DNA of 64,000 nucleotides from a virus: positions 104,267-168,266 of IMG/VR virus record IMGVR_UViG_3300040856_003274; one strand, written 5' to 3'. Of this stretch, positions 1-64,000 are shown piece by piece. The first letter of the stretch is position 1, and every line of letters begins with the position of its first letter. The position numbers and the translations under genes are program-made. The notes below the pieces were generated by a model, which had not been told where the DNA came from, made no database searches, and saw only the letters and a list, made by a program, of their open reading frames with translations.

Positions 1-1
1 C

Positions 2-3000
2 ACTTAGAGTTTCATTAGAAGCCTCTAAGATATCCTTAACGGGCTGGTTACCCGAACCCTCCCAACCGTGAGCCCTCAAACCCCACCTTGCGCTGGTAGC
101 GTCATAGATGCCTACACCGAGGTGGTCAAGTGTCCTTCTCTTAAAGGTAAGAGGGTCGCCTCCGTTAATCTCTAGGGCAGAGTTTACTGAGCTATCAGGG
201 TTTCCTGTAAGCCCTGTCTCAACTTGCTCTACATCAAGCGTTGCTTCTAAAGAAAGACCGCTTATAGAGTGCATACGCCCGCGCTCGCCCGCGTGAGAGA
301 GAGGGTACACCTCTGTAAAGGTGAGTCTGTCTTCTTCAATATTAGCGGTACGGGAGCTAGCTCTAATGTTAACGCTGAAGTCTAAGTGACCTTCGCTGTC
401 GTTAGGATTAGAGACGAAGAAGTTAGCGCCCGAAGTCACTTTATGGAAGTAATGACTAGGGTCAATAAGAGGAGAGCCCAAAGTAGTGGTGGTAATGACA
501 AGGTTTGTTTGAAACGAGAAGCTACCAAACAACAGTGCGAAACTCGCACTGACTGTTCCGTCTGCGCTTATTCTTTGTACACTGCCTGTGACACTGCCTG
601 ACGGTGTAGTTTTAGTGAGCCTAATCGTATCAACGACCTCGCCCTCGTTTACCGCTACGAAAGGGTCTATGTCTCGTTTATAGAGATTAATCTCGATAAT
701 CGTACCGAACTCTGCGTTAAACCATAAGTCTTCAAACGGCGTAAGGTCTAAGCCTCCTATAGACTCGACTTTGAAGGTATACACATAAATATTCAACACA
801 GCGTCATAGACGCGACGTACCGCTACCCCTGAGAAGTGGCCTGGGTCTTCGTAAGCAAGCGCGTTATTTAAAACGTAAGAAATCTTATTGCCGATCTCTG
901 TGTGGCTTACATATCTAGGCGGCTCAACGCTATTAGAGTCTACTCTGCCTACCGAAAGGAAGCCTCTACTACCTAACGTAGAACCCTCTAATGTCTCTGA
1001 GAGCATTAGATCATAAGGCTCTGCGTCTGCGACACCGCTTTTAGGCGTGTAAGCCCCTGCGTCCGTCACAGGGAGCAATGATCTTGAAAAATCTAAGATA
1101 CCCATGTCGTCAGGTACAGCGGAACGCTCAACGATCTCGTCAGGGTAATCTGACTGAGTAACCGTAGCGTTATCTTGGTCTAAAACCGTTTGGAGCTTCT
1201 TTTGGAGTGCTCTCAACCTAATCTTCTCTACAGAAGGACTTGAGAGGTAAGGTACGGGGTAGTCCCCACTATCAGACTTATCTTCACTAAAGAGCGCAGG
1301 TAATCTTAAGGGCTCGATATCGCTATACGAAAAAGAGATATCCGCGTCATAGAACATTCCAGGTGTAGGAGGAGTTTGACCTAACATTTCTTTTAGAGGA
1401 AAAGGCACTGTGTCTTCTAGGCTTGGTAAAGATCGGTCTGCGATCTCCCCGTTAGAGCGGAGCGTGAAGTCAGAACCTGCTCTGTAAGTATCCGAGAAAG
1501 AGGAGACGAGAACCATCTCTTCTATCGTAGGGCTAATACCTGCATCGCTAGAAGGCTGTGTTGCTTCCGCGAAGAGGGTATCGCCCTCGGAGATGACAGC
1601 CCCCTCTCTAAGGCTAGAGATGTCTTGAACGCGCCTAACGGGGTCTGACTCGTCGCTCTTTAAGTCGATTACGCATCCAGCATAGATATTTCTTACCGAT
1701 ACTTTGGCGTATACGGGCTCGTCTTGTATCTCGACGTATTTAACATCTCTAAGGTTAATGATTTGCCCGTTCGCATACCCTACGTTTAGAGTATCGCCTA
1801 CCTTAAACGCTGGAGTAGATAGTTCTACATCCCCTGTCGTCAAATCACTTAAAGAGCCTCCGTTAGAGATGAGTTTGGTAAGGTCAGGTAGCTCGTTCTC
1901 GTCTAGGGGGAAGTCTTTGATTAGGAGAGGAGTGGCTAAGATTGCAGGTCTAGGAGTCACTGAGAAAGACTCCGCGCCGACAAGCCCTAATGATGTGTCT
2001 AACTCAGGAAACCCGTGAGGTGAGTAACTTACAACACGCGCTCTCGGAAACCGCTTTCTTAGAGTAGCGTCTGTAACCGCGCTCACTTCTCCTATTACGT
2101 TGTTTTGAAGCTGACCGATTACATTCCCATTTGTATCTGCCCACCCATAATCAAAAACACCGCGCCCTGTCTCAACGACTCGACCTGCGGTAAAGATACC
2201 ATCGTTAGGGTACTCGTCTGAAACGTGGCCTTTGTAGATTTGACCGTATCCTTGAGCTCTTTGAGGGAAGAGTCTTGAGAGCTTATGGAGCTCACCTAGC
2301 CTCTTATAGACTCCCCTAAGAGTGTTTTTCTTATCGCCGTTGATTTTTATTGTTTTTTTACGAGTGCCTACAAGCACAATGTCATCAACATCGTTCTCTA
2401 CGTAACGCTTCTGATCATTCGTAAGTCTTTTAATCTCGCTAGAGGTCATGTCTTGGTCGTCAAACACAACACCATCAATCAGAGAGGGTGTAATGTGCGG
2501 GCGCAAGAGCGGGTCACTGCTAATAGGAATGTAAGGCGAGTTAGACACCGCTGAGAAAGCCTCTCGGAAGAGTATTCTTGGCGTGTAAGAGCCCTCGATC
2601 AGGTTCTCGAAGCCAGGTGTCTCGGTTACGCGGTCTTCTCGCCTAATATTAAACTTGAGCTTACCGTCTCGGTCACCAATGAAGACACCCTCTGAAGTCT
2701 CTACCATCTGCTCAAGAGAACACACTACATTATGGTAGAAGCTCAGGAAAGATCGAGCTACGCGCTCCTTATTTTTAATCCTTGTGCGGGTCGAGAGTAT
2801 GCCTGATACACCTTTATCGTTACTCTCGTCAGGCGCTGAGGCGAGAAAAGAGCCGAAGGTGTTAAGGTTCTTTTCTCGGTCTTCGCTTAAGACCTCTTTC
2901 GCAAACTCCTTGAGCGGTAAAGCGCGGAAATAAAACCCGTCAGGGTCTACGTACTCGTACTTGCCTTTTAAGATGAACCCATTGTTCTCTTCAGGAGATA

Positions 3001-6000
3001 CGAGTTTAATGTAAGAGATGCCTAGTAAGGGGCTTACAAGCACTCCGTCTCGGAAATACGGAGAGGGCGCTTTGATTAAGCTGAACGCTCCGAATAGCTC
3101 GTCTCCAGCATCGAAGCCTTTAAAGTGGTTAGAGTCAAAAGCCATATCCCCTGTGGAGGGATTTATGGTGAAGTCGAGGTCTTGGCGCAGAGCTTCACCG
3201 ATACCCTCACTGTTTAAGCGTATGAGGGTGTAAGGGTTTGATGTTAGATAAGCACCCTTGCCTACAACGATGGGGGTATTCTTTTGGTATATAGGTGTCT
3301 TGCTAATCTTAAGGGAGTCCGAGCTGGAGTACCCTTTCTGAAAGATGTCCGTCAACTCTATCGTGGTTTGGTTGCCGTCTTCAGAAACAGTTGCTGAAGC
3401 GATGATAAAGGAGTCTCCGCCTACCTCAAGTACATTCCCCGTAATCGCGTACTCTAGGAAGTTACCGAAAAGAGTAAGGTTCTTCGCGCCCCTAGACACG
3501 GGCGCGAACACGGGAGGGTTGCTGAGGTTGAAGGCTTCCTCAAAAGGCACTAGGAAAGACTCTGTGACGGAACGGTCTGTGATGAGCATCAACTCAGGGT
3601 TACTTGCAGAGCGGGAGCCGAGCTCTTTTGTAGGAGTAGGGGTGATCTCAACGGAAGTCTCATTTGCGTCAGCGTCGTAAACGCTAGAAGTCACATAAAG
3701 AGTAGACGCTCCTAATCTTAAGAGCTTACCTGCGCTAATCTCAGTCCTATCTCCCTTGAGCTTAAAGAGCCTTTGATCAACCGCTAAGAAGAAAGGCTCA
3801 TGATAGTAAGGCTCTCCTAGCGTGAATATAATCTCTCCACCCTGAGCTGAGAAAACCGCATATGTGACGGTTACAGGTCTGCCGTCTGTTATAGAGCGGT
3901 TGAAGTCTAGCCTCCCCTCGCTAATCGTAACCGTCTGAGCGCCTCTATAGTTTTCGAGATTAGCCTCTACGTAAACGACAGGCTCAAAGCTCGTATCTAG
4001 AGGCAAGCCGTTAAGATTAAACTCATAAGTGTACTGAGAGCTTCTTTGGGCGCTTTCGCTTTTAATGAAGAAGGGGAGCTTCTTAGTAATCCGATCTTCC
4101 GAAGTGGCTCTACCGTCTATATCACCAGGTTGATACGTAACCTCTATCTCTTGGTCTTTCACAAGAGGCTTTGAGAGCTGGAAGCTCCCTGCGAGAGAGT
4201 TAGCTTTAAAGTCTGCACCCTCAATCAGCACCTCAACAAGGTAAGCAGAGGTCGCCTGCGTATTAACCACACCGTTGTGAGGGTCTAGCTCTAAGACATC
4301 AGCAGAGAAAGACTCGCTGTAATATACCACGCTGTCAGCGAGGCTTGTTACGATCTCTAAGCCTACTCTCAACTCTCCTGTGGGTAGATACTCAATGATC
4401 GCTTCGTTATCTGTGAACGCTTCAACTCGAATAAGAGTGCCTAAAAACTTATTAAACTCCCTACTTCCGATATTCAAGATGAAGTCTGAGAGGGTTTCTT
4501 TATCCGCGTTCAAGCCAGGTAGGGCGAGGTTGTCTGCTACATCACCAAGAGCCACACCTTTATTGAGGATATACGGAGTCTGATCCGCTTCATCTATACG
4601 GATGAATATCTGCCTACCCTTCGTAAGGGACTCGAAAGGTGACGTGATCTTATCTTCAGGTATGGGTGTCAGTTTTCTGACAATGAGAGGCTCTTCATTA
4701 AGATGGTTGAAGGGCTCGTAAAAGACCTCCGCGAACAAGCTATCGCGGTTAGTGTCATCCTTAAGGATCGTGCAGAAGACATTATCTTCTTCAACCTTAA
4801 GGTTAGTCTCTACGATCCCGTTTTGCCTATTATAGTTGACGCGCACATAACGAATACCTGAGCTGAGGGCGAGCTTTAGGACTTGACCCTCTACAACATC
4901 TGCAAAGAAACTAACAGACGTGCTCTCTATGTTTCCAAAAGAGTCGCAAGACACAAGACCCGTAGCCAGCGAGTTGCGGAAAGACTCGATGAGAGTGACC
5001 TGTCCTTGAGGCTCACTGACCACGTAATCTAACCCTAATGTCAAATATTCATAGTCGTTAACACCGTCTGAATATTTGACGAAGCCTCTAAGCTCAGGTG
5101 CGGTGCTCCCGCTCAGTATTTGAGTGTCACCCAAAGAGATATTGACGGTAGGTCTTTGGATAGGGATCGTCTTCGCGACCCTCTCAACCCACTTAAACTG
5201 ATTGTCCTCGAAGTTGTAGGCGATATCTTCAAACGGATAGAGTATCTTTTGCCGTATCCCGCTGTCGTATTTAAAAAATGCGCTCTCGGTATAGCCGAGG
5301 CCGTCTTCTAGGGGATTAAAGTCTAAGAAATGGAAAGGACTCCGAGAGATTGTTCCGATAGGTATATCGTTAATGATTGACGTAGACTTAAAGTCAGAAA
5401 CTTGCCTAGACAGGTCTAAGTTAACGGGGGATCGGTACACTCCAAGCGCGACACCTGACTCAATACTCCATGTGTGGTCGGAGTGGTAAAAGACAGGTAA
5501 TCCGAAGGCTTCAATCGCAGAGGTGTCTTTGTTGCCATTATCGTCGTAAGGGCTTAACTCTAAGATTGTCCCCACCTCTACTCTAATGACAAGGTATCGG
5601 TTAATCAGACTTACGCTGACACCTTGTCCTAAAACGCTATTAAGGCTACCTATAAGATTACTGCCTACATAGCGCCAGCGCACATAAGCGCCGTCTTTAT
5701 GGAAGTGGAGGCTGTCTCCCTCTTTAAGCTCAAATAGGGATCTTTTCTTAGAGACAAGCTCTCTTCCTCCAACGTAACGGCTCGGCACTAGCTCGCTCTG
5801 TCTAAATAAAATGCGCCCACCTTGATTAGACTTTTGCCATGTCGAAGGGGCATGAGTAGGCAGACCTACACCGTCTGCCTCTAGCGCAACAAAAGCAGAG
5901 CTTTCTTTTATCTCCTTACGCTTAGGAAGATCGCTTACTCTATCGACCACCTTAACTCGCTCTAAACAAGCATTCTCCGTGTAAATAAAGAAGTCTCCTA

Positions 6001-7585
6001 CACCTTGAGCAGATGTTACGAGCCCGCACCCGTTAGGTCTAAAGGTAGGTGTGTCAGAGCTGTTAGGTTTTGTACCTGTTTTATCGGGATCACCGAGATA
6101 CCCGCTTGTGAGGTAACCGTCTTCAGACAGTGTTGAGGGAGGTATTCTTAGTTTTGTGCTCTTGGCAAGGTTGTTGACCTCTTGCCCGTTTTCGTTCCTT
6201 AACGTCACAGGGTATTTTACGGGCAAAGGCTCTTTATTCAGGGCGATGCCGTTATAGAGGACTTGAGCGCCTACATACAACCTATTAAAGGAGTTGCTAG
6301 TGATGTCAACCTTGGCTAGATCAATCTCGCTAAACTTGAGCTTTCCCGTAGAGAGCGCGACTCCTACGTGACCCTCTAACAGAGTAAGCCCGCTTAAAAG
6401 AGTCTCTGTATCTACTAGAGTAACGGAGAGAGGTCTGCGGTTGCCGATGTGGAGCATAGGTCGGCTTTGAGGGGGAGGGGGAGGGCTGATATAAAGGTCT
6501 TCACCGAACGTGCCGACAACACCATCGTTTTCTTCATTAAGGTTTAAGGTTGAGTACCAAAGGGTTGAACCGTAATAAGCCTCTACGAAAGTCGGATTGA
6601 ATAGAATTTGACCACTCTCGACAGACAACAACCCTGAGAGAGGTGGGTTGTAGTCATCGAAGGCGATTTCTTTGTTATCGAGCTGTGTTTGAGATACTGC
6701 AAGGACACCTGAATACTCCTTGCCCATAGAAGCTACGGGTACGGACGCTTCATTAGGGACATCCCCTAATCTTAATGTAGCATAGAGATCATTTGACTCG
6801 CCATCGAGAAACTCACCTTGTCTTATCCATGTTGGCAGGGGGCTCAGTGTAAAGGACTCTGAGGTGAGCTGTCCTAGATTGACAGGCTTGGAACCTTTAA
6901 TGAGAGTCCAGTTACGAGTTGCACCATCCCATTTAAAGCGCGACTGATTAGGATCATTCTTAGTCCACCAAAAGCGAGCGTCTTCTACGGTATAGGTAGC
7001 GCCCGTGATCGTGTCTCCCCTATCTTGTGAGAGAGCGGCTTGGTTCGCACCGCTCTCAGTAAGGTTTCTCGTCTCGGTAGTGTTCTTTAGCGTAACCTTA
7101 CCGCTGGTCGAGTTAAAGTCGAAATGGAGACTAGTAAACTCTACAGGGTCGCCATTGATTAAGACAGTGAGGGACAGGAGCGTATCTACTTTGAGCCCTT
7201 GCAAATCGTGGACAAGAAACTCGTTAGTTGCGTCATAGTAAGGATCGGCTAGTCCCTGTCTAATCGTAAGATTAAGATACCTGAAGGTTACTTCAGCGTT
7301 GTCTAACACTTTTGTGGGGTCAAGGGCGAGGTTGGAAGAGTTAGCCGCCCATACAAAGTATTCTTCTAGTTGCTCCTCAGAGAGGTTTGCGCTTCGGTAA
7401 ATCTCAGCACGCAGGTCAATAAAGTCGGGCAGTGTGTTAAGGAAGTTTGCGGAAAACCCGCTGAATAAATCGCCCTTCTGCTTAAAGTCTCTAACGACTT
7501 TAATCTCCGCCTCGTTTGTGGTGCTCGCGTTCGAGTCTGCGCTCTTTACGCCTTCTAATACAACACCTTTGAAAAGCTCACTCAT
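2..7585 (-). CDS. Giant virion structural protein (tail/baseplate-associated), 3'-truncated by window edge, >2,528 aa
   Basis: Not in the ORF track because it has no stop in the window. ATG at 7585 (MSELFKGVVLEGVKSADSNAST...), 9 nt after the previous stop; the same frame is open at the window edge (...WGLRAHGWEGSGNQPVKDILEASNETLS) and the track lists no minus-strand ORF ending in 1-7585. Function inferred from position after spike/hub genes. Confidence 0.8.
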   Translation of the reverse strand, partial: MSELFKGVVLEGVKSADSNASTTNEAEIKVVRDFKQKGDLFSGFSANFLNTLPDFIDLRAEIYRSANLSEEQLEEYFVWAANSSNLALDPTKVLDNAEVTFRYLNLTIRQGLADPYYDATNEFLVHDLQGLKVDTLLSLTVLINGDPVEFTSLHFDFNSTSGKVTLKNTTETRNLTESGANQAALSQDRGDTITGATYTVEDARFWWTKNDPNQSRFKWDGATRNWTLIKGSKPVNLGQLTSESFTLSPLPTWIRQGEFLDGESNDLYATLRLGDVPNEASVPVASMGKEYSGVLAVSQTQLDNKEIAFDDYNPPLSGLLSVESGQILFNPTFVEAYYGSTLWYSTLNLNEENDGVVGTFGEDLYISPPPPPQSRPMLHIGNRRPLSVTLVDTETLLSGLTLLEGHVGVALSTGKLKFSEIDLAKVDITSNSFNRLYVGAQVLYNGIALNKEPLPVKYPVTLRNENGQEVNNLAKSTKLRIPPSTLSEDGYLTSGYLGDPDKTGTKPNSSDTPTFRPNGCGLVTSAQGVGDFFIYTENACLERVKVVDRVSDLPKRKEIKESSAFVALEADGVGLPTHAPSTWQKSNQGGRILFRQSELVPSRYVGGRELVSKKRSLFELKEGDSLHFHKDGAYVRWRYVGSNLIGSLNSVLGQGVSVSLINRYLVIRVEVGTILELSPYDDNGNKDTSAIEAFGLPVFYHSDHTWSIESGVALGVYRSPVNLDLSRQVSDFKSTSIINDIPIGTISRSPFHFLDFNPLEDGLGYTESAFFKYDSGIRQKILYPFEDIAYNFEDNQFKWVERVAKTIPIQRPTVNISLGDTQILSGSTAPELRGFVKYSDGVNDYEYLTLGLDYVVSEPQGQVTLIESFRNSLATGLVSCDSFGNIESTSVSFFADVVEGQVLKLALSSGIRYVRVNYNRQNGIVETNLKVEEDNVFCTILKDDTNRDSLFAEVFYEPFNHLNEEPLIVRKLTPIPEDKITSPFESLTKGRQIFIRIDEADQTPYILNKGVALGDVADNLALPGLNADKETLSDFILNIGSREFNKFLGTLIRVEAFTDNEAIIEYLPTGELRVGLEIVTSLADSVVYYSESFSADVLELDPHNGVVNTQATSAYLVEVLIEGADFKANSLAGSFQLSKPLVKDQEIEVTYQPGDIDGRATSEDRITKKLPFFIKSESAQRSSQYTYEFNLNGLPLDTSFEPVVYVEANLENYRGAQTVTISEGRLDFNRSITDGRPVTVTYAVFSAQGGEIIFTLGEPYYHEPFFLAVDQRLFKLKGDRTEISAGKLLRLGASTLYVTSSVYDADANETSVEITPTPTKELGSRSASNPELMLITDRSVTESFLVPFEEAFNLSNPPVFAPVSRGAKNLTLFGNFLEYAITGNVLEVGGDSFIIASATVSEDGNQTTIELTDIFQKGYSSSDSLKISKTPIYQKNTPIVVGKGAYLTSNPYTLIRLNSEGIGEALRQDLDFTINPSTGDMAFDSNHFKGFDAGDELFGAFSLIKAPSPYFRDGVLVSPLLGISYIKLVSPEENNGFILKGKYEYVDPDGFYFRALPLKEFAKEVLSEDREKNLNTFGSFLASAPDESNDKGVSGILSTRTRIKNKERVARSFLSFYHNVVCSLEQMVETSEGVFIGDRDGKLKFNIRREDRVTETPGFENLIEGSYTPRILFREAFSAVSNSPYIPISSDPLLRPHITPSLIDGVVFDDQDMTSSEIKRLTNDQKRYVENDVDDIVLVGTRKKTIKINGDKKNTLRGVYKRLGELHKLSRLFPQRAQGYGQIYKGHVSDEYPNDGIFTAGRVVETGRGVFDYGWADTNGNVIGQLQNNVIGEVSAVTDATLRKRFPRARVVSYSPHGFPELDTSLGLVGAESFSVTPRPAILATPLLIKDFPLDENELPDLTKLISNGGSLSDLTTGDVELSTPAFKVGDTLNVGYANGQIINLRDVKYVEIQDEPVYAKVSVRNIYAGCVIDLKSDESDPVRRVQDISSLREGAVISEGDTLFAEATQPSSDAGISPTIEEMVLVSSFSDTYRAGSDFTLRSNGEIADRSLPSLEDTVPFPLKEMLGQTPPTPGMFYDADISFSYSDIEPLRLPALFSEDKSDSGDYPVPYLSSPSVEKIRLRALQKKLQTVLDQDNATVTQSDYPDEIVERSAVPDDMGILDFSRSLLPVTDAGAYTPKSGVADAEPYDLMLSETLEGSTLGSRGFLSVGRVDSNSVEPPRYVSHTEIGNKISYVLNNALAYEDPGHFSGVAVRRVYDAVLNIYVYTFKVESIGGLDLTPFEDLWFNAEFGTIIEINLYKRDIDPFVAVNEGEVVDTIRLTKTTPSGSVTGSVQRISADGTVSASFALLFGSFSFQTNLVITTTTLGSPLIDPSHYFHKVTSGANFFVSNPNDSEGHLDFSVNIRASSRTANIEEDRLTFTEVYPLSHAGERGRMHSISGLSLEATLDVEQVETGLTGNPDSSVNSALEINGGDPLTFKRRTLDHLGVGIYDATSARWGLRAHGWEGSGNQPVKDILEASNETLS

Positions 7586-7594
7586 GTCTTAACC

Positions 7595-8197
7595 TTATCC
7601 GATTATGCTAAAAGTAGGCGCAGAGCCGATTAAAACGGACACGGCGGCTGGCGGGACGGGGGTTACTGCACCAACGCCAAATCCTAATAGGGTTTGTTGC
7701 CCTAAAGCTACACTAATACCTTTAGATAATAAAGATTGATTAAGCTGAGGAGAGCCTCCACTTGAAACAAAAGCTGACTTGATCGCGCTAAGCAAAGAAG
7801 CCTCTAATGTAGGCACGTTAGCGGCGATTACTTTTGTGGAGTCAACCCCTGCGACAACACCTGACGACTGTCCTTTGTATACGATGCCACTCATAGAAGA
7901 AGCGCACGCGAGCCCTACTGCTTTATAGAGCTCTAAAGCGATAGGCCCCTTTAGATCGCTCGCTTTAGTGGCGGTGGCGACAAAGCTCGGAGAAGGAGGG
8001 AACGTAGTCACTCCGTTAACTTCCCCTTTTCCTCCCACAGAGCCTGTTGCAGTACCTTGGAATGTAATATTAGAGGGCGTGTTTACCCATGTTGCGATCC
8101 CTGTCGAAATGGCGGAAGCTAGGATGCTCCAGCTTAATCCTTTGAAAGTGCTATTAGAGAGGATTTCTTGATTTAGTGTGGCGGGTGTCAGTTTCAT
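7595..8197 (-). CDS. Small A/G/S-rich virion protein directly after central spike (possible spike-tip/accessory)
   Basis: 200 aa ORF, tightly packed in tail operon; no PAAR motif; role inferred from position only. Confidence 0.55.
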   Translation of the reverse strand: MKLTPATLNQEILSNSTFKGLSWSILASAISTGIATWVNTPSNITFQGTATGSVGGKGEVNGVTTFPPSPSFVATATKASDLKGPIALELYKAVGLACASSMSGIVYKGQSSGVVAGVDSTKVIAANVPTLEASLLSAIKSAFVSSGGSPQLNQSLLSKGISVALGQQTLLGFGVGAVTPVPPAAVSVLIGSAPTFSIIG

Positions 8198-8207
8198 TAA
8201 ACTTTTC

Positions 8208-10529
8208 TTATGGAGAGAGTCTTACAGTCGAGCTTCCCATATTATAAGTTGATAATGGCTTGCCTGACAACGGGTCTAAATCCGTTGAGCTGACTACTCC
8301 TCCGCCTAGAGCCCCCGTGACGAGACTGATTGAGTTAGCGGATACGGTTGCTTTGGCAGAGGAGGTAATGTTAACAGCACCCCCTGCCGTCATAGAGAGG
8401 GTAGCTGTGACATTAACCGCCATCTTTTGAGGTGTGTTAACCGTTATCCCTGTAGCGGAGTCAAAGGAAGCTGAAGAGAGCCCTGCTCCAAGCTCAGATT
8501 GGCCTAAAGTTGTTGTGTAAATCTGTCTCCCTACCTCAACCGTTGTACTGTGTTCTCCAGCAACGAGCGTTTCTTCGCGGTTACCAAAAGTGTTGAGGTA
8601 GCTGTCAGCCTTCGGGTTTGTCGGAAGGTTCGTAATGTTAACCTGACGGCTCGCACCACTCGTAGGTAGGTTGGAGCTAATATTAAGAGAGTGTCCGTTC
8701 GTGTAGTTTTCAGACCCGTTCTCCGCAGAGATCGCGTATCCTCCAGCAGAAGAAACCTGATATGCGCCCCCCGTATTGATCTCAATATTCTGAGTGTCAG
8801 ATAGATCAAATGTCTGCGCCGAGATTTTAACCTTGTTAGCGGCTTTAAGCTGTATAAGACCTCTGCCTTCAATCAGCACATCAGGTGCGTTCTCGACAGC
8901 TTGGGCAGTGGTTACTTTACCTCCACCGAAGATGCTTACCGCGCCTCCCTCAGATCTAATGTTAACGCCAACATTACCTGTTAAGCCACCCTCTTTAGAG
9001 ATGAGCTCGATTTCTTTGTCTGCCGTGAGCTTATAGCCTTCACCTGTACCAAGCCTCATGCCCCCTAAGGAGTAAAGCTCGAAAGCGTTGTCTGCTCTGC
9101 TACCAACAAAGCTCGCTAAAAACTTACCTTCCTTTGTGACGGTGATGAAAGAGCTTTCCCTAAACGCTCCTCTACCTCTCACATCAACAGGAGGTGTCAC
9201 GATTAAGCTAAAAGCAGACTGATCGTTGAGCGGGCGGTCTGTGCCTATTACGAAATCCTTAACGAGGTTATCTCCGTCAAAGACAATCGGCACAAGAGGC
9301 GCTCCGTACTTTTCTTTGCCTGCTTCTGTGAACGGGTCATTACCGACAAGCGTGCCTAACACCATCTCTACAAAGTTGGGGGTAGGGTCTGACTCGCCGT
9401 TGTCAGGATAGTTATCAGCATCAAACCCGTCAGTTTGCTCCGTAACAGGGAGTGTTCCGTTAGAGGTGTGCTTTAGCTCTATGCGGTATTCTGTCAGGGA
9501 GTTTTCACTTAAGGGGCTTGAGGTATAGCTGTTTTCGTAGTTAACAGAGCTATCTCCAACTCTATAGAAGACTTTACCTCCGTAAGAGGAATAGTCTTCA
9601 AGGTTTTCGTCTAACCTGAAGCCGTCTGAGTCGATGAAGAGCCCCCACTGTAAAAACTCATAAGGGTTTAAGTCCTTCGCAAACGTAATACCGCCTGATC
9701 TCTCAAACGCTGTTTCACCGCTGTAGTTTTCTTCTTCTCCTATGGGAGGATAGAAGAGGTAGGACGGTGTGAGGAAGTCGTCGTCAAACAACCCTTCCTC
9801 TATGTTTTCATAAGAGTGACCCCAATCAAGCCCATCAGAGAACATTTGAGTCGGTAAGAGCCTAGCGTCTCGTTGCACCATGCCTGCGTACACGCGTGCG
9901 CCCGCGAGACTATGGAACTGTTGCAATGAGCGCGTGACCAAAGCCTGATCTTGATCTCTAAGAATAATCTCGTTAGCTCTACGGTTCGTGATCGTCACGC
10001 TCTCGTCTAGATGGAGGTCAGCGCCTTGCCTTGAAGAGATAAGAGCCTCACCTTCTTCAAGGTGGCGCATCTTAAAACGTATACGAGAAGCAAACCCTTT
10101 GAGATCGTCCCGATCAGCCCCTGTTTCCATTTGACCTTCTTCAGGAGAGAAGTCTTGCCCTACAACCCAATCTCTCGCGAGCCATGATGGAGGCGGGAAA
10201 TAAGAGACGATGACAGGCTGTCGAGCTGAAGCTCTACCATCACTTTCTTTAGGGGCAAAGGCGACGACAGCGTAATCTCCGCTACAAGGCATCATCCCAA
10301 AGAAACTACGGCGACCGCCTCCAGGGAATGTTATTGGCGCTTTAAACTCAAAAGTTTCGGACTCTTTAGTCTTCGAGTGTAAATGGACATACCCTTCTTC
10401 AAAGTTGACGTGGGTAATCTTAAAGATTGCCAAACCCCACTGACCCCAACCTCGGCTACCACTTTCATTGGCGATGTTAAGAGGGGTAGTGCTGTTGATG
10501 TAAGTTGTTTCTGCGCCTTGTGGTATCAT
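8208..10529 (-). CDS. Baseplate central spike (gp5/VgrG/gpV-like)
   Basis: N-terminal OB-fold-like segment (ITHVNFEEGYVHL...PITFPGGGRRSFFGMMPCSGDYAVVAF) and S/T/G/N-rich beta-helix-like C-terminus; follows hub gene with 4-nt overlap. Confidence 0.7.
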   Translation of the reverse strand: MIPQGAETTYINSTTPLNIANESGSRGWGQWGLAIFKITHVNFEEGYVHLHSKTKESETFEFKAPITFPGGGRRSFFGMMPCSGDYAVVAFAPKESDGRASARQPVIVSYFPPPSWLARDWVVGQDFSPEEGQMETGADRDDLKGFASRIRFKMRHLEEGEALISSRQGADLHLDESVTITNRRANEIILRDQDQALVTRSLQQFHSLAGARVYAGMVQRDARLLPTQMFSDGLDWGHSYENIEEGLFDDDFLTPSYLFYPPIGEEENYSGETAFERSGGITFAKDLNPYEFLQWGLFIDSDGFRLDENLEDYSSYGGKVFYRVGDSSVNYENSYTSSPLSENSLTEYRIELKHTSNGTLPVTEQTDGFDADNYPDNGESDPTPNFVEMVLGTLVGNDPFTEAGKEKYGAPLVPIVFDGDNLVKDFVIGTDRPLNDQSAFSLIVTPPVDVRGRGAFRESSFITVTKEGKFLASFVGSRADNAFELYSLGGMRLGTGEGYKLTADKEIELISKEGGLTGNVGVNIRSEGGAVSIFGGGKVTTAQAVENAPDVLIEGRGLIQLKAANKVKISAQTFDLSDTQNIEINTGGAYQVSSAGGYAISAENGSENYTNGHSLNISSNLPTSGASRQVNITNLPTNPKADSYLNTFGNREETLVAGEHSTTVEVGRQIYTTTLGQSELGAGLSSASFDSATGITVNTPQKMAVNVTATLSMTAGGAVNITSSAKATVSANSISLVTGALGGGVVSSTDLDPLSGKPLSTYNMGSSTVRLSP

Positions 10530-13500
10530 TCGTCCTCCCCGAAAAGGTCAGAGATATTATCAGCTCGGTTATTCGCGTTATCGACAGCTTGATTAAAGCC
10601 ATTGATGACAGCCTGTATTGGGTTTTCTTTATCAGGCCGATTACCACCTATTGAAGTCCCCCTAAGGAGGTCTTGACGCTCCTTCCAACGGCCTGATACT
10701 TGAGCGACTTGATCCTTAGACCATGCCGTGATTTGATCGACACCCTCAATGGCGATGAAGTTTTCTCCGTTAAAAGCCTCGATCTCAAACAACTCTTCAG
10801 CGGCTCGGAAAGAGCTCGGAGCTCTCAAGTCATGTAAAGGCTGTATATCTGTTAACCTCAACGCGTTGTTGGCAGGGCTAATCTTTGTCGGAGCATTGCG
10901 TCGATCTACGACTAAGTTTCTTAAGCCCTGAACGATTTGCTCGTCTCTAGTAAGACTGCCGTCTGTGCGGGAGCCTAACTCTGCGAGAAAGTCTGAGACT
11001 TTAGATGCCTTTGTGCCTGCTTCAGCACTCGTAAGACCGCTTTTCAAGCGCACCTCTAAGTCTGACTGAGCATCGCCTTTGGAGGAAGTATAGACGGCTT
11101 TGATTAAGCCATCTACAATCTCAGGGTCTGCGTTACTGAGAGGGTCATAGTCATAGCCCCCCGCGAGCTTAGACCAGTTAGCCCCAGGCTCTATGGAGAG
11201 CCCTCTACCGTAAGGGAAAGAGCCTATAACCTCATAACCCCCATTGTCGGATACAGGAAAAACAGGAGTTTGTACGTCCACCTTTTCCGTCTCCTCAGTT
11301 TTTTCTTTTCGGGTTAAAGTTTTGAAGAGGGTGTTTAAAATCTTCCCGCTTGTAATGTTAAACACTGCTGCGCCTTTTCTGATAATATGTATATGGGTTG
11401 AGTTTCGTTTCAACCTCTGTTCCTTAGTTAGAGTTTGGCCCTCATTAGGAGCGAACTCAACAAGGTTAGGGTTTTCTATCGTCTCTATTATCCAAACTTG
11501 AGCCCACTTTGCGCTGTAATACTTTGCCATGTACTTCGCAAGGTAACTCAGGAATGAGCGGAAGTGCTTTAAGCCTGTTGCTTTGAAAGCCTCTCCCACA
11601 GTGAGGCTAGTCAAGTCTACCCCCTTGCGGAACACTTCTATCTCTTCTTCAGTACCGATTAGAGCATCTCTGTCATAGTTATCGGTGTTATTTTCGAGGT
11701 TTGATAAGCTGGAGGTATCTTCGTAATCTTCTAGTAACTCTTCATCAAAAACCCCTAACAGAGCGGTGCTTAGAGGCTCCTCGCTATCTTTCCTCAGCTT
11801 TTTCCTGTAGAGCGCCGTCAAAGACCGCGTTAAGGCGCTTTGAGCCCGAACGCTGTCAAAGACCCTCTTATTTTTTATACTTATCTGCTTAGACTTGTAG
11901 CTCATATTGTGATCTTGGAAAGAGATCGCTCTTATGTCGTGAGTCGGTGTCTCTTCCTTTTTCTTACCTGCCTTTAAGATTACGAGCCCTCTCTTCACGG
12001 AGCTACCTGCGAGCTCGATCTCACCATAGTTTTTAGTGTCGATCCCAACGCTCTCGAAAGGGTTAATGAGGTTTGGAGTGGACTTAAACTGCTTCGGCGC
12101 AACAACACCAATAAGATTAGCCTCTTTGACGAAACCTTCTCTAATGTCTACACCATCAGAACTTGTCTCTCCTTCCATGCCCATTCCTGGCGTGTTACGA
12201 ACAGGGGAGACTCCTTGTTGCTCAGGGTTAGGGTGCGCAGAGGAGTAATATCGGTAAGAGCCAGCTATAGAGTCGTTTGTAAACTGAGATTTCATATCCG
12301 AGAGCACTTCAAGCAGAGTCGCAGAGCGGTCTACATCTTCACCGCCTCTAACTTGAGAGGACACTTGCTCAAACAGCTCAAAGAAGCCGAACCCTTGACT
12401 CGCCTGTGAGCCCTGTCTCTGTTGCTTTAGCTCTGTGTCAAGGCTGAGGATTTTCTCGTCTATTCGTGCGAGCTTAGCTTTGAGCTTTGTTAGCTTCGCG
12501 CTCGCTTTTCTAATTTTAGCCTGTTCCTTACTAGAGTCTAGGCTGTCTATGTTAGCCTGCTCCCTAAAGATTTGACCCTCAAGCGTAGCCTTTTGCTCTA
12601 CAAGACCTTCTTTCCTTCGCTTGCGCCTTTTGCTTTTAGGTATCCCATAAAGCTCTTGGTCGGTTCGCTCTAAGGTTGTTCCGTACTCTTTCGCCTGAGT
12701 AACGATTTCTTGGACATTAAACATAACATCCTGCTCATCGTCATAAGAGACTTTATAGTAGTTGTAGATGTCTTTGTCGTAGATGCCTGATGGCACTACA
12801 GGGCTGATAATATTAAGGCTCTCCGCTTTCCTTATAAGATTAAGGACAACATTACGGTCTTTATAATCTGTCCCGTCATCGGTAACGTAAAACAAAGGAT
12901 TAACAAGAGTCGGGTCGAGCGCCATTACTACGTTCGGGAAGCCTACTTCTTTAGGGTGGTTATCCTTTGAGGTGATGATAGGCGTTGGGGGAAGGTCTAA
13001 TCTCGACAAGTCCACAGTATCTACCGCAGAGGCTCCTCGCGAAGCCTCTCTCGTATTTCGAGGTGCGTGAAACTTTCTTCTCCGCGCTGTGAGTTGTAAG
13101 GAGGTCGTACATTGACCTCCATAAGAGAAGCTGTGGCTGAGGCTCTCTACGTAATAAAAAGTGTCTATGTGTGAAATATAAACAGGGTAGCCAGCTCTAA
13201 GCTCAGGTCTAAAAGGTATTGTGAGGCTCGCGGTATTCATCTTCGAGTTAGCAACAGCCATTTTCGCAACTGCCGCGAAGAAAGCTGACTTAGGAGTGTT
13301 GTAATAGTGAGTCTCAAAGTCGCCCTGTCGCCAGCCATATTGGGCGACAAGTCGGTAGTCTACATAGCGCCCTGAGACACCCCATTCGCCTTCCATCCCT
13401 AAGCCCTGTATCTGTTGCCAATGTCCTGCCCTCACTACGTAGTAAGTCGCTTCGGGCTCGTTTTCGGTGAAGCTGAGGTTAATGATGTCTTCAGGCTCTA

Positions 13501-14704
13501 TGCGATATACTCTACTCGCTGAGGTGTCTAAGTTGTAAAACGGAGGTTTGAATACTAAGTCTCCGTCCATATCTTGATAAAACTCGAAGTCCGTCATCTC
13601 CTTAATCTTATTCGCCATGTCCATCTTAGACTCGTAAGTGGACTCAAAGAAGTTAACACTACCCCATGCGCTCACGTCATCTACATAAGCTGAGATTTCA
13701 ACAGGTGACACAGTAAAGCTAGGTAGCACCGCCGCGATTTGATCAGCGCCTCCTACAATCTTACCTGTCTCAGGGTTTACTCTAATCAAACCCAAGTCGT
13801 AAGCGGCTCGGAGCACAGAGCTGGCTTCCATATATTTAAACTCTGTGCCTACGCGAGAGTTTTTAATAAGGTTCTTAGCTTGGCTTCGGTTAAGCCCTGA
13901 GAGGAAGGCTTGTTGGGTCGCGGAGTAGAGCTGACCCGACGCGCCGTACATCCTTAAGCCGTAAAGCCGAGTAGAGAACCTGCGTTTCCAATACTCTAAG
14001 TTGATTGAGTAAAGGTCTTGGTTTTGGAATGTCGCGTTAATGTTAGTCTTTTGAGAGAAAGTCCAAGAGACACCGTGTGCCGCGCCTTGGAAATCGCGAT
14101 ACAGGGTATACAAAACCTCGTAGGCATTCTTGTTAGCGAAGTTATGCCCTCTCAAGGTAGTGCGGATACCTGAGTTTGTAGGCCGAGCGCCGAAGACCGA
14201 CCCGCTCGTAGAGATATATTGATAGCTCCAAAAGTGTAGCATAGAGCTACAGCTTAGAGACGCGGAGTAGTTACCTCCGCTGTAGTCAAAAGAAACGCTC
14301 GTCACCACACCGTGGAAGATGTGGTAGTAGGGATACTGAGGTAACTCTTCGCTCTGTTTTAGCCCTTCTACTTTAACGAGCCCTTTTGTGGGGAAATAGC
14401 CTCTAGCATAGATATGTACCTCCATGCCTGTATGAAAGATGATCCCTCCGTCTTTGTATATCTTAGCACTCTCAAAGCGCGGGATTGAGAGCGTAAGGGA
14501 AGCTGAGGTCGCACCGCTCTCTACTCCGCCGTCTACACTGATTTGGGTGACATACTTTTGAATGTCGAACCTAATATTACCGCCGTCTGCTCCAGGTAGC
14601 TCTGCCATACCGTTAAGGTAAACTAGAGCGTCAGGGGTGTAGCTGACTATTTTCTTGCTGTTGGGTCGCCATGTACCCGAATACGGCCTATTAGCGTTAG
14701 ACAT
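10526..14704 (-). CDS. Baseplate hub protein (gp27/gpD-like) with long C-terminal extension
   Basis: Hub-type motifs EFYQDMDGDLVFKPPFYN and TASLTIPFRPELRAGYPVYI...FYYVESLSHSFSYGGQCTTSLQLT; position between tube initiators and spike. Confidence 0.75.
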   Translation of the reverse strand: MSNANRPYSGTWRPNSKKIVSYTPDALVYLNGMAELPGADGGNIRFDIQKYVTQISVDGGVESGATSASLTLSIPRFESAKIYKDGGIIFHTGMEVHIYARGYFPTKGLVKVEGLKQSEELPQYPYYHIFHGVVTSVSFDYSGGNYSASLSCSSMLHFWSYQYISTSGSVFGARPTNSGIRTTLRGHNFANKNAYEVLYTLYRDFQGAAHGVSWTFSQKTNINATFQNQDLYSINLEYWKRRFSTRLYGLRMYGASGQLYSATQQAFLSGLNRSQAKNLIKNSRVGTEFKYMEASSVLRAAYDLGLIRVNPETGKIVGGADQIAAVLPSFTVSPVEISAYVDDVSAWGSVNFFESTYESKMDMANKIKEMTDFEFYQDMDGDLVFKPPFYNLDTSASRVYRIEPEDIINLSFTENEPEATYYVVRAGHWQQIQGLGMEGEWGVSGRYVDYRLVAQYGWRQGDFETHYYNTPKSAFFAAVAKMAVANSKMNTASLTIPFRPELRAGYPVYISHIDTFYYVESLSHSFSYGGQCTTSLQLTARRRKFHAPRNTREASRGASAVDTVDLSRLDLPPTPIITSKDNHPKEVGFPNVVMALDPTLVNPLFYVTDDGTDYKDRNVVLNLIRKAESLNIISPVVPSGIYDKDIYNYYKVSYDDEQDVMFNVQEIVTQAKEYGTTLERTDQELYGIPKSKRRKRRKEGLVEQKATLEGQIFREQANIDSLDSSKEQAKIRKASAKLTKLKAKLARIDEKILSLDTELKQQRQGSQASQGFGFFELFEQVSSQVRGGEDVDRSATLLEVLSDMKSQFTNDSIAGSYRYYSSAHPNPEQQGVSPVRNTPGMGMEGETSSDGVDIREGFVKEANLIGVVAPKQFKSTPNLINPFESVGIDTKNYGEIELAGSSVKRGLVILKAGKKKEETPTHDIRAISFQDHNMSYKSKQISIKNKRVFDSVRAQSALTRSLTALYRKKLRKDSEEPLSTALLGVFDEELLEDYEDTSSLSNLENNTDNYDRDALIGTEEEIEVFRKGVDLTSLTVGEAFKATGLKHFRSFLSYLAKYMAKYYSAKWAQVWIIETIENPNLVEFAPNEGQTLTKEQRLKRNSTHIHIIRKGAAVFNITSGKILNTLFKTLTRKEKTEETEKVDVQTPVFPVSDNGGYEVIGSFPYGRGLSIEPGANWSKLAGGYDYDPLSNADPEIVDGLIKAVYTSSKGDAQSDLEVRLKSGLTSAEAGTKASKVSDFLAELGSRTDGSLTRDEQIVQGLRNLVVDRRNAPTKISPANNALRLTDIQPLHDLRAPSSFRAAEELFEIEAFNGENFIAIEGVDQITAWSKDQVAQVSGRWKERQDLLRGTSIGGNRPDKENPIQAVINGFNQAVDNANNRADNISDLFGEDE

Positions 14705-14717
14705 TTGTTAAGCTCTC

Positions 14718-16001
14718 TTAAGTGTTAAGGACGAAACCCGTACCGCCAGGTACATCTTCTTCTTCCTCTTCAGCAGGTGCAGAGGTGAAGAGCGCCCCTG
14801 ATGTTTGGAAACCACTGTCAACGACAGGATTAGGAGGCGGAGTAGCTGAAACAGGGTTACTTAAAATCCTCTTCGCCTGTGCTGACTTATACCTAGAGAC
14901 TGAAGCGGTGTCTGAAGAGAAGTCCAGCATTTTTTTCACCTCAAACTCAAAGCTAAACTCTAAGCCTCCCATTTGCTTCTCTTCGGAAAACCCGTAAGAA
15001 AAGCTCTTCATTGTCCCTAGATAAGCGATCTGATCGTACTCAAGCACGACTTTGCCTGCCATAAGATTAGCCTTGGAGCGCCCTATCGTGTCTCTTATCA
15101 GAGCCCCGTTGTTGTAAATATTAAGCAACGTGATGAGTTGCTGGTAAGCCGCTGAGTGGTTGCGAGAAGCATACTGAACACCTGACGGCACGCGAGTTTC
15201 TGTTTCTCTAACACCGCTTCCTAAAGACGTAAGATTAGGCGGTAAGATTGCCACCTCGTCTGCGGTAATCCCTTGAGTAGTGTTTCTTACTCCTGACGCA
15301 AAAGCTCCAATCACACCTGAGATAGATAGCGTCGGCAACCCTTCTCCCCATGCTTGATAAACAAAACCTGTTCTCGTAGCTTCGGAGTAGTTTTGTATGC
15401 GCTGATATTGAAGCTGAAAGCTGTTAGGGTTGATTAACATTAATAACGGAGGTGTATCCGCCATTTTTTTAATTTGACGGAGAGTCTCTATCACCATCCT
15501 TTGATCTATAAAACCTGCTTGCTTCGAGGCGAGCCCCGTAGACTCGCGCTGGTAGCTCTCTTCAACTGAAGAAACTCTACGGTAAGCATTAGAGGCGATC
15601 CCCGACATTACGGTAGCATCGGCCTGCTCAAGAGCATAGTAGGTCAAGTCACTTGTAATAGAGCCTTGTCCCCTACCTGAGTTTAGGTAATCGTTTTTTG
15701 CGACTTTAGTCACTGAGCTGAAAGCGACACCTGAAGACCTAAATGAAGGGCTACCTCCAAAGTCGTAATCTTCTACTAATCTTAAGTTTTCTTGTAGATA
15801 CCCATCATCAAGACCTCCCGAAGCGACTACACCGTCTAGTATTGTAGGGAGAGCCAAAGAAACCGTGAAGGGTGAATACTTCCTCAGTCTCTCAATGGAG
15901 CTGTCTATGGGCATTGAGTTAGGGTCTGACTCGTAAACTTGTCGGTATGAGGGGTCTTGCGCTAGCCCTTCAAATAAGCCCATATGTTGTACGCTGTTCA
16001 T
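14718..16001 (-). CDS. Tail tube initiator-like protein (gp48/gp54-like), paralog 2
   Basis: LLMLINPNSFQLQYQR...GFVYQAWGEGLPTLSISG...YLGTMKSFSYGFSEEK...FSFEFEV; parallels the neighbouring 213 aa ORF. Confidence 0.65.
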   Translation of the reverse strand: MNSVQHMGLFEGLAQDPSYRQVYESDPNSMPIDSSIERLRKYSPFTVSLALPTILDGVVASGGLDDGYLQENLRLVEDYDFGGSPSFRSSGVAFSSVTKVAKNDYLNSGRGQGSITSDLTYYALEQADATVMSGIASNAYRRVSSVEESYQRESTGLASKQAGFIDQRMVIETLRQIKKMADTPPLLMLINPNSFQLQYQRIQNYSEATRTGFVYQAWGEGLPTLSISGVIGAFASGVRNTTQGITADEVAILPPNLTSLGSGVRETETRVPSGVQYASRNHSAAYQQLITLLNIYNNGALIRDTIGRSKANLMAGKVVLEYDQIAYLGTMKSFSYGFSEEKQMGGLEFSFEFEVKKMLDFSSDTASVSRYKSAQAKRILSNPVSATPPPNPVVDSGFQTSGALFTSAPAEEEEEDVPGGTGFVLNT

Positions 16002-16639
16002 CGACCTTGCCCCCCTACATTAAGCGTGCGTCTGTGCTCTTCTCTGTAGACTTGAAAAGACATGCTGTACTCGAAGCTGTAAGGTTTATCCGCGCTCTCG
16101 GTAACGCTAAAGTTTTCAAACCAGCCGTAATAGTCAGACCCGTCAAATGACAGCTTGACATACCCTTGAAAAGCGATTTGACCATTCTTAGAGTAGATCG
16201 CTCCGTTGTTATGGAACAGTGCTAAGAGGTCTAAAAACTTGTCGTAGGCGATGGTGTCTCTTCTTGAGCCCCCTAAATCAATCCCTTTTATAGAATCGGG
16301 AAGCCTCGCGTTGCTAGGCCCTAATCCTGTAACAGAAGTGATCCCTGTGTAGGCTCTCATAAAGCCTCCCGTAGAGCCTTGTATGTCTATTGAGGCAGGC
16401 TGGTTGCCCCAGTGTTGTTCTATGAAGCCTCCAAGGGTCTGTATCGCTTCAGATTGTCTTGTGTAGCTAATACTGAGGCTACTAGGGTTGACGTGGAGGA
16501 CGAGCTTAAGATTATCAGGTAATAAGCTCGTCAAGCCGTCAGGCGATATGAGGTCAAAGATGACGGGACGTATGCCTCTACCTGAGTATTGATCAGAAGG
16601 GCTATTAAAAGCACTCTTGATTGCGTAAGACTCAGCCAT
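15998..16639 (-). CDS. Tail tube initiator-like protein (gp48/gp54-like), paralog 1
   Basis: LVLHVNPSSLSISYTR...GFIEQHWGNQPASIDIQG...YYGWFENFSVTESADKPYSFEYSMSFQV; directly after tape measure. Confidence 0.7.
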   Translation of the reverse strand: MAESYAIKSAFNSPSDQYSGRGIRPVIFDLISPDGLTSLLPDNLKLVLHVNPSSLSISYTRQSEAIQTLGGFIEQHWGNQPASIDIQGSTGGFMRAYTGITSVTGLGPSNARLPDSIKGIDLGGSRRDTIAYDKFLDLLALFHNNGAIYSKNGQIAFQGYVKLSFDGSDYYGWFENFSVTESADKPYSFEYSMSFQVYREEHRRTLNVGGQGR

Positions 16640-16658
16640 AGGTTACTCCCTTTGTTAT

Positions 16659-19600
16659 TTATGAGTAGAGTGAAGAGGTTCGACCGCCTCCACCAAGACC
16701 TCTCGATTTCTCAGCCGCGAGGACTTTTCTTACGGTACGGGTAACCGTAATAGGGTCACCCATAATATTTATTATAACATTAGAGTTTCCACCCCTACCG
16801 CCAGCGCCACCGAAACGACCTGCCCTATCAAACACACCGTTAGGCTTACCGTACACGACACCCATAGCGCGGTCGAACGAGTTAATCGGAGTAACAACAC
16901 CGTTACCATAGCCGTCACCTTGGTAAACAAAATCACCTGCGCTTGGCTTTACTTTAGGATCTCCTACATTGGAGGCTGTGGGTAATGTACTACCTGGGGT
17001 AGCCAAGTTAGTGAAACGCTTAGCCGCTTCTCGGTGTTCATAGTAATGGTCAAATCCTTGACCAAAACCTTTTGTTTCTTTTACGCGCTTCAATATTTTC
17101 ATCGCTTCTTCCCCGCTATAGCCTTCACTAACTAACCTTTCAAACGCCCTCTCTACTTGTTCGTCATCTTTAATGTCTTTTAAAAGCTCCTTCATCTCTT
17201 TGTTAACAGTTAATCCTTCCTTTGCTACCTTCCCCTGTTTTTCCGCTTCCTTTACTTGGTTGTTTATTTGTGTTTCTAAATATGGGATGTTAGTCTCTAT
17301 CGTATTACCCCAACCTTGGTTTAAATCTTCTATTGTCGCCTCATGTTTAGTCGCGATCTTTTCTCTGAGGTCATCTTTACCCGCCCTGACTTTTGCGAGC
17401 CCCTCATCAAGTTTTTCTCGTTTCCCCCTAATCGCGGCTATCCTTTTTTCCCTCTCTTCAGGGTGTAAGTCCTTGTCTTTTGCGACCTCGGACTCTTCTT
17501 TCCGAGTCTCCTCAATCTGCTTCTCTAAAGTTTTAATAGCTCTGTCGTAAGCACCGTAAAGCTCTTGCGCTCTCTTTTTCCCTGTACTATCGAGATTACC
17601 TCCAACAAAGAAATTTAAGATTGAGTCAAGGGTGCTGTATATCCCCTGTAGGAAATATGTGACTCCCATCTCAATACGTTGAGCGATATCTACTGTATTG
17701 TTGGCGATCTGCTCAGAGAGCTCTAAGTTTCTGTCTCTTTGCTCAGTAGCTTTAGTTAACACTCCTTCATTAAGGCGCATGAAAGCATCGAAGCTGGCTT
17801 TACCTAAATCTTTCTCCCCCACTATTTTGCCCGTATCTTTATTATATTGGGCTTGTATCAGTTTCCCTTGTTTATCTATGTAAGCGCCATACTTTTCTAT
17901 TTGAGCTATTTTTTTGTCAGTAGTGTCGGCTTTGCCCTCTCTTTGGAGGAGGTCAAAGTCTCCCCTTAAGCCGTCAATAGCCGCAATAAAAGAGTCCGTC
18001 TGTTCTCCGCTATATCCCATCTGCTCTTCTAAGAAAGATCGGTACACGATAGATGCTTGGCTGTCTGTGTTGAGCTGTCTTACATCAGTAAGCCCGAACC
18101 GCTTCATCATCGCTTGCTGTGCTTTGAGGAAACCTGTCATACCGAGAGCACCTGCCGACACCGCCCCACCTGATCTACCCTGCGTACCCACATGAAGCTG
18201 TAAGATTTGACCGATCTCCTTAGCTAAACCGACAGCCATGTCGCTCCCTCCGTCTTGTTGACGGATCGCGGCTAAGAGTCTAGAGCGTTCTTCGACGCTT
18301 ACGCTCCTGAGAGCTTTTGACAGAGCCTTTTCATTAGAGGTGTCAACTTCACCTAAACCTGCGGTTTTGAAAGCCTCTGCTAAAAGTTTGCCTTGATCCT
18401 TAGAGCGGCTAACATTACCGACCCTCGCCCCATACTCTTGAGAGAAGATTTCTTTACGAGCTTTATCTCCCATCATCATCATCGCTTTGTAGTTTTCCTT
18501 AACTCCCTGACCCTTGAAGCCCTGAGCTAGCTTCTTGAGCAAGCCACTCTCTTCAAGACCACGCGCCCCTAATATCTTTCCTAATCTCGTCGCAAAGAAA
18601 GCGGCTTCCTCGATGCGAGTGTTATAAACTCCCATACCAGTAGTCGCTTGTAAGACCATAGAGTAGAAGCGTTTAACTCCAAAACCGCTTTGCATAGCCT
18701 GATCGGTAATCGCGGCAAATCTTACGGCAATATCTTCGAGGCTGTAACCATAACGCTCTGTAATAGAAGCAACGTCTTCTACAGAAGCACCTAGTATACG
18801 TTGCTGGGCGGTCATGTGTTGGATAACTTTAACGTAAGCCGCTTCTGAGTCTTTAGCGTCGGTCATCGCCCCTTTCATTTCTTTAAGGGTAATACCTGCC
18901 GCCTGGAACTCTGCTACCATACCCATAGCCGCCTCTGCGGTAACCCCTAAGCCTTGGCTAAGGTAGAGGTCATTAACTCCCTCTCTAATGTCACGGAGGC
19001 TAGCATTAAGGCTTACAGACTCATCCCCTAAAGTATTAACGAGAGCATCAGCACCGCTCGCTGATTCTAAGAAAGCCTTGTTGAGTTGCTTCCCTGCTGA
19101 CTCGATATCTATAATGAAAGAGATAACATTAGCGAAGCCTTTAGCGAGTGCTCCGAATATTCTTAAGGCAGGGCCGAAAGACTTGAGCAACTTACCTATC
19201 ATGCCGAAAACCTTAGCACTCGCTCCTGCACCCTTTTGAGTACCTCTGCCCTCTAATGTTCTGCCGAAGTCTCCAGCTTTGCTCAAGCTCTCCCCTATAC
19301 CTTTTAGGTCACGGTTTTTGAGCTTAGATAGGAAGTCTCCTAAACCTCCCGTCATCATATCAGCGGCAGTGGCTATGTTTTCAGAGGCATCTGCGAGAGG
19401 GTTCTTACCACCTCTTTGATTAAACTGCTTATTGAGCTCCGCAACAGCTTCAGCTTCTTTCTTGTATATCTTTAAGCGGTCATCAACCTCTTGCTTAGCC
19501 TCTTCGGTAATACCCTGCATAAGCTCAAGAGACTTTTTAGCCCTCTCTCTCTCTAATCTCGCTCCGTTCTTATAAAATTCCTGATCTGCTTTATTTTTAG

Positions 19601-20075
19601 CCTTGTTTGACTCCTCTAATAAGAATTCTGCTGACTCAAGGTGTCGATAATAGTTCTGCCTATGATCTTCTGCCATACGCATTTTTCGCTTGTATGCCCA
19701 GCTCAAGTCCACGATCTCATTTCTGTGTAGCTCTTTCGATTTTTCGTAAGCCACTTTCAGACTCGCTAAGTAGTCTCCCCCAAAGTCTACTTTTGAATGA
19801 GCCGCGCTGAGCTCCCTCATCATCCTGCTTTGATATTCTGCAAACTCTCTTAGGTTTGCCCCTGCTTTAGTAAAAGCCTCTTTAAAGGTATCCGAAAATT
19901 GCTTAAGCACTTGTTTATTTTTAAGCGCCCAGTTTTCTTCTGCTCGGCTCATCGTTTTGAGCCTACCGACATAATCCTTATAAAGCGCCTCCATATTACG
20001 CTTAAACTCAGCAGTAGATTTCTTTTGGTGTTCTTCGGTAAATCTCTCGCCTGCTTCAATCACTTGATTTGGCAT
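16659..20075 (-). CDS. Tail tape measure protein
   Basis: 1138 aa, helical/coiled-coil, A/G/K/E-rich, G-rich C-terminus ending in NVIINIMGD; canonical position after chaperones. Confidence 0.8.
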   Translation of the reverse strand: MPNQVIEAGERFTEEHQKKSTAEFKRNMEALYKDYVGRLKTMSRAEENWALKNKQVLKQFSDTFKEAFTKAGANLREFAEYQSRMMRELSAAHSKVDFGGDYLASLKVAYEKSKELHRNEIVDLSWAYKRKMRMAEDHRQNYYRHLESAEFLLEESNKAKNKADQEFYKNGARLERERAKKSLELMQGITEEAKQEVDDRLKIYKKEAEAVAELNKQFNQRGGKNPLADASENIATAADMMTGGLGDFLSKLKNRDLKGIGESLSKAGDFGRTLEGRGTQKGAGASAKVFGMIGKLLKSFGPALRIFGALAKGFANVISFIIDIESAGKQLNKAFLESASGADALVNTLGDESVSLNASLRDIREGVNDLYLSQGLGVTAEAAMGMVAEFQAAGITLKEMKGAMTDAKDSEAAYVKVIQHMTAQQRILGASVEDVASITERYGYSLEDIAVRFAAITDQAMQSGFGVKRFYSMVLQATTGMGVYNTRIEEAAFFATRLGKILGARGLEESGLLKKLAQGFKGQGVKENYKAMMMMGDKARKEIFSQEYGARVGNVSRSKDQGKLLAEAFKTAGLGEVDTSNEKALSKALRSVSVEERSRLLAAIRQQDGGSDMAVGLAKEIGQILQLHVGTQGRSGGAVSAGALGMTGFLKAQQAMMKRFGLTDVRQLNTDSQASIVYRSFLEEQMGYSGEQTDSFIAAIDGLRGDFDLLQREGKADTTDKKIAQIEKYGAYIDKQGKLIQAQYNKDTGKIVGEKDLGKASFDAFMRLNEGVLTKATEQRDRNLELSEQIANNTVDIAQRIEMGVTYFLQGIYSTLDSILNFFVGGNLDSTGKKRAQELYGAYDRAIKTLEKQIEETRKEESEVAKDKDLHPEEREKRIAAIRGKREKLDEGLAKVRAGKDDLREKIATKHEATIEDLNQGWGNTIETNIPYLETQINNQVKEAEKQGKVAKEGLTVNKEMKELLKDIKDDEQVERAFERLVSEGYSGEEAMKILKRVKETKGFGQGFDHYYEHREAAKRFTNLATPGSTLPTASNVGDPKVKPSAGDFVYQGDGYGNGVVTPINSFDRAMGVVYGKPNGVFDRAGRFGGAGGRGGNSNVIINIMGDPITVTRTVRKVLAAEKSRGLGGGGRTSSLYS

Positions 20076-20086
20076 AAGGATATCCC

Positions 20087-21280
20087 CTAATCATTGTCGT
20101 CTAAGATAACCCGCCTCTCTGACAAGCCCATTAAATCTTGAGAGACGTTTGAAGAGGGCTCACTACCTTCTTTATATAGGCTCTTAAACTCTTTAGGTGC
20201 TTCATACCCTGCGTTGAACCAACGGTCGTAGACAGGGTTGACCGTCTTAGGTGCAGATATCCTATGCACTTTAGAGGTCTTCTTAATCTTAGAGGGGTCA
20301 ACCGCTTCCAGCTTCGTCGCGTAGCTTTGCTCCTCTTCTGCGAGCCTAGCCTCTTCCTGAGCCTTGAGCATTTCTTGATGCCTACGGGCAAACTCCTTAT
20401 CCGCGTTGCTCTTAATCTCTTCCTTGAAGTTACGGACAACCTTATCGTGTAAGTCCTCCTCGCCTGTAACCCAGCGCCTAAACTCTTCTGCTAACTCGTC
20501 AGCAGACTTAGGTTGGAATATCTTCTCCCCGTTGACCTCTAAGACATTACCAATACCACCACTCTTGAGGAAGTCTGACTTATCCGTCTCCCCTATAAAG
20601 CGGTAGTAAGCAATATCATGCGTCCTTTGATGGTTAGCTTCATCCTCGCTAAGTTTCTTCTTATCTGCGTCTGTAATCTTTTGAACCGCTTTAGGGTTTT
20701 GAGACGACATAACCGCCTTAGTTAACTCCCACTCGCCCATGTACTGAACCCTGCTGTCTTCATGTTGATTATAAGACAGCCACACCTCTTGTATTGGGTT
20801 AAGGCTCATCTTTTCAGTGCCAGGCAGTCCTGTCACATGACTAAGATTAGGGTAGCCTTTACCGATATCACTCCACATCTTGCGAGAGATCGTCTCGTAA
20901 AGAAAGCTCTCGATGTAAACAAAGCATTCGTTTTGCTTGGAGAAAAGCTCTAACAGTGCGTGATATATTTTGTTTATAAACGGTTGGGGCATATCCTGTA
21001 GAGTCTTGTATATCTCATAAGAGTGAGACACGCTGTCCTCTAGCAGGTATTGTCCGTCAAATAACCACACGCTATGCGCGATAGCCCACAGATACCAGTT
21101 TGAGGCGCTAGGGCTGTAACGCTCTTGTATGAGAAACAAGTCAGAGTCGTTAAGGGTACGGAGGGAAATCTGTACCCCGTTAACTAGGACTTTCTTAGTG
21201 AGGAACCCTCTCTCGATCATGGGGATGATATCTTCGTAGATCGCCTCACGTTGTTTTGAGGTAGAGGGCTCTATGATCAT
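20087..21280 (-). CDS. Tail assembly chaperone-like protein 2
   Basis: Between tube and tape measure; N-terminal VLVNGVQISLRTL resembles the upstream gene; TAATG stop/start coupling. Confidence 0.55.
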   Translation of the reverse strand: MIIEPSTSKQREAIYEDIIPMIERGFLTKKVLVNGVQISLRTLNDSDLFLIQERYSPSASNWYLWAIAHSVWLFDGQYLLEDSVSHSYEIYKTLQDMPQPFINKIYHALLELFSKQNECFVYIESFLYETISRKMWSDIGKGYPNLSHVTGLPGTEKMSLNPIQEVWLSYNQHEDSRVQYMGEWELTKAVMSSQNPKAVQKITDADKKKLSEDEANHQRTHDIAYYRFIGETDKSDFLKSGGIGNVLEVNGEKIFQPKSADELAEEFRRWVTGEEDLHDKVVRNFKEEIKSNADKEFARRHQEMLKAQEEARLAEEEQSYATKLEAVDPSKIKKTSKVHRISAPKTVNPVYDRWFNAGYEAPKEFKSLYKEGSEPSSNVSQDLMGLSERRVILDDND

Positions 21281-22269
21281 TAGTTGCTCATCTTAAAGTT
21301 GGGATTAGACGGCGCTGAATGATTAGGGTTAAGGGTAGCATTAGGCTTCGATTTATCGGCGCTAGGGGCGCGGTTATCAAGCGTCTGTGTAGGCATACGG
21401 TATACTTCCACACCGCCGATGGACTCAGGCTTTGCAGGAGGAGGTGGTTGCTGGGCTTCCTGCTCTTGGCGCTCTTTAAGTAGACGGAGGTTTTCTTCGT
21501 TTACTTCTCGCTGATACTCTTCATCAAGGTTAGGGTGGTAGCTCCCATCGCTTGCGCGTGCGGGCGTGGGCGCGGGAGACTCTTCCTTCTTAGGAGGAGG
21601 AGGTGGTGCTACATTAGGGATAGCAGACTCTCTCTTTATGGGGAGTCCTTTCTCTGCGAGCACGTTTTCAGGGGTGATGTCTACCTTCTCGGCTTCTTCA
21701 CTGTTTGCCATATCGAGAGATTTAGAGAACGCGGTGTCTTCTTTCCCGTCTCCGCGTTTTGCCTTAAGCTCTTTCAGGCGCTCTTCAAGTCGCTCAATTT
21801 CTTTATCGAGGACTTCGGGCTCATAAACGATACTCTCTTCGACTTGAGCTTCAACAAACTCTGTTAGCTCACCAAACTTCTTAAATACGGATGAGAGCAT
21901 ATCGCGCCCCCATTCGGAGACTAAGCTCTCTAAGGCTTCGTGTTTAGGGATTTTGATTGAGACACCGTTAGCTAGGGTTTCCCCAGTCTCGATGTGCTTA
22001 ACATTACGGAGATCGAGGCTATCAATAGCGACGATAGCATACGAGAGTGTGGCTATACGGAAGCGTTGCAAGTAATCAGCGGCAGTGACTTGGTTAGTCT
22101 CGCCGTCTTCTGAGAGAGCTTCCATAGCTTTCTTTTGGACTTCAATCTCCTCATTAGGTCTTAAAACCCTTAAGGTGATCTTAGTGCCGTTGACCTCGAA
22201 AGATCGCTCTTGATTACCTAAATCAGCGACCTTAGAGAGCGCCGACTTCAAATCCTTTAAATTGACCAT
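21280..22269 (-). CDS. Tail assembly chaperone-like protein 1
   Basis: Directly after tube gene; FEVNGTKITLRVLRPNEEIEV...LSYAIVAID motif; Pro-rich disordered C-terminus. Confidence 0.6.
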   Translation of the reverse strand: MVNLKDLKSALSKVADLGNQERSFEVNGTKITLRVLRPNEEIEVQKKAMEALSEDGETNQVTAADYLQRFRIATLSYAIVAIDSLDLRNVKHIETGETLANGVSIKIPKHEALESLVSEWGRDMLSSVFKKFGELTEFVEAQVEESIVYEPEVLDKEIERLEERLKELKAKRGDGKEDTAFSKSLDMANSEEAEKVDITPENVLAEKGLPIKRESAIPNVAPPPPPKKEESPAPTPARASDGSYHPNLDEEYQREVNEENLRLLKERQEQEAQQPPPPAKPESIGGVEVYRMPTQTLDNRAPSADKSKPNATLNPNHSAPSNPNFKMSN

Positions 22270-22280
22270 ATTTACCTCAA

Positions 22281-22332
22281 GAAAAGCCTGTGGGATTGTT
22301 GGCTTAGACTAGCTTATACCCACAGGCTTTTC
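22281..22332 (-). terminator. Hairpin after tail tube gene (probable intrinsic terminator/attenuator)
   Basis: Perfect 14-bp inverted repeat gaaaagcctgtggg / cccacaggcttttc with 24-nt loop; on the minus strand the GC stem is followed by TTTTCTT, just before the next RBS (GAGGT). Confidence 0.65.
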
Positions 22333-22341
22333 AAGAAGCTA

Positions 22342-23094
22342 TTATTGGCTAAAACGGACAGACCCTACCTGACCAATTGTAGGATCATTACCCGTAGCCA
22401 TAAACTCGCCGTAGACACTAGCACCGTCATGGACATCTGAGATCATCGCCTCAGACTCTTCCATAACAATGCCTGTGTCTTTCTCGAAGCTGTTGCTGTA
22501 CGAGGTGAGCCAACAAGCCTCAAAGAAAGTGATCATGGCAGAGTGACCCGCGTTGTCTGCGTGCTGACCTCCGATAGTCACAGGGTTAGGCCCGATGCCA
22601 CCGTCATTAAACTGCATTTGACGGATACCTGCCTGCTCACCCTGACCTGCTAAGCCGACATTAGGCGCGTTTAAGTCATTGTCTACGAGCGTAGAGAATA
22701 CGAGCTGTTGCTCAATGTCAAAAGGCCAACGATGGTGCGCAAGGCTTCTTACGGGGCCATCTACGCCTGCCGCATAACCCATCGCCTGCCAAATATTGCT
22801 CAGATAAAGCATGGTACGGCTAAGGGAAGCTGTGGGTGGTTCGGTGACTGAGGGGACAAGCTCTGCGACCTGATCCCCAAAACCGATACCTCTCACGGGC
22901 TCTACAGAACGTGAGTTAGAGAAACTGATAGAGGCAAGGACACCTACTTGGTTTCTTTGGTTTTGCCCGTAAGCAGGGGTGAGCACACGTAGTTTTTGTG
23001 ATACTACGGTGCGTGTGTTAGGTGTTGTGCCGTATTTATACAGGTACGAGCTACCCTGCGCCCCGCGTACCGCGTTTAAGTCTTGATTAGGCAT
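22342..23094 (-). CDS. Tail tube protein
   Basis: VGVLASISFSNSRSVEPVRGIG...ELVPSVTEPPTASLSRTMLY...TFFEACWLTSYSNSF; strong RBS AAGGAG; precedes chaperones and tape measure. Confidence 0.75.
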   Translation of the reverse strand: MPNQDLNAVRGAQGSSYLYKYGTTPNTRTVVSQKLRVLTPAYGQNQRNQVGVLASISFSNSRSVEPVRGIGFGDQVAELVPSVTEPPTASLSRTMLYLSNIWQAMGYAAGVDGPVRSLAHHRWPFDIEQQLVFSTLVDNDLNAPNVGLAGQGEQAGIRQMQFNDGGIGPNPVTIGGQHADNAGHSAMITFFEACWLTSYSNSFEKDTGIVMEESEAMISDVHDGASVYGEFMATGNDPTIGQVGSVRFSQ

Positions 23095-23138
23095 GAGAGA
23101 GTCTCCTTAAGGTTAGACGTGTTTATATATCAGATACA

Positions 23139-24581
23139 TTATTCAATCATTATGAACTCTACACCGCCGACACCATTTTCTTTATCGACTCTGTAGAGTG
23201 CTACTTGCCTACGATTTCCGACATAGCCTTTAAGTCTGTGCCAGCGATCCGTCCCACTTAAACTAGGCATCGTCCACACACGGCAACCGTTAAACTCATC
23301 GGCTCTAACCTTATGACCATGCCAGTGTCCCGTAAACCATTCCCAACCGCCTTTACACTCACCCCAATCCCCTGCGCGGTCTATCGCCATAACTGAAGGT
23401 AGGTCGCTCGCTTTTGTCCCGTCTCCGTGGTGAAAGCCCAAGAGTGAGTTACCGTGGCGAGTGTAAGAAAAGCCGTCCTTCGCGATGTCAATCTCCACGG
23501 AGCTAATGTCATGGTAGCGAGCTTTTAACATTAAGCCGACACTTAAGCCTAAAACCCTATCGTGATTACCTGGGATCGCCACGACTTTTACAGGAGCAAC
23601 TTTCCTGAGCCCTTCGATGATCTGCTCTAGTGCCATAAACGCAGTAGACAGCATATCAATGGGATCGCCGTCTACGTCTTGAGGCGTGCCTTGCGTAGTG
23701 GTGTTTTGGTAGTTGTCGATATGGATCATATCGCTCCCGCAGGGGAGTATCCACATCGAAGGAGCGCCCCACTTGTTGACAGACTGCTCCATAGCCGCGA
23801 GGCAAGTGTTCACTGCCGCTTCCCTAGCTCGCTCAAGATCCCATCCGAAAAGACCTTTCTTACCAACGTGCAAATCTGTGAGCCCTACGATGACTAGGTG
23901 ATCACTTTTTTCTACATTAGAGAGGTCTACTTTAATATTATGGGTAGACGGGCGGTCTTTGAGCCTCTCCTCCAATCTTGGGAAGATGATCCTCTCAAAC
24001 TGATCAAACTGCTCAGCTTGTTTGACAAGCTGTCGGTATCGAATACGCTCCGCTTTTACGAGGACACGTTGCTCTTTTGCTCGAACGAGAGACTCTATAA
24101 GCACTTCTTCATTTGCGGCTGTCATCTCTTCATCAGAGAAAGGCGCGGAGTCATGTGTTTTACCGAGCACTCTAAGGATACGGATAAGTGTAGGTCTAGC
24201 GAGCCCATACTTGCGACAGATTTCGTTGACGCTTAACCCACCTGTTTCATTAGAGTAGTCCCAAATGAGCGCGTCAATCTTTGACTTTTCAACGCACACT
24301 GACCCTTTTTGACCTGGGATCGAGTGGAAGATGTAAACTTCTCTCTTCGAGTCGTAAAAGTAGTCTAAGGTGTCCTCTGAGAAGAAAGATTGAGTTTCAA
24401 CACTCACCTTTTCTTCTTCTTGACTGTCTCCGCTAACCTCTACCTGATAGAGAAAGCCTTGGTTATTAGATTTCAGCTTTCTCGGTATGATAGAGGATCG
24501 AGCGCGTTTTCGTACAGTGCTTTCGGAAACACCTAGAGCCTCACTTGCTTCTCTAATGGTAAGCCATTTTTTAGCCATCAC
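23139..24581 (-). CDS. HTH-containing calcineurin-like metallophosphoesterase
   Basis: All five motifs: TDLHVG, GSDMIH, PGNHD, HHGD, TGHWH; N-terminal HTH (LTIREASEALGVSESTVRKR) and second HTH-like segment (LSVNEICRKYGLARPTL); RBS GAGGAGG. Confidence 0.85.
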   Translation of the reverse strand: MMAKKWLTIREASEALGVSESTVRKRARSSIIPRKLKSNNQGFLYQVEVSGDSQEEEKVSVETQSFFSEDTLDYFYDSKREVYIFHSIPGQKGSVCVEKSKIDALIWDYSNETGGLSVNEICRKYGLARPTLIRILRVLGKTHDSAPFSDEEMTAANEEVLIESLVRAKEQRVLVKAERIRYRQLVKQAEQFDQFERIIFPRLEERLKDRPSTHNIKVDLSNVEKSDHLVIVGLTDLHVGKKGLFGWDLERAREAAVNTCLAAMEQSVNKWGAPSMWILPCGSDMIHIDNYQNTTTQGTPQDVDGDPIDMLSTAFMALEQIIEGLRKVAPVKVVAIPGNHDRVLGLSVGLMLKARYHDISSVEIDIAKDGFSYTRHGNSLLGFHHGDGTKASDLPSVMAIDRAGDWGECKGGWEWFTGHWHGHKVRADEFNGCRVWTMPSLSGTDRWHRLKGYVGNRRQVALYRVDKENGVGGVEFIMIE

Positions 24582-24630
24582 ACTCTCCTCCTCAAGGGTT
24601 CATGGAGTGCGGTCTATAAGGACTATATTC

Positions 24631-24696
24631 TCAAACGCATCTTGAAGCGACAAGAAGAGATACTGAGAAAAACCCAATAAATAGTATACCTGTCAT
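24631..24696 (-). CDS. Putative 21-aa hydrophobic peptide (MTGILFIGFFSVSLLVASRCV)
   Basis: Below ORF-track cutoff; AAAGGAG RBS 6 nt upstream of ATG at 24696, TGA at 24631-24633. Confidence 0.45.
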   Translation of the reverse strand: MTGILFIGFFSVSLLVASRCV

Positions 24697-24822
24697 AGTT
24701 AACTCCTTTCTTTTTTTATGTCTGTCCGTAGCATATAGGCACATAAGCGAGGAGCTCAGTTTCCTTTTATTCTTTACCTGCTGTTAAGCAGACTTCAGGT
24801 TTTTAGAAAGGCGCTGAGAGAT

Positions 24823-25905
24823 ATGAGCTACGACTTGCAACTAGCATATAACTGCCCCCACCTCGCGGTAGACGAGAGAGTCAGTCTTGCGGAAGACAAC
24901 AAGACTCTCTTAACGAGGAGACTCGTATCGAACGCAGGTCTAATCAAGATTAAGATTAACGGCTTGACCGTCCCTCCAAGTGGGCTCAAGACTCCAGCAA
25001 GCCTTAAATCTACTTCCCGAAGCTCGTATTACTTCAACTCTGCCCGAACGCTGACCATAACAAGCCAATCTTCTAGTGTTACGTTGAGCTTTAACAAAGG
25101 ACTGCTCACAGCTCAGGACTTTGTAACGAAAGTGACCTTGGAGGCTCAGGGAGTCTGCACAGCTTCCTTAAGCGACGGTTACGTCACGATTAGCGAGTCT
25201 AGGGCTCTCGGTAGGGACTCCAAACTGAAGCTGAGCGGAGATGCTGTTGAGACGCTTGGTTTTTCTTTTCAGCCTCAGTCGAGAGGCACACAAACGTATC
25301 CTGCGTGGACTCTAATCTCAGCGGAAACGAACCCTGAGAGCGGTGAGGTTTACGGGCGAAGGGTGTATTTCTTAGAACCTTTAAACAACCCTAACTTAAT
25401 CGTGCAGGTGACCTACTCAATGATCTCTTCTAGGTGCTTGAGATGTCAGGGGCTCGTCGTAGAGAACGACTACCGCTACAATGAGGTCGGTGATATTAGG
25501 AAGGTTGAGAACGAGAACCTGTTACAGCAGAGGTGCTTAAAGATTTTGCTTACAGACAGGGGCAGTAATGTCTTCCATAGCTGGTACGGCTCTAGCTTGC
25601 GCACACGCGTAGGCGCGAAAGCTATTGGAGCGGTGTCAGGTGCGCTCAAGGTAGATGTTGAGAGGGCTCTTGAGACTCTGAGGGACATACAAGATCAGCA
25701 AGGAGGTTTTCAGACGATGAGTGCCAAAGAAAGACTGATCAGTGTGGTAAGCGTAGAGGTCGCACCTGTTGAGAATGACCCTACTGCTTTTATTATAGAT
25801 GTTGTGGTAAGGAACGGCTCTAATGAGAACGTGAACATTACAGCAGTCTATACGAGCCCAGGTGTGACAGCTTATTTGAACAACAACTTAGTGTTTGGTG
25901 GATAA
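24823..25905 (+). CDS. Baseplate wedge / sheath-initiator gp25-like protein with N-terminal extension
   Basis: C-terminal ENENLLQQRCLKILLTDRGSNVFHSWYGSSL...ERLISVVSVEV typical of gp25/W family; CxxC (CLRC); directly upstream of baseplate J-like gene. Confidence 0.75.
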   Translation: MSYDLQLAYNCPHLAVDERVSLAEDNKTLLTRRLVSNAGLIKIKINGLTVPPSGLKTPASLKSTSRSSYYFNSARTLTITSQSSSVTLSFNKGLLTAQDFVTKVTLEAQGVCTASLSDGYVTISESRALGRDSKLKLSGDAVETLGFSFQPQSRGTQTYPAWTLISAETNPESGEVYGRRVYFLEPLNNPNLIVQVTYSMISSRCLRCQGLVVENDYRYNEVGDIRKVENENLLQQRCLKILLTDRGSNVFHSWYGSSLRTRVGAKAIGAVSGALKVDVERALETLRDIQDQQGGFQTMSAKERLISVVSVEVAPVENDPTAFIIDVVVRNGSNENVNITAVYTSPGVTAYLNNNLVFGG

Positions 25906-25906
25906 C

Positions 25907-28900
25907 ATGGCGAATATATACCTACAAAGCCCTAGTCAAGATTACGCAGCCTCTCTTAGCTACACCACGAACAGGGCGCTGTTATCCTTAAACGGCTCTT
26001 TTGACGGGGACATTTCTTCATTCCGAGTCATCGTAAGAGGAGTCTATGATCCTGATGTTCAAGATGAGCTTATTGACGCTACGGACACAACCTTCACTTT
26101 ACCTAACCTTGCGCTCTCTGAGGGTATCGAGCTCGTCGCAGGGGTCAATGAGATTAAGGTTGAGGGCTATAATGACGACTCTAATCTTGTAGCTACAGCG
26201 ATTGCTAACATAGAGCTGGCGGTCGCTAGCGACTTTAATCAAGAGCTGACTCCGCCCACAGGCTTAAGCGCCGAGCAGTTTAGTAATCATGTGGTGATTA
26301 ATGTCGAAGGGCTCAGCTCTTCTAATGTTATAGGTTACAACCTGTATTGCTCAGAGATACAGGGCGGCGGTGTCGAGGGATACCGTCAAATCAATGTCCT
26401 CCCTATTAGGGACGGCGCGACAAAAGAAAACGTCTCTGAGTACGCTACTCTCGAAACCGACTTTCTTGCAGAGGACGCAGACCCTTTAAGGCTTAGAGTC
26501 AAAGGAACACAGATCAATTCTATAAACGAGGCGCTGGTGGTCAACTTTGATGAGGCTGTGCCTATCTCAGAAGAGATTACAAAGCTGAGAGCAGAGGTTA
26601 AGATTAGCACACTCTCAATCTCTAAGACCTTTTCTTTCAAACACGTCCGTACAGCGACCACAACGAGCATACCTGCCACAATACCTTCAGCTAGGTTTTC
26701 TACTGTAGCAAACAGTGAGCCTCTCTTTTACGTGGCTACTGCGATTTATTATAATCCTGTTTCGGGCTCAGAGGTCGAGAGTAGTCTCTCTTCAGAGATA
26801 TCTGCTAAGCCTATACTTCTCAACACTACCTTACCAACCATCCCTGTAGTAGGCCGCCAACAAATATTAGAAGACGCGGTGCTGGGTATTTATAGGAACA
26901 GCCCTCAAGCATCAGTGAGCCCAGGCTCTGCAATACGGGATCTTTTCTTAGACCCTTTTGCATCAGAGGCTGAGCGCATTCGGTTTGTCGTAGATTACGT
27001 CTACCGCTCTGCGTCGTTCTCTACCTTACTAGCGATAGATGATCCTGCGTTCTCAGGCACGTCTGTATCTGTGGACTCCTCAAGCTATAAGTCTTTAATG
27101 AGACAAGCACTCTTCCTGCCCTCAAACGACAGCGTGCAGAACCTCATCGACTTGTCTTTTGACCGTCTCGCTTCTAACTTCGGCGTTATCCGTAATCAAG
27201 GCACAGCCGCTCGCGGAGAGGTGATTTTCTTCACTAGGACTCAACCTACAGCAGATTTAAGGATACCGCTTGGTACGATTGTGTCGAGCGGTAGCGTTGA
27301 GTTTAGGACGACAACACAAGGATTTATCCCTCTTAACGGGTTCGCTTCTTACTATAATCCTCTTAGTAATCGTTATGAGGTGACTATACCTATCAAGGCT
27401 TCTAGCACAGGAGCGATATCTAACGTGACCGCAGGTGAGATCAGCTCGATTATCTCTGACATTAGAGGTCTTGAAGTAACAAACACCGCAGAGACTTTTG
27501 GTGGTTTAGACTTAGAGAGCAACCTCGCCCTTTCGATCAGAGCTCAGCAAGCGATTTCTTCAATCGACACGGGAACGACTCAAGGTTATTACAGCCTTAT
27601 CTCTAATGCTCCTAATGTTATATCGGCTTCCGTAGTGTCAGCAGGCGATCCTTTAATGAACAGGGATGTTGATCCAGCCACAGGGCTACACTCAGGAGGC
27701 AAGGTAGACATTTGGGTGCAAGGTGAGCAAGACACTTACGTGACGGACTCTTTTGCTTTTACTTTTGATGTAAAAGAAAAGGTGGTGTTTGACCTTGTAG
27801 GGAGTTTGACTTTCAGGGCTTCTGATAATGATCTCTCGGTGAATAACCCTATCGTCAACATGCTCGACTTCTCGGCGCTTAACCTCGGTCTTGTTAATGC
27901 CACGACGGGCGCTCGGTTCGATCTTACAGACGTGGAGATTATAAGCTACAATACGATTAGGCTCTCCTCTAGCGTGACTCAGCCAGCTTTTAGTCTGACA
28001 GACATAATATTAGGAGACTTTAGATTAAGGACAGGGACAACACACACCTTCACGCGCCAGCCCGTCAAAGAGATTTCTTCTCTCACAGGCGAGGTGTCGG
28101 GTCAGGTAGGCTTGCTGTCTTATTATCTAAACCACCCTAACAACATCTTAGACCTCGGAGGCTCAACCAAGTCAGGGGATGAGATTGTTATTGAAGACGT
28201 GCGCGGAGAGCTTTCGGCTTTACCGATAGCGGTAGAGGGAGAGAGCCACGTTATCTTAGAGAAGTTTACAGAGCCTCTCAACAAGCTAGGCACAAACCCT
28301 TTTAGTCTAAGGGTGTTTAACGAAGACCGCTCTGTTGAATATTACGGCCCTTATTCAGGTCAGGTAGACCTTGATTATATAATCATCGAAGGAGGCTCAA
28401 CGACTCCTTATGGAATACAGAGGACAGACGGTAGTCGGATTTCTTCAGGGCAAACAGTGTTGTTTGATTACTCGCACGCAGAAAACTTCTCAGTGCGCTA
28501 TAGGACAAACCTAATCTTATCAACTTTACAGAGCATGGTAGAGAAACAGAAGCACGCTACGGCTGATGTTTTAATCAACGAGGCTTTCGAGGTTGAGCTA
28601 GATATATCTGCCGTGGTGGTCTTAAGCTCAGGCTCTTCTTCTGCTTTCGTGGACAGTGAAATCCGATCTAACTTAAGCGCCCTCGTAGGCTCATTGAGGA
28701 TGGGCGACCCTTTAAGAGTCTCAGATATAGTCAATGCTATGGACAAGACTAATGGCGTTTCTTATGTGCAGTTGCCCTTATCTAAGATGACCCTAAGCGT
28801 AGGTTCACAAATCGTAAGAGAGGCAGTAGCGGTAGGGCTCGGTGGCGCTGTTATAATGCCTTCCTTAAGCACACCTTCCGTAAAGGTTTGGCTAGTAGGA

Positions 28901-29347
28901 GACTCTCTAGACTTCATTCCTGAAGAAAACGGGGGTGAGCAAGGGTCATATCGAGGAGTCTTTAAAGGTACTGACCGTATGACTCTCGCCCCTAGTATTT
29001 CGCTCCTGTCAAACTACTCAGACCAAGCGTACATCATAGGGTCTGAAGGCGCTATTATCCAAGGCTACACTGATGATCTTACGCTCAACCCTACAGGTGG
29101 GTTAAGTGACGCGGAAATCCTCGCTGAGAGGAAGCGACTGACGGCGAGCAAAGTCCTCATTTCGCTTCTTACGGGGGATAATCCTTCAGAGTATTCTTAT
29201 GCTGTCACTTACACAATAGGGTTGAGCCCTAATGAAGCGAGAGATATCAGCGTTTCCGACACTCAGTTTATCACTTTAGGTCTTGTTAATATTACCTATG
29301 AGCAAGACCAAGTGAGATCACGCATTAACACTACAGGAGTGCGCTAA
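25907..29347 (+). CDS. Baseplate J-like (gp6-like) wedge protein
   Basis: PGSAIRDLFLDP, ARGEVIFF...IPLGTIVSS...EFRTT, GAISNVTAGEISSI...VTNTAETFGGLDLESN, GGKVDIWVQG, LRMGDPLRVSDIV; start moved to ATG at 25907 right after previous stop. Confidence 0.85.
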   Translation: MANIYLQSPSQDYAASLSYTTNRALLSLNGSFDGDISSFRVIVRGVYDPDVQDELIDATDTTFTLPNLALSEGIELVAGVNEIKVEGYNDDSNLVATAIANIELAVASDFNQELTPPTGLSAEQFSNHVVINVEGLSSSNVIGYNLYCSEIQGGGVEGYRQINVLPIRDGATKENVSEYATLETDFLAEDADPLRLRVKGTQINSINEALVVNFDEAVPISEEITKLRAEVKISTLSISKTFSFKHVRTATTTSIPATIPSARFSTVANSEPLFYVATAIYYNPVSGSEVESSLSSEISAKPILLNTTLPTIPVVGRQQILEDAVLGIYRNSPQASVSPGSAIRDLFLDPFASEAERIRFVVDYVYRSASFSTLLAIDDPAFSGTSVSVDSSSYKSLMRQALFLPSNDSVQNLIDLSFDRLASNFGVIRNQGTAARGEVIFFTRTQPTADLRIPLGTIVSSGSVEFRTTTQGFIPLNGFASYYNPLSNRYEVTIPIKASSTGAISNVTAGEISSIISDIRGLEVTNTAETFGGLDLESNLALSIRAQQAISSIDTGTTQGYYSLISNAPNVISASVVSAGDPLMNRDVDPATGLHSGGKVDIWVQGEQDTYVTDSFAFTFDVKEKVVFDLVGSLTFRASDNDLSVNNPIVNMLDFSALNLGLVNATTGARFDLTDVEIISYNTIRLSSSVTQPAFSLTDIILGDFRLRTGTTHTFTRQPVKEISSLTGEVSGQVGLLSYYLNHPNNILDLGGSTKSGDEIVIEDVRGELSALPIAVEGESHVILEKFTEPLNKLGTNPFSLRVFNEDRSVEYYGPYSGQVDLDYIIIEGGSTTPYGIQRTDGSRISSGQTVLFDYSHAENFSVRYRTNLILSTLQSMVEKQKHATADVLINEAFEVELDISAVVVLSSGSSSAFVDSEIRSNLSALVGSLRMGDPLRVSDIVNAMDKTNGVSYVQLPLSKMTLSVGSQIVREAVAVGLGGAVIMPSLSTPSVKVWLVGDSLDFIPEENGGEQGSYRGVFKGTDRMTLAPSISLLSNYSDQAYIIGSEGAIIQGYTDDLTLNPTGGLSDAEILAERKRLTASKVLISLLTGDNPSEYSYAVTYTIGLSPNEARDISVSDTQFITLGLVNITYEQDQVRSRINTTGVR

Positions 29348-31815
29348 TGATGCCTATCTTCAACGGCTCGGTTGAGCTTATCGACCCCTCTAGTTTTGAT
29401 TTTGAAGGGCAGGCTTTCCTCAATCGCGTTGAAGAGGTCAAATCCCAACTCTTCGAGAGCTTCTTAGCGTCCTTGCCTTCAAACTACGTAAGCAAGGCGC
29501 TAGGGCCTAACTATACCCTTCAGTATGAAGTGGTTTTAGATCAAGTTGCTCGCTACCACGTAATATTAGAGGTGTTTTACGGGCAAGCCTTTTATGACAC
29601 CATGTCTTCTGAGACGCTACTCTCAGAGCTGGGTCGTGCGGTGTTTCCTGACCTGAGCAGAGAGCCTTTAACAGTAGAGGGCGATGTCACTTATCGAGAC
29701 TTCCTAAAGAATATGCTTAGGCTCTTATTACAAGGGTCTAAGATTGAGGTCTTAAGAGAAGGTGTCAGCTTGCTGACAGAGGCTCAGGTTGATCTCATAG
29801 AAGGGTATCTAATAAACCCTGTCAGCAGTGAACAGTTTAACCTGCTCTTAGAGGTTCACAAAGACGACTACAGCGCCTTCCCTGAAGACCCTGTAGCCAC
29901 GCAAAACAACATTGGCGTTATTCTCAAAGCTCTAAAGCCTGCACACGTCATTTATGAGTATCGCCACGTCTTCAAAGAAATACTTGAGGGTGTCATAAAG
30001 AGCGAGGAAGACAGCTACGTTTTAGAGTCGTACCATTATGAAGATGCTCGCCACAACTTCCAAGCGTACCGAGAGATTGCAGGCACTTCAGGCTGGTTTG
30101 TGCAGGGTAATGTATTCCGCGCTACGACCTCAGACCTCATCAATGTCGAGCCTAATCTGTCACGACTCTCCGTGGACGGTAGAGAGTATTTGATTACAGA
30201 GGCTTTCTCTTTCATAGACGACTCAACACCCAGGGCATACTCTACAAGTCTGTCAGGGCTTGAGGGGACAGGTGTCTTTAAGGACGGTGTGTTTACGGAC
30301 TCTTCCGCAGACTTTAAGGTGCTCCAAGAGGGTGAGACTTTAGAGATTAAAGAGGGCTTAAACTTAGGAGTTTACGAGATCCATGTCATCGTTGCTAATG
30401 GAGTGCTTGGTAGACATGATCCTAACAAAGCAGGGGCTTACCCTTCTCTCAAAGTAGAGCCCCTTTTTCTTCGACTCCGTGAGCAAGCGACAGGAGTGGT
30501 GTTTGGGGAGAGACACGACTATGAGATTATCCTTAACCCAAACGGACGTGCTCAAACGTATAACCGAATAGAGGATGTCGTAGAGTCATTCTCTAATAAT
30601 ATAATCAGGACAACACTGACTCCCGTTGTTTCCCGCCAAGGAGACTCCGCGCTCGCTAAGCCGAGAGATGTTACCGTGTTGGTTGACGGAGAAGAGGTTG
30701 AGGTTGTACGGCTGAGCCCGTTAGAGGGTAAGATTACGATTGCCTTGGTAGAGCCTCTTTTAGAGGACAGCACTATCGTCGTAGATTATTACTATACCCG
30801 TAAAGCGAGCCAGCGTTATCAAATGAAGACGCTGAACAGCGGTGGGTATAACCTTAATCAAGAAAGGTCGCTCAATAAAGGTTTCAGAGCGCCTGTCCAA
30901 AAGCGCGTAGCTCACAGGTATTTAGGTTTTGAGGGTTTGTATTCAAACACACTAGGCGACCTTACCTTAAACAGCGGCTCTAAGCTCAATCAGTTTAATG
31001 TGGTCAGCAGTGGTGAGTATATTGGAGACATCACCCCTGAGTCTGTAATCTTACAGTCAACGGCTAAAGAATACCTCAGCCTTTACGATGCTGACATGAG
31101 GGCAGAACGCATCTACAGAGTTTTGGTTGACGGTGTACCTCAGATTTTCACGTTTGAAGCGCAGACGCAAAGAGTCTACGTACCTAGCTTTACAGGGTCT
31201 GACTTTACTGCTGAGGTAATCTTCCCTCCTGCCAAACCGATTACCCAAACGTATTTACAAAGCCAGCCCTTAGAGAACAGCCCTCATCTATTAGCGGAGG
31301 GGACACCTCCTTTCGAGATTGTCTCTTCGAGAGGAGGTGTGAAAACTCAAATACCTTCTGAGGGGGAGTCTGACATCTTAACGATAGCAGACGATGAAGG
31401 CTCAGTTTCGGTGTTTAGCCTTGAGTTTTCTTTTACGGAAGAGTCAAAGCGGATTAGACCTCAAGGATCTTCTACAGACGGAGGGCTGTTCATACTAGGT
31501 GGCGGTAGCACGACGGGATATTCGACGTTAAGCTCTGAGTTTGAGAAGAGCCCTGTTTTAGGGCCAGTCGATAGGCTTGCTCAAGACCCCTTCTCGATGA
31601 TTACGTTGCGCTCTGTTGTAGTTAATCAAGACGGGGACGAGACACTCCTCAGGGAGGACTCCGCTCTCAACTTGTCAGAGGAGAGCGCCTTTGGAGAGCT
31701 TGTACAGTTAGGCAGTTATCCTAGACTGAATACTTTTAATGAGTTAAATCTGAACTTCATCCTTCAAGGAGGTAGTCCCCTTGAGGGAGACGTTACGACA
31801 CCTTTGAGCTTGTAG
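29347..31815 (+). CDS. Baseplate wedge protein (tail protein I/gp7-like)
   Basis: TYRDFLKNMLRLLLQGS and ILKALKPAHVIYEY motifs; coupled to baseplate J. Confidence 0.65.
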   Translation: MMPIFNGSVELIDPSSFDFEGQAFLNRVEEVKSQLFESFLASLPSNYVSKALGPNYTLQYEVVLDQVARYHVILEVFYGQAFYDTMSSETLLSELGRAVFPDLSREPLTVEGDVTYRDFLKNMLRLLLQGSKIEVLREGVSLLTEAQVDLIEGYLINPVSSEQFNLLLEVHKDDYSAFPEDPVATQNNIGVILKALKPAHVIYEYRHVFKEILEGVIKSEEDSYVLESYHYEDARHNFQAYREIAGTSGWFVQGNVFRATTSDLINVEPNLSRLSVDGREYLITEAFSFIDDSTPRAYSTSLSGLEGTGVFKDGVFTDSSADFKVLQEGETLEIKEGLNLGVYEIHVIVANGVLGRHDPNKAGAYPSLKVEPLFLRLREQATGVVFGERHDYEIILNPNGRAQTYNRIEDVVESFSNNIIRTTLTPVVSRQGDSALAKPRDVTVLVDGEEVEVVRLSPLEGKITIALVEPLLEDSTIVVDYYYTRKASQRYQMKTLNSGGYNLNQERSLNKGFRAPVQKRVAHRYLGFEGLYSNTLGDLTLNSGSKLNQFNVVSSGEYIGDITPESVILQSTAKEYLSLYDADMRAERIYRVLVDGVPQIFTFEAQTQRVYVPSFTGSDFTAEVIFPPAKPITQTYLQSQPLENSPHLLAEGTPPFEIVSSRGGVKTQIPSEGESDILTIADDEGSVSVFSLEFSFTEESKRIRPQGSSTDGGLFILGGGSTTGYSTLSSEFEKSPVLGPVDRLAQDPFSMITLRSVVVNQDGDETLLREDSALNLSEESAFGELVQLGSYPRLNTFNELNLNFILQGGSPLEGDVTTPLSL

Positions 31816-31870
31816 GAATAAAGCACCTATAAGATTGAGGGTGTAAGAAAACCTTTAGAGGGAGCGATTT

Positions 31871-32500
31871 ATGATTAAGCAAGAGAGCATTAAACGTGGC
31901 AACACGAACCTTTCCATAGGGGCTACATTAGCCGAAAGAGAGACTTTCCAAGCCCCTAGAGGAGACTTTATTTTAGAGCTCCGCGACGTTGAAAGCGGAG
32001 AGCTTCTTGAGCACTTCGAGCGTAAGAACATCATAACTAGAGACGCGGGTGTCCTAGCATCTCTTATGTTCTCTAAGAGAGAGAGCGAGAGAGGCTTATA
32101 TATGCTCTCAATAGGGACAGGGGCGACAGGGGACTTATTAAACCCGACCGCGCCGACAAACACCCAACGTAAGCTCAACAACGAGATTTCAAGAAAGAGC
32201 TTCTCAAGCGTAGTTTACAGAGATAGCAACGGGGCGGTTTCGAGTGTACCGACTAATATTGTAGATTACACTACGACGTTCTCGGAGTCGGAAGCGGTAG
32301 GGCCTCTCAACGAAATGGGAGTTATCAGCCCGATTAGCCTTAACTCTAACATTAAGACACTCAACCCTGACTCTTATCCAAACTACGACACAACCGTAGA
32401 CATTAGAGATTTTGACGTGCTCGTAAACTACCTCACGTTTAGCGTGATCTCTAAACCGAGCACAGCGGTTTTGACCATCACTTGGCGCTTCACGTTTTAA
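31871..32500 (+). CDS. Baseplate/tail-collar (fibre attachment) protein
   Basis: KNIIT...SIGTG...LNNEISRK...TTTFSESEAVGPLNEMG...NYLTFSVISKPSTAVLTITWRFTF pattern. Confidence 0.7.
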   Translation: MIKQESIKRGNTNLSIGATLAERETFQAPRGDFILELRDVESGELLEHFERKNIITRDAGVLASLMFSKRESERGLYMLSIGTGATGDLLNPTAPTNTQRKLNNEISRKSFSSVVYRDSNGAVSSVPTNIVDYTTTFSESEAVGPLNEMGVISPISLNSNIKTLNPDSYPNYDTTVDIRDFDVLVNYLTFSVISKPSTAVLTITWRFTF

Positions 32501-32519
32501 GAGGTAAAGGGCAAATAGC

Positions 32520-35500
32520 ATGAGTAAGTATTTACAAAACACCTCAGTATCTCGCGATTTGAGTGCTCAGGACACGTCGTGGATTAGCGTTGTCTATCAA
32601 TCAGGAAAGCCTGTTTTAGACTCAGAGCTAAACTTGCAACAAGAGCTTAAGAGCCAGCAAGGGGAGTTTAGCAAGTCAGGTTTCTTACTAAACCGTTCTG
32701 ACATGAACCCTTTGCGCGACTTTACGTTTAACCCTCCGAGATTAAACGGGAGCGCAGACGGTGCTCCGACATACGTTAATAGCTTCGCGATGCGTAACCT
32801 AGATGCGGTTGTAGCAGGGATGCAACTTCGCGTAGCAGACACGGCTTCTACTGACGGGGAGAACCTCATCGAGTTAGAAGATGCTAGTGTTGGAGGGGGT
32901 GGTATTAAGCGAAGTGATTTTGTATTCTTAGAGGTTTGGAAAGCACAGGTAGAGCCAGGGATTAAAGCTAGAGGCTTCATTGACTTCCTTGACGTAAACT
33001 TAATTAATGACGGTGACCGCATTAGAATAGGGTTCGATAACTATACCGCACGATCAACCGCTACAGGTGTAGCAGGGGAGTTTGAGATAGGTTCTAATGT
33101 TGGGGTAGCCGCAGGTAACTTTGCAAATGAGGTGACAGGGCTCACAGGTTACACGGCGACCGCAGTCGGAGGTAGGGTAACCCTCATCGCCAATGAAGCA
33201 GGCACTCTTTATAATAACTACGGGTTGGCATCTACTGTTGACCCCGCAGGAGTCTCTGTTTCCGACGCTACTTTGAGCGGAGGTGAGGATGGTACTAACA
33301 AGCCAAGTCCTGACTCTGTGTATCGCTACGGTAATGTTGAGGTAGACTCTAGTCTTTATCTTACAGACGATATCGCTGATGAGAATGTAGGCGTACAGTC
33401 TACTCAAAGAATACAGGCACAGTACCGTATTCGAGTGACAGGGGAGGCGGAAGCACTCAACTATAAAACTAATCCTGACGGCTTTTCTTCAGCTCAACTT
33501 TTTGCTAGAGGCGTAAATGACGAAGCGGTTGCCGATTATCCTTTTGTACCAGCGGATAGGGCGACTTCTAATCTTAACTCAGATGCCTCTGCCTATCCTC
33601 ACATCGACAGCGGGCTCTATATTGCAGGAGACGGTAGTGAAAACTCTGCCAACGCGCTCGGTACAGTGGACGGCTTTGTATATGCGATACCCATCGGCTG
33701 GGTGTATCGCCGTAATAATAGCCCTACGGGTTTTGACCCTTACAATGATACCAACGGAGCACTCCGTTGGCAGCATACGGGTTTCATTAATCCGATTGTG
33801 GGGACGATACCTCGGAGACGGTCAGACAGACCCGACAACAAGTTTTATGACATAATAGAAGAGACAGATTTCTTAGACTGCCGAAAGCACGTCCTTAAGG
33901 ATTTAGACTCCAAGGTCTTAATAAGACAGAACGCCCACCTCTTAATGGAAGGAGAGCTCTCTTCTTGGGTTATGGACGCAGGCGAGAAAAACCTTCTCGG
34001 TAACGGTACGGGGGATTACTCCTCCGAGATGCTCGTCTGTAATCAAATAGGGCGCGACAATACTTTAGGTGGTCAAGGCGATCTTAATGGCGCGGGGCCG
34101 ATTATAAGAAACTTCGACCATATTAGCCGAAGGTTCTCAGACGCGCCCGTGATTGAGCGTTGTGTGTTTGAGTTTACTCCAGGCGACAGAGCAAACGCGG
34201 TAGACTTTGCGACTGTTCAGTTGGCTCTCTTAGATAAAGGCGAGCTACCTGAGCATAGCCCTCGTATCAACGCAGGTAAATACGTTAATAAAGCCACCTA
34301 TGGCGCTGGCGTTGAAAGTGTCTTTTGGTACGACGGAGATCAGCTAGTCCTAGATTTAGACGAGCTAGATTGCTCTTCGATTTCAGATTGGACAGGCGGT
34401 CAAAACAAGCCGTTTAATCAGCTTGCTCCAAACAGTGTTAAGATTACGGGTGTCGTTGGTGTCCAACATAATGAAGGACGCACAGGCACATCCATAGACA
34501 CTAGTGCTTACGTCAAGAATATAGAAGGGATCGGCACACAAAAGGTCACTATAACATTAGGGTCTAACTTCAAGGACGTAAATGCAGGTGGTCGATACGC
34601 AGACGGTTCTCTCAAAGCCGCTTACAAACTTGTCGGTGGATTAGACAACGGGGGTAATCCTGCCGATATTGGTAGCGATATGCGTATCTTCGTTGAGTTA
34701 GAGATCAGCTACCCTCAAGGCTATGGACTAACTGATACCCCTCACCGCCTATTAGAGATCGGCGCATTTAGGAGAAGTAATAGTGATGAGGTATACCGTG
34801 GTCTAAAAGACCCTTCTGACGTTTACACTACCGTACCTTTTCTTGAATACGATCCGACCGAACGACCGAGCGACAGTCGAGGGATTGCTCGCCTTGGTTT
34901 AAGAGAAGGCTTTAGGGAGGTTATGGTTAATCAAGTTGGCGGTCGAATAGACTCTAATGGAGACTTGGTAAGATACCGTGAAAAGGTTGTTCCTAGCTAC
35001 GACCCTGTAACTAAAGTCTATACCATCAAAACTTCGCGGAGAGTGTTCTTCCATGCAGACAATTATTACGCGGCGGCTATTCTCTTTACGCCTATTGTGA
35101 GCCCTGACGAGGACGCATCAAGCCGTTATTTAGTGACTTTTGATGAGGACTACGGGGGATCAGAGAGGGAGATCAGGTTCATTTACCAGAACTTCCCTGA
35201 TTATTTTTTATCTCGCTCCCTATTTATCCATTACTATTCTTTAGACCCTGTGCCTAATGCTGGGGCTAACGGTTATCAAATCCTGTTCTACTACGGGTCT
35301 AAATCACCTCAAACTTTCGGAGCAAAAGGTGGCTCTATCTTAGAGAGCGGGGGCGGGGCTTTACCCCCTAATGTTTCGCTCACGGTGCTAGATTACGAAG
35401 ACGGCTTGTGGTGCAACACTACAGGTAAGGGAAGCATGGGATTGCCTTCGCCATACCCTAACCCGTTCGACCTTATTCCTATCCGAGACAGCATCTCCGC

Positions 35501-36017
35501 CCCAGTTTTCTACGGAGATTGGCAGTTTGATGGAGACACGCTTATTAGCACTCCAATGGGAGCTTTTGACCTAGGCTTAGTCAAACTACCTCTAGTGAGC
35601 CCCCCTGTCTTTAAAACGGGATACGACTACTCTGAGCGGTACAACCAAAAGCAGTTTCTTATCGAGCTCAACGACCCTCTAACAGACGCTGAGGGTCGGG
35701 TCTATTATGACAACATCTCGATTATCGGAAGAAACCGCTTTGCGGATACTCTCAGGTACTCACTGTTTACGAGCGCGATGCCTCTCACAAAGTACACACC
35801 GCATAGGAATGTGCTTTTCGCCCTCGTAACTCCTAATGAAAACCATGAGTTTATTAAAGCGGGTGAGCTATTCCTTTTGGTTTTATGTCAATGGGGAGAA
35901 GCTATTGAGAACAAGGTGCAGTATCCGCTCGACCCTAGCGACGACAGCAACCGTGTTTCCGCGTCTTTGTATAGAATTCAAGGGTGTCCGATCATTGAGA
36001 AGAGAGAGGTAAACTAA
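32520..36017 (+). CDS. Large baseplate/fibre protein, paralog A
   Basis: N-terminal VVYQSGKPVLDSELN, DFVFLEVW, YRYGNVE, QYRIRV, LGTVDGFVYAIP, RPDNKFYD blocks shared with 41406-46805. Confidence 0.65.
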   Translation: MSKYLQNTSVSRDLSAQDTSWISVVYQSGKPVLDSELNLQQELKSQQGEFSKSGFLLNRSDMNPLRDFTFNPPRLNGSADGAPTYVNSFAMRNLDAVVAGMQLRVADTASTDGENLIELEDASVGGGGIKRSDFVFLEVWKAQVEPGIKARGFIDFLDVNLINDGDRIRIGFDNYTARSTATGVAGEFEIGSNVGVAAGNFANEVTGLTGYTATAVGGRVTLIANEAGTLYNNYGLASTVDPAGVSVSDATLSGGEDGTNKPSPDSVYRYGNVEVDSSLYLTDDIADENVGVQSTQRIQAQYRIRVTGEAEALNYKTNPDGFSSAQLFARGVNDEAVADYPFVPADRATSNLNSDASAYPHIDSGLYIAGDGSENSANALGTVDGFVYAIPIGWVYRRNNSPTGFDPYNDTNGALRWQHTGFINPIVGTIPRRRSDRPDNKFYDIIEETDFLDCRKHVLKDLDSKVLIRQNAHLLMEGELSSWVMDAGEKNLLGNGTGDYSSEMLVCNQIGRDNTLGGQGDLNGAGPIIRNFDHISRRFSDAPVIERCVFEFTPGDRANAVDFATVQLALLDKGELPEHSPRINAGKYVNKATYGAGVESVFWYDGDQLVLDLDELDCSSISDWTGGQNKPFNQLAPNSVKITGVVGVQHNEGRTGTSIDTSAYVKNIEGIGTQKVTITLGSNFKDVNAGGRYADGSLKAAYKLVGGLDNGGNPADIGSDMRIFVELEISYPQGYGLTDTPHRLLEIGAFRRSNSDEVYRGLKDPSDVYTTVPFLEYDPTERPSDSRGIARLGLREGFREVMVNQVGGRIDSNGDLVRYREKVVPSYDPVTKVYTIKTSRRVFFHADNYYAAAILFTPIVSPDEDASSRYLVTFDEDYGGSEREIRFIYQNFPDYFLSRSLFIHYYSLDPVPNAGANGYQILFYYGSKSPQTFGAKGGSILESGGGALPPNVSLTVLDYEDGLWCNTTGKGSMGLPSPYPNPFDLIPIRDSISAPVFYGDWQFDGDTLISTPMGAFDLGLVKLPLVSPPVFKTGYDYSERYNQKQFLIELNDPLTDAEGRVYYDNISIIGRNRFADTLRYSLFTSAMPLTKYTPHRNVLFALVTPNENHEFIKAGELFLLVLCQWGEAIENKVQYPLDPSDDSNRVSASLYRIQGCPIIEKREVN

Positions 36018-36018
36018 A

Positions 36019-39000
36019 ATGGCTAAGAACTCTAACGGTGTAACCATTACAGAGAGCGTCCCTGCGAGCAGAGCGCCTAATCTTGGTCTTAACCTGCACC
36101 TTTCTGATAGCAGGGCTCACGACGCTTTAGAGATTATCTTTAACGGCACAGGCACTGTGGCTGAGACATTAGAGCAGATCATTAGAGACTTATATAATGT
36201 GCCTGAAGGCATTGGTTCTTCAGATCAGACTCTCCAGCCCGATTGGGGTGCTCTCAAAGCTGGCGCAGTAGAGTCTAATCAGTATGATTACAACAGCGCG
36301 TTGTTCACAGATCGCTTACATTACACAGACAGCCTTTTAGGTCTTACGACAAAGACAGGCATTCCTGCGGATAATAACTTTCTTGAAGCGATTTACCCTC
36401 GGTATGATATATCCCCTACAGCGGTAGACTCAGGGACGACGGACGCTAACTTTAACCTTAGCGACGGGTCTTACACTGGCGGTGGAGGTGGAGAGGGGCT
36501 TGAAGGCGCTTATCGTATAACAGGTGGTACAGATAACCTGAAGACAAGTGGCATCTACCCTAACAGCCTCTCGCACGCAGTTATCTCAGGCACAGTGCTC
36601 CCCGCAGATAAAGGTGTTTTGGCACTTGTGTCTTTCTTTATCGCCCCGAATGCAGATGACCAAAAGTATTCCCTTGTGCTCCCCCCTAACCTAGAAGAAA
36701 GATGCGTCTCTGCAATCTTACTAGGTGGAGGCATTGCTACGGGAGACGACGGTGAGACAGGAGACAACCTCTTCAAGAGCGGAGAGGGCTTCCCAGGCAC
36801 TAAGTCAGGGCAGTATGACCTTTCCGAAATCCATAACGGAGTTGATAGGCTCACGTCTGATGCGATTGAGGGTGGGGCTAATGAATATGCAGGTCTTGTA
36901 AGATTATTTGCTGACCCACGAAGCTCTGACGTAGAGAGCCCGATCCCCATTTTAGGGGCTACTTCTGTGGCTTTTGGTGGTGGAGACGATAACAACTTCT
37001 TCCGATACCGACTCCCTATGCTCAAAGACTATGAGGGGCTCTCTGACACTCCCACGGATCACAAAGACCGTTTCTTTGATAAGCCCGCGCTTTCACTAGA
37101 TAGCGGTGTAAACTTCACGTTTGCAGGTGGCTACTCTAACTTTGCAGACCAAGACCCACTCTATACTCAGTTAGCGAAGTTTAGACACCGCTTTGAGGTA
37201 AGCTCAGATACTGTCTATGTACTCTTCCACTTCCGAACCGAGAGGGCTTTTGAGAGTCTCGTCAGAGATGGTAACATGCCAACGTCTTCTGACTTGTACG
37301 GGGTATACACGGGAGTATCGAGTGGGAGCTTCGAGGCCACCTTGCCTTCTAGTAGACCTTTTGCGCTCCCCCTCGCAAAAGACGTGAAGAAACTCTCTAG
37401 CACACTCCCTAATACGGTTAATCAGGATATGGGCTATATCTTAAAGCCCGTTGAGAGAGCGAACTCCGCAAGCATTTTGCCTCTTATCGCCACCTACGGA
37501 AATGAGACATATTACTCTTTTTGGGCGCAAGACGGGCAGGCTAATGTTATGTCCTTATCGGGCGCGAAATACATCGTAAGCTCATCAAGATTACACCCTA
37601 ACGACATCACAGGTGGCGCGGGAGACTCTGAGTTTAAAGACTACGGCAACCTCTCTTTAGTCATCGAAGGCTCGCTTAACGAGACTTCCTTCTACAACTT
37701 TACCTTTTACGACACCGTTAAGACGGATTGGTTGAACAGCCGAGGTCAAAGCCCAGGTTTCTTCTCGACAGGAGCTTTCGGACTGCTCGGTATAAACAAC
37801 ACACCTAAGCGCGTAAGCGACCTTGTTAGCGCCACTGAAACGGTTGACCTGCCTAGCTCTTTCGACGGTAGTCAAATAGGCGTTTTTAAAGGTGACGGTG
37901 AAGCACACGGCTCACACCTCATTGTGGAGCAAGGCTCTCTCCTTAGCCATACTGCGGAGCCCACGGATGTAAACACGACATTCACAAACTATAAGCATCT
38001 TTACCTGTCTTCTGATGGTGGTGCGCCTGTAATTTCTTCAGACGCTAAGGTTAAGATAGGTATCCACAGGCATGGGGATAACGTGAGAGTCGGTGAGGAC
38101 ACTGCGATTGACTTAATAGAGCTCAGCCACTCTGACTTACCCTCTTTCACGGTAAGTCAGAGTTTGGTGTTTTCAGGCAAGTTTAAGATCAACTCTGAGA
38201 TCGACCCAGCGGCGATCAACTACGACGTTGACACTCATTACGGCAACTTTGTTGTAGGGTTGACGAGTAGCAGTCGCGTGGCTGATTATACTAAACCTAT
38301 GCTGAGGACTAACATTAGCCCGATAGCTGAAGAAGAGGTTTACACTCTAGGAGCGCCGTTACCTTCGCTCTTCAGCGCGGAAAAGGACTCCGAGGAGCGT
38401 TTTCTTGATGAAACTTACCGCTTACAGTCGAGCCTCGCTAATGATTACGGAGTACAACAAGGTTACCAGACCCTACCTTTCTTCCTAGCAATAGGACAAG
38501 ACCTCGCTGAGAGGCAATCAAGCCTTAACAGCTACGCGATGTCCTTTAATGCGCTAACAGAGGAAGACCCTACTTTTGGTAGGAAACCGTTCTACTTGCC
38601 TGTGCGCCCCTTCTATTACCCTGCTGACAGCGAAGACCCTTACTCAACGTATGAGTTACTAGGGTTAAGCTACCTTCTCTCTCAAGGTTCTTTTGAGTTC
38701 AAACGTCCTGATGCGTACCCTCCTGTCTCATATGTGACTCCAGGCATATTAGACCGTGTAAAAGTCACTTTAACATACACTGATGCTAAGCGGTTAGACC
38801 CGTTCTACATCCACCTTGGGTATGACTTAGATATTACAGCAAATAGGTTAGACTCGGCAGGTAGGGTTGTTGAGGCTTACGGTGAGCTAAACGGGGTAGA
38901 GAGTAGTACAAACCACGCTACTGAAGACGGGTCGAACAAGTACATGGGGCGAATGTTTAAGAGCTTCTTAGACGCGTTTAATGGCTATTTAGCGGTTAGC

Positions 39001-40644
39001 CATAGTAGCTTTGAGGTGTCATATCCCTCAGGGTACGAGACTTCAGTGCCAGGTGATTATCTCTATCAAAAGTTTCAAACGGCACTAAGACCTATTCTAA
39101 ATGGGGGCTCGCATCACCCTGCTTCTGCAACTGTGAGTCACTATTTCGGCGCGACCTTTGAGTATCAAAGACGTATAGACAATGACCCTTTCGCAGATGC
39201 TCAAGCAGAAGGGATTGCTTTCTTTATAGCCGATGCTATCGCGCCAGGGGACTCAATGACTATAAAGTTTGGGCCAGGTGTGCTTTCGATACAGGCGGTA
39301 GCGGGGGCTCCTAACAGGGCAATAGGGGAGTTTCAGACGCATGGTGCAAACATTGAGCTGACGGCATTAGATGTAGTTGAAACCTTAGAGGTTTTGATCA
39401 CATTAAACTCCTACCCCTTAGAAGCTGTGAGAGGAACAGACTTTAAATTTAACTCCCTTTCTGTAGTAGCTCTTACCTCAACAGATCCTAGCGTTAAATT
39501 TCTTGTGAGTGTTGCAGGCACGCTTGTATTGGGAACGGGTAACTTTACAGATTACATTGCAGGTACTCCTAAAACTATCTACCACTTCGGCACTTATGCC
39601 GAAGCCGACTCTACGACTGCCTCGGTCACCAACCCTTCTTTTGCTTGGAAGAAAGATTGGACTCAAGCAGACCACGACTTAGCGGCTGGGACGACAGGCA
39701 TTGAGGTAGGTTACACCACTCCGCGCACTCAGTTGGTAGACTTTGCAGGGTCTATGGGTATTAACTTTATGTCTCGCATAGGTTTCTTAGCCAACGACTC
39801 CCACGTCGAGTTACCTTCTGACGAGCTTCAGGTTGCAGGATTACCTAACCTAAACCCGCACTCAACAGATATGGCGTGCGATCCGACTCTCCAAAGAGGT
39901 CGATTGATATACCCCACAGAAGACCTGTCGAGTGCTCGACCTATCCAAGGATTTGATTACCACAATGATCTCGGAGCTCAGCCTGATTACAGCAGTCGGA
40001 CAGGGCTCCATTCTTATGTGAGAGCTTTTGATGTCGGGTTTACCAACACCGTTGATTGGATAGATTACACCACACAGCAGACCTCAGATTACAGTCCGAC
40101 GTTTGCTCAGTGGTACATTGATAACATTAATGCCTCTGCTACCCTCGCAGACATTCCTAATGTTACGAGCCAGTTACCTCAAGAGCGCATCTTTAGGGTT
40201 TACGGTATCAGTTTAGCTGAGTTACCCGATTACGGGATTTTCTTCAAAGTCCCAGGTCAGACCGCGTGGTTGGACGCTACTTCCACTTTTACGGTCACCT
40301 CTGACAGTGATTTAATGTTTAATTTTATTAAGGATGCGAGCACTCAAAACGGTACAGCTTGTCTTGTTGACTCCGCAGAAGGAATAGAGGTCTTAGACCG
40401 CACCAACTTCCCTGTTAAGTATGTCGATCTTAAAGTGCTCTTACCTGGGCTCTTTATTAATCCTTACATCTTAAGAAGAGTTGGCGCTAAGATTAACTTT
40501 TGGGGAGAGACTCCTGTCCTAATGAAGATCGAGATTGACGAAAGCTCAAAAGCAACAAGTTATGTATTTGAGCAGACGACTTCATCAGTGCTCGACAACG
40601 TTGGTATCGTCGGTGTTAAAGTTTTGAATAAAACTACACTCTAA
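36019..40644 (+). CDS. Large virion structural protein (1541 aa; baseplate/fibre region)
   Basis: Long acidic G/S/T/D-rich ORF within the structural operon; no catalytic motif recognised. Confidence 0.6.
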   Translation: MAKNSNGVTITESVPASRAPNLGLNLHLSDSRAHDALEIIFNGTGTVAETLEQIIRDLYNVPEGIGSSDQTLQPDWGALKAGAVESNQYDYNSALFTDRLHYTDSLLGLTTKTGIPADNNFLEAIYPRYDISPTAVDSGTTDANFNLSDGSYTGGGGGEGLEGAYRITGGTDNLKTSGIYPNSLSHAVISGTVLPADKGVLALVSFFIAPNADDQKYSLVLPPNLEERCVSAILLGGGIATGDDGETGDNLFKSGEGFPGTKSGQYDLSEIHNGVDRLTSDAIEGGANEYAGLVRLFADPRSSDVESPIPILGATSVAFGGGDDNNFFRYRLPMLKDYEGLSDTPTDHKDRFFDKPALSLDSGVNFTFAGGYSNFADQDPLYTQLAKFRHRFEVSSDTVYVLFHFRTERAFESLVRDGNMPTSSDLYGVYTGVSSGSFEATLPSSRPFALPLAKDVKKLSSTLPNTVNQDMGYILKPVERANSASILPLIATYGNETYYSFWAQDGQANVMSLSGAKYIVSSSRLHPNDITGGAGDSEFKDYGNLSLVIEGSLNETSFYNFTFYDTVKTDWLNSRGQSPGFFSTGAFGLLGINNTPKRVSDLVSATETVDLPSSFDGSQIGVFKGDGEAHGSHLIVEQGSLLSHTAEPTDVNTTFTNYKHLYLSSDGGAPVISSDAKVKIGIHRHGDNVRVGEDTAIDLIELSHSDLPSFTVSQSLVFSGKFKINSEIDPAAINYDVDTHYGNFVVGLTSSSRVADYTKPMLRTNISPIAEEEVYTLGAPLPSLFSAEKDSEERFLDETYRLQSSLANDYGVQQGYQTLPFFLAIGQDLAERQSSLNSYAMSFNALTEEDPTFGRKPFYLPVRPFYYPADSEDPYSTYELLGLSYLLSQGSFEFKRPDAYPPVSYVTPGILDRVKVTLTYTDAKRLDPFYIHLGYDLDITANRLDSAGRVVEAYGELNGVESSTNHATEDGSNKYMGRMFKSFLDAFNGYLAVSHSSFEVSYPSGYETSVPGDYLYQKFQTALRPILNGGSHHPASATVSHYFGATFEYQRRIDNDPFADAQAEGIAFFIADAIAPGDSMTIKFGPGVLSIQAVAGAPNRAIGEFQTHGANIELTALDVVETLEVLITLNSYPLEAVRGTDFKFNSLSVVALTSTDPSVKFLVSVAGTLVLGTGNFTDYIAGTPKTIYHFGTYAEADSTTASVTNPSFAWKKDWTQADHDLAAGTTGIEVGYTTPRTQLVDFAGSMGINFMSRIGFLANDSHVELPSDELQVAGLPNLNPHSTDMACDPTLQRGRLIYPTEDLSSARPIQGFDYHNDLGAQPDYSSRTGLHSYVRAFDVGFTNTVDWIDYTTQQTSDYSPTFAQWYIDNINASATLADIPNVTSQLPQERIFRVYGISLAELPDYGIFFKVPGQTAWLDATSTFTVTSDSDLMFNFIKDASTQNGTACLVDSAEGIEVLDRTNFPVKYVDLKVLLPGLFINPYILRRVGAKINFWGETPVLMKIEIDESSKATSYVFEQTTSSVLDNVGIVGVKVLNKTTL

Positions 40645-40656
40645 GGAGAGTTTAAT

Positions 40657-41388
40657 ATGCAGATTGTCGTAGACGGTATAAGAAACTTTGGTCAGATCGT
40701 ACAAGCCTTTTCAACGAGGCAAGAGGTGGTCGTCAACGGTAAATACGTGATCGAAAGCCCTGAGGGTATCGAAACTGAGATTACGAGCGATAGTTATGTC
40801 TATCCCGTAGACGGAGGGGACTTAAAAAGCCTCATGATGGAGGAGCTTAGGGCTTCTTCAGGGCTCTCGTACAAGTATTTTAACCCTCTCTCCTCTAGCT
40901 CAGACCTTGACGTGGTAGACACTTCTTCTACCGCTCAGGTAGGTGTCTTTCCCGCGATTACCGAATATCAAACACGATGCCAGCAAAGCGAAACTCCGAA
41001 CAATACCAAGCTCTTGAAAGCGATTGATATTACTGCGTGGGGTGGTGCAATAGAGCGCGTCAATGGGGTACTCTTAACAAATGCTATAGACATCTCTGCT
41101 GATGTTCCTCTTGGCGCAGATGTATTCCTTCCTTATTGGGAGGCTCACACATTCGATCTGAGTCATGAGTCAGAGACGAATAATACACCCGTTGTTAAGA
41201 CCTACCAAAGATTAGAGCCTAGCGACCTTCAGGCTTATGCTTCGACGGACGGCGGGGCTTTTTGGCAAGAAATAACGCACCTCAGTGCTTTTACTGCGCC
41301 AGCCGCTAGCACCTCTATTCAATTTCTCTTTATTAACACGTCTACATCGAGAGACGTTTACTTAAACGCCTTCGGCTTCATGTACTAA
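40657..41388 (+). CDS. Virion structural protein
   Basis: 243 aa, RBS AAGGAG; YASTDGGAFWQEI Asp-box-like motif; within structural operon. Confidence 0.55.
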   Translation: MQIVVDGIRNFGQIVQAFSTRQEVVVNGKYVIESPEGIETEITSDSYVYPVDGGDLKSLMMEELRASSGLSYKYFNPLSSSSDLDVVDTSSTAQVGVFPAITEYQTRCQQSETPNNTKLLKAIDITAWGGAIERVNGVLLTNAIDISADVPLGADVFLPYWEAHTFDLSHESETNNTPVVKTYQRLEPSDLQAYASTDGGAFWQEITHLSAFTAPAASTSIQFLFINTSTSRDVYLNAFGFMY

Positions 41389-41405
41389 TAAAGGGTGCGC
41401 TTAAA

Positions 41406-44400
41406 ATGATAAACTTCGGCAGTGGTGTTAGCAGAGTCCTCGAAAACTTTAATCGACAGTTCAGTAATGTGATTTGGCAAGAGGGCAAGCCTCCTCTCGA
41501 CTCTGAGCTAAACTACATGGGTCAGGTGAGCTGGGATAATCTTACAAGCCACGTCAGGAGTAGCGCCCCATCGGGTTTCTTCTTAGATCCTACAAATACA
41601 AAAGCAGATTACACCACCAGTGCTCATTACAGTAATCTCTTCCTTTTAGGCCAAGAAGGTAGCCCCCTTACGGCTAATGTCAACGGCTGGATCATCCCTG
41701 TCTGCGGAACGGCAACTGATAACCTCCTAAACGCGATAAAGCTCAACCCCCCTCCTACAAGCGACTCTCGCATAGACTTCGTTTTCTTAGAAGCATGGCA
41801 GGCGCTTGTGTCTCCAAACCCTGACAGTGTAAATAAACCCAGCCAAGACCGTATCTACCGCTACGGTAATGTAGAGTACGGTGGAGATAACCTCACCGAT
41901 GACCTCACTGATCCTAGCGTTGCCTTTGAGACAACAAAGCGCGTCCAAGTCCAATACCGCCTACGCGTTTATGGGTTCGGTCAAGGCGGAGGCTCAGGAG
42001 TAGATTTGGGTGTTTACGTTGACGGACTCGATGACCCTAATATTAGGGCGCAGGGTACTGCTACGAGCGCAGGAGGTTTCACATTCAACAATATGGGCGA
42101 GGAGCTTGGGGATGCTTCGCTTTGGCGTGCAGGTGACGGCGACACCTCTAACGATCTCGGCACTGTAGACGGCTATTCTTACGCGATCCCTGTGTGCGCG
42201 ATTTTTAGACGTAATAGCTCTGCGTTCGTAGCAGTATCTACGAATGGTAGCCCTAACCATAACGGGGCGACTAACCGCAAGCCTAGCGTTTCTGAGTTAG
42301 CTGATCCGAGGACAGGCGCAGGTGAGCTTTATGAGGTGCGTACAATCTCATCTCTTGGTGTCGAGGACACAGGCGCTCTTCAAGTAGGTAGAGTCTCTAA
42401 TGGTGTTTTAGAGCAGTCCGTTGAAGGCACGTTCCTCGCAGACGACAACTTTTTCGACCTCTCAGACTCCCGCTTCCTTAAGATTAACGGTGAGATTATC
42501 GAGATTGATAATGTAGACACCTCAGTCACTCCTCCTACGGTAAACGTGATTAGCAGAGCGCGAGCGGCGACAATTTCTTCTCTCCATAACGGGGAGTCTG
42601 CGTTGGAGCTCTACAACACTCGGCCTGATGGTGTCTATTCTGATCAAATCACTGAGAGAGATATTCTTGATCTCAGACGAGGTGTGAGTTTACGCGGTTG
42701 GGATTACACCCAACTCCTCACACACAACTTGACTAGACTCTTGAAGAATAATCTCACCACTGCTTTCAAGACGAGCGGGTCAGGAGGCGGTACAGAGGGA
42801 GTGTACACGACTGAGGTGTCAGTCCTTGATAATGACTCTAATATTAACATTGAGGGCGCGGATATGCTCGACGGGGCAGATGGTATCCGCACCATCTTCT
42901 CTGATACCGCGCACTTCCAAAGCGATGTAACTCTACTGATCGACAATGACCCTAGCCTCAACGCAGGCGCGGTGTCGGGTCAATATGATACCAACACGGT
43001 TTGGGACATCGGCGCAGACTTCAAGCCTGACGGTTGGTGGAACAACATCAATCAGGGCGCTACACCTGGCTTCAAGAACGGTACACTCATTAACCTCTAC
43101 CTTGGAGGAGAGGACGGTACAGATGGAGCGCGTGGCACATTTAGAGACGGTTCTACCAAAGAGGTGCGTTTTGTAGCGCCTTGGGAGATGGAGAAAGAAA
43201 TCGGACTCTCTCACCCTTTTAAGATCAAGTTTACCTCTGTGGAGTCTACCACCGTAAACAACGTCGAGGGCTCTTCCTATAACGGCTATCTCTACCCTCT
43301 AGCTAAGTACAACTTTGAGTACCCTTTCATTGTCCTCGGCGGGCTTGTCCATAACACTTTGCGAGGTAACGTGGCTTCGGCCTCGTTGACAAACATCCAT
43401 TTAGACCCTCAAACAGGTAGGTTCTCAGTTGATCTCGGTATTGATTTCGACTCTATCCGCGACTTACCTATATTAGGAGGCCGTCAGACTCTCTTTGAGG
43501 CACTCACAAGAAAAGGTGAAGACCTTTCAGGACTAGGCTCGATCTTGTATTTAGTCTTGAAAGGAGACGACGCGGCTGAGGACAATAACGGGGTATTCCG
43601 TATAGTAGGGCTAAGCAACTTTGTTGAGACATACTCTGTGGGCAACACCTTTGCTGAACTAATCCCGCTCTCAACCAACTTCAACTTAAATACAGGGTTC
43701 TCTCCGCTGACAGGTAAGACGCTTACTTTTGAGATCAGAAGCCAATACCTAGGGTTTGATGACGGTGGTGGCTTCAACAGTGGGATTGGTTCAGTGGTCA
43801 TCGGACTGACTGACATTAATGATAAACTCAGTAGGACTTGGTTTACAGACGATAAGATTAGTGGCGGTAACTCTGACCCTTTGACGACTTTCCCTATTAA
43901 CTCAAAGATCGAGCTCACCACCACGCTCATGTACGCGCAGGCGCGTGCGGGCATGGCGCGTAGGCCGAAAGACATATTCGCAGTTAATGTTAAAAATGGA
44001 GGCACAGGGTTTATAAGAAACGTGGCTTCAGACATTGACAGCAGTTTCTCTACCAACGCGCCTGCGCCCACTAACGAACGAGTTTACAGTGCTCATGGTG
44101 TACAGACATGGAACGCCCTGCCCTCATTAGGTCTTGAGACAGTGAGAGCCCCTTCAATGGGCGGTGAGGTATTTGGTTTCACTGAGCAGAGTCGAGACTC
44201 AGAGCTTTTCGTAGATAAGGGTAGTAAGACGATTGTCTTTAAACCTCTCCAAAGAAAGCTCATGAGCTTGAAGGCGCTCTCTTATGATGCTGTGCTCTCT
44301 ACAGCGAGTCTCATAGGTGATCTTAACTATCCTAACGGCAACCCTAAAGACCCTAAGGGTATGTTCACTAACTTGAAGACAATGGGTGTGGATGTTCCTT

Positions 44401-46805
44401 CAGTGTGTATGCCTAAGTTTGGTAGGCAAGACATACCTCTCCACCAGCGCACAGGCGACACAGACCCCGTGTTAGGCGGGCTACACCACCTGTTTTCAGA
44501 TAACACTGACCCTGCTAACGTGGTGTTTAATCTTATTGGCGGAGAGCCTAATGTTGCAGGAGGCGGTAATCTTGTACAACCTATCCTGTTTATTACCAGC
44601 CCTAACTCAGGTCTTTCTTATGGAGAAGCTGGCACAACAGGCGGGCCAGCCCATCCCTGTATTCAAGCACGTAGTTTCTCCTCTTCAAGTGTCCGATCTT
44701 CAGATGTTGGCATCGGGTTAAAGGGTATAGAGCTTCCTCCTCACTATGGGATAGCGAGGCTCTATGGTATTTATGAGCGTTCTGAATACGAGTCTAAGAT
44801 TGGCGACAATACGATTGGCGCATTTGAAGCAGACCGCATCACTCCCAAGACCAACGGCGCTAACGGTGTTGTAAGAAACTTGCTCCGTCTCGATGCTGAC
44901 AAGCAGACACTGTTCATCAAACAGGGCGGGGCTGAAGACTACACAAAAAATGCTGACGACCACACTTATATTATCCCTGCTAATGTAATCGACCATACGA
45001 GAGCTGTAAACTACGACTCCTCAGCCCCTAACTTTGAGGATTACGAGTATGTCGTTGAGTGTGTAGTGTTTGGCTTTGCTCGCGGGTTTATCAACAAGAA
45101 TAACCTTATCCTCGCCCGTAATGTTAACGGCGCAGGAGTGCAAATCCTAGACGTTGATCAGAACGACGCTGTAGACAGCACGCTGATTAATAACACCTTA
45201 GAGTTTGTAAACGTGCCGATGGCTATCCACGCTCCAGCCCCTAACGGGACACAGACGTATGTAGGCTATTCAAGACTTGTTTACCAAGGCGATCCTTACT
45301 TTACTTCAGGGATCACTACGGCACAAAAGAGAGACTTCCCCGTCAAGTACGGCAGACTCAGTGAAGAAAACCACGACTCTCTTAACATCCCTCTAACTCA
45401 GTTTAACGCTGACGGAAGCGATAAGATAGAGACACCTAACCTTAGGGCTTTGAGAGTCCTCGCTTCTGCTGACTTCTACACTACGCTAGGCACAGGCAAA
45501 GTCGGAGGTTCTTTCTACGAGGGTACTGTGCTCGACTGCGCACACAACGTCGGCTCTGCTTATGAGGGCTCGATGACCTCGATGAACGTGTTTAGCCAAA
45601 CGGAGGGCTCTGCTACAGACCTCAAGCCTGCGATAGCGATTAGCTTTGGTGGATTCTTTACAGGTCTACAGCTTTACTTACAGGCTGACCCTGCTAACCG
45701 CATTAATCTTGTGTTTACGGTAGGTTCTCAGACGATGACGGTGATCTTGTCCGAAGACACTATCTTGGATGGTAATCTCGGAGGGTCGGCTCTTGACGAA
45801 GCGTATGCGTGCTCAGTCTTAGCTACTAGGATTAACATTCAGCGCGTAACCGAAGGTTTCCCTGTCCAAGCCGTCGCGCTTGGTAACATTATAAAAGTCA
45901 CCTCAGAAGTTAGAGGTATGTCTGTCTCTTTTGACGTTAAGAGAGCAGCGGATCAGTCAAACGTGCTACCTCTTAGACTACTAGACCCGTTCACTTTTAG
46001 CACTCTAGCTCCACCGACCTTTGGCATTCTTAGAGGAATAGGTGATCTGCTCTCTGCAAGCATTTACCTGACGACCAGCTACGACTTTATCGAACCGAGG
46101 GTTGCGCTTAACGGAGGTAACGGAAACAGCACTCTTTCATTAAGCGGTTGCACTGAGCAGTTGCCGTTAGGTGCGCTTATCTTTGACTCAGATTTCTTAT
46201 CCGAAGACCCTGTTCAAAACGGCGCATCGTCGCTTGTAATAGAGCCCTCTCTCACTAAGTCCGTGTTCGCTAACACACCTCTTACGGGGACAGGCGATGA
46301 GTATACCTCTTTCTTAGGCGAGTCGGGTACAGTGATCGGTATGTGTGATGGTGCAGAGAACCAATACTCTGAGTTGTCTACAGTGTACCGTACCCACCGT
46401 GGAGGGTCAGCGTTCCTGTTGTCAGGCGAAAACCCAGGTGGCCCTATTTCTTGGTCTGCGGGCAACTTCCCTTCTTCCGCGAGCCCTATCCTTAAAGGTA
46501 AGATTATCGCAGGGAAGGCGCTCTTGGTACAAAACTATAAAGAGACTGCGTTTGCCTCAGATCACCCGGGCTCTGAGAGAAGCTACGGAGGCGAGCTCCA
46601 GCTCGTAATCTTAACAGGGGCGGTATTCGGAGGTGCTAATGTTAAGACTGACGGACTTAATCTTAACGGTGTAATCTCCCCTTCAGGGTTCGGTGAGGGC
46701 TTCTCAAGCGCCGAAAGGTATAGAATTCAGGGGCTCCCCATGCTCAAGCAGACTGACGATGAGCAGAAGTATCTAAACACAAAGCCCGCTCCATATTTGC
46801 CCTAA
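41406..46805 (+). CDS. Large baseplate/fibre protein, paralog B (1799 aa)
   Basis: VIWQEGKPPLDSELN, DFVFLEAW, YRYGNVE, QYRLRV, LGTVDGYSYAIP, RPDGVYSD blocks colinear with 32520-36017. Confidence 0.65.
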   Translation: MINFGSGVSRVLENFNRQFSNVIWQEGKPPLDSELNYMGQVSWDNLTSHVRSSAPSGFFLDPTNTKADYTTSAHYSNLFLLGQEGSPLTANVNGWIIPVCGTATDNLLNAIKLNPPPTSDSRIDFVFLEAWQALVSPNPDSVNKPSQDRIYRYGNVEYGGDNLTDDLTDPSVAFETTKRVQVQYRLRVYGFGQGGGSGVDLGVYVDGLDDPNIRAQGTATSAGGFTFNNMGEELGDASLWRAGDGDTSNDLGTVDGYSYAIPVCAIFRRNSSAFVAVSTNGSPNHNGATNRKPSVSELADPRTGAGELYEVRTISSLGVEDTGALQVGRVSNGVLEQSVEGTFLADDNFFDLSDSRFLKINGEIIEIDNVDTSVTPPTVNVISRARAATISSLHNGESALELYNTRPDGVYSDQITERDILDLRRGVSLRGWDYTQLLTHNLTRLLKNNLTTAFKTSGSGGGTEGVYTTEVSVLDNDSNINIEGADMLDGADGIRTIFSDTAHFQSDVTLLIDNDPSLNAGAVSGQYDTNTVWDIGADFKPDGWWNNINQGATPGFKNGTLINLYLGGEDGTDGARGTFRDGSTKEVRFVAPWEMEKEIGLSHPFKIKFTSVESTTVNNVEGSSYNGYLYPLAKYNFEYPFIVLGGLVHNTLRGNVASASLTNIHLDPQTGRFSVDLGIDFDSIRDLPILGGRQTLFEALTRKGEDLSGLGSILYLVLKGDDAAEDNNGVFRIVGLSNFVETYSVGNTFAELIPLSTNFNLNTGFSPLTGKTLTFEIRSQYLGFDDGGGFNSGIGSVVIGLTDINDKLSRTWFTDDKISGGNSDPLTTFPINSKIELTTTLMYAQARAGMARRPKDIFAVNVKNGGTGFIRNVASDIDSSFSTNAPAPTNERVYSAHGVQTWNALPSLGLETVRAPSMGGEVFGFTEQSRDSELFVDKGSKTIVFKPLQRKLMSLKALSYDAVLSTASLIGDLNYPNGNPKDPKGMFTNLKTMGVDVPSVCMPKFGRQDIPLHQRTGDTDPVLGGLHHLFSDNTDPANVVFNLIGGEPNVAGGGNLVQPILFITSPNSGLSYGEAGTTGGPAHPCIQARSFSSSSVRSSDVGIGLKGIELPPHYGIARLYGIYERSEYESKIGDNTIGAFEADRITPKTNGANGVVRNLLRLDADKQTLFIKQGGAEDYTKNADDHTYIIPANVIDHTRAVNYDSSAPNFEDYEYVVECVVFGFARGFINKNNLILARNVNGAGVQILDVDQNDAVDSTLINNTLEFVNVPMAIHAPAPNGTQTYVGYSRLVYQGDPYFTSGITTAQKRDFPVKYGRLSEENHDSLNIPLTQFNADGSDKIETPNLRALRVLASADFYTTLGTGKVGGSFYEGTVLDCAHNVGSAYEGSMTSMNVFSQTEGSATDLKPAIAISFGGFFTGLQLYLQADPANRINLVFTVGSQTMTVILSEDTILDGNLGGSALDEAYACSVLATRINIQRVTEGFPVQAVALGNIIKVTSEVRGMSVSFDVKRAADQSNVLPLRLLDPFTFSTLAPPTFGILRGIGDLLSASIYLTTSYDFIEPRVALNGGNGNSTLSLSGCTEQLPLGALIFDSDFLSEDPVQNGASSLVIEPSLTKSVFANTPLTGTGDEYTSFLGESGTVIGMCDGAENQYSELSTVYRTHRGGSAFLLSGENPGGPISWSAGNFPSSASPILKGKIIAGKALLVQNYKETAFASDHPGSERSYGGELQLVILTGAVFGGANVKTDGLNLNGVISPSGFGEGFSSAERYRIQGLPMLKQTDDEQKYLNTKPAPYLP

Positions 46806-46865
46806 TCTTTGAGAGATAGTGTATAGGTATAGCCCTATAACACTTAACCTCAAGGAGGAGTCGGC

Positions 46866-48476
46866 ATGGCGACTGTAGATGAACATCTATTGCCAACGTA
46901 TGAGAAGCTGAAGAAAATCAGAGAACGTAAAGACCTTAAGAGCCGAAAGCCCGCTTACCTAAGAGACAAGCTGATCTTAGCAAACGGCACTGAGGTAGAC
47001 TTTAATTTACGCTACTATCAAGTACAGGGAGTGCTCCACCTTGTAGCGATGAACCGTTTTCTTCTCGGTGACGATACGGGTCTTGGTAAGACCGCTCAAT
47101 CTATCGCGAGCCTCTGTTTCGTATGGGAGAAGAAGCCTGACACTAAAGTGATTATCCTCACTAATAAGTCTGCTGTGGAGCAGTGGGTAGGTGAGTTTGA
47201 GAAGTTTACGACAGGCATCACAGCGTTCTCTTGTAAGGGTACTCCTAAGAAGCGAGCAAAGGCGCGTGAGCAGTTTTTCAACACAGAAGGCCCTGTGGCT
47301 ATGGTTATGGGCTATCGGAGCGCCATAGGCGATTTTGAGCACTATCAAGACCTGCATGACCACATCATGGTTTTCGATGAGGCGACCGCTTTCAAAAACC
47401 CCTCTACTCAATGCCACCAAGTCTGTGCTCATTTGTCTAAGAACGCGAGCAGGGCATGGGCGCTCACAGCTACCCTAATCAAAAACAACCTTATCGAGGG
47501 TTGGGGTATCTACAAGGTGCTTGTGCCTAATCTATTTGGGAACAAAAACAACTTCCTAAACCACTACTGTATCACTCGTATGCAGAGCCTGCCTGGGTCT
47601 AGGAGACAAATACCTGTCATCGTCGGGTATCGCCCCAAAGACATTCAAGAGTTTAGGGAGAAGATCGACCCCTATTTCTTAGGTCGCCCTAAGTTTGAGG
47701 TCGCATCAGAGCTCCCACCGCTCACTAAGCGCACGATTAAGTGCGGTATGTCTAAGATACAGCAAGAGAAGTACAAAGAGGCTCTAACAGGCATCCTCGA
47801 AGTCGGTAGGGGTGATGAGGCAGAAGAGAAAGAGGTCACAAAGCTCACCGCAGTGACATACTGTCAAGTGATCGCAAACCACCCTGAGTTGATTGACGTG
47901 GATGGGAAGTCGGAAAAGCTCGATACGCTTGTAGAGCTTCTCTGTGAGGGGGATTTTGCAGGCGAAAAGGTTATTGTATTCTCTAGGTTTAGGAAGATGG
48001 TTGATATCATCGAGAGGACATTAGAGAAGAAAAGGGTTAAGACTTGCCGTATTACAGGCGCTGAGTCTGAAGAGGGTCGCGCTAACTCTCAGAAGCTCTT
48101 CCAAAACGTAGACTCTGGAGTTGACGTAATCTTAATCACATCAGCCGCCGCAGAAGCTGTAAACCTGCAAGCGGCTAGAGCGATTGTTTTTTACGATACG
48201 CCTTGGAGCGCAGGTGATTACTTACAGCTCTTGGGGCGCATGATCCGTATTGGATCAACCCAAGACCGCTGTTTCGCTATCCACTTGGTGTGTCGTAACA
48301 CGATTGACGTGAGGGTCATGCAAGTGCTCAACACCAAGATGGGGCTTGTAGAGAGCGTCTTAGGTAAGCGTATAAAGGGTGACGATGATGAGGAGGTGAA
48401 GCAAAATGAGATCATCGAGACGAGCAGTGAGCTTAACGACTTGTTCGATGCTCTGACAGAAGATGCTCTCAAATGA
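46866..48476 (+). CDS. SNF2-family (SF2) helicase/ATPase
   Basis: LRYYQ, LLGDDTGLGKT (Walker A), FDEAT (motif II), LTATLIKN, KVIVFS, AEAVNLQAA, FYDTPWS, QLLGRMIRIGS; RBS AAGGAGG. Confidence 0.92.
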   Translation: MATVDEHLLPTYEKLKKIRERKDLKSRKPAYLRDKLILANGTEVDFNLRYYQVQGVLHLVAMNRFLLGDDTGLGKTAQSIASLCFVWEKKPDTKVIILTNKSAVEQWVGEFEKFTTGITAFSCKGTPKKRAKAREQFFNTEGPVAMVMGYRSAIGDFEHYQDLHDHIMVFDEATAFKNPSTQCHQVCAHLSKNASRAWALTATLIKNNLIEGWGIYKVLVPNLFGNKNNFLNHYCITRMQSLPGSRRQIPVIVGYRPKDIQEFREKIDPYFLGRPKFEVASELPPLTKRTIKCGMSKIQQEKYKEALTGILEVGRGDEAEEKEVTKLTAVTYCQVIANHPELIDVDGKSEKLDTLVELLCEGDFAGEKVIVFSRFRKMVDIIERTLEKKRVKTCRITGAESEEGRANSQKLFQNVDSGVDVILITSAAAEAVNLQAARAIVFYDTPWSAGDYLQLLGRMIRIGSTQDRCFAIHLVCRNTIDVRVMQVLNTKMGLVESVLGKRIKGDDDEEVKQNEIIETSSELNDLFDALTEDALK

Positions 48477-48523
48477 ACCCCTGCCTATTCTTAGACTTAG
48501 CATGGGTCATCGCTTGGGTTACC

Positions 48524-48561
48524 AGCCCTCCCTACGTTCGTTTTTTCGGTAGGGACGGGCT
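48524..48561 (+). terminator. Possible hairpin downstream of SNF2 gene
   Basis: agccctccctac ... gtagggacgggct imperfect GC-rich stem; no clear U-tract after the stem. Confidence 0.35.
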
Positions 48562-48675
48562 TCCCTGTCATCTAATCATGGTCGGAGGACACGTTATACT
48601 TTGGTTGTGTTGAGCCTCTTTTTAGAGCATATAGTGTATATGCTCATACACAAGTAGTGTAAAAGAGAGGACAAT

Positions 48676-49515
48676 ATGATTTACAAAGAGCCTGAATGGT
48701 CAAGAGGCGACGGGCTACCTAACTGCCCTAAATGCGGGGGGAGAGGGTTTTACGACTCCTCAAGCAAAGAAAATCCCGTACCGCAAGTGGTGAGATGCTC
48801 ATGCACACTGAAAAAGGACATCTTAAGGAATGTTGAAAGGGGCTGGAAGGGGCTTACAAAAGCAGACAAGATCAGTGAGTCTAGTCTTCTTGATAAGGTT
48901 GAGGACTACTGCCACATTACGGCAGACGACAATACCCTAAAGGCACACCTTCGGTTTGTCGGTTTAAGACAAGGGCCTGACTGGTCTTTTAAGGTTGTCT
49001 CTGACGCAGACTTAATCGTTGCATGGCTCGCCTCAGCGACGATTAAAGGCGGTGAGATATTCGACCCTGACGCTAATAAGATTTCTACAAAGTTTCTGAC
49101 GCTTGTAGACTTAATCGAGCCACCTGAGTTTCTTGTCATTAAGCTCGGTGTGAAGACCGCAAACAACAGCGCCATGCCAAGGGTGCTCTTAGAGGCGATC
49201 CAACACAGAAGCCACTTAGGTAAGATTACATGGATTGTCGATCAGCCCACCGCAAGACTCAATGAGAGCCACCTTTGCTATTCGATAGAGGTGGATCATG
49301 CGCTCAGAGATTGGGAGAAGATTGACCTAATGTCTAATGTTGTCTCAGCGAAGAAGACTTCTAAGTCTAAGGCATACCGCCCAGGTAAGAGCACCTCCTC
49401 GGTATTCGCTAGAGGGCAATCCTCCTCCCAATCCCACACTAAGTCTGTTGAGATTGGAGATAGGGAGCGTAAGAAAAGTTCAAGCACGTCAGCTAGGGGG
49501 GGATGGAAGCGATGA
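48676..49515 (+). CDS. DnaC/IstB-like helicase loader, degenerate
   Basis: N-terminal CPKCGG...RCSC Zn motif, LIEPPEFLVIKLG and LLEAIQHR..GKITWI resembling DnaC core; no Walker A; directly upstream of DnaB. Confidence 0.55.
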   Translation: MIYKEPEWSRGDGLPNCPKCGGRGFYDSSSKENPVPQVVRCSCTLKKDILRNVERGWKGLTKADKISESSLLDKVEDYCHITADDNTLKAHLRFVGLRQGPDWSFKVVSDADLIVAWLASATIKGGEIFDPDANKISTKFLTLVDLIEPPEFLVIKLGVKTANNSAMPRVLLEAIQHRSHLGKITWIVDQPTARLNESHLCYSIEVDHALRDWEKIDLMSNVVSAKKTSKSKAYRPGKSTSSVFARGQSSSQSHTKSVEIGDRERKKSSSTSARGGWKR

Positions 49516-51002
49516 ATATCTTACTTAGGTCTTGTATCCCTACTACCCCTTCAGAAGACAGTGAGCTATGCGCCCAAAATGCCCGTATTCTTCATGAGAG
49601 CGAGCTTGATTTCGGTCAGACTTCTGACGGCGCAATCTTTACTTTCATCAAAGACTTTGTGGACATTCACCAACACGCCCCCTCATCTAAGACATTAGAG
49701 GAGCACTTCTTAAGCTCAAACGACACCGCATCTATCGACAGGCTTCGTGTCTTAGAGACGTATACTCCCTTGTACAGAGGGGACTTTGAGGTGCGCCTCA
49801 AGGCTAAAGCTGAAGAGCGCAGAACGAAGCTCTCTTTAGAGCTTCTAGACGAAGCCAAGAAGATCATCACGCAAGGCATAAAAGTCAAAGAGGGGCGCAA
49901 AGAGAAGCTCTTACACGGCGCAGAAGACGCTATCCACTACTTGATGAACCGAAGCCACGACCTTGTAGCACCTGTGCTCGGCACTAAGCTGAGTGGAGAG
50001 GTTACGATGGACGGTCAAGACTTCTATGACAAGTACATGAAGACTAAGAATGACCCTCTAGCAGGGCTTGGTCAGATGACGGGCATCCAGCAAATGGATG
50101 CTACCTTGAGAGGCGCTAAGCCGAAACAGCTATGGACACATGCCGCTTTTACAGGAGGCTTAAAGTCAACCTTCATGTTAAATTGGGCTTACAATCAGGC
50201 AGTATATTACGGTCACGACAGTATCATCTTTTCGTTAGAAATGCCGTATGAGCAAGACCGAGATATCCTGTTCGCCATGCACTCTACAAATGCGAGTCTT
50301 GAGTCACAGCGTAAGAAATATAATATTAAGACGGGGCTCGATTATCAGAAGATCAGAGACGGCGAGCTTATGCCTAATGAGGAAGATTACTTACGGGAAG
50401 TGGTCGCAGACTTTAGCTCAGGAAAATATGGGAAAATCCATGTAGAGGTCGCCCCGCCTTCAGCCGAAAACTACACCGTCGCAGACATTAGGGCTCGCGC
50501 TGAGCTTATCCACAGCTCGTCTCCTTTAAGCCTCCTCTTCGTAGACCACGCGGGGCTCATGTCACCAAGGCATTACTCTAACTCGACAACGGAGCGCCTT
50601 AATGAGGTACTCCGCGACTTTAAGAAGATGAGTATGGGCTTCAATAAAGGAGAGGGGATAGCCGTAGTCTGCCTGTTTCAGATTAGCCGTGAAGGTTTTA
50701 AGTCAGCAGAGAAGAATGGCGGTAACTACAATCTAACTCACCTAAGCTACGCTAATGAGGCAGAACGCTCCAGCGATATTGTCACGACCTCTTACGTAGA
50801 CGATGACTTGAGGAAGCAAAACTTTGTGCGCTTCCAATGCCTAAAGTCTCGCGACAACCCACCTTTTGAGCCTTTCCACAGCTCAGTATATTGGCCTACC
50901 CGCAGGGTTCAAACTTGCACTCAACAGCCTCTAACGGATGCTGAAAAGCAATCTCTAGGTGATCAGATCGACACCGAAGAGATTGACCTTAACGACATCT
51001 GA
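49512..51002 (+). CDS. dnaB: Replicative DNA helicase DnaB-like
   Basis: TGIQQMDATLRG, AAFTGGLKST (Walker A variant), FSLEMP, LLFVDHAGLM, LFQISREG, ERSSD, LKSRD; ATGA overlap with loader stop. Confidence 0.88.
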   Translation: MNILLRSCIPTTPSEDSELCAQNARILHESELDFGQTSDGAIFTFIKDFVDIHQHAPSSKTLEEHFLSSNDTASIDRLRVLETYTPLYRGDFEVRLKAKAEERRTKLSLELLDEAKKIITQGIKVKEGRKEKLLHGAEDAIHYLMNRSHDLVAPVLGTKLSGEVTMDGQDFYDKYMKTKNDPLAGLGQMTGIQQMDATLRGAKPKQLWTHAAFTGGLKSTFMLNWAYNQAVYYGHDSIIFSLEMPYEQDRDILFAMHSTNASLESQRKKYNIKTGLDYQKIRDGELMPNEEDYLREVVADFSSGKYGKIHVEVAPPSAENYTVADIRARAELIHSSSPLSLLFVDHAGLMSPRHYSNSTTERLNEVLRDFKKMSMGFNKGEGIAVVCLFQISREGFKSAEKNGGNYNLTHLSYANEAERSSDIVTTSYVDDDLRKQNFVRFQCLKSRDNPPFEPFHSSVYWPTRRVQTCTQQPLTDAEKQSLGDQIDTEEIDLNDI

Positions 51003-51009
51003 GTGTCTT

Positions 51010-51576
51010 ATGAGTAGAGCGAGAAACATTAAAGACAACACTTCTATCGTGGAAGTGCTCTCAGACCTCGGCTATCACGTACACGCGCATGGGGGAGACA
51101 GGGAACAGCAGTTTTCTTGTGACCTTCATGGAGATGGTAGTGACAGCAAGCCTTCTGCGCGTGCCTATCCTGACAGCAATAGCTGGTACTGCTTCGCTTG
51201 CGGTAAAGTTAGGGACGCGATTTCAACGGTACGCGAAAAGTGGGGGTATAGCTTCCCTGAAGCGTGCAAGTACCTAGAAGACAAGTACGGTGTAGATTAT
51301 ACTCCATCAGCATATTCTCAAGGGTCAGAGACAGAGGCTGAAGAAGACCGTACACAAGCGCAGTGGGAACAAGAGGTTAAGAGAACAGAGGCGCTCTTAA
51401 CCAACTTTAGTAGAGACTTCCAAGACCGATCTTGGCTTATCCCTTTGTGGGAGGGTTTCGACTACCTTACGTGGCAAAACCAAAAGAAGGGCTTAACACC
51501 TCTCAAAGGGCTTGAGTCTTTAAGAGAGAAAGCAATCCGATTAGCTAGCATGAAAGTAGCTAGAGGTGACTTATGA
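51010..51576 (+). CDS. Stand-alone CHC2 zinc-finger (primase Zn-binding domain) protein
   Basis: CDLHGDGSDSKPS...WYCFACG...DAISTV...SFPEACKYL; no TOPRIM domain; start taken at ATG 51010. Confidence 0.8.
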   Translation: MSRARNIKDNTSIVEVLSDLGYHVHAHGGDREQQFSCDLHGDGSDSKPSARAYPDSNSWYCFACGKVRDAISTVREKWGYSFPEACKYLEDKYGVDYTPSAYSQGSETEAEEDRTQAQWEQEVKRTEALLTNFSRDFQDRSWLIPLWEGFDYLTWQNQKKGLTPLKGLESLREKAIRLASMKVARGDL

Positions 51577-51947
51577 TTATTGAGAATGACGTGTTTTACG
51601 GTGTTGTTGAGAGGGGCGACTCCCCTAAAGACGCTTTTAGGAGATTAAAAGCGAGAAACCCTTTCTTCGCCTCGGTGCAGACATACCTAATCAATCAAGA
51701 AGATAAGATTAGTAAAGAAGATGTGCTCCGATGTTTAGGTCTTGAGAAACCTGTCTTCCATGAGAGAAAGTGCAAAGTCTACTTCCTGGGCGATGACACC
51801 TTCTACTTCTTCAGGAATAAGAGCCCTGTATCGCCTATAAAGATTTACGAAGAAGCAGAGAACATTATATCTCGTTGGAAGAGCGGGGACTTAGACGAGA
51901 GTGCCATAGAGCAACTAGAGAAAGCTATGAGGGGATCACATGAGTGA
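51573..51947 (+). CDS. Hypothetical protein
   Basis: 124 aa, RBS GAGGTG, overlaps neighbours in operon. Confidence 0.6.
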   Translation: MIIENDVFYGVVERGDSPKDAFRRLKARNPFFASVQTYLINQEDKISKEDVLRCLGLEKPVFHERKCKVYFLGDDTFYFFRNKSPVSPIKIYEEAENIISRWKSGDLDESAIEQLEKAMRGSHE

Positions 51948-52176
51948 GTATGAGAAAGTAAAAGACCCGAAGCATTACCAAGGAGAGGGTGGGCTCTCTG
52001 CGCTCGACGTAATCAATGCTTTCGGTTTCGGTGAAGGCTACGCTTTAGGGTCTGCGATTAAGTATATTTTAAGAGCAGGGAAAAAGCCTGGCGAGAGCGC
52101 CATAACCGATCTCAAAAAAGCAATGTGTTGCTTAGAGTCTGTAATCAAGGAGTACGAGAAGAATGAAGAGCAGTAG
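51940..52176 (+). CDS. DUF3310 family protein
   Basis: VKDPKHY...YALGSAIKYILRAGKK...DLKKA pattern. Confidence 0.85.
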   Translation: MSEYEKVKDPKHYQGEGGLSALDVINAFGFGEGYALGSAIKYILRAGKKPGESAITDLKKAMCCLESVIKEYEKNEEQ

Positions 52177-52399
52177 CTGTATCGCAGGTGAGCTTTTCGG
52201 AGAGCTTTTCGAGCTCACAGGAGGCAAAGTGGAGATAACCCGAAAGCCCACATTTCTTACTCACACTGTATGGGTCGTTTATTACTTAGAGCTAGATAAA
52301 TGGGCTCAGGTGACCTCTCCACATTTAACAGACGCTCTCAGAGATGCGATCTCTAATATTAAGAGGCACGATCCGTTAGAGGGGGTTGAGGTATTATGA
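52163..52399 (+). CDS. Hypothetical protein
   Basis: 78 aa, RBS AAGGAG, coupled within operon. Confidence 0.55.
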   Translation: MKSSSCIAGELFGELFELTGGKVEITRKPTFLTHTVWVVYYLELDKWAQVTSPHLTDALRDAISNIKRHDPLEGVEVL

Positions 52400-52863
52400 A
52401 CCCTAAACACCTCAAAGTGCGTGTCGCTCAGTGTGATCTTATTGCCTCTAACTCGCCTTGCCCGCGCAGGAAAGTAGGGGCGTTAATCATTGACCCTGAG
52501 ACTAATGTTATCATTAGCGAGGGTTATAACGGCACTCCTAGAGGCTCAGATCACCTTTACTGCGGAGGCGCTGGCTGTAAGCGTGAAGAGAAAGACATAC
52601 CTAGCGGCACAAGAAATGACGTAGGTTGCCACCACGCGGAAATGAACGCGATCCTCAACGCTAGCCGAGTAGGTCAATCGACGTTGGGGAAGTGGCTTAT
52701 CGTCAACTGCGACCCATGTCTAATGTGCGCTAAAGCAATCCATCATAGTGGTATCGTTAAGGTTTACGCGCCTCTCGATACCTCGTATGATGGTGAGGGA
52801 CTAAGCTATCTTAGGAAAAACGGTATTGAAACATCCTCTCTAAAAGGGGCTACAAGAGAATGA
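52396..52863 (+). CDS. dCMP deaminase
   Basis: SPCPRRKVGA, GYNGTP, HAEMNA, PCLMC Zn-deaminase motifs. Confidence 0.92.
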   Translation: MNPKHLKVRVAQCDLIASNSPCPRRKVGALIIDPETNVIISEGYNGTPRGSDHLYCGGAGCKREEKDIPSGTRNDVGCHHAEMNAILNASRVGQSTLGKWLIVNCDPCLMCAKAIHHSGIVKVYAPLDTSYDGEGLSYLRKNGIETSSLKGATRE

Positions 52864-53183
52864 TTAAGCAGATACCCAACAGATACAAAATACCTTTAGA
52901 CGACATAGAAAAGATCGTCATAACCATAGAAGCCTACCAAAAGCTAATCTCCTTTTATGAGGAGTGGCTCGAAAAGCATGGCCCTTACGAGTATGTTGAC
53001 GAGAGGATTTGCGCCCTTACCAGTGAGTATTGTGAATACTTGTTTGCTAAAGAGTATGCGAAAGAGGGGGCTCGAACATTTGGCTCGGATATGAACATCT
53101 ATAGGTCTGTAGAGAAGGACTTTAAGAGGCATTTCCCTCACTTAGAATTTATACCTCCGAGGAAGTCTGATGATAGAGATTAA
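52860..53183 (+). CDS. Hypothetical protein
   Basis: 107 aa, ATGA overlap with deaminase. Confidence 0.6.
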   Translation: MIKQIPNRYKIPLDDIEKIVITIEAYQKLISFYEEWLEKHGPYEYVDERICALTSEYCEYLFAKEYAKEGARTFGSDMNIYRSVEKDFKRHFPHLEFIPPRKSDDRD

Positions 53184-53721
53184 GACAGGAGATTGTGTCG
53201 AGCGCCTAAAAGACCTAGAAGATAACTCAGTTGACGCGGTGATTTGCGACCCACCTTACGGACTTAGGTTTATGTCTAAAGGTTGGGATGATATTGGTGA
53301 CGGCAGTCAGCAAAGAGAGTGGCATAGAGCATGGCTGACAGAAGCTCATAGAGTCTTAAAGCCTAATGGAGTCCTCAAGGCTTTCTCAGGGACTCGAACC
53401 TTCCATCACCTAATCGCGATGATGGAAGAAATAGGCTTCTCAGAGTTACGGATAGAGGCTTGGAGTTATGGATCGGGTTTCCCCAAATCTCACAACGTGG
53501 CTCTTGGTATAGACAAGAAATACGGTTACGGTAACAGAGGTAGGGCAATCCCTACTGCTTCTCGCTTCCAAGCCTCTGACATACAACAAGAAAACAAGCT
53601 CACCTCTAACCCTGTGGAAGCATACGAAGCTAAAACAGAAGCCTCCAAGCCTTTCCAAGGCTACGGTACGGCTCTAAAGCCTTCATGGGAGCCTATCTGT
53701 ATTGGAGTAAAACGATGTTAA
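53170..53721 (+). CDS. N4/N6 DNA methyltransferase, N-terminal (catalytic DPPY) part
   Basis: GDCVERLKDL..NSVDAVICDPPY, RVLKPNG, SGTRTFHH, YGSGFPKSHN, GYGTALKPSWEPI; ends before the SAM-binding motif. Confidence 0.85.
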   Translation: MIEIKTGDCVERLKDLEDNSVDAVICDPPYGLRFMSKGWDDIGDGSQQREWHRAWLTEAHRVLKPNGVLKAFSGTRTFHHLIAMMEEIGFSELRIEAWSYGSGFPKSHNVALGIDKKYGYGNRGRAIPTASRFQASDIQQENKLTSNPVEAYEAKTEASKPFQGYGTALKPSWEPICIGVKRC

Positions 53722-53906
53722 CCTGTCGAGTCTGCTTAAACGAGAGTAACCGTTCTTCAATCTGCTCTAAATGTGCAAAACTTACAGCAGAGGGAATAAT
53801 GGATAAACTGGATAAGAAGAATCAGTTAAAACCTCTAGAAGCATATAGAAGAACCAACTCAAAAGATGTCTTTGTAGGTGCTCTTAACGGGAGTCGTTCA
53901 CCATGA
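53715..53906 (+). CDS. Small Cys4 Zn-finger protein
   Basis: MLTCRVC...CSKC; ATG at 53715 with GGAG RBS; sits between MTase parts 1 and 2. Confidence 0.55.
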   Translation: MLTCRVCLNESNRSSICSKCAKLTAEGIMDKLDKKNQLKPLEAYRRTNSKDVFVGALNGSRSP

Positions 53907-54301
53907 TTGTCACATTATTAAGAAAGCCCTTAGAGGGAAGCGTAGCCGATAACGTACTGGAACATGGGTGCGGGGCTCTCAACATAGATGCCACTAGGGT
54001 AGGTTATGCAACAAAGGGCAGGTGGCCTGCTAACTTTATCCTTACTCACCTAGACGTTTGTATTCCTCAAGGTGAAGATTGGGCTTGTGTAGAAGGCTGT
54101 CCTGTCAGAGAGCTAGACCGACAAAGTGGTCATCAAAAGAGCGGTATCGCAGGGTCTAAAAGCAGGGCTTGGGGGGTGGCGGGTAAAGGGCAGCTCTCTT
54201 CTACAGAAGATGGAGTAGGATGGAAGGCTTACGGATCAGAGGGTTATGGAGATGAGGGTGGAGCTTCGAGGTTCTTCAAACAATTTAAGGAAACAAAATG
54301 A
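53903..54301 (+). CDS. DNA methyltransferase, middle part
   Basis: RKPLEGSVADNVLEHGCGALNIDATRV, GRWPANFIL, YGDEGGASRFF: the middle region of phage beta-class MTases. Confidence 0.75.
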   Translation: MIVTLLRKPLEGSVADNVLEHGCGALNIDATRVGYATKGRWPANFILTHLDVCIPQGEDWACVEGCPVRELDRQSGHQKSGIAGSKSRAWGVAGKGQLSSTEDGVGWKAYGSEGYGDEGGASRFFKQFKETK

Positions 54302-54741
54302 AAGATGACTTCATGGATCGGATAGACGACATTCTTAACCCGCCTAATGAAGAGGGCAACACAGGCTTCCCTGCTACCCTCTCAGCACAAGAGCTGCCGA
54401 GTAACATTAAGGTGCTCCTCGAACGCTTCTTATCTGCTTACGAAGCGAACAACTGTATCGACAACAGGGCTTCGGAGAAGCTCTTAGAAGATACCGCAAT
54501 AAGCGTCCTTCTCGAAATAGCTGAGAGGGTAAAGAGCGTCAGCCTTGAAAGCCACATCTTAAGATTAGGTGGTGAGATTATCTCTGCAAGCTACACATTA
54601 GAAGGGAGACTCACAGTATATAAGCTCCCTCCTAACATCATTGAGCCCCTAAAAACAGAGATCAAAATAAGGCTGTATAACCCAATGGTGCATGTTATTT
54701 TCGAGGGTGATACTCTCAAGGTATTAGAAGAGTCTGACTGA
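54298..54741 (+). CDS. Hypothetical protein
   Basis: 147 aa, RBS AAGGA, between MTase parts 2 and 3. Confidence 0.6.
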   Translation: MKDDFMDRIDDILNPPNEEGNTGFPATLSAQELPSNIKVLLERFLSAYEANNCIDNRASEKLLEDTAISVLLEIAERVKSVSLESHILRLGGEIISASYTLEGRLTVYKLPPNIIEPLKTEIKIRLYNPMVHVIFEGDTLKVLEESD

Positions 54742-55400
54742 TGATTGATTACCTTAAAGATATGATCTCACCGCCCTTGGAAGAGGTTGTTATATTAGAG
54801 GGTACGACTTCTGAGCTTAATCTCTCTAAGTTGCCTGACTGCTACGCGCATGGTTTAATCTTAAAGGGAGAGCCTACAGAAGAGGAGTCTTCTGAGATAT
54901 TCAGAGTCCTAAAGCCAGGTGCTCACGTCGCCATAATACCTGAAGGAAGCGGGGTTGGACACAGCGGTGTGATTTCTTTAGAAGATGCAGGCTTCGAGGT
55001 TAGAGACGCGATCTTTGTGGCAGAAGACCCTGACAGCTTTTATTACACCTCTAAAGCCTCACGGAGAGAGAGGGAAGCAGGGCTTAAAGAAGCTGAAAAG
55101 GGTAATAGGTCTAACCCACACCCTACCGTCAAACCTATAGACATCATGGAGTGGTGTGCGAGGGACATTGGAAAGAGTAGTCTCGTCGTAGACCCTTTTA
55201 TGGGTAGCGGTACGACAGGGATAGCTATGGCTAAATCAGGGCATAGCTTCATCGGCATTGAGCTCCAAGAAGAGTACGCAGAAGTCTCTCTTAAACGTAT
55301 ACAGCATTGGAGTCCTAACAGTGAGGCAACTTTTAATGGAGAGCCTGCTAAGAAAGACCTGACAGTATTAGGAGGACTCTTTAGTCTCTTTGGCGATTAA
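54741..55400 (+). CDS. DNA methyltransferase, SAM-binding part (lacks DPPY)
   Basis: FYYTSKASRRERE, HPTVKP, VVDPFMGSGTTGIA, FIGIE; degenerate N-terminal half with RVLKPG and LEDAGFEVRD but no DPPY. Confidence 0.8.
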   Translation: MIDYLKDMISPPLEEVVILEGTTSELNLSKLPDCYAHGLILKGEPTEEESSEIFRVLKPGAHVAIIPEGSGVGHSGVISLEDAGFEVRDAIFVAEDPDSFYYTSKASRREREAGLKEAEKGNRSNPHPTVKPIDIMEWCARDIGKSSLVVDPFMGSGTTGIAMAKSGHSFIGIELQEEYAEVSLKRIQHWSPNSEATFNGEPAKKDLTVLGGLFSLFGD

Positions 55401-55415
55401 GCGTCTATTATTCTG

Positions 55416-55446
55416 TCTCACCAAACACTGGATACAAGAGGTGAGA
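55416..55446 (+). promoter_or_regulatory. RBS-sequestering hairpin upstream of peptidase
   Basis: tctcacc / ggtgaga 7-bp stem covers most of the GAGGTG RBS; loop contains AAACAC. Confidence 0.45.
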
Positions 55447-55450
55447 TGAG

Positions 55451-56005
55451 ATGTTTAGTAAGCAAGCGAAGCGCGAAGCGATCCGCAAAGTGGCGAAGGC
55501 TAATGTTAAGCCTGTGCGCCAACGTACTCAATACAACTGCATGACCACAAGCATGGCGATGTGTTTAGAAGCTCTAGGCATCCCAAAAGCAGAGTGTGAG
55601 ATTAACGTTGTAAACAAGGTGATGGGTGCGATCCCCATGAAAGGTGCTTCATGGGAGCAGGCGCTCGCGTGTGCTCAGCATTACGGCATTCGAGCTACCC
55701 TCACAATGCCGAGCACTGTACGCCAGCTCAAAGAATGGACTGACGCAGGCAAGCCTGTAATGATCGCATGGAATCCTGAGGGTAGAGATTGGTCACACGC
55801 TTCTGTGGTATTTGACGTAGATGAAGACCTCAACGTCTACGTAGCTGACCCTAATATCCCCGACCCTGACGAGACAGTGAGAGTGCTCACTAAGGGAGAG
55901 TTTTATCAGAAGTGGTACGAGAAATGGCCTAACTACTTGGTGCGTAGACCTGCGCTAATGCTGGACTTTGAGATCACCCCTGAAGGCACACAGGCGATGA
56001 GGTAA
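55451..56005 (+). CDS. C39-like (papain-fold) cysteine peptidase
   Basis: Q-x5-C (RQRTQYNCMTTSMAMCL), GKPVMIAW, SHASVV, YVADP catalytic pattern; basic N-terminal leader with RKVA. Confidence 0.8.
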   Translation: MFSKQAKREAIRKVAKANVKPVRQRTQYNCMTTSMAMCLEALGIPKAECEINVVNKVMGAIPMKGASWEQALACAQHYGIRATLTMPSTVRQLKEWTDAGKPVMIAWNPEGRDWSHASVVFDVDEDLNVYVADPNIPDPDETVRVLTKGEFYQKWYEKWPNYLVRRPALMLDFEITPEGTQAMR

Positions 56006-56011
56006 GAAGTT

Positions 56012-58354
56012 ATGACAAGCCCGTTAAGATTAAGAAGAGATTACGGTGAAGACAGAGTAGCCACGGAGCTTAACGAAGACTCTTTCGAGTCTCTCTTCAA
56101 CAACCCTCCTGATAGGATTTCTTTGCCTTGGGGGTCACCTGCCAAGCCTAATCTATGGAAGACTAAGCGAGTTATATATCGTGCGCTAAAAATCTTAAGT
56201 TACTCTATTGAAAGCCCTGCCCTGTCAGAGCCCTTACGTCTTTATTTTGTGCCAGGGGAAAATAAGGTTACTAAATCACCAAACGTGAAAATAAAGCTCT
56301 ACGACTCACAGGATATTATCCTTTATAGCAGGGTCTTTGAGCCCTCTAATCTTTACACCGTAAGTAAGACGCTTCAGCTATTTTGGCATTACTTAAACGA
56401 CGACGATGAAAAGTTTAAGAAAGATTACATTACCATCCCTAAGATAGCTTCTTCAGAAGAGCCCTCTGCTTATGAGCATATGAGCACCCGCCCAAGCACA
56501 ATACCTTTACCTTGGGGCAATCCCGCCAAACCCAACATATGGAAAGCTCAGTACCAAGGGGGGTCACGATATGTCGTAACAAGCCCTGTGCTCTCTACGG
56601 CTTACACATATATCTTGATTGTGGATAAAGACGTAGAGAAAGTCTCTCTCATAGCTTTTGATCAAGAGGGTAGAGCAAATGAGGTCTACATATATCCTTT
56701 CTACGATATGTTCAAAGATTTTACTCTCCACGGCATATTGCGCATCTTTTGGAAAAGGATGTGGACTGAGAGAGATCGAATTAGTAGATACCTCACTGTA
56801 CCTAAGGTAGCTTCACCACAAAGAATCCCTGCGGTCATTACGCTGAACAACTTGCCTGAGACTCTTTCTCTTCCTTGGGGCGACCCCTCTAAGCCTAATA
56901 TGTGGAAGACTAAAAAAATAGGGTCTGACCTTTACAAGGTGACCAGCCCTGCGCTCAAGCCTAACTACTTTTATACTTTAAGGCTGTCCCCTCGCTCATT
57001 CGAGTTTTCAGCACTCTCTACACGTATTAACTATAGCATGTATGACTACGAATGGACTCTAGACGAAGTTGAGCAAGACACTTTAGAAGAGCTTCTAGAG
57101 ACGTTTTGGAAATACATGAGGAGCTACTCAAATAGACATGGGGGGTCTAAGGGCATCAATAAATACCTCACTGTGCCAAAAGTAGCTTCCTCACAGGATA
57201 TCCCTGCGGTCACTGCGCTGGACAACTTGCCTGCGATGCTCACTCTTCCTTGGGGCAATCCTCCGAAGCCTAATATGTGGAAAGCGCATCAATGGTTAGG
57301 GGGGAAATATACGGTAGAGAGCCCTGTACTCGACTCTGAGTTTGGCTATCAGCTAAATTTAGGCCGCAATCTTTCTAGTAGGTTTAGGGTAAGTTTTAGC
57401 GCCCTCCTCAACGGCAACAAGCGGGAAATACACAGTATGTATATCCATAAGAGAGTCCTTGAGGGGGTGAGCCTAAATGATGTCTTAAAACAATTTTGGT
57501 TAAATATGTGGAACAGTGAGGAAGGTACGATCAAAAAATACCTTATAGTGCCTAAGGTAGCGTCCTCATCTGCTTTAACCGTCGAAGACCTCTTTAAATT
57601 TACTCCCTATACCTTTGAGCTACCGTGGGGTCATCCGATTAAAAAAAACATATGGTCAGTAAAGAAAATAAGTGAGCTTACCTCTTACGGACTTACTTTG
57701 ATTTACGAGGTAGAGTCTCCTCTACTGAAGCACCCTATCTACTTCCACATGGATGCTCCTGACAACAATGGTAAGGTAACTATCGAGGTTAGAGAGGGTA
57801 GCTCATGGGGGGGCTCGTATTATACTCACTTCTTTAATGTCTCAGACTCTTTCTACTCCATGTCTCTCGAAGTTTACATGCGCGGAGTATGGAACAGTCT
57901 TACGCACACGAAGAAGTTGAAGCCTATACTTTTAAGTAAGGTAGCATCACATAACCCTACGTGTATCAACGACATCATTAAACACAAGCCCAAAACCTTT
58001 AAGCTAGCGTGGGGTATTCCTGCTAAGAAAAACTTGTGGAAAGTTAGCCTTAAGCACTCGGTTTTCCTACCTCGCGGTGAGAATGAGATTGTATACACAA
58101 TCCAATCTCCTGTCTTAAATCCTCACTTATCTATAGAGTTTTTGGTAACTGGTGAGTCCGTAAAGATTACTGTTAGAGTAGGGTATTCGGGAAACATACT
58201 CTTCAATATACTTTTTTACTTCAAGCACAGTAAGTCTCTAAGCCAGCCTCTAGACATTTTCACAGAGGCGGTGTGGCGCTACTTAATGAATAATAATCTA
58301 CTGCAAGAGCACCTCAAGCCTAATATCAAGGTAGCCAATACCCGTAAGCTCTAA
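56012..58354 (+). CDS. Polyprotein A: six tandem diverged WGxPxKxNxW domains delimited by [KR][VI]A[STN]
   Basis: Boundary motifs at 56054 (RVAT), 56441 (KIAS), 56804, 57179, 57554, 57938 (KVAS), 58328 (KVAN); units of 121-130 aa. Confidence 0.85.
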   Translation: MTSPLRLRRDYGEDRVATELNEDSFESLFNNPPDRISLPWGSPAKPNLWKTKRVIYRALKILSYSIESPALSEPLRLYFVPGENKVTKSPNVKIKLYDSQDIILYSRVFEPSNLYTVSKTLQLFWHYLNDDDEKFKKDYITIPKIASSEEPSAYEHMSTRPSTIPLPWGNPAKPNIWKAQYQGGSRYVVTSPVLSTAYTYILIVDKDVEKVSLIAFDQEGRANEVYIYPFYDMFKDFTLHGILRIFWKRMWTERDRISRYLTVPKVASPQRIPAVITLNNLPETLSLPWGDPSKPNMWKTKKIGSDLYKVTSPALKPNYFYTLRLSPRSFEFSALSTRINYSMYDYEWTLDEVEQDTLEELLETFWKYMRSYSNRHGGSKGINKYLTVPKVASSQDIPAVTALDNLPAMLTLPWGNPPKPNMWKAHQWLGGKYTVESPVLDSEFGYQLNLGRNLSSRFRVSFSALLNGNKREIHSMYIHKRVLEGVSLNDVLKQFWLNMWNSEEGTIKKYLIVPKVASSSALTVEDLFKFTPYTFELPWGHPIKKNIWSVKKISELTSYGLTLIYEVESPLLKHPIYFHMDAPDNNGKVTIEVREGSSWGGSYYTHFFNVSDSFYSMSLEVYMRGVWNSLTHTKKLKPILLSKVASHNPTCINDIIKHKPKTFKLAWGIPAKKNLWKVSLKHSVFLPRGENEIVYTIQSPVLNPHLSIEFLVTGESVKITVRVGYSGNILFNILFYFKHSKSLSQPLDIFTEAVWRYLMNNNLLQEHLKPNIKVANTRKL
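56789..57282. repeat. 119-nt diverged direct repeat pair (56789-56907 and 57164-57282)
   Basis: Ungapped, 22 mismatches by hand count (~82% identity); spans YLTVPKVAS junction to WGxPxKPNMW. Confidence 0.85.
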
Positions 58355-58365
58355 TTCTATACATA

Positions 58366-61116
58366 TTAGAGACAAGAATACAGACAGGTAGACCACACAC
58401 ACCCTGTCTGCTCAATGTGCTCACTGAGATAAGCCTTAATCTTGTCCGAGTCTGAGGTCTTACGCGCTAAGAGCTTGTTGATAAGCATGGCTGAACGGAT
58501 TTGCAAGTCATTAATGTTGCTCAGACAGCGTTTAACGGTTCTCTCATCATATCCGTACATGGAGGACGCGATCTTGCTGAGAGCCTCACTATAGATGTCT
58601 TTATGGCATTGTACGAACGCTTTGACGAACGGGCTACCGCTCTTCTCTGCGTGTGCTCGATAAAACTCTAGGTGCTTATCCCCTTTGCTCTTCTGCTTAG
58701 AGCAAAGAGTCCTACAGTATTTTTTGAGCTGGGATACCGCGAGCTCACAATCCTTTTGGACTTTCTTAGTGTAGCCGTAGCGCCCGCTTGCAGAAGCAAC
58801 CTTAACATTAGGGTTGAGTATGTGTTTTGTGAGCCCCTTACTCACCAAATCATTCCACAGGAAACTTGTGAAAGACTCGAAAGGCTGTTCTAAAATAGGA
58901 TCGTCCTTTCCAAGGTTCCAATACGTCAAGCCCATAACTTTGTCTTTATATTTCCCTATTCCGTAGGGGTTCAAAATGTTAATGTTGACGTAATAACTTT
59001 TAGGGCTACTTTTTATCCTTAGCTCTAAGCTAGTGTTTGGTTTTAGCACAGGGGACTGGATGTGATAAAAATCCGTACTGCCTCCTGATTTTAAATCAGC
59101 CTTCCACAAGTTTTTCTTAGGGGGGTTGCCCCACGCGAGCTCTATTGCTCTCGGTCTACGAGTAAAGACTTCTCTTGTCGTTGCGTAAGGCTCCCTAGAG
59201 GCTACTCTAACTCCAGGCTTAAGTATAGGTGTCCCACCCGTAAGAGGGTGCTGGCTTGCCTCATGTGCTACACCTCGCCATACTTCCTCCATAAAAGTAT
59301 CGAAGGGTAGGTCTAAGTTAGGGTGTTCATCGTCAAGCCGATTAAAATATAAGGTCTTCCCTATCTGATTATTCTTCGTTATGAGACGGACTTCTACTTC
59401 AGAAACAGCTCTGTAAACATGGAACATAATGCTCAAGTCAAGATTTAAGGCAGGAGATTTAACCCTGTAATAAGTCTGGTTTCGAGTCTCATTTTCTTTC
59501 ATTACCTTCCACATATTCTTCTTAGCAGGAGTCCCCCACGCTAACTCGAAAGTCTCAGGTCTTTGCTTAAAGAAGTCTCTTAATGTGTATGAGGGCTGTG
59601 AGGCTACTTTTGTGTTTGGCTTGAATAAGAAGCCGAAAGATTTAACTTTTATCTCTCGGTTAACTACGTCCCACAAATGCTTCATAGCGATATCGAGAGA
59701 CGTATTATAAGTTTCTTTATATAGCTGGGTAGACTTTATATGTCTCCTCGTCATTAAATCATCTCTGTAGCCAACGTATATCCCTATACTGTGCTTATTT
59801 TTGTTTAATGTAATACTGAGAGCAGTAGTTAGTATAGGCGACGTTACTTTATAATCAACTCGGTCTTTACTTCTACCTTCACAAGTAACCTTCCACATAT
59901 TCTTCTTAGCAGGAGTCCCCCAAGCTAACTCAAAAGTGTCAGGTTTGAGCTCCATAAGCTCTCCTAATGTAGAAGGTGACTCTGAAGCTACTCTAACCCC
60001 AGGCTTAAGGACTTTAGTGTGTAAACTGCCTCTAGCCTCCCACAGTATCCTATCCCATGTACCTTCCATCATCTTATCGAAGTCTGCCTCAGGAACGGGA
60101 AAAAATGAGATGAAATGGTCAAAATTATCAGACTTGACGTGAGGTAAGTTTACAGCGACCCTAACGTACTCATTAACCTGCCCAGCCGCATCCTCTTGCT
60201 CGAAGAGAGTGAATGAGATATTTATAGGATTTAAGAGAAAGGGCGAGTTTATAACATACAGTCTCTTATGACCCTGACTTGTATTATTCTCCTTGTATAC
60301 TAGCTCTGTTTTCCACAGGTTAGGCTTAGCAGGTTTACCCCATTTGAGTTTAATCGACCTGTAATCTCTCAAGAACAAGTCTCTTAGCGTAGAAGGAGAC
60401 TCTGAAGCTACCTTAATGTGGCGATCCACTACGTTGAGGGTAGAGGCTTTCTTCTTTGTGCGCTTGCGGCGCTTCTCCTCCATGCTCTTAGCGATGCCTT
60501 TAGCGATGTTAGGGCGCTTAGGGAAGTAAGTGCCTTTATCTTTCTTGCATCGAGGAGAACCTGGGCGCTTAGAGCAGTACCTAGACCACGCAATCGCGTA
60601 AGCCTTACCTTTCTCATTAGAGGGAATATCCTCTGCCGAGCCGTAACCTTTCTGCTCTGCATACTCTTTAACGTAACGGTCTATAGACTTAGGGTTAGGT
60701 TTTCTCTTTTTAGCCTTGGTCTTCTTCTTAGAGGCAACCTTGGTGTTAAAAAACACCGCTTGGTTCGTATTGTTCAAATTAATATTCTCCCACACTCTCA
60801 CCAACGCTTCCTCTAGCGTAACGTATTGAGGTATCTTTAACAATGAAACGAGATTAACACCGTTATCCGTACAGTAAACATCAACTATAACGGGTTGAAC
60901 GCCTGTCCACGCAAACTTCATCATTAAAGACCGATAGCCGTTCTTTACGTTCAGCACAGGGCTTTTGATCTCATAATAGAGAACCCCTCCGTTTAAAGGA
61001 GCGTCTTTCGGAGCTGACGCTAGCTTGCAACTCCACATATTAGGCTTGGGAGGAGTCCCCCAAGGAAGCTCTAGCTTTGGAGGCATTGCCTTTAATATTT
61101 GTGTAATCCCAGCCAT
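58366..61116 (-). CDS. Polyprotein B: five WGxPxKxNxW domains, one basic ChaB-like module and two YGY-x7-C modules, delimited by [KR][VI]AS
   Basis: Boundary motifs at 60730-41, 60403-14, 59983-94, 59599-610, 59197-208, 58792-803, 58564-75; RBS AGGAG. Confidence 0.85.
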   Translation of the reverse strand: MAGITQILKAMPPKLELPWGTPPKPNMWSCKLASAPKDAPLNGGVLYYEIKSPVLNVKNGYRSLMMKFAWTGVQPVIVDVYCTDNGVNLVSLLKIPQYVTLEEALVRVWENINLNNTNQAVFFNTKVASKKKTKAKKRKPNPKSIDRYVKEYAEQKGYGSAEDIPSNEKGKAYAIAWSRYCSKRPGSPRCKKDKGTYFPKRPNIAKGIAKSMEEKRRKRTKKKASTLNVVDRHIKVASESPSTLRDLFLRDYRSIKLKWGKPAKPNLWKTELVYKENNTSQGHKRLYVINSPFLLNPINISFTLFEQEDAAGQVNEYVRVAVNLPHVKSDNFDHFISFFPVPEADFDKMMEGTWDRILWEARGSLHTKVLKPGVRVASESPSTLGELMELKPDTFELAWGTPAKKNMWKVTCEGRSKDRVDYKVTSPILTTALSITLNKNKHSIGIYVGYRDDLMTRRHIKSTQLYKETYNTSLDIAMKHLWDVVNREIKVKSFGFLFKPNTKVASQPSYTLRDFFKQRPETFELAWGTPAKKNMWKVMKENETRNQTYYRVKSPALNLDLSIMFHVYRAVSEVEVRLITKNNQIGKTLYFNRLDDEHPNLDLPFDTFMEEVWRGVAHEASQHPLTGGTPILKPGVRVASREPYATTREVFTRRPRAIELAWGNPPKKNLWKADLKSGGSTDFYHIQSPVLKPNTSLELRIKSSPKSYYVNINILNPYGIGKYKDKVMGLTYWNLGKDDPILEQPFESFTSFLWNDLVSKGLTKHILNPNVKVASASGRYGYTKKVQKDCELAVSQLKKYCRTLCSKQKSKGDKHLEFYRAHAEKSGSPFVKAFVQCHKDIYSEALSKIASSMYGYDERTVKRCLSNINDLQIRSAMLINKLLARKTSDSDKIKAYLSEHIEQTGCVWSTCLYSCL
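59504..59944. repeat. 57-nt direct repeat pair (59504-59560 and 59888-59944)
   Basis: 54/57 identical, first 35 nt identical; encodes P[ED]TFELAWGTPAKKNMWKV. Confidence 0.9.
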
Positions 61117-61169
61117 GTCTTATAACTCCTGTCGGCTAATGTGTTTATCGACAGGAGTTATAAAGACAT
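61115..61169 (-). promoter_or_regulatory. RBS/start-codon-sequestering hairpin upstream of polyprotein B
   Basis: 15-bp perfect inverted repeat ttataactcctgtcg (61120-34) / cgacaggagttataa (61149-63), extendable to 20 bp with one bulge; covers AGGAG and part of ATG; 14-nt loop begins ATAAACAC on minus strand. Confidence 0.75.
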
Positions 61170-61181
61170 CACCAAGTGCGC

Positions 61182-61457
61182 TCAGTCCTCTTCAATCGCA
61201 GGGTACATGAGCTGATGGAGTGAAATATCACATCCTGCCTGCTTTGTAGGTACTGCCATACCGAGCTCAAGAAAACGCTCCGCAAACATCATTCGGATAT
61301 TGCGCACCTCATCGTCGCTCTTGCCCTCATTGAGCAGAGTCTCCTCAAACTCAAAAGAGCAAATAGCGCGGCTTTGGGTGACCAAAGCGGGTACATCGAG
61401 AGACTCAATATATGAGTACCATTGTGACGGCGAGTCAGGCTTTTCTACGAGTGCCAT
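61182..61457 (-). CDS. Hypothetical protein
   Basis: 91 aa, RBS AGGAG. Confidence 0.65.
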   Translation of the reverse strand: MALVEKPDSPSQWYSYIESLDVPALVTQSRAICSFEFEETLLNEGKSDDEVRNIRMMFAERFLELGMAVPTKQAGCDISLHQLMYPAIEED

Positions 61458-61475
61458 AATCTTAATCTCCTGTTA

Positions 61476-63998
61476 TTACTTAAACGACTTGTAGGTTACG
61501 AGGTCAATCACCCCATCAAGTATCTCAGAGTTGTACTTTTGAACCGCCAAACTATTAAAGATTTGGTTGTTCTTGTTCTCCTCTGCGTCACTGATGGTAA
61601 AGCAGTCACCCTCATTACTCAACTTAGACACGAAGTCGTTAATGTTAAGAAGCGCCTCTGAAGGCTCAGGAGCCTCCTCGGTAAGCTCCTCGACGTACTG
61701 GTCAATAGAGAGAGACGCGTTCTTAACCCAAGGGAACATACCAGCCCGCGCCTTATCTTCACAGTCCTTATTCTTCGCGAAGTCAGCGAGGTCTGCTTTA
61801 AGCCAACGGCTCGGATCACCTCTATACTCACTAAGACTCTCAACCATCTTAGCCTCAACAGTTTTACGGCTGAGGTTATCCTCTGAGTCCGTAAGGTCGA
61901 AAGACAAGTCATCGAGAGAAATGTCGTGCTTAACCATTGCACCGCTCTCACCCTTAATCGGAGTACGGATGAGATCGACGTAAGCGTCGAAGTAGTTACC
62001 CTTACCGCGCATGATCGCTTTCAAATCCTTAACAGGAGGCACTTGAGCACAGTGGCGGGCGATGACCTCTCGCACCTTCTGATAAGAAATGTCCTCAGGA
62101 GAGAGCACCTGCATAATCTCGCTCTTCGCCTCACCTGTCTTGTTAAGGAAAGCACTCAAGCCTCCTACAGGGTCGTCTTCGTTGCGGTTCATTGCAGTGA
62201 AAACTTCCTTAGCCTTCTCTGCTCCAGCAGAGGATGACCAACTGAGAACCTTATCTTCACCTTTCTTCCCTTTCATCTTAAGCGCAGGAACACCTGTGAG
62301 CTTAACATTAAGGACATCGCGCCTGTTCGTCTTCTTTGCTTGGAAAACGGTGTTGTATTCCTCAACAACCTGCTCGTCGGTAAAGGCTTTAGGGTCATAG
62401 TCGTAACTATTGCCTGAAGCCTCACTAATCTGAGTGAGGAAGTAATCAACAAGCTCTCTTACATCAGCAGGAGGGTTATTTGCGTTAAGAGACTCATCAA
62501 CCTCTGACTTGAGGGCAAACATCATACCCTCTTGAGTGACTCCCTGTTTCTTATAAACAGACTTACGGAAGCTACCGAAGTTAGCTCTACCGATAGTGGC
62601 GACTCTGCCTGACAAGACACAGTACATAATCGCCTCGTAAGCCTGTCTTAAGATATCAGGGTTACCGCCGAGCTTAGTGTAGTCATAGCTCTCTTTACCG
62701 TCTTTACCTACTTTGACGTTACTTGAGCGCATAGCTTGGACACGGCGGAAAGAGTCTTTCCATCCTGAGATAGTATTCTTAGACAACTGTGAAGAGAACC
62801 CGTAAGAGCAGAGAGCCGCTTTAGCCTCCGTCTTAGGATCACAGTCGATCTTAGTGATACCAAACTTCTCCGCGACGTTAATCTGAGAGATCAGCAGGCG
62901 ATCAAGAGCGCCGTCAGGGATACAGTCGTTATCTTGGAAACGCAGTGAGGCGTTATACATGCCGAGCTTAACATTACCCTCAGCATCCTGATAGCGGTAG
63001 AACACTCGCTCCATAGACCCGAACGGTGAGTTGAAGCCCTTAACATTAACAGACATCATGCCTTCTTCAATGAGAGTCGCGCCCTCAGGGAGCTTGGCGT
63101 TTTGGCGCACCGCGTTAACAGAGTCCTCACCAACCTGAAGGTTGACGTTCACGTCCATACCACCCTTTAGACCGTTAAGACCGCTGAAACCTGACATGTC
63201 AATCAGGTCAGCCGCTGTAGGTACTGAAGGCAGTCCGTCAAGCTGAGCACTAATGTCTACGTTAATCTCAGCTTCTGCGTTCATTAAGTCCGTAGCACTC
63301 TTCTTAGACCCTCCGACAGACACGGTAGCCTCATTAAAGCGCCCCAAGTCTTCAGAGATTCTAAGAGATCGGATCGGCTCAGCGTTAATCGCACGCTGTC
63401 TTTGATCATTATCCTTCAAGCCACTGCTGATAGGCGCAAGTGAACCGATAAACGCTTGGTTTTGAAGAGATAGCGCCTTACCGCCAACCTTCTCTTCAGA
63501 TGAGAAATACTCTTTACCAAGAGGAGCTTCTCCGTCTTCATCGGATTCAGTGAGCTGAGTAGACCCTTGAATAACCTGAGCAAACAGATCGCTGTCTGAC
63601 TGCTCAAGGTACTTGCGGATCGTATCAACAGAAGAAAGGAGCCCGCCAGCGTTGCTGTCAAGCGCCTCGTCCATCTTCTCAGCGAGGTGGCCTTTAATCG
63701 CGACCTCAAGACCCATACGCACAGCATAAGCGGTCTTCTTATCTTCACTTGAACCATCAGCCTCACGGACAGCTTTCGGCATCTCTCCGATATTTGGCAT
63801 CGCGTTGGAGATTTCCTCAAGTGTTCCGCCAGCTTTCTCAATGAGCTTATTAGCTAAGCTGAGCAACTCCTCGTCTGAGAGCTTATCAACCTGCTTGTTT
63901 TGCTCTGAAGCGTCAACGTAATCTTTCTCATTCGCGAAAACGAGATCGACGGTGTACTCTTGGACGCGATCAGGCTGACCTGTACGCCAAGCACGCCC
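61476..63998 (-). CDS. Large protein, 5'-truncated by window edge; contains end of an SF2/SNF2 helicase C-terminal domain
   Basis: Frame stays open from 63866 to the edge and reads GRAWRTGQPDRVQEYTVD (helicase motif VI-like), followed by ~820 aa of unrecognised sequence. Confidence 0.65.
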   Translation of the reverse strand, partial: GRAWRTGQPDRVQEYTVDLVFANEKDYVDASEQNKQVDKLSDEELLSLANKLIEKAGGTLEEISNAMPNIGEMPKAVREADGSSEDKKTAYAVRMGLEVAIKGHLAEKMDEALDSNAGGLLSSVDTIRKYLEQSDSDLFAQVIQGSTQLTESDEDGEAPLGKEYFSSEEKVGGKALSLQNQAFIGSLAPISSGLKDNDQRQRAINAEPIRSLRISEDLGRFNEATVSVGGSKKSATDLMNAEAEINVDISAQLDGLPSVPTAADLIDMSGFSGLNGLKGGMDVNVNLQVGEDSVNAVRQNAKLPEGATLIEEGMMSVNVKGFNSPFGSMERVFYRYQDAEGNVKLGMYNASLRFQDNDCIPDGALDRLLISQINVAEKFGITKIDCDPKTEAKAALCSYGFSSQLSKNTISGWKDSFRRVQAMRSSNVKVGKDGKESYDYTKLGGNPDILRQAYEAIMYCVLSGRVATIGRANFGSFRKSVYKKQGVTQEGMMFALKSEVDESLNANNPPADVRELVDYFLTQISEASGNSYDYDPKAFTDEQVVEEYNTVFQAKKTNRRDVLNVKLTGVPALKMKGKKGEDKVLSWSSSAGAEKAKEVFTAMNRNEDDPVGGLSAFLNKTGEAKSEIMQVLSPEDISYQKVREVIARHCAQVPPVKDLKAIMRGKGNYFDAYVDLIRTPIKGESGAMVKHDISLDDLSFDLTDSEDNLSRKTVEAKMVESLSEYRGDPSRWLKADLADFAKNKDCEDKARAGMFPWVKNASLSIDQYVEELTEEAPEPSEALLNINDFVSKLSNEGDCFTISDAEENKNNQIFNSLAVQKYNSEILDGVIDLVTYKSFK

Positions 63999-64000
63999 AC

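Follow-up and report, generated by a model that had tools for sequence, protein, structure and literature searches.

The array locus

The window, that is, the whole stretch of DNA analysed here, is 64,000 nucleotides long and comes from a 168-kb record (G000) of a very large estuarine/marine phage. It contains a stand-alone C39-like (clan CA) cysteine peptidase gene encoding 184 aa (positions 55451–56005, plus strand), followed by two convergent genes for repetitive proteins, termed polyproteins A and B. Polyprotein A has 780 aa (ORF 56012–58354, plus strand) and polyprotein B 916 aa (ORF 58366–61116, minus strand). The stop codons of A and B are 11 nt apart, and the peptidase ORF stops 6 nt upstream of A. 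A first-pass annotation had described two convergent genes with six and five units and an upstream C39-like peptidase, and ORF coordinates together with motif counts confirm this layout; the system is larger than was described there.

Polyprotein A begins with a leader of 17 aa (MTSPLRLRRDYGEDRVA; 56012–56062), which closes with the first RVA↓T site (the arrow marks a predicted cut). Six WG units follow (56063–58336), as delimited by motif counts and alignment, and each ends in K-[VI]-A. These are A1 (56063–56449), A2 (56450–56812), A3 (56813–57187), A4 (57188–57562), A5 (57563–57946) and A6 (57947–58336). Past the last KVA there is a C-terminal tail of 5 aa, NTRKL, and the stop codon (58337–58354).

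Polyprotein B is more heterogeneous in its make-up. On the minus strand, unit B1 (residues 1–128; 60733–61116) is followed by a highly basic non-unit module (residues 129–237; 60406–60732) that has KVA↓S at both flanks. Units B2–B5 (58795–60405), defined like B1 by motif counts and alignment, come next: B2 (59986–60405), B3 (59602–59985), B4 (59200–59601) and B5 (58795–59199). The protein ends with two Cys-containing helical non-unit modules (residues 775–850 and 851–916; 58369–58794) with KIA↓S between them.

Arrays of this type are spread over the 168-kb record, an extent that the first-pass annotation missed. There are 8 array ORFs (A, B and six more genes) with 36 complete WG units, and together the arrays make up 8.8% of the record. 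Two of the ORFs terminate in truncated unit stubs. The record has a single peptidase gene, and six of the 8 arrays are more than 65 kb away from it. The locus is also neighboured by a gene for a protein of >2400 aa with an SNF2-type helicase. A tblastn search of 50,697 GenBank phage records gave no match to polyprotein A, and a literature search found no account of such a system; the array locus is retained in independent estuary and seawater metagenomes. In a seawater RNA library, two 151-nt contigs are identical to the peptidase gene and none match the polyproteins, which does not demonstrate transcription. Joints of metagenome contigs at the WG motif have short sides and are probably due to repeats.

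The WG unit

The motifs [LK]xWGxPxKxNxW and SPxL are each present in six copies in A and five in B, and unit length is 121–140 aa. Alignment of the 11 units reveals invariant L, W, G, P, K, N, W, Y, S, P and L residues, a helix W and a terminal A, at an identity of only 21–32% between the first unit and the others. Over the whole record, 36 of 36 units share 7–9 invariant residues and an intact frame, with a mean identity of 25%.

Modelled alone, one unit forms a self-contained domain of a beta-sheet plus a helix, and its KVA tail is floppy. The model, of A4, has a pLDDT of 86.3 and a pTM of 0.77, and the block with the last five residues (..PKVA) averages 54. The scaffold consists of an N-terminal WGxPPKPNxW loop, SPxL and a C-terminal Trp helix, and the variable part is the face of the beta-sheet. 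Thus the single-unit model and the 11-unit alignment both support the early proposal of autonomous hypervariable domains built on a constant scaffold.

The domain had not been recognized as a member of any named family. Pfam and PHROGs gave no match for the WG unit, and no Pfam domain was identified in P0002 or P0003. Fold searches of the PDB (by Foldseek), VIA-wide, the ESM Atlas and BFVD found no convincing known fold (PDB, best E 6e-3 with TM 0.34; ESM Atlas, TM <0.5; BFVD, best E 1.5e-2), and the best VIA-align Z of 5.5 (Fbxo7 FP domain, levivirus coat) is inside the noise range. An ESM Atlas feature search was also empty. Among 1.84 billion proteins, only 41 cluster representatives match the unit. 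Units tend to be basic, with a pI >8 in 30 of 35 compared with 57% of other ORFs of 90–160 aa, a modest bias.

The non-unit modules of polyprotein B belong to no Pfam family. The basic module has a net charge of +25 and a pI of 10.4, and is present also in P0030 and P0042; the helical pair also occurs in P0036. Comparisons with the relative L001 give dN/dS values of 0.27–0.74 for the units, 0.06 for the basic module and 0.07 and 0.03 for the helical modules, with 0–0.17 for neighbouring genes. The mean for the units is below 1, which would also be compatible with relaxed constraint. Polyprotein B of L001 has 653 aa and three units, without B3 and B5, and the end of its polyprotein A reads KVAS and continues into a further module of ~90 aa.

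The boundary motif

All 14 module boundaries in the window carry [KR][VI]A[STN], seven in A and seven in B, and 12 of the 14 are [KR][VI]AS. Residue shuffles produce means of 0.09 (A) and 0.19 (B) copies, with maxima of 2 and 4. In the slightly broader form [KR][VIL]A[ST], the motif is found at every unit boundary of all 8 array ORFs. Outside the arrays, [KR][VI]AS occurs six times in 47,879 aa, where four are expected. The motif flanks the three non-unit modules of B as well as the units, and the claim that it is independent of domain family therefore holds.

Codon usage at the motif is instructive. Lys is encoded by AAA nine times and by AAG 25 times, and Val and Ala are each specified by four codons. 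This synonymous variation indicates that selection is on the protein and that the signal is not at the DNA level; conservation of the boundaries as a recombination site is ruled out on the same grounds. The Ser codon is TCN in 35 of 37 cases, and yet, over the genome as a whole, 37% of Ser codons are AGY.

Last units and single-unit genes retain the motif and then have a tail of 2–12 residues before the stop codon (e.g. KVASSV, KVASKDF and RIASRI; P0035, P0040). The motif thus behaves like a processing site, as was originally suggested. It should be pointed out that KLAS is found also inside unit B1 (residue 31), and any cleavage specificity must therefore be context-dependent.

Proteome-wide enrichment of the motif was not seen in the 90%-complete relative G003 (14 versus 13.8 expected), where the naive ORF calls look unreliable. 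In the present genome an 'RVAxRY' tail tag is rare (three versus 0.67 expected), and [KR]xA[ST] near the N-termini of ORFs outside the arrays (residues 1–12; 10 versus 3.1 expected) is a weak lead only.

The C39-like peptidase

The 184-aa ORF belongs to the C39/C39-like family by sequence match, order of catalytic residues and papain-like fold. It matches PF13529 (Peptidase_C39_2) with an E of 8e-10 and 39.9 bits against a cut-off of 24; with PF03412 it reaches 18.9 bits, under the cut-off of 22. The catalytic candidates are Q24, C30, H116 and D133. Across 64 homologues, H116 and D133 never vary, and conservation of Q24 and C30 is at least 90%. The AF2 model (pLDDT 89.5, pTM 0.85) finds the peptidase domains of ComA, LahT and PCAT1, and also PeiR, in Foldseek searches at E values of 4e-7 to 1e-6. 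For the ComA domain, E is 5e-7, TM by target 0.82 and rmsd 2.8; for LahT (6mpz), E is 1e-6 and TM by target 0.80.

C39 enzymes of known structure cleave behind Gly-Gly or Gly-Ala/Ser, and a residue as bulky as Val, Ile or Met in the P2 position would be unusual for the family. The phage ORF has no ABC transporter domain, and in place of Gly-Gly its conserved candidate sites read Q-[VI]-[MV]-A↓S and [KR]-[VIL]-A↓S. A complex prediction for the peptidase with a 55-aa junction segment scored 0.01 and is uninformative either way.

Comparative evidence for a peptidase–motif link

More than 300 homologues of the peptidase are found in large aquatic phages, and where the peptidase domain ends they have a fixed Q-[VI]-[MV]-A↓S site. 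In 101 homologues with a C-terminal tail the site comes after YLVRRPA..E.EITPDG.Q, with V/I at P3 in 76, M/V at P2 in 73, A at P1 in 91 and S at P1′ in 81. The tails beyond it contain [KR][VI]A[SA] 33 times versus 2.8 expected, a 12-fold excess, and many end in RVAS plus 8–12 residues, the same layout as at the polyprotein ends.

The peptidase ORF in the window ends in GTQAMR and TAA, exactly at the place of the Q-V-M-A↓S site of its homologues, and 9 nt further on polyprotein A starts in the same frame. The in-frame junction (56003–56011) consists of the TAA stop and two codons (E, V), and the translation reads QAMR-stop-EVMTSPLRLRRDYGEDRVA↓TELNED. In addition, the leader of A shares homology with the tails that C39 homologues have at their C-termini, of which that in LR745208.1 ends in PLMTRRDYGAVDDQ and that of P0133 in PLSLRPDYGSLERVAARWTRR, each followed by a stop. 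Programmed read-through of the TAA into polyprotein A was considered and set aside as unlikely, since two stops in a row stand here in a relative of 99% identity and the record is without tRNA genes. That A is in frame with the peptidase, as the evolutionary equivalent of its C-terminal extension, was missed in the first-pass annotation.

These comparisons tie a [VIM]-A↓S site to the C39-like peptidase, and they point, short of proof, to this enzyme as the one that cuts the domains apart at the motif. Synteny adds a further aspect. Relatives place the peptidase between a giant tail-sheath gene and TerL, and here two arrays follow the sheath gene at that place. Seven related records have the peptidase and no WG units, which shows that the pairing of peptidase and arrays is not obligatory.

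Proposed processing and alternative readings

The reading favoured here, with somewhat better than even confidence, is that processing of the polyproteins by the C39-like peptidase sets free a library of small proteins, diversified and for the most part basic. The phage would be a very large aquatic, myovirus-like virus, and the system a protease plus its substrates. The stand-alone peptidase would recognize [KR]-[VIL]-A↓S and cut between Ala and Ser. Products from the window would be 11 WG units and three other modules, and from the whole record at least 36 units from 8 polyprotein ORFs. Polyprotein A may derive from the C-terminal extension that homologous peptidases still have, the stop codon having replaced the Q-V-M-A↓S site. 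The released units might form a diversified set of small binders with a role during infection or shortly thereafter, and perhaps they accompany the DNA in the virion. Points against this reading are that one peptidase gene would have to serve 8 arrays, most of them distant, and that the P2 residues would be unusual for a C39 enzyme. Cleavage, the responsible enzyme and the function of the units are all inferred.

Another enzyme might cut at KVA↓S, mainly a ClpP-type head-maturation protease inside the prohead or else a host protease, with the C39-like peptidase having a different job. Prohead proteases such as T4 gp21 and phiKZ gp175 are known to mature scaffold and internal proteins by cutting at short motifs. 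The record does encode a ClpP-family protein (216 aa; 44021–44671 of G000; Pfam E 1e-26; phrog_94 'head maturation protease', E 6.5e-40), overlooked earlier as a rival enzyme, and its gene lies between arrays D and E. However, the ClpP gene is surrounded by nucleotide-metabolism genes and not by a head module. Furthermore, peptidase homologues have kept the [VIM]-A↓S site and [KR]VA[SA] tails in six records, the 485-kb LR745208.1 among them, where no ClpP, S78 or S77 match was detected; most of the six are incomplete, and absence is weak evidence there. The motif thus tracks the C39 enzyme, and cutting by a different protease is considered unlikely. The early suggestion of an assemblin/HK97-type protease finds no support, as PF04586 (S78) and PF03420 (S77) have no match in G000, G001–G006 or LR745208.1, with the proviso that the models may miss divergent members, the S77 control matched nowhere and most records are fragments.

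The polyproteins might instead remain uncleaved as beads-on-a-string multidomain proteins, e.g. a fibre, decoration protein or multivalent binder, with K-V-A-S as a conserved linker or domain cap. Fibres and decoration proteins of phages often contain variable domains in tandem. But a linker would not need to be kept, with a short tail, by terminal units and single-unit genes. Nor does this explanation sit well with a motif that borders unrelated modules, has a frozen class of Ser codon and ends the peptidase domain in about 100 homologues, or with the disordered tail in the unit model; it is judged quite improbable. Very improbable indeed is that the arrays are decaying or selfish repeat expansions without a function of their own: elevated unit dN/dS, the two ORFs with truncated stubs and variation in unit number among close relatives point that way, but every unit keeps the invariant residues and frame despite the low mean identity, dN/dS is <1, and arrays filling so much of the record are kept in independent estuary and seawater metagenomes.

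Processing by the C39-like peptidase can be extended in two more speculative directions. It is conceivable, although doubtful, that a C39-type cysteine protease and not a serine prohead protease is the virion-associated processing enzyme of the clade, and that in one lineage its substrates were multiplied into an arsenal that is packaged and injected, a combinatorial binder library of >40 basic mini-proteins of diversified sequence. In a radical variant, by analogy, the acyl-enzyme at KVA could be resolved by an amine, and units would then be conjugated to a target and not just released. This variant is raised because the nearest structural neighbours of the peptidase include an isopeptidase and a transpeptidase.

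Known systems and significance

The protease and site pair is directly testable. The constant scaffold and variable face, in a domain family without a matched fold, suggest a natural binder library, and the arrays, at ~9% of the record, represent a major investment for a phage. The system also gives a handle on a conserved C39-like gene carried by hundreds of contigs from large phages of marine and estuarine waters.

The closest parallel for the enzyme is with the C39 'double-glycine' peptidases of bacteriocin/RiPP exporters (ComA, LahT, PCAT1), which have the same fold, the same Gln/Cys/His/Asp set and a small P1 residue. There, one protease serves many diversified substrates with a short conserved site, as is proposed here; the precursor families (e.g. 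prochlorosins) join a conserved recognition part to a hypervariable cargo. The phage enzyme differs in being stand-alone, without an ABC transporter, and its predicted site is not Gly-Gly. Exporter substrates are short peptides preceded by a leader, whereas the putative substrates here are tandem folded domains of ~120 aa, in a phage.

Polyvalent proteins are large proteins that phages and conjugative elements encode; an associated peptidase is proposed to process them into separate units delivered at invasion (Iyer, Burroughs, Anand, de Souza and Aravind, 2017; PMC5512222). The likeness lies in large phage proteins with an associated peptidase, and here the SNF2-helicase protein of >2400 aa adjoins. 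Polyvalent proteins combine heterogeneous enzymatic effector domains, and the peptidase is mostly a zincin metallopeptidase (MPTase) (PMC5512222). The arrays, in contrast, consist of paralogues of one apparently non-enzymatic family, with an explicit junction motif and a separate papain-like peptidase, and are not placed among the polyvalent proteins.

Polyubiquitin and nematode polyprotein antigens are similar in organization. They are spacer-free head-to-tail repeats, cut at a fixed C-terminal motif, with the last repeat capped by a few residues; polyubiquitin is cut by papain-like cysteine proteases, the deubiquitinases. However, polyubiquitin repeats are identical and WG units have ~25% identity, and sequence and fold are unrelated.

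Internal head proteins resemble the proposed products. T4 IPI–III, which have a capsid-targeting sequence, and the phiKZ inner-body paralogues are small, often basic and matured at a short motif, and some counter host defence after injection. These are encoded by separate genes and processed by serine prohead proteases at LxE or S/A/G-x-E sites. Cysteine proteases of clan C also cut core and structural polyproteins, at a short motif with a small P1 residue, in dsDNA viruses, as with African swine fever virus (ASFV) pp220/pp62 and pS273R, and adenovirus adenain. Those proteases are of other families, the viruses are eukaryotic, and the products are unrelated structural proteins and not diversified paralogues.

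Should cleavage be confirmed, no earlier system of a tailed phage is known to us that combines a dedicated cysteine protease, releasing dozens of diversified single-domain proteins from tandem polyproteins, with a defined four-residue site that is legible in the sequence itself.

Locus layout and junction motif

The two convergent open reading frames, polyprotein A (P0002; window 56012-58354, + strand; 780 aa) and polyprotein B (P0003; 58366-61116, - strand; 916 aa), have 11 nt between their stop codons. A C39-like peptidase reading frame (P0001; 55451-56005; 184 aa) ends 6 nt ahead of P0002. By motif count, LxWGxPxKxNxW followed by SPxL occurs six times in P0002 and five times in P0003, which represent the WG units A1-A6 and B1-B5. 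The motif [KR][VI]A[STN] is present seven times in each, against shuffle means of 0.09 (P0002) and 0.19 (P0003), and 12 of the 14 copies are [KR][VI]AS. Split after the junction Ala, units are 121-140 aa long; their alignment has 13 invariant columns, yet identity to the first unit is 21-32%. Polyprotein B also contains non-unit modules bounded by the junction motif, one very basic (residues 129-237, net charge +25) and two helical and Cys-containing (residues 775-850 and 851-916). The first-pass annotation had described this reading-frame layout, the 6 + 5 unit copies and the motif counts, and was right in every detail checked.

The WG unit

No named family or solved fold gave a convincing match to the unit family, and the first-pass annotation had placed the domain in no named family either. 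Pfam and PHROG searches gave no match, and nothing above noise was found with Foldseek against the PDB (best E 6e-3, TM 0.34), VIA-align against 48,161 chains (best Z 5.5; Fbxo7 FP domain and levivirus coat proteins), the ESM Atlas fold search (TM < 0.5) or BFVD (best E 1.5e-2). Modelling of unit A4 with AF2 from a 36-unit alignment gave a confident structure (pLDDT 86.3, pTM 0.77), whose elements are a short helix at the N-terminus, the WG loop, six or seven strands in antiparallel arrangement, and a helix at the C-terminus. In the block with the last five residues (...PKVA) pLDDT falls to 54, which argues against a possibility raised earlier, that the units form a continuous solenoid with a structural need for KVAS.

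The unit profile picks out just 41 proteins from 1.84 billion cluster representatives, 36 at values below 1e-10. Almost all of the 41 have 2-8 units, and they carry the same junction motif. The motif appears to behave as a processing site, not a linker, because it is found at last units, where it is almost always followed by a 2-12 residue tail (...KVASSV, ...KVASKDF, ...RIASRI, ...KLASED), in single-unit genes (e.g. database proteins P0035 and P0040), and on both sides of unrelated modules. Unit pI exceeds 8 in 30 of 35 cases, a bias that is only moderate since 57% of other 90-160 aa reading frames also have pI > 8.

Arrays across the record and their evolution

The 168-kb record (G000; CheckV completeness 40%), of which the window is the final 64 kb, has 37 places that match the unit profile. 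Eight reading frames, the two in the window and six of like build outside, account for 8.8% of the record and contain 36 complete units plus two truncated stubs. All their junctions read [KR]-[VIL]-A-[ST]; outside the arrays [KR][VI]AS occurs six times where four are expected (47,879 aa). Junctions differ from one another in synonymous codons, and thus the signal is selected at the protein level. Codons of the TCN class encode the junction Ser at 35 of 37 sites despite AGY forming 37% of Ser codons genome-wide, which indicates that this Ser has never been allowed to change. The units are old paralogues, with a pairwise identity of 25% on average and 44% at most. Arrays D and E, outside the window, end in 19-21 aa unit stubs beyond the last KxAS (G000 39553-39612 and 49629-49694; SSNLRVMWGNPVKSNLWKV-stop and SSEGLKAMWGTSAKPNIWYYR-stop), which look like remnants of truncated units.

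Relative to the close relative L001, dN/dS is 0.27-0.74 for units versus 0.03-0.07 for non-unit modules of the same reading frame and 0-0.17 for neighbouring genes. Polyprotein B of L001 has three units versus five here. The whole locus is also present on an independent estuary metagenome contig (14.4 kb) at about 97-99% identity, and several metagenome studies of estuaries and seawater contain the stretch. Window 57451-57537, within unit A4, is a local hypervariable patch: 85 nt are swapped for 79 unrelated letters in the estuary contig.

The peptidase and a comparative link to the junction motif

P0001 scores above the Pfam Peptidase_C39_2 cut-off. Its model (pLDDT 89.5) matches the peptidase domains of ComA, LahT and PCAT1, as well as PeiR, a pseudomurein endoisopeptidase and the best match (E 4e-7 to 1e-6, TM by target up to 0.82). 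Pseudomurein endoisopeptidases act on an Ala-Lys isopeptide bond. Q24, C30, H116 and D133 are conserved among 64 homologues. The peptidase is far more widespread than the units, with > 319 proteins at about 60-99% identity on large phage contigs; a homologue in the 485-kb record LR745208.1 is 42% identical.

The tails of homologues connect this enzyme with the motif. Among 101 homologues that have a tail at the C-terminus, the site after YLVRRPA..E.EITPDG.Q is fixed in position, with V or I at P3 in 76, M or V at P2 in 73, A at P1 in 91 and S at P1' in 81. Beyond it the tails contain 33 copies of [KR][VI]A[SA] versus 2.8 expected, and many end in ...RVAS plus 8-12 residues. C39 enzymes usually cleave after Gly-Gly; the small P1 residue fits the family, and with Val, Ile or Met at P2 the specificity would be new.

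In this phage the peptidase reading frame (...GTQAMR-TAA) stops exactly at the homologues' fixed site, and polyprotein A begins two codons further in the same frame (...QAMR-stop-EVMTSPLRLRRDYGEDRVA|TELNED). The presumptive autocleavage site is thus replaced by a translational stop. In evolutionary terms polyprotein A is equivalent to the C-terminal extension of the peptidase itself, because the polyprotein A leader, PLxLRRDYG...RVA, shares homology with the tail ends of the peptidases in LR745208.1 (...PLMTRRDYGAVDDQ-stop) and the tailed homologue P0133 (...PLSLRPDYGSLERVAARWTRR-stop). Read-through between the two is unlikely, as two stops stand at the junction in a relative that is 99% identical. 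In relatives, a giant tail-sheath gene (1722-1894 aa, PF17482) and TerL flank the peptidase gene; here the place after the orthologous sheath gene is taken by two arrays. Seven related records carry the peptidase and have no WG units, and the units are therefore a lineage-specific expansion of presumed substrates.

On balance, this comparative evidence tilts towards cleavage of the polyproteins by the adjacent C39-like peptidase, the best-supported reading. The real processing enzyme could be a ClpP-type protein encoded in the record (G000 44021-44671; Pfam E 1e-26), which matches phrog_94 'head maturation protease' (E 6.5e-40); six related records with the A|S site and [KR]VA[SA] tails give no ClpP, S78 or S77 match, which is weak evidence against that reading since most are fragments. 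An uncleaved polyprotein of beads on a string is unlikely because terminal units still bear the motif and a tail. For the units, packaging, injection and an anti-defence role are hypotheses.

Other genes of the phage

The ClpP-family gene (L016:4021-4671) lies immediately downstream of the genes for thymidine kinase, DHFR and thymidylate synthase, not in a head module. The tail-sheath homologue (G000 29298-34982; L015:9298-14982), with a PF17482 C-terminal domain and 40-47% identity in relatives, is unusually large at 1894 aa. Outside the window there is a 345-aa actin-like protein (G000 25306-26343; L015:5306-6343; Volactin, PF25216, E 1.8e-76), 64% identical in the relative L029. The phage also encodes a eukaryotic-type topoisomerase IB catalytic core (G000 46597-48168; PF01028, E 1e-13), an ATP-dependent PEP carboxykinase (G000 90329-91966; E 2e-206), a phosphoglucomutase/phosphomannomutase (G000 35024-36406) and a UDP-glucose dehydrogenase (G000 2566-3792).

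The neighbour of polyprotein B (window 61476-63998, - strand; continued in L001:3238-10473) is the C-terminal part of a > 2400 aa protein cut by the contig end; it has weak SNF2/helicase-C matches and may be a DarB-like giant protein. Matches to an N6/N4 DNA methylase fall on separate reading frames, window 53170-53721 (profile positions 1-92) and 54741-55400 (positions 159-219), with unrelated reading frames between. The structural region has a single 3450-aa reading frame (window 2-7585, - strand; G000 101499-111851) beside others of 1138-1799 aa with only weak baseplate or virion PHROG matches.

Comparison with known systems

A literature search found no account of this system, and as far as can be told the tandem-unit architecture is undescribed. 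Among known concepts the nearest is that of 'polyvalent proteins' in phages and conjugative elements, for which an associated peptidase has been proposed to split the protein into units that are delivered during invasion (PMC5512222). Three features set the present system apart: its units are paralogues, its peptidase is papain-like and encoded separately, and its site is explicit. Functional analogies are seen with C39 peptidases and their diversified RiPP precursors, polyubiquitin and deubiquitinases, the internal proteins of T4 and phiKZ, and the maturation of ASFV and adenovirus by cysteine proteases.
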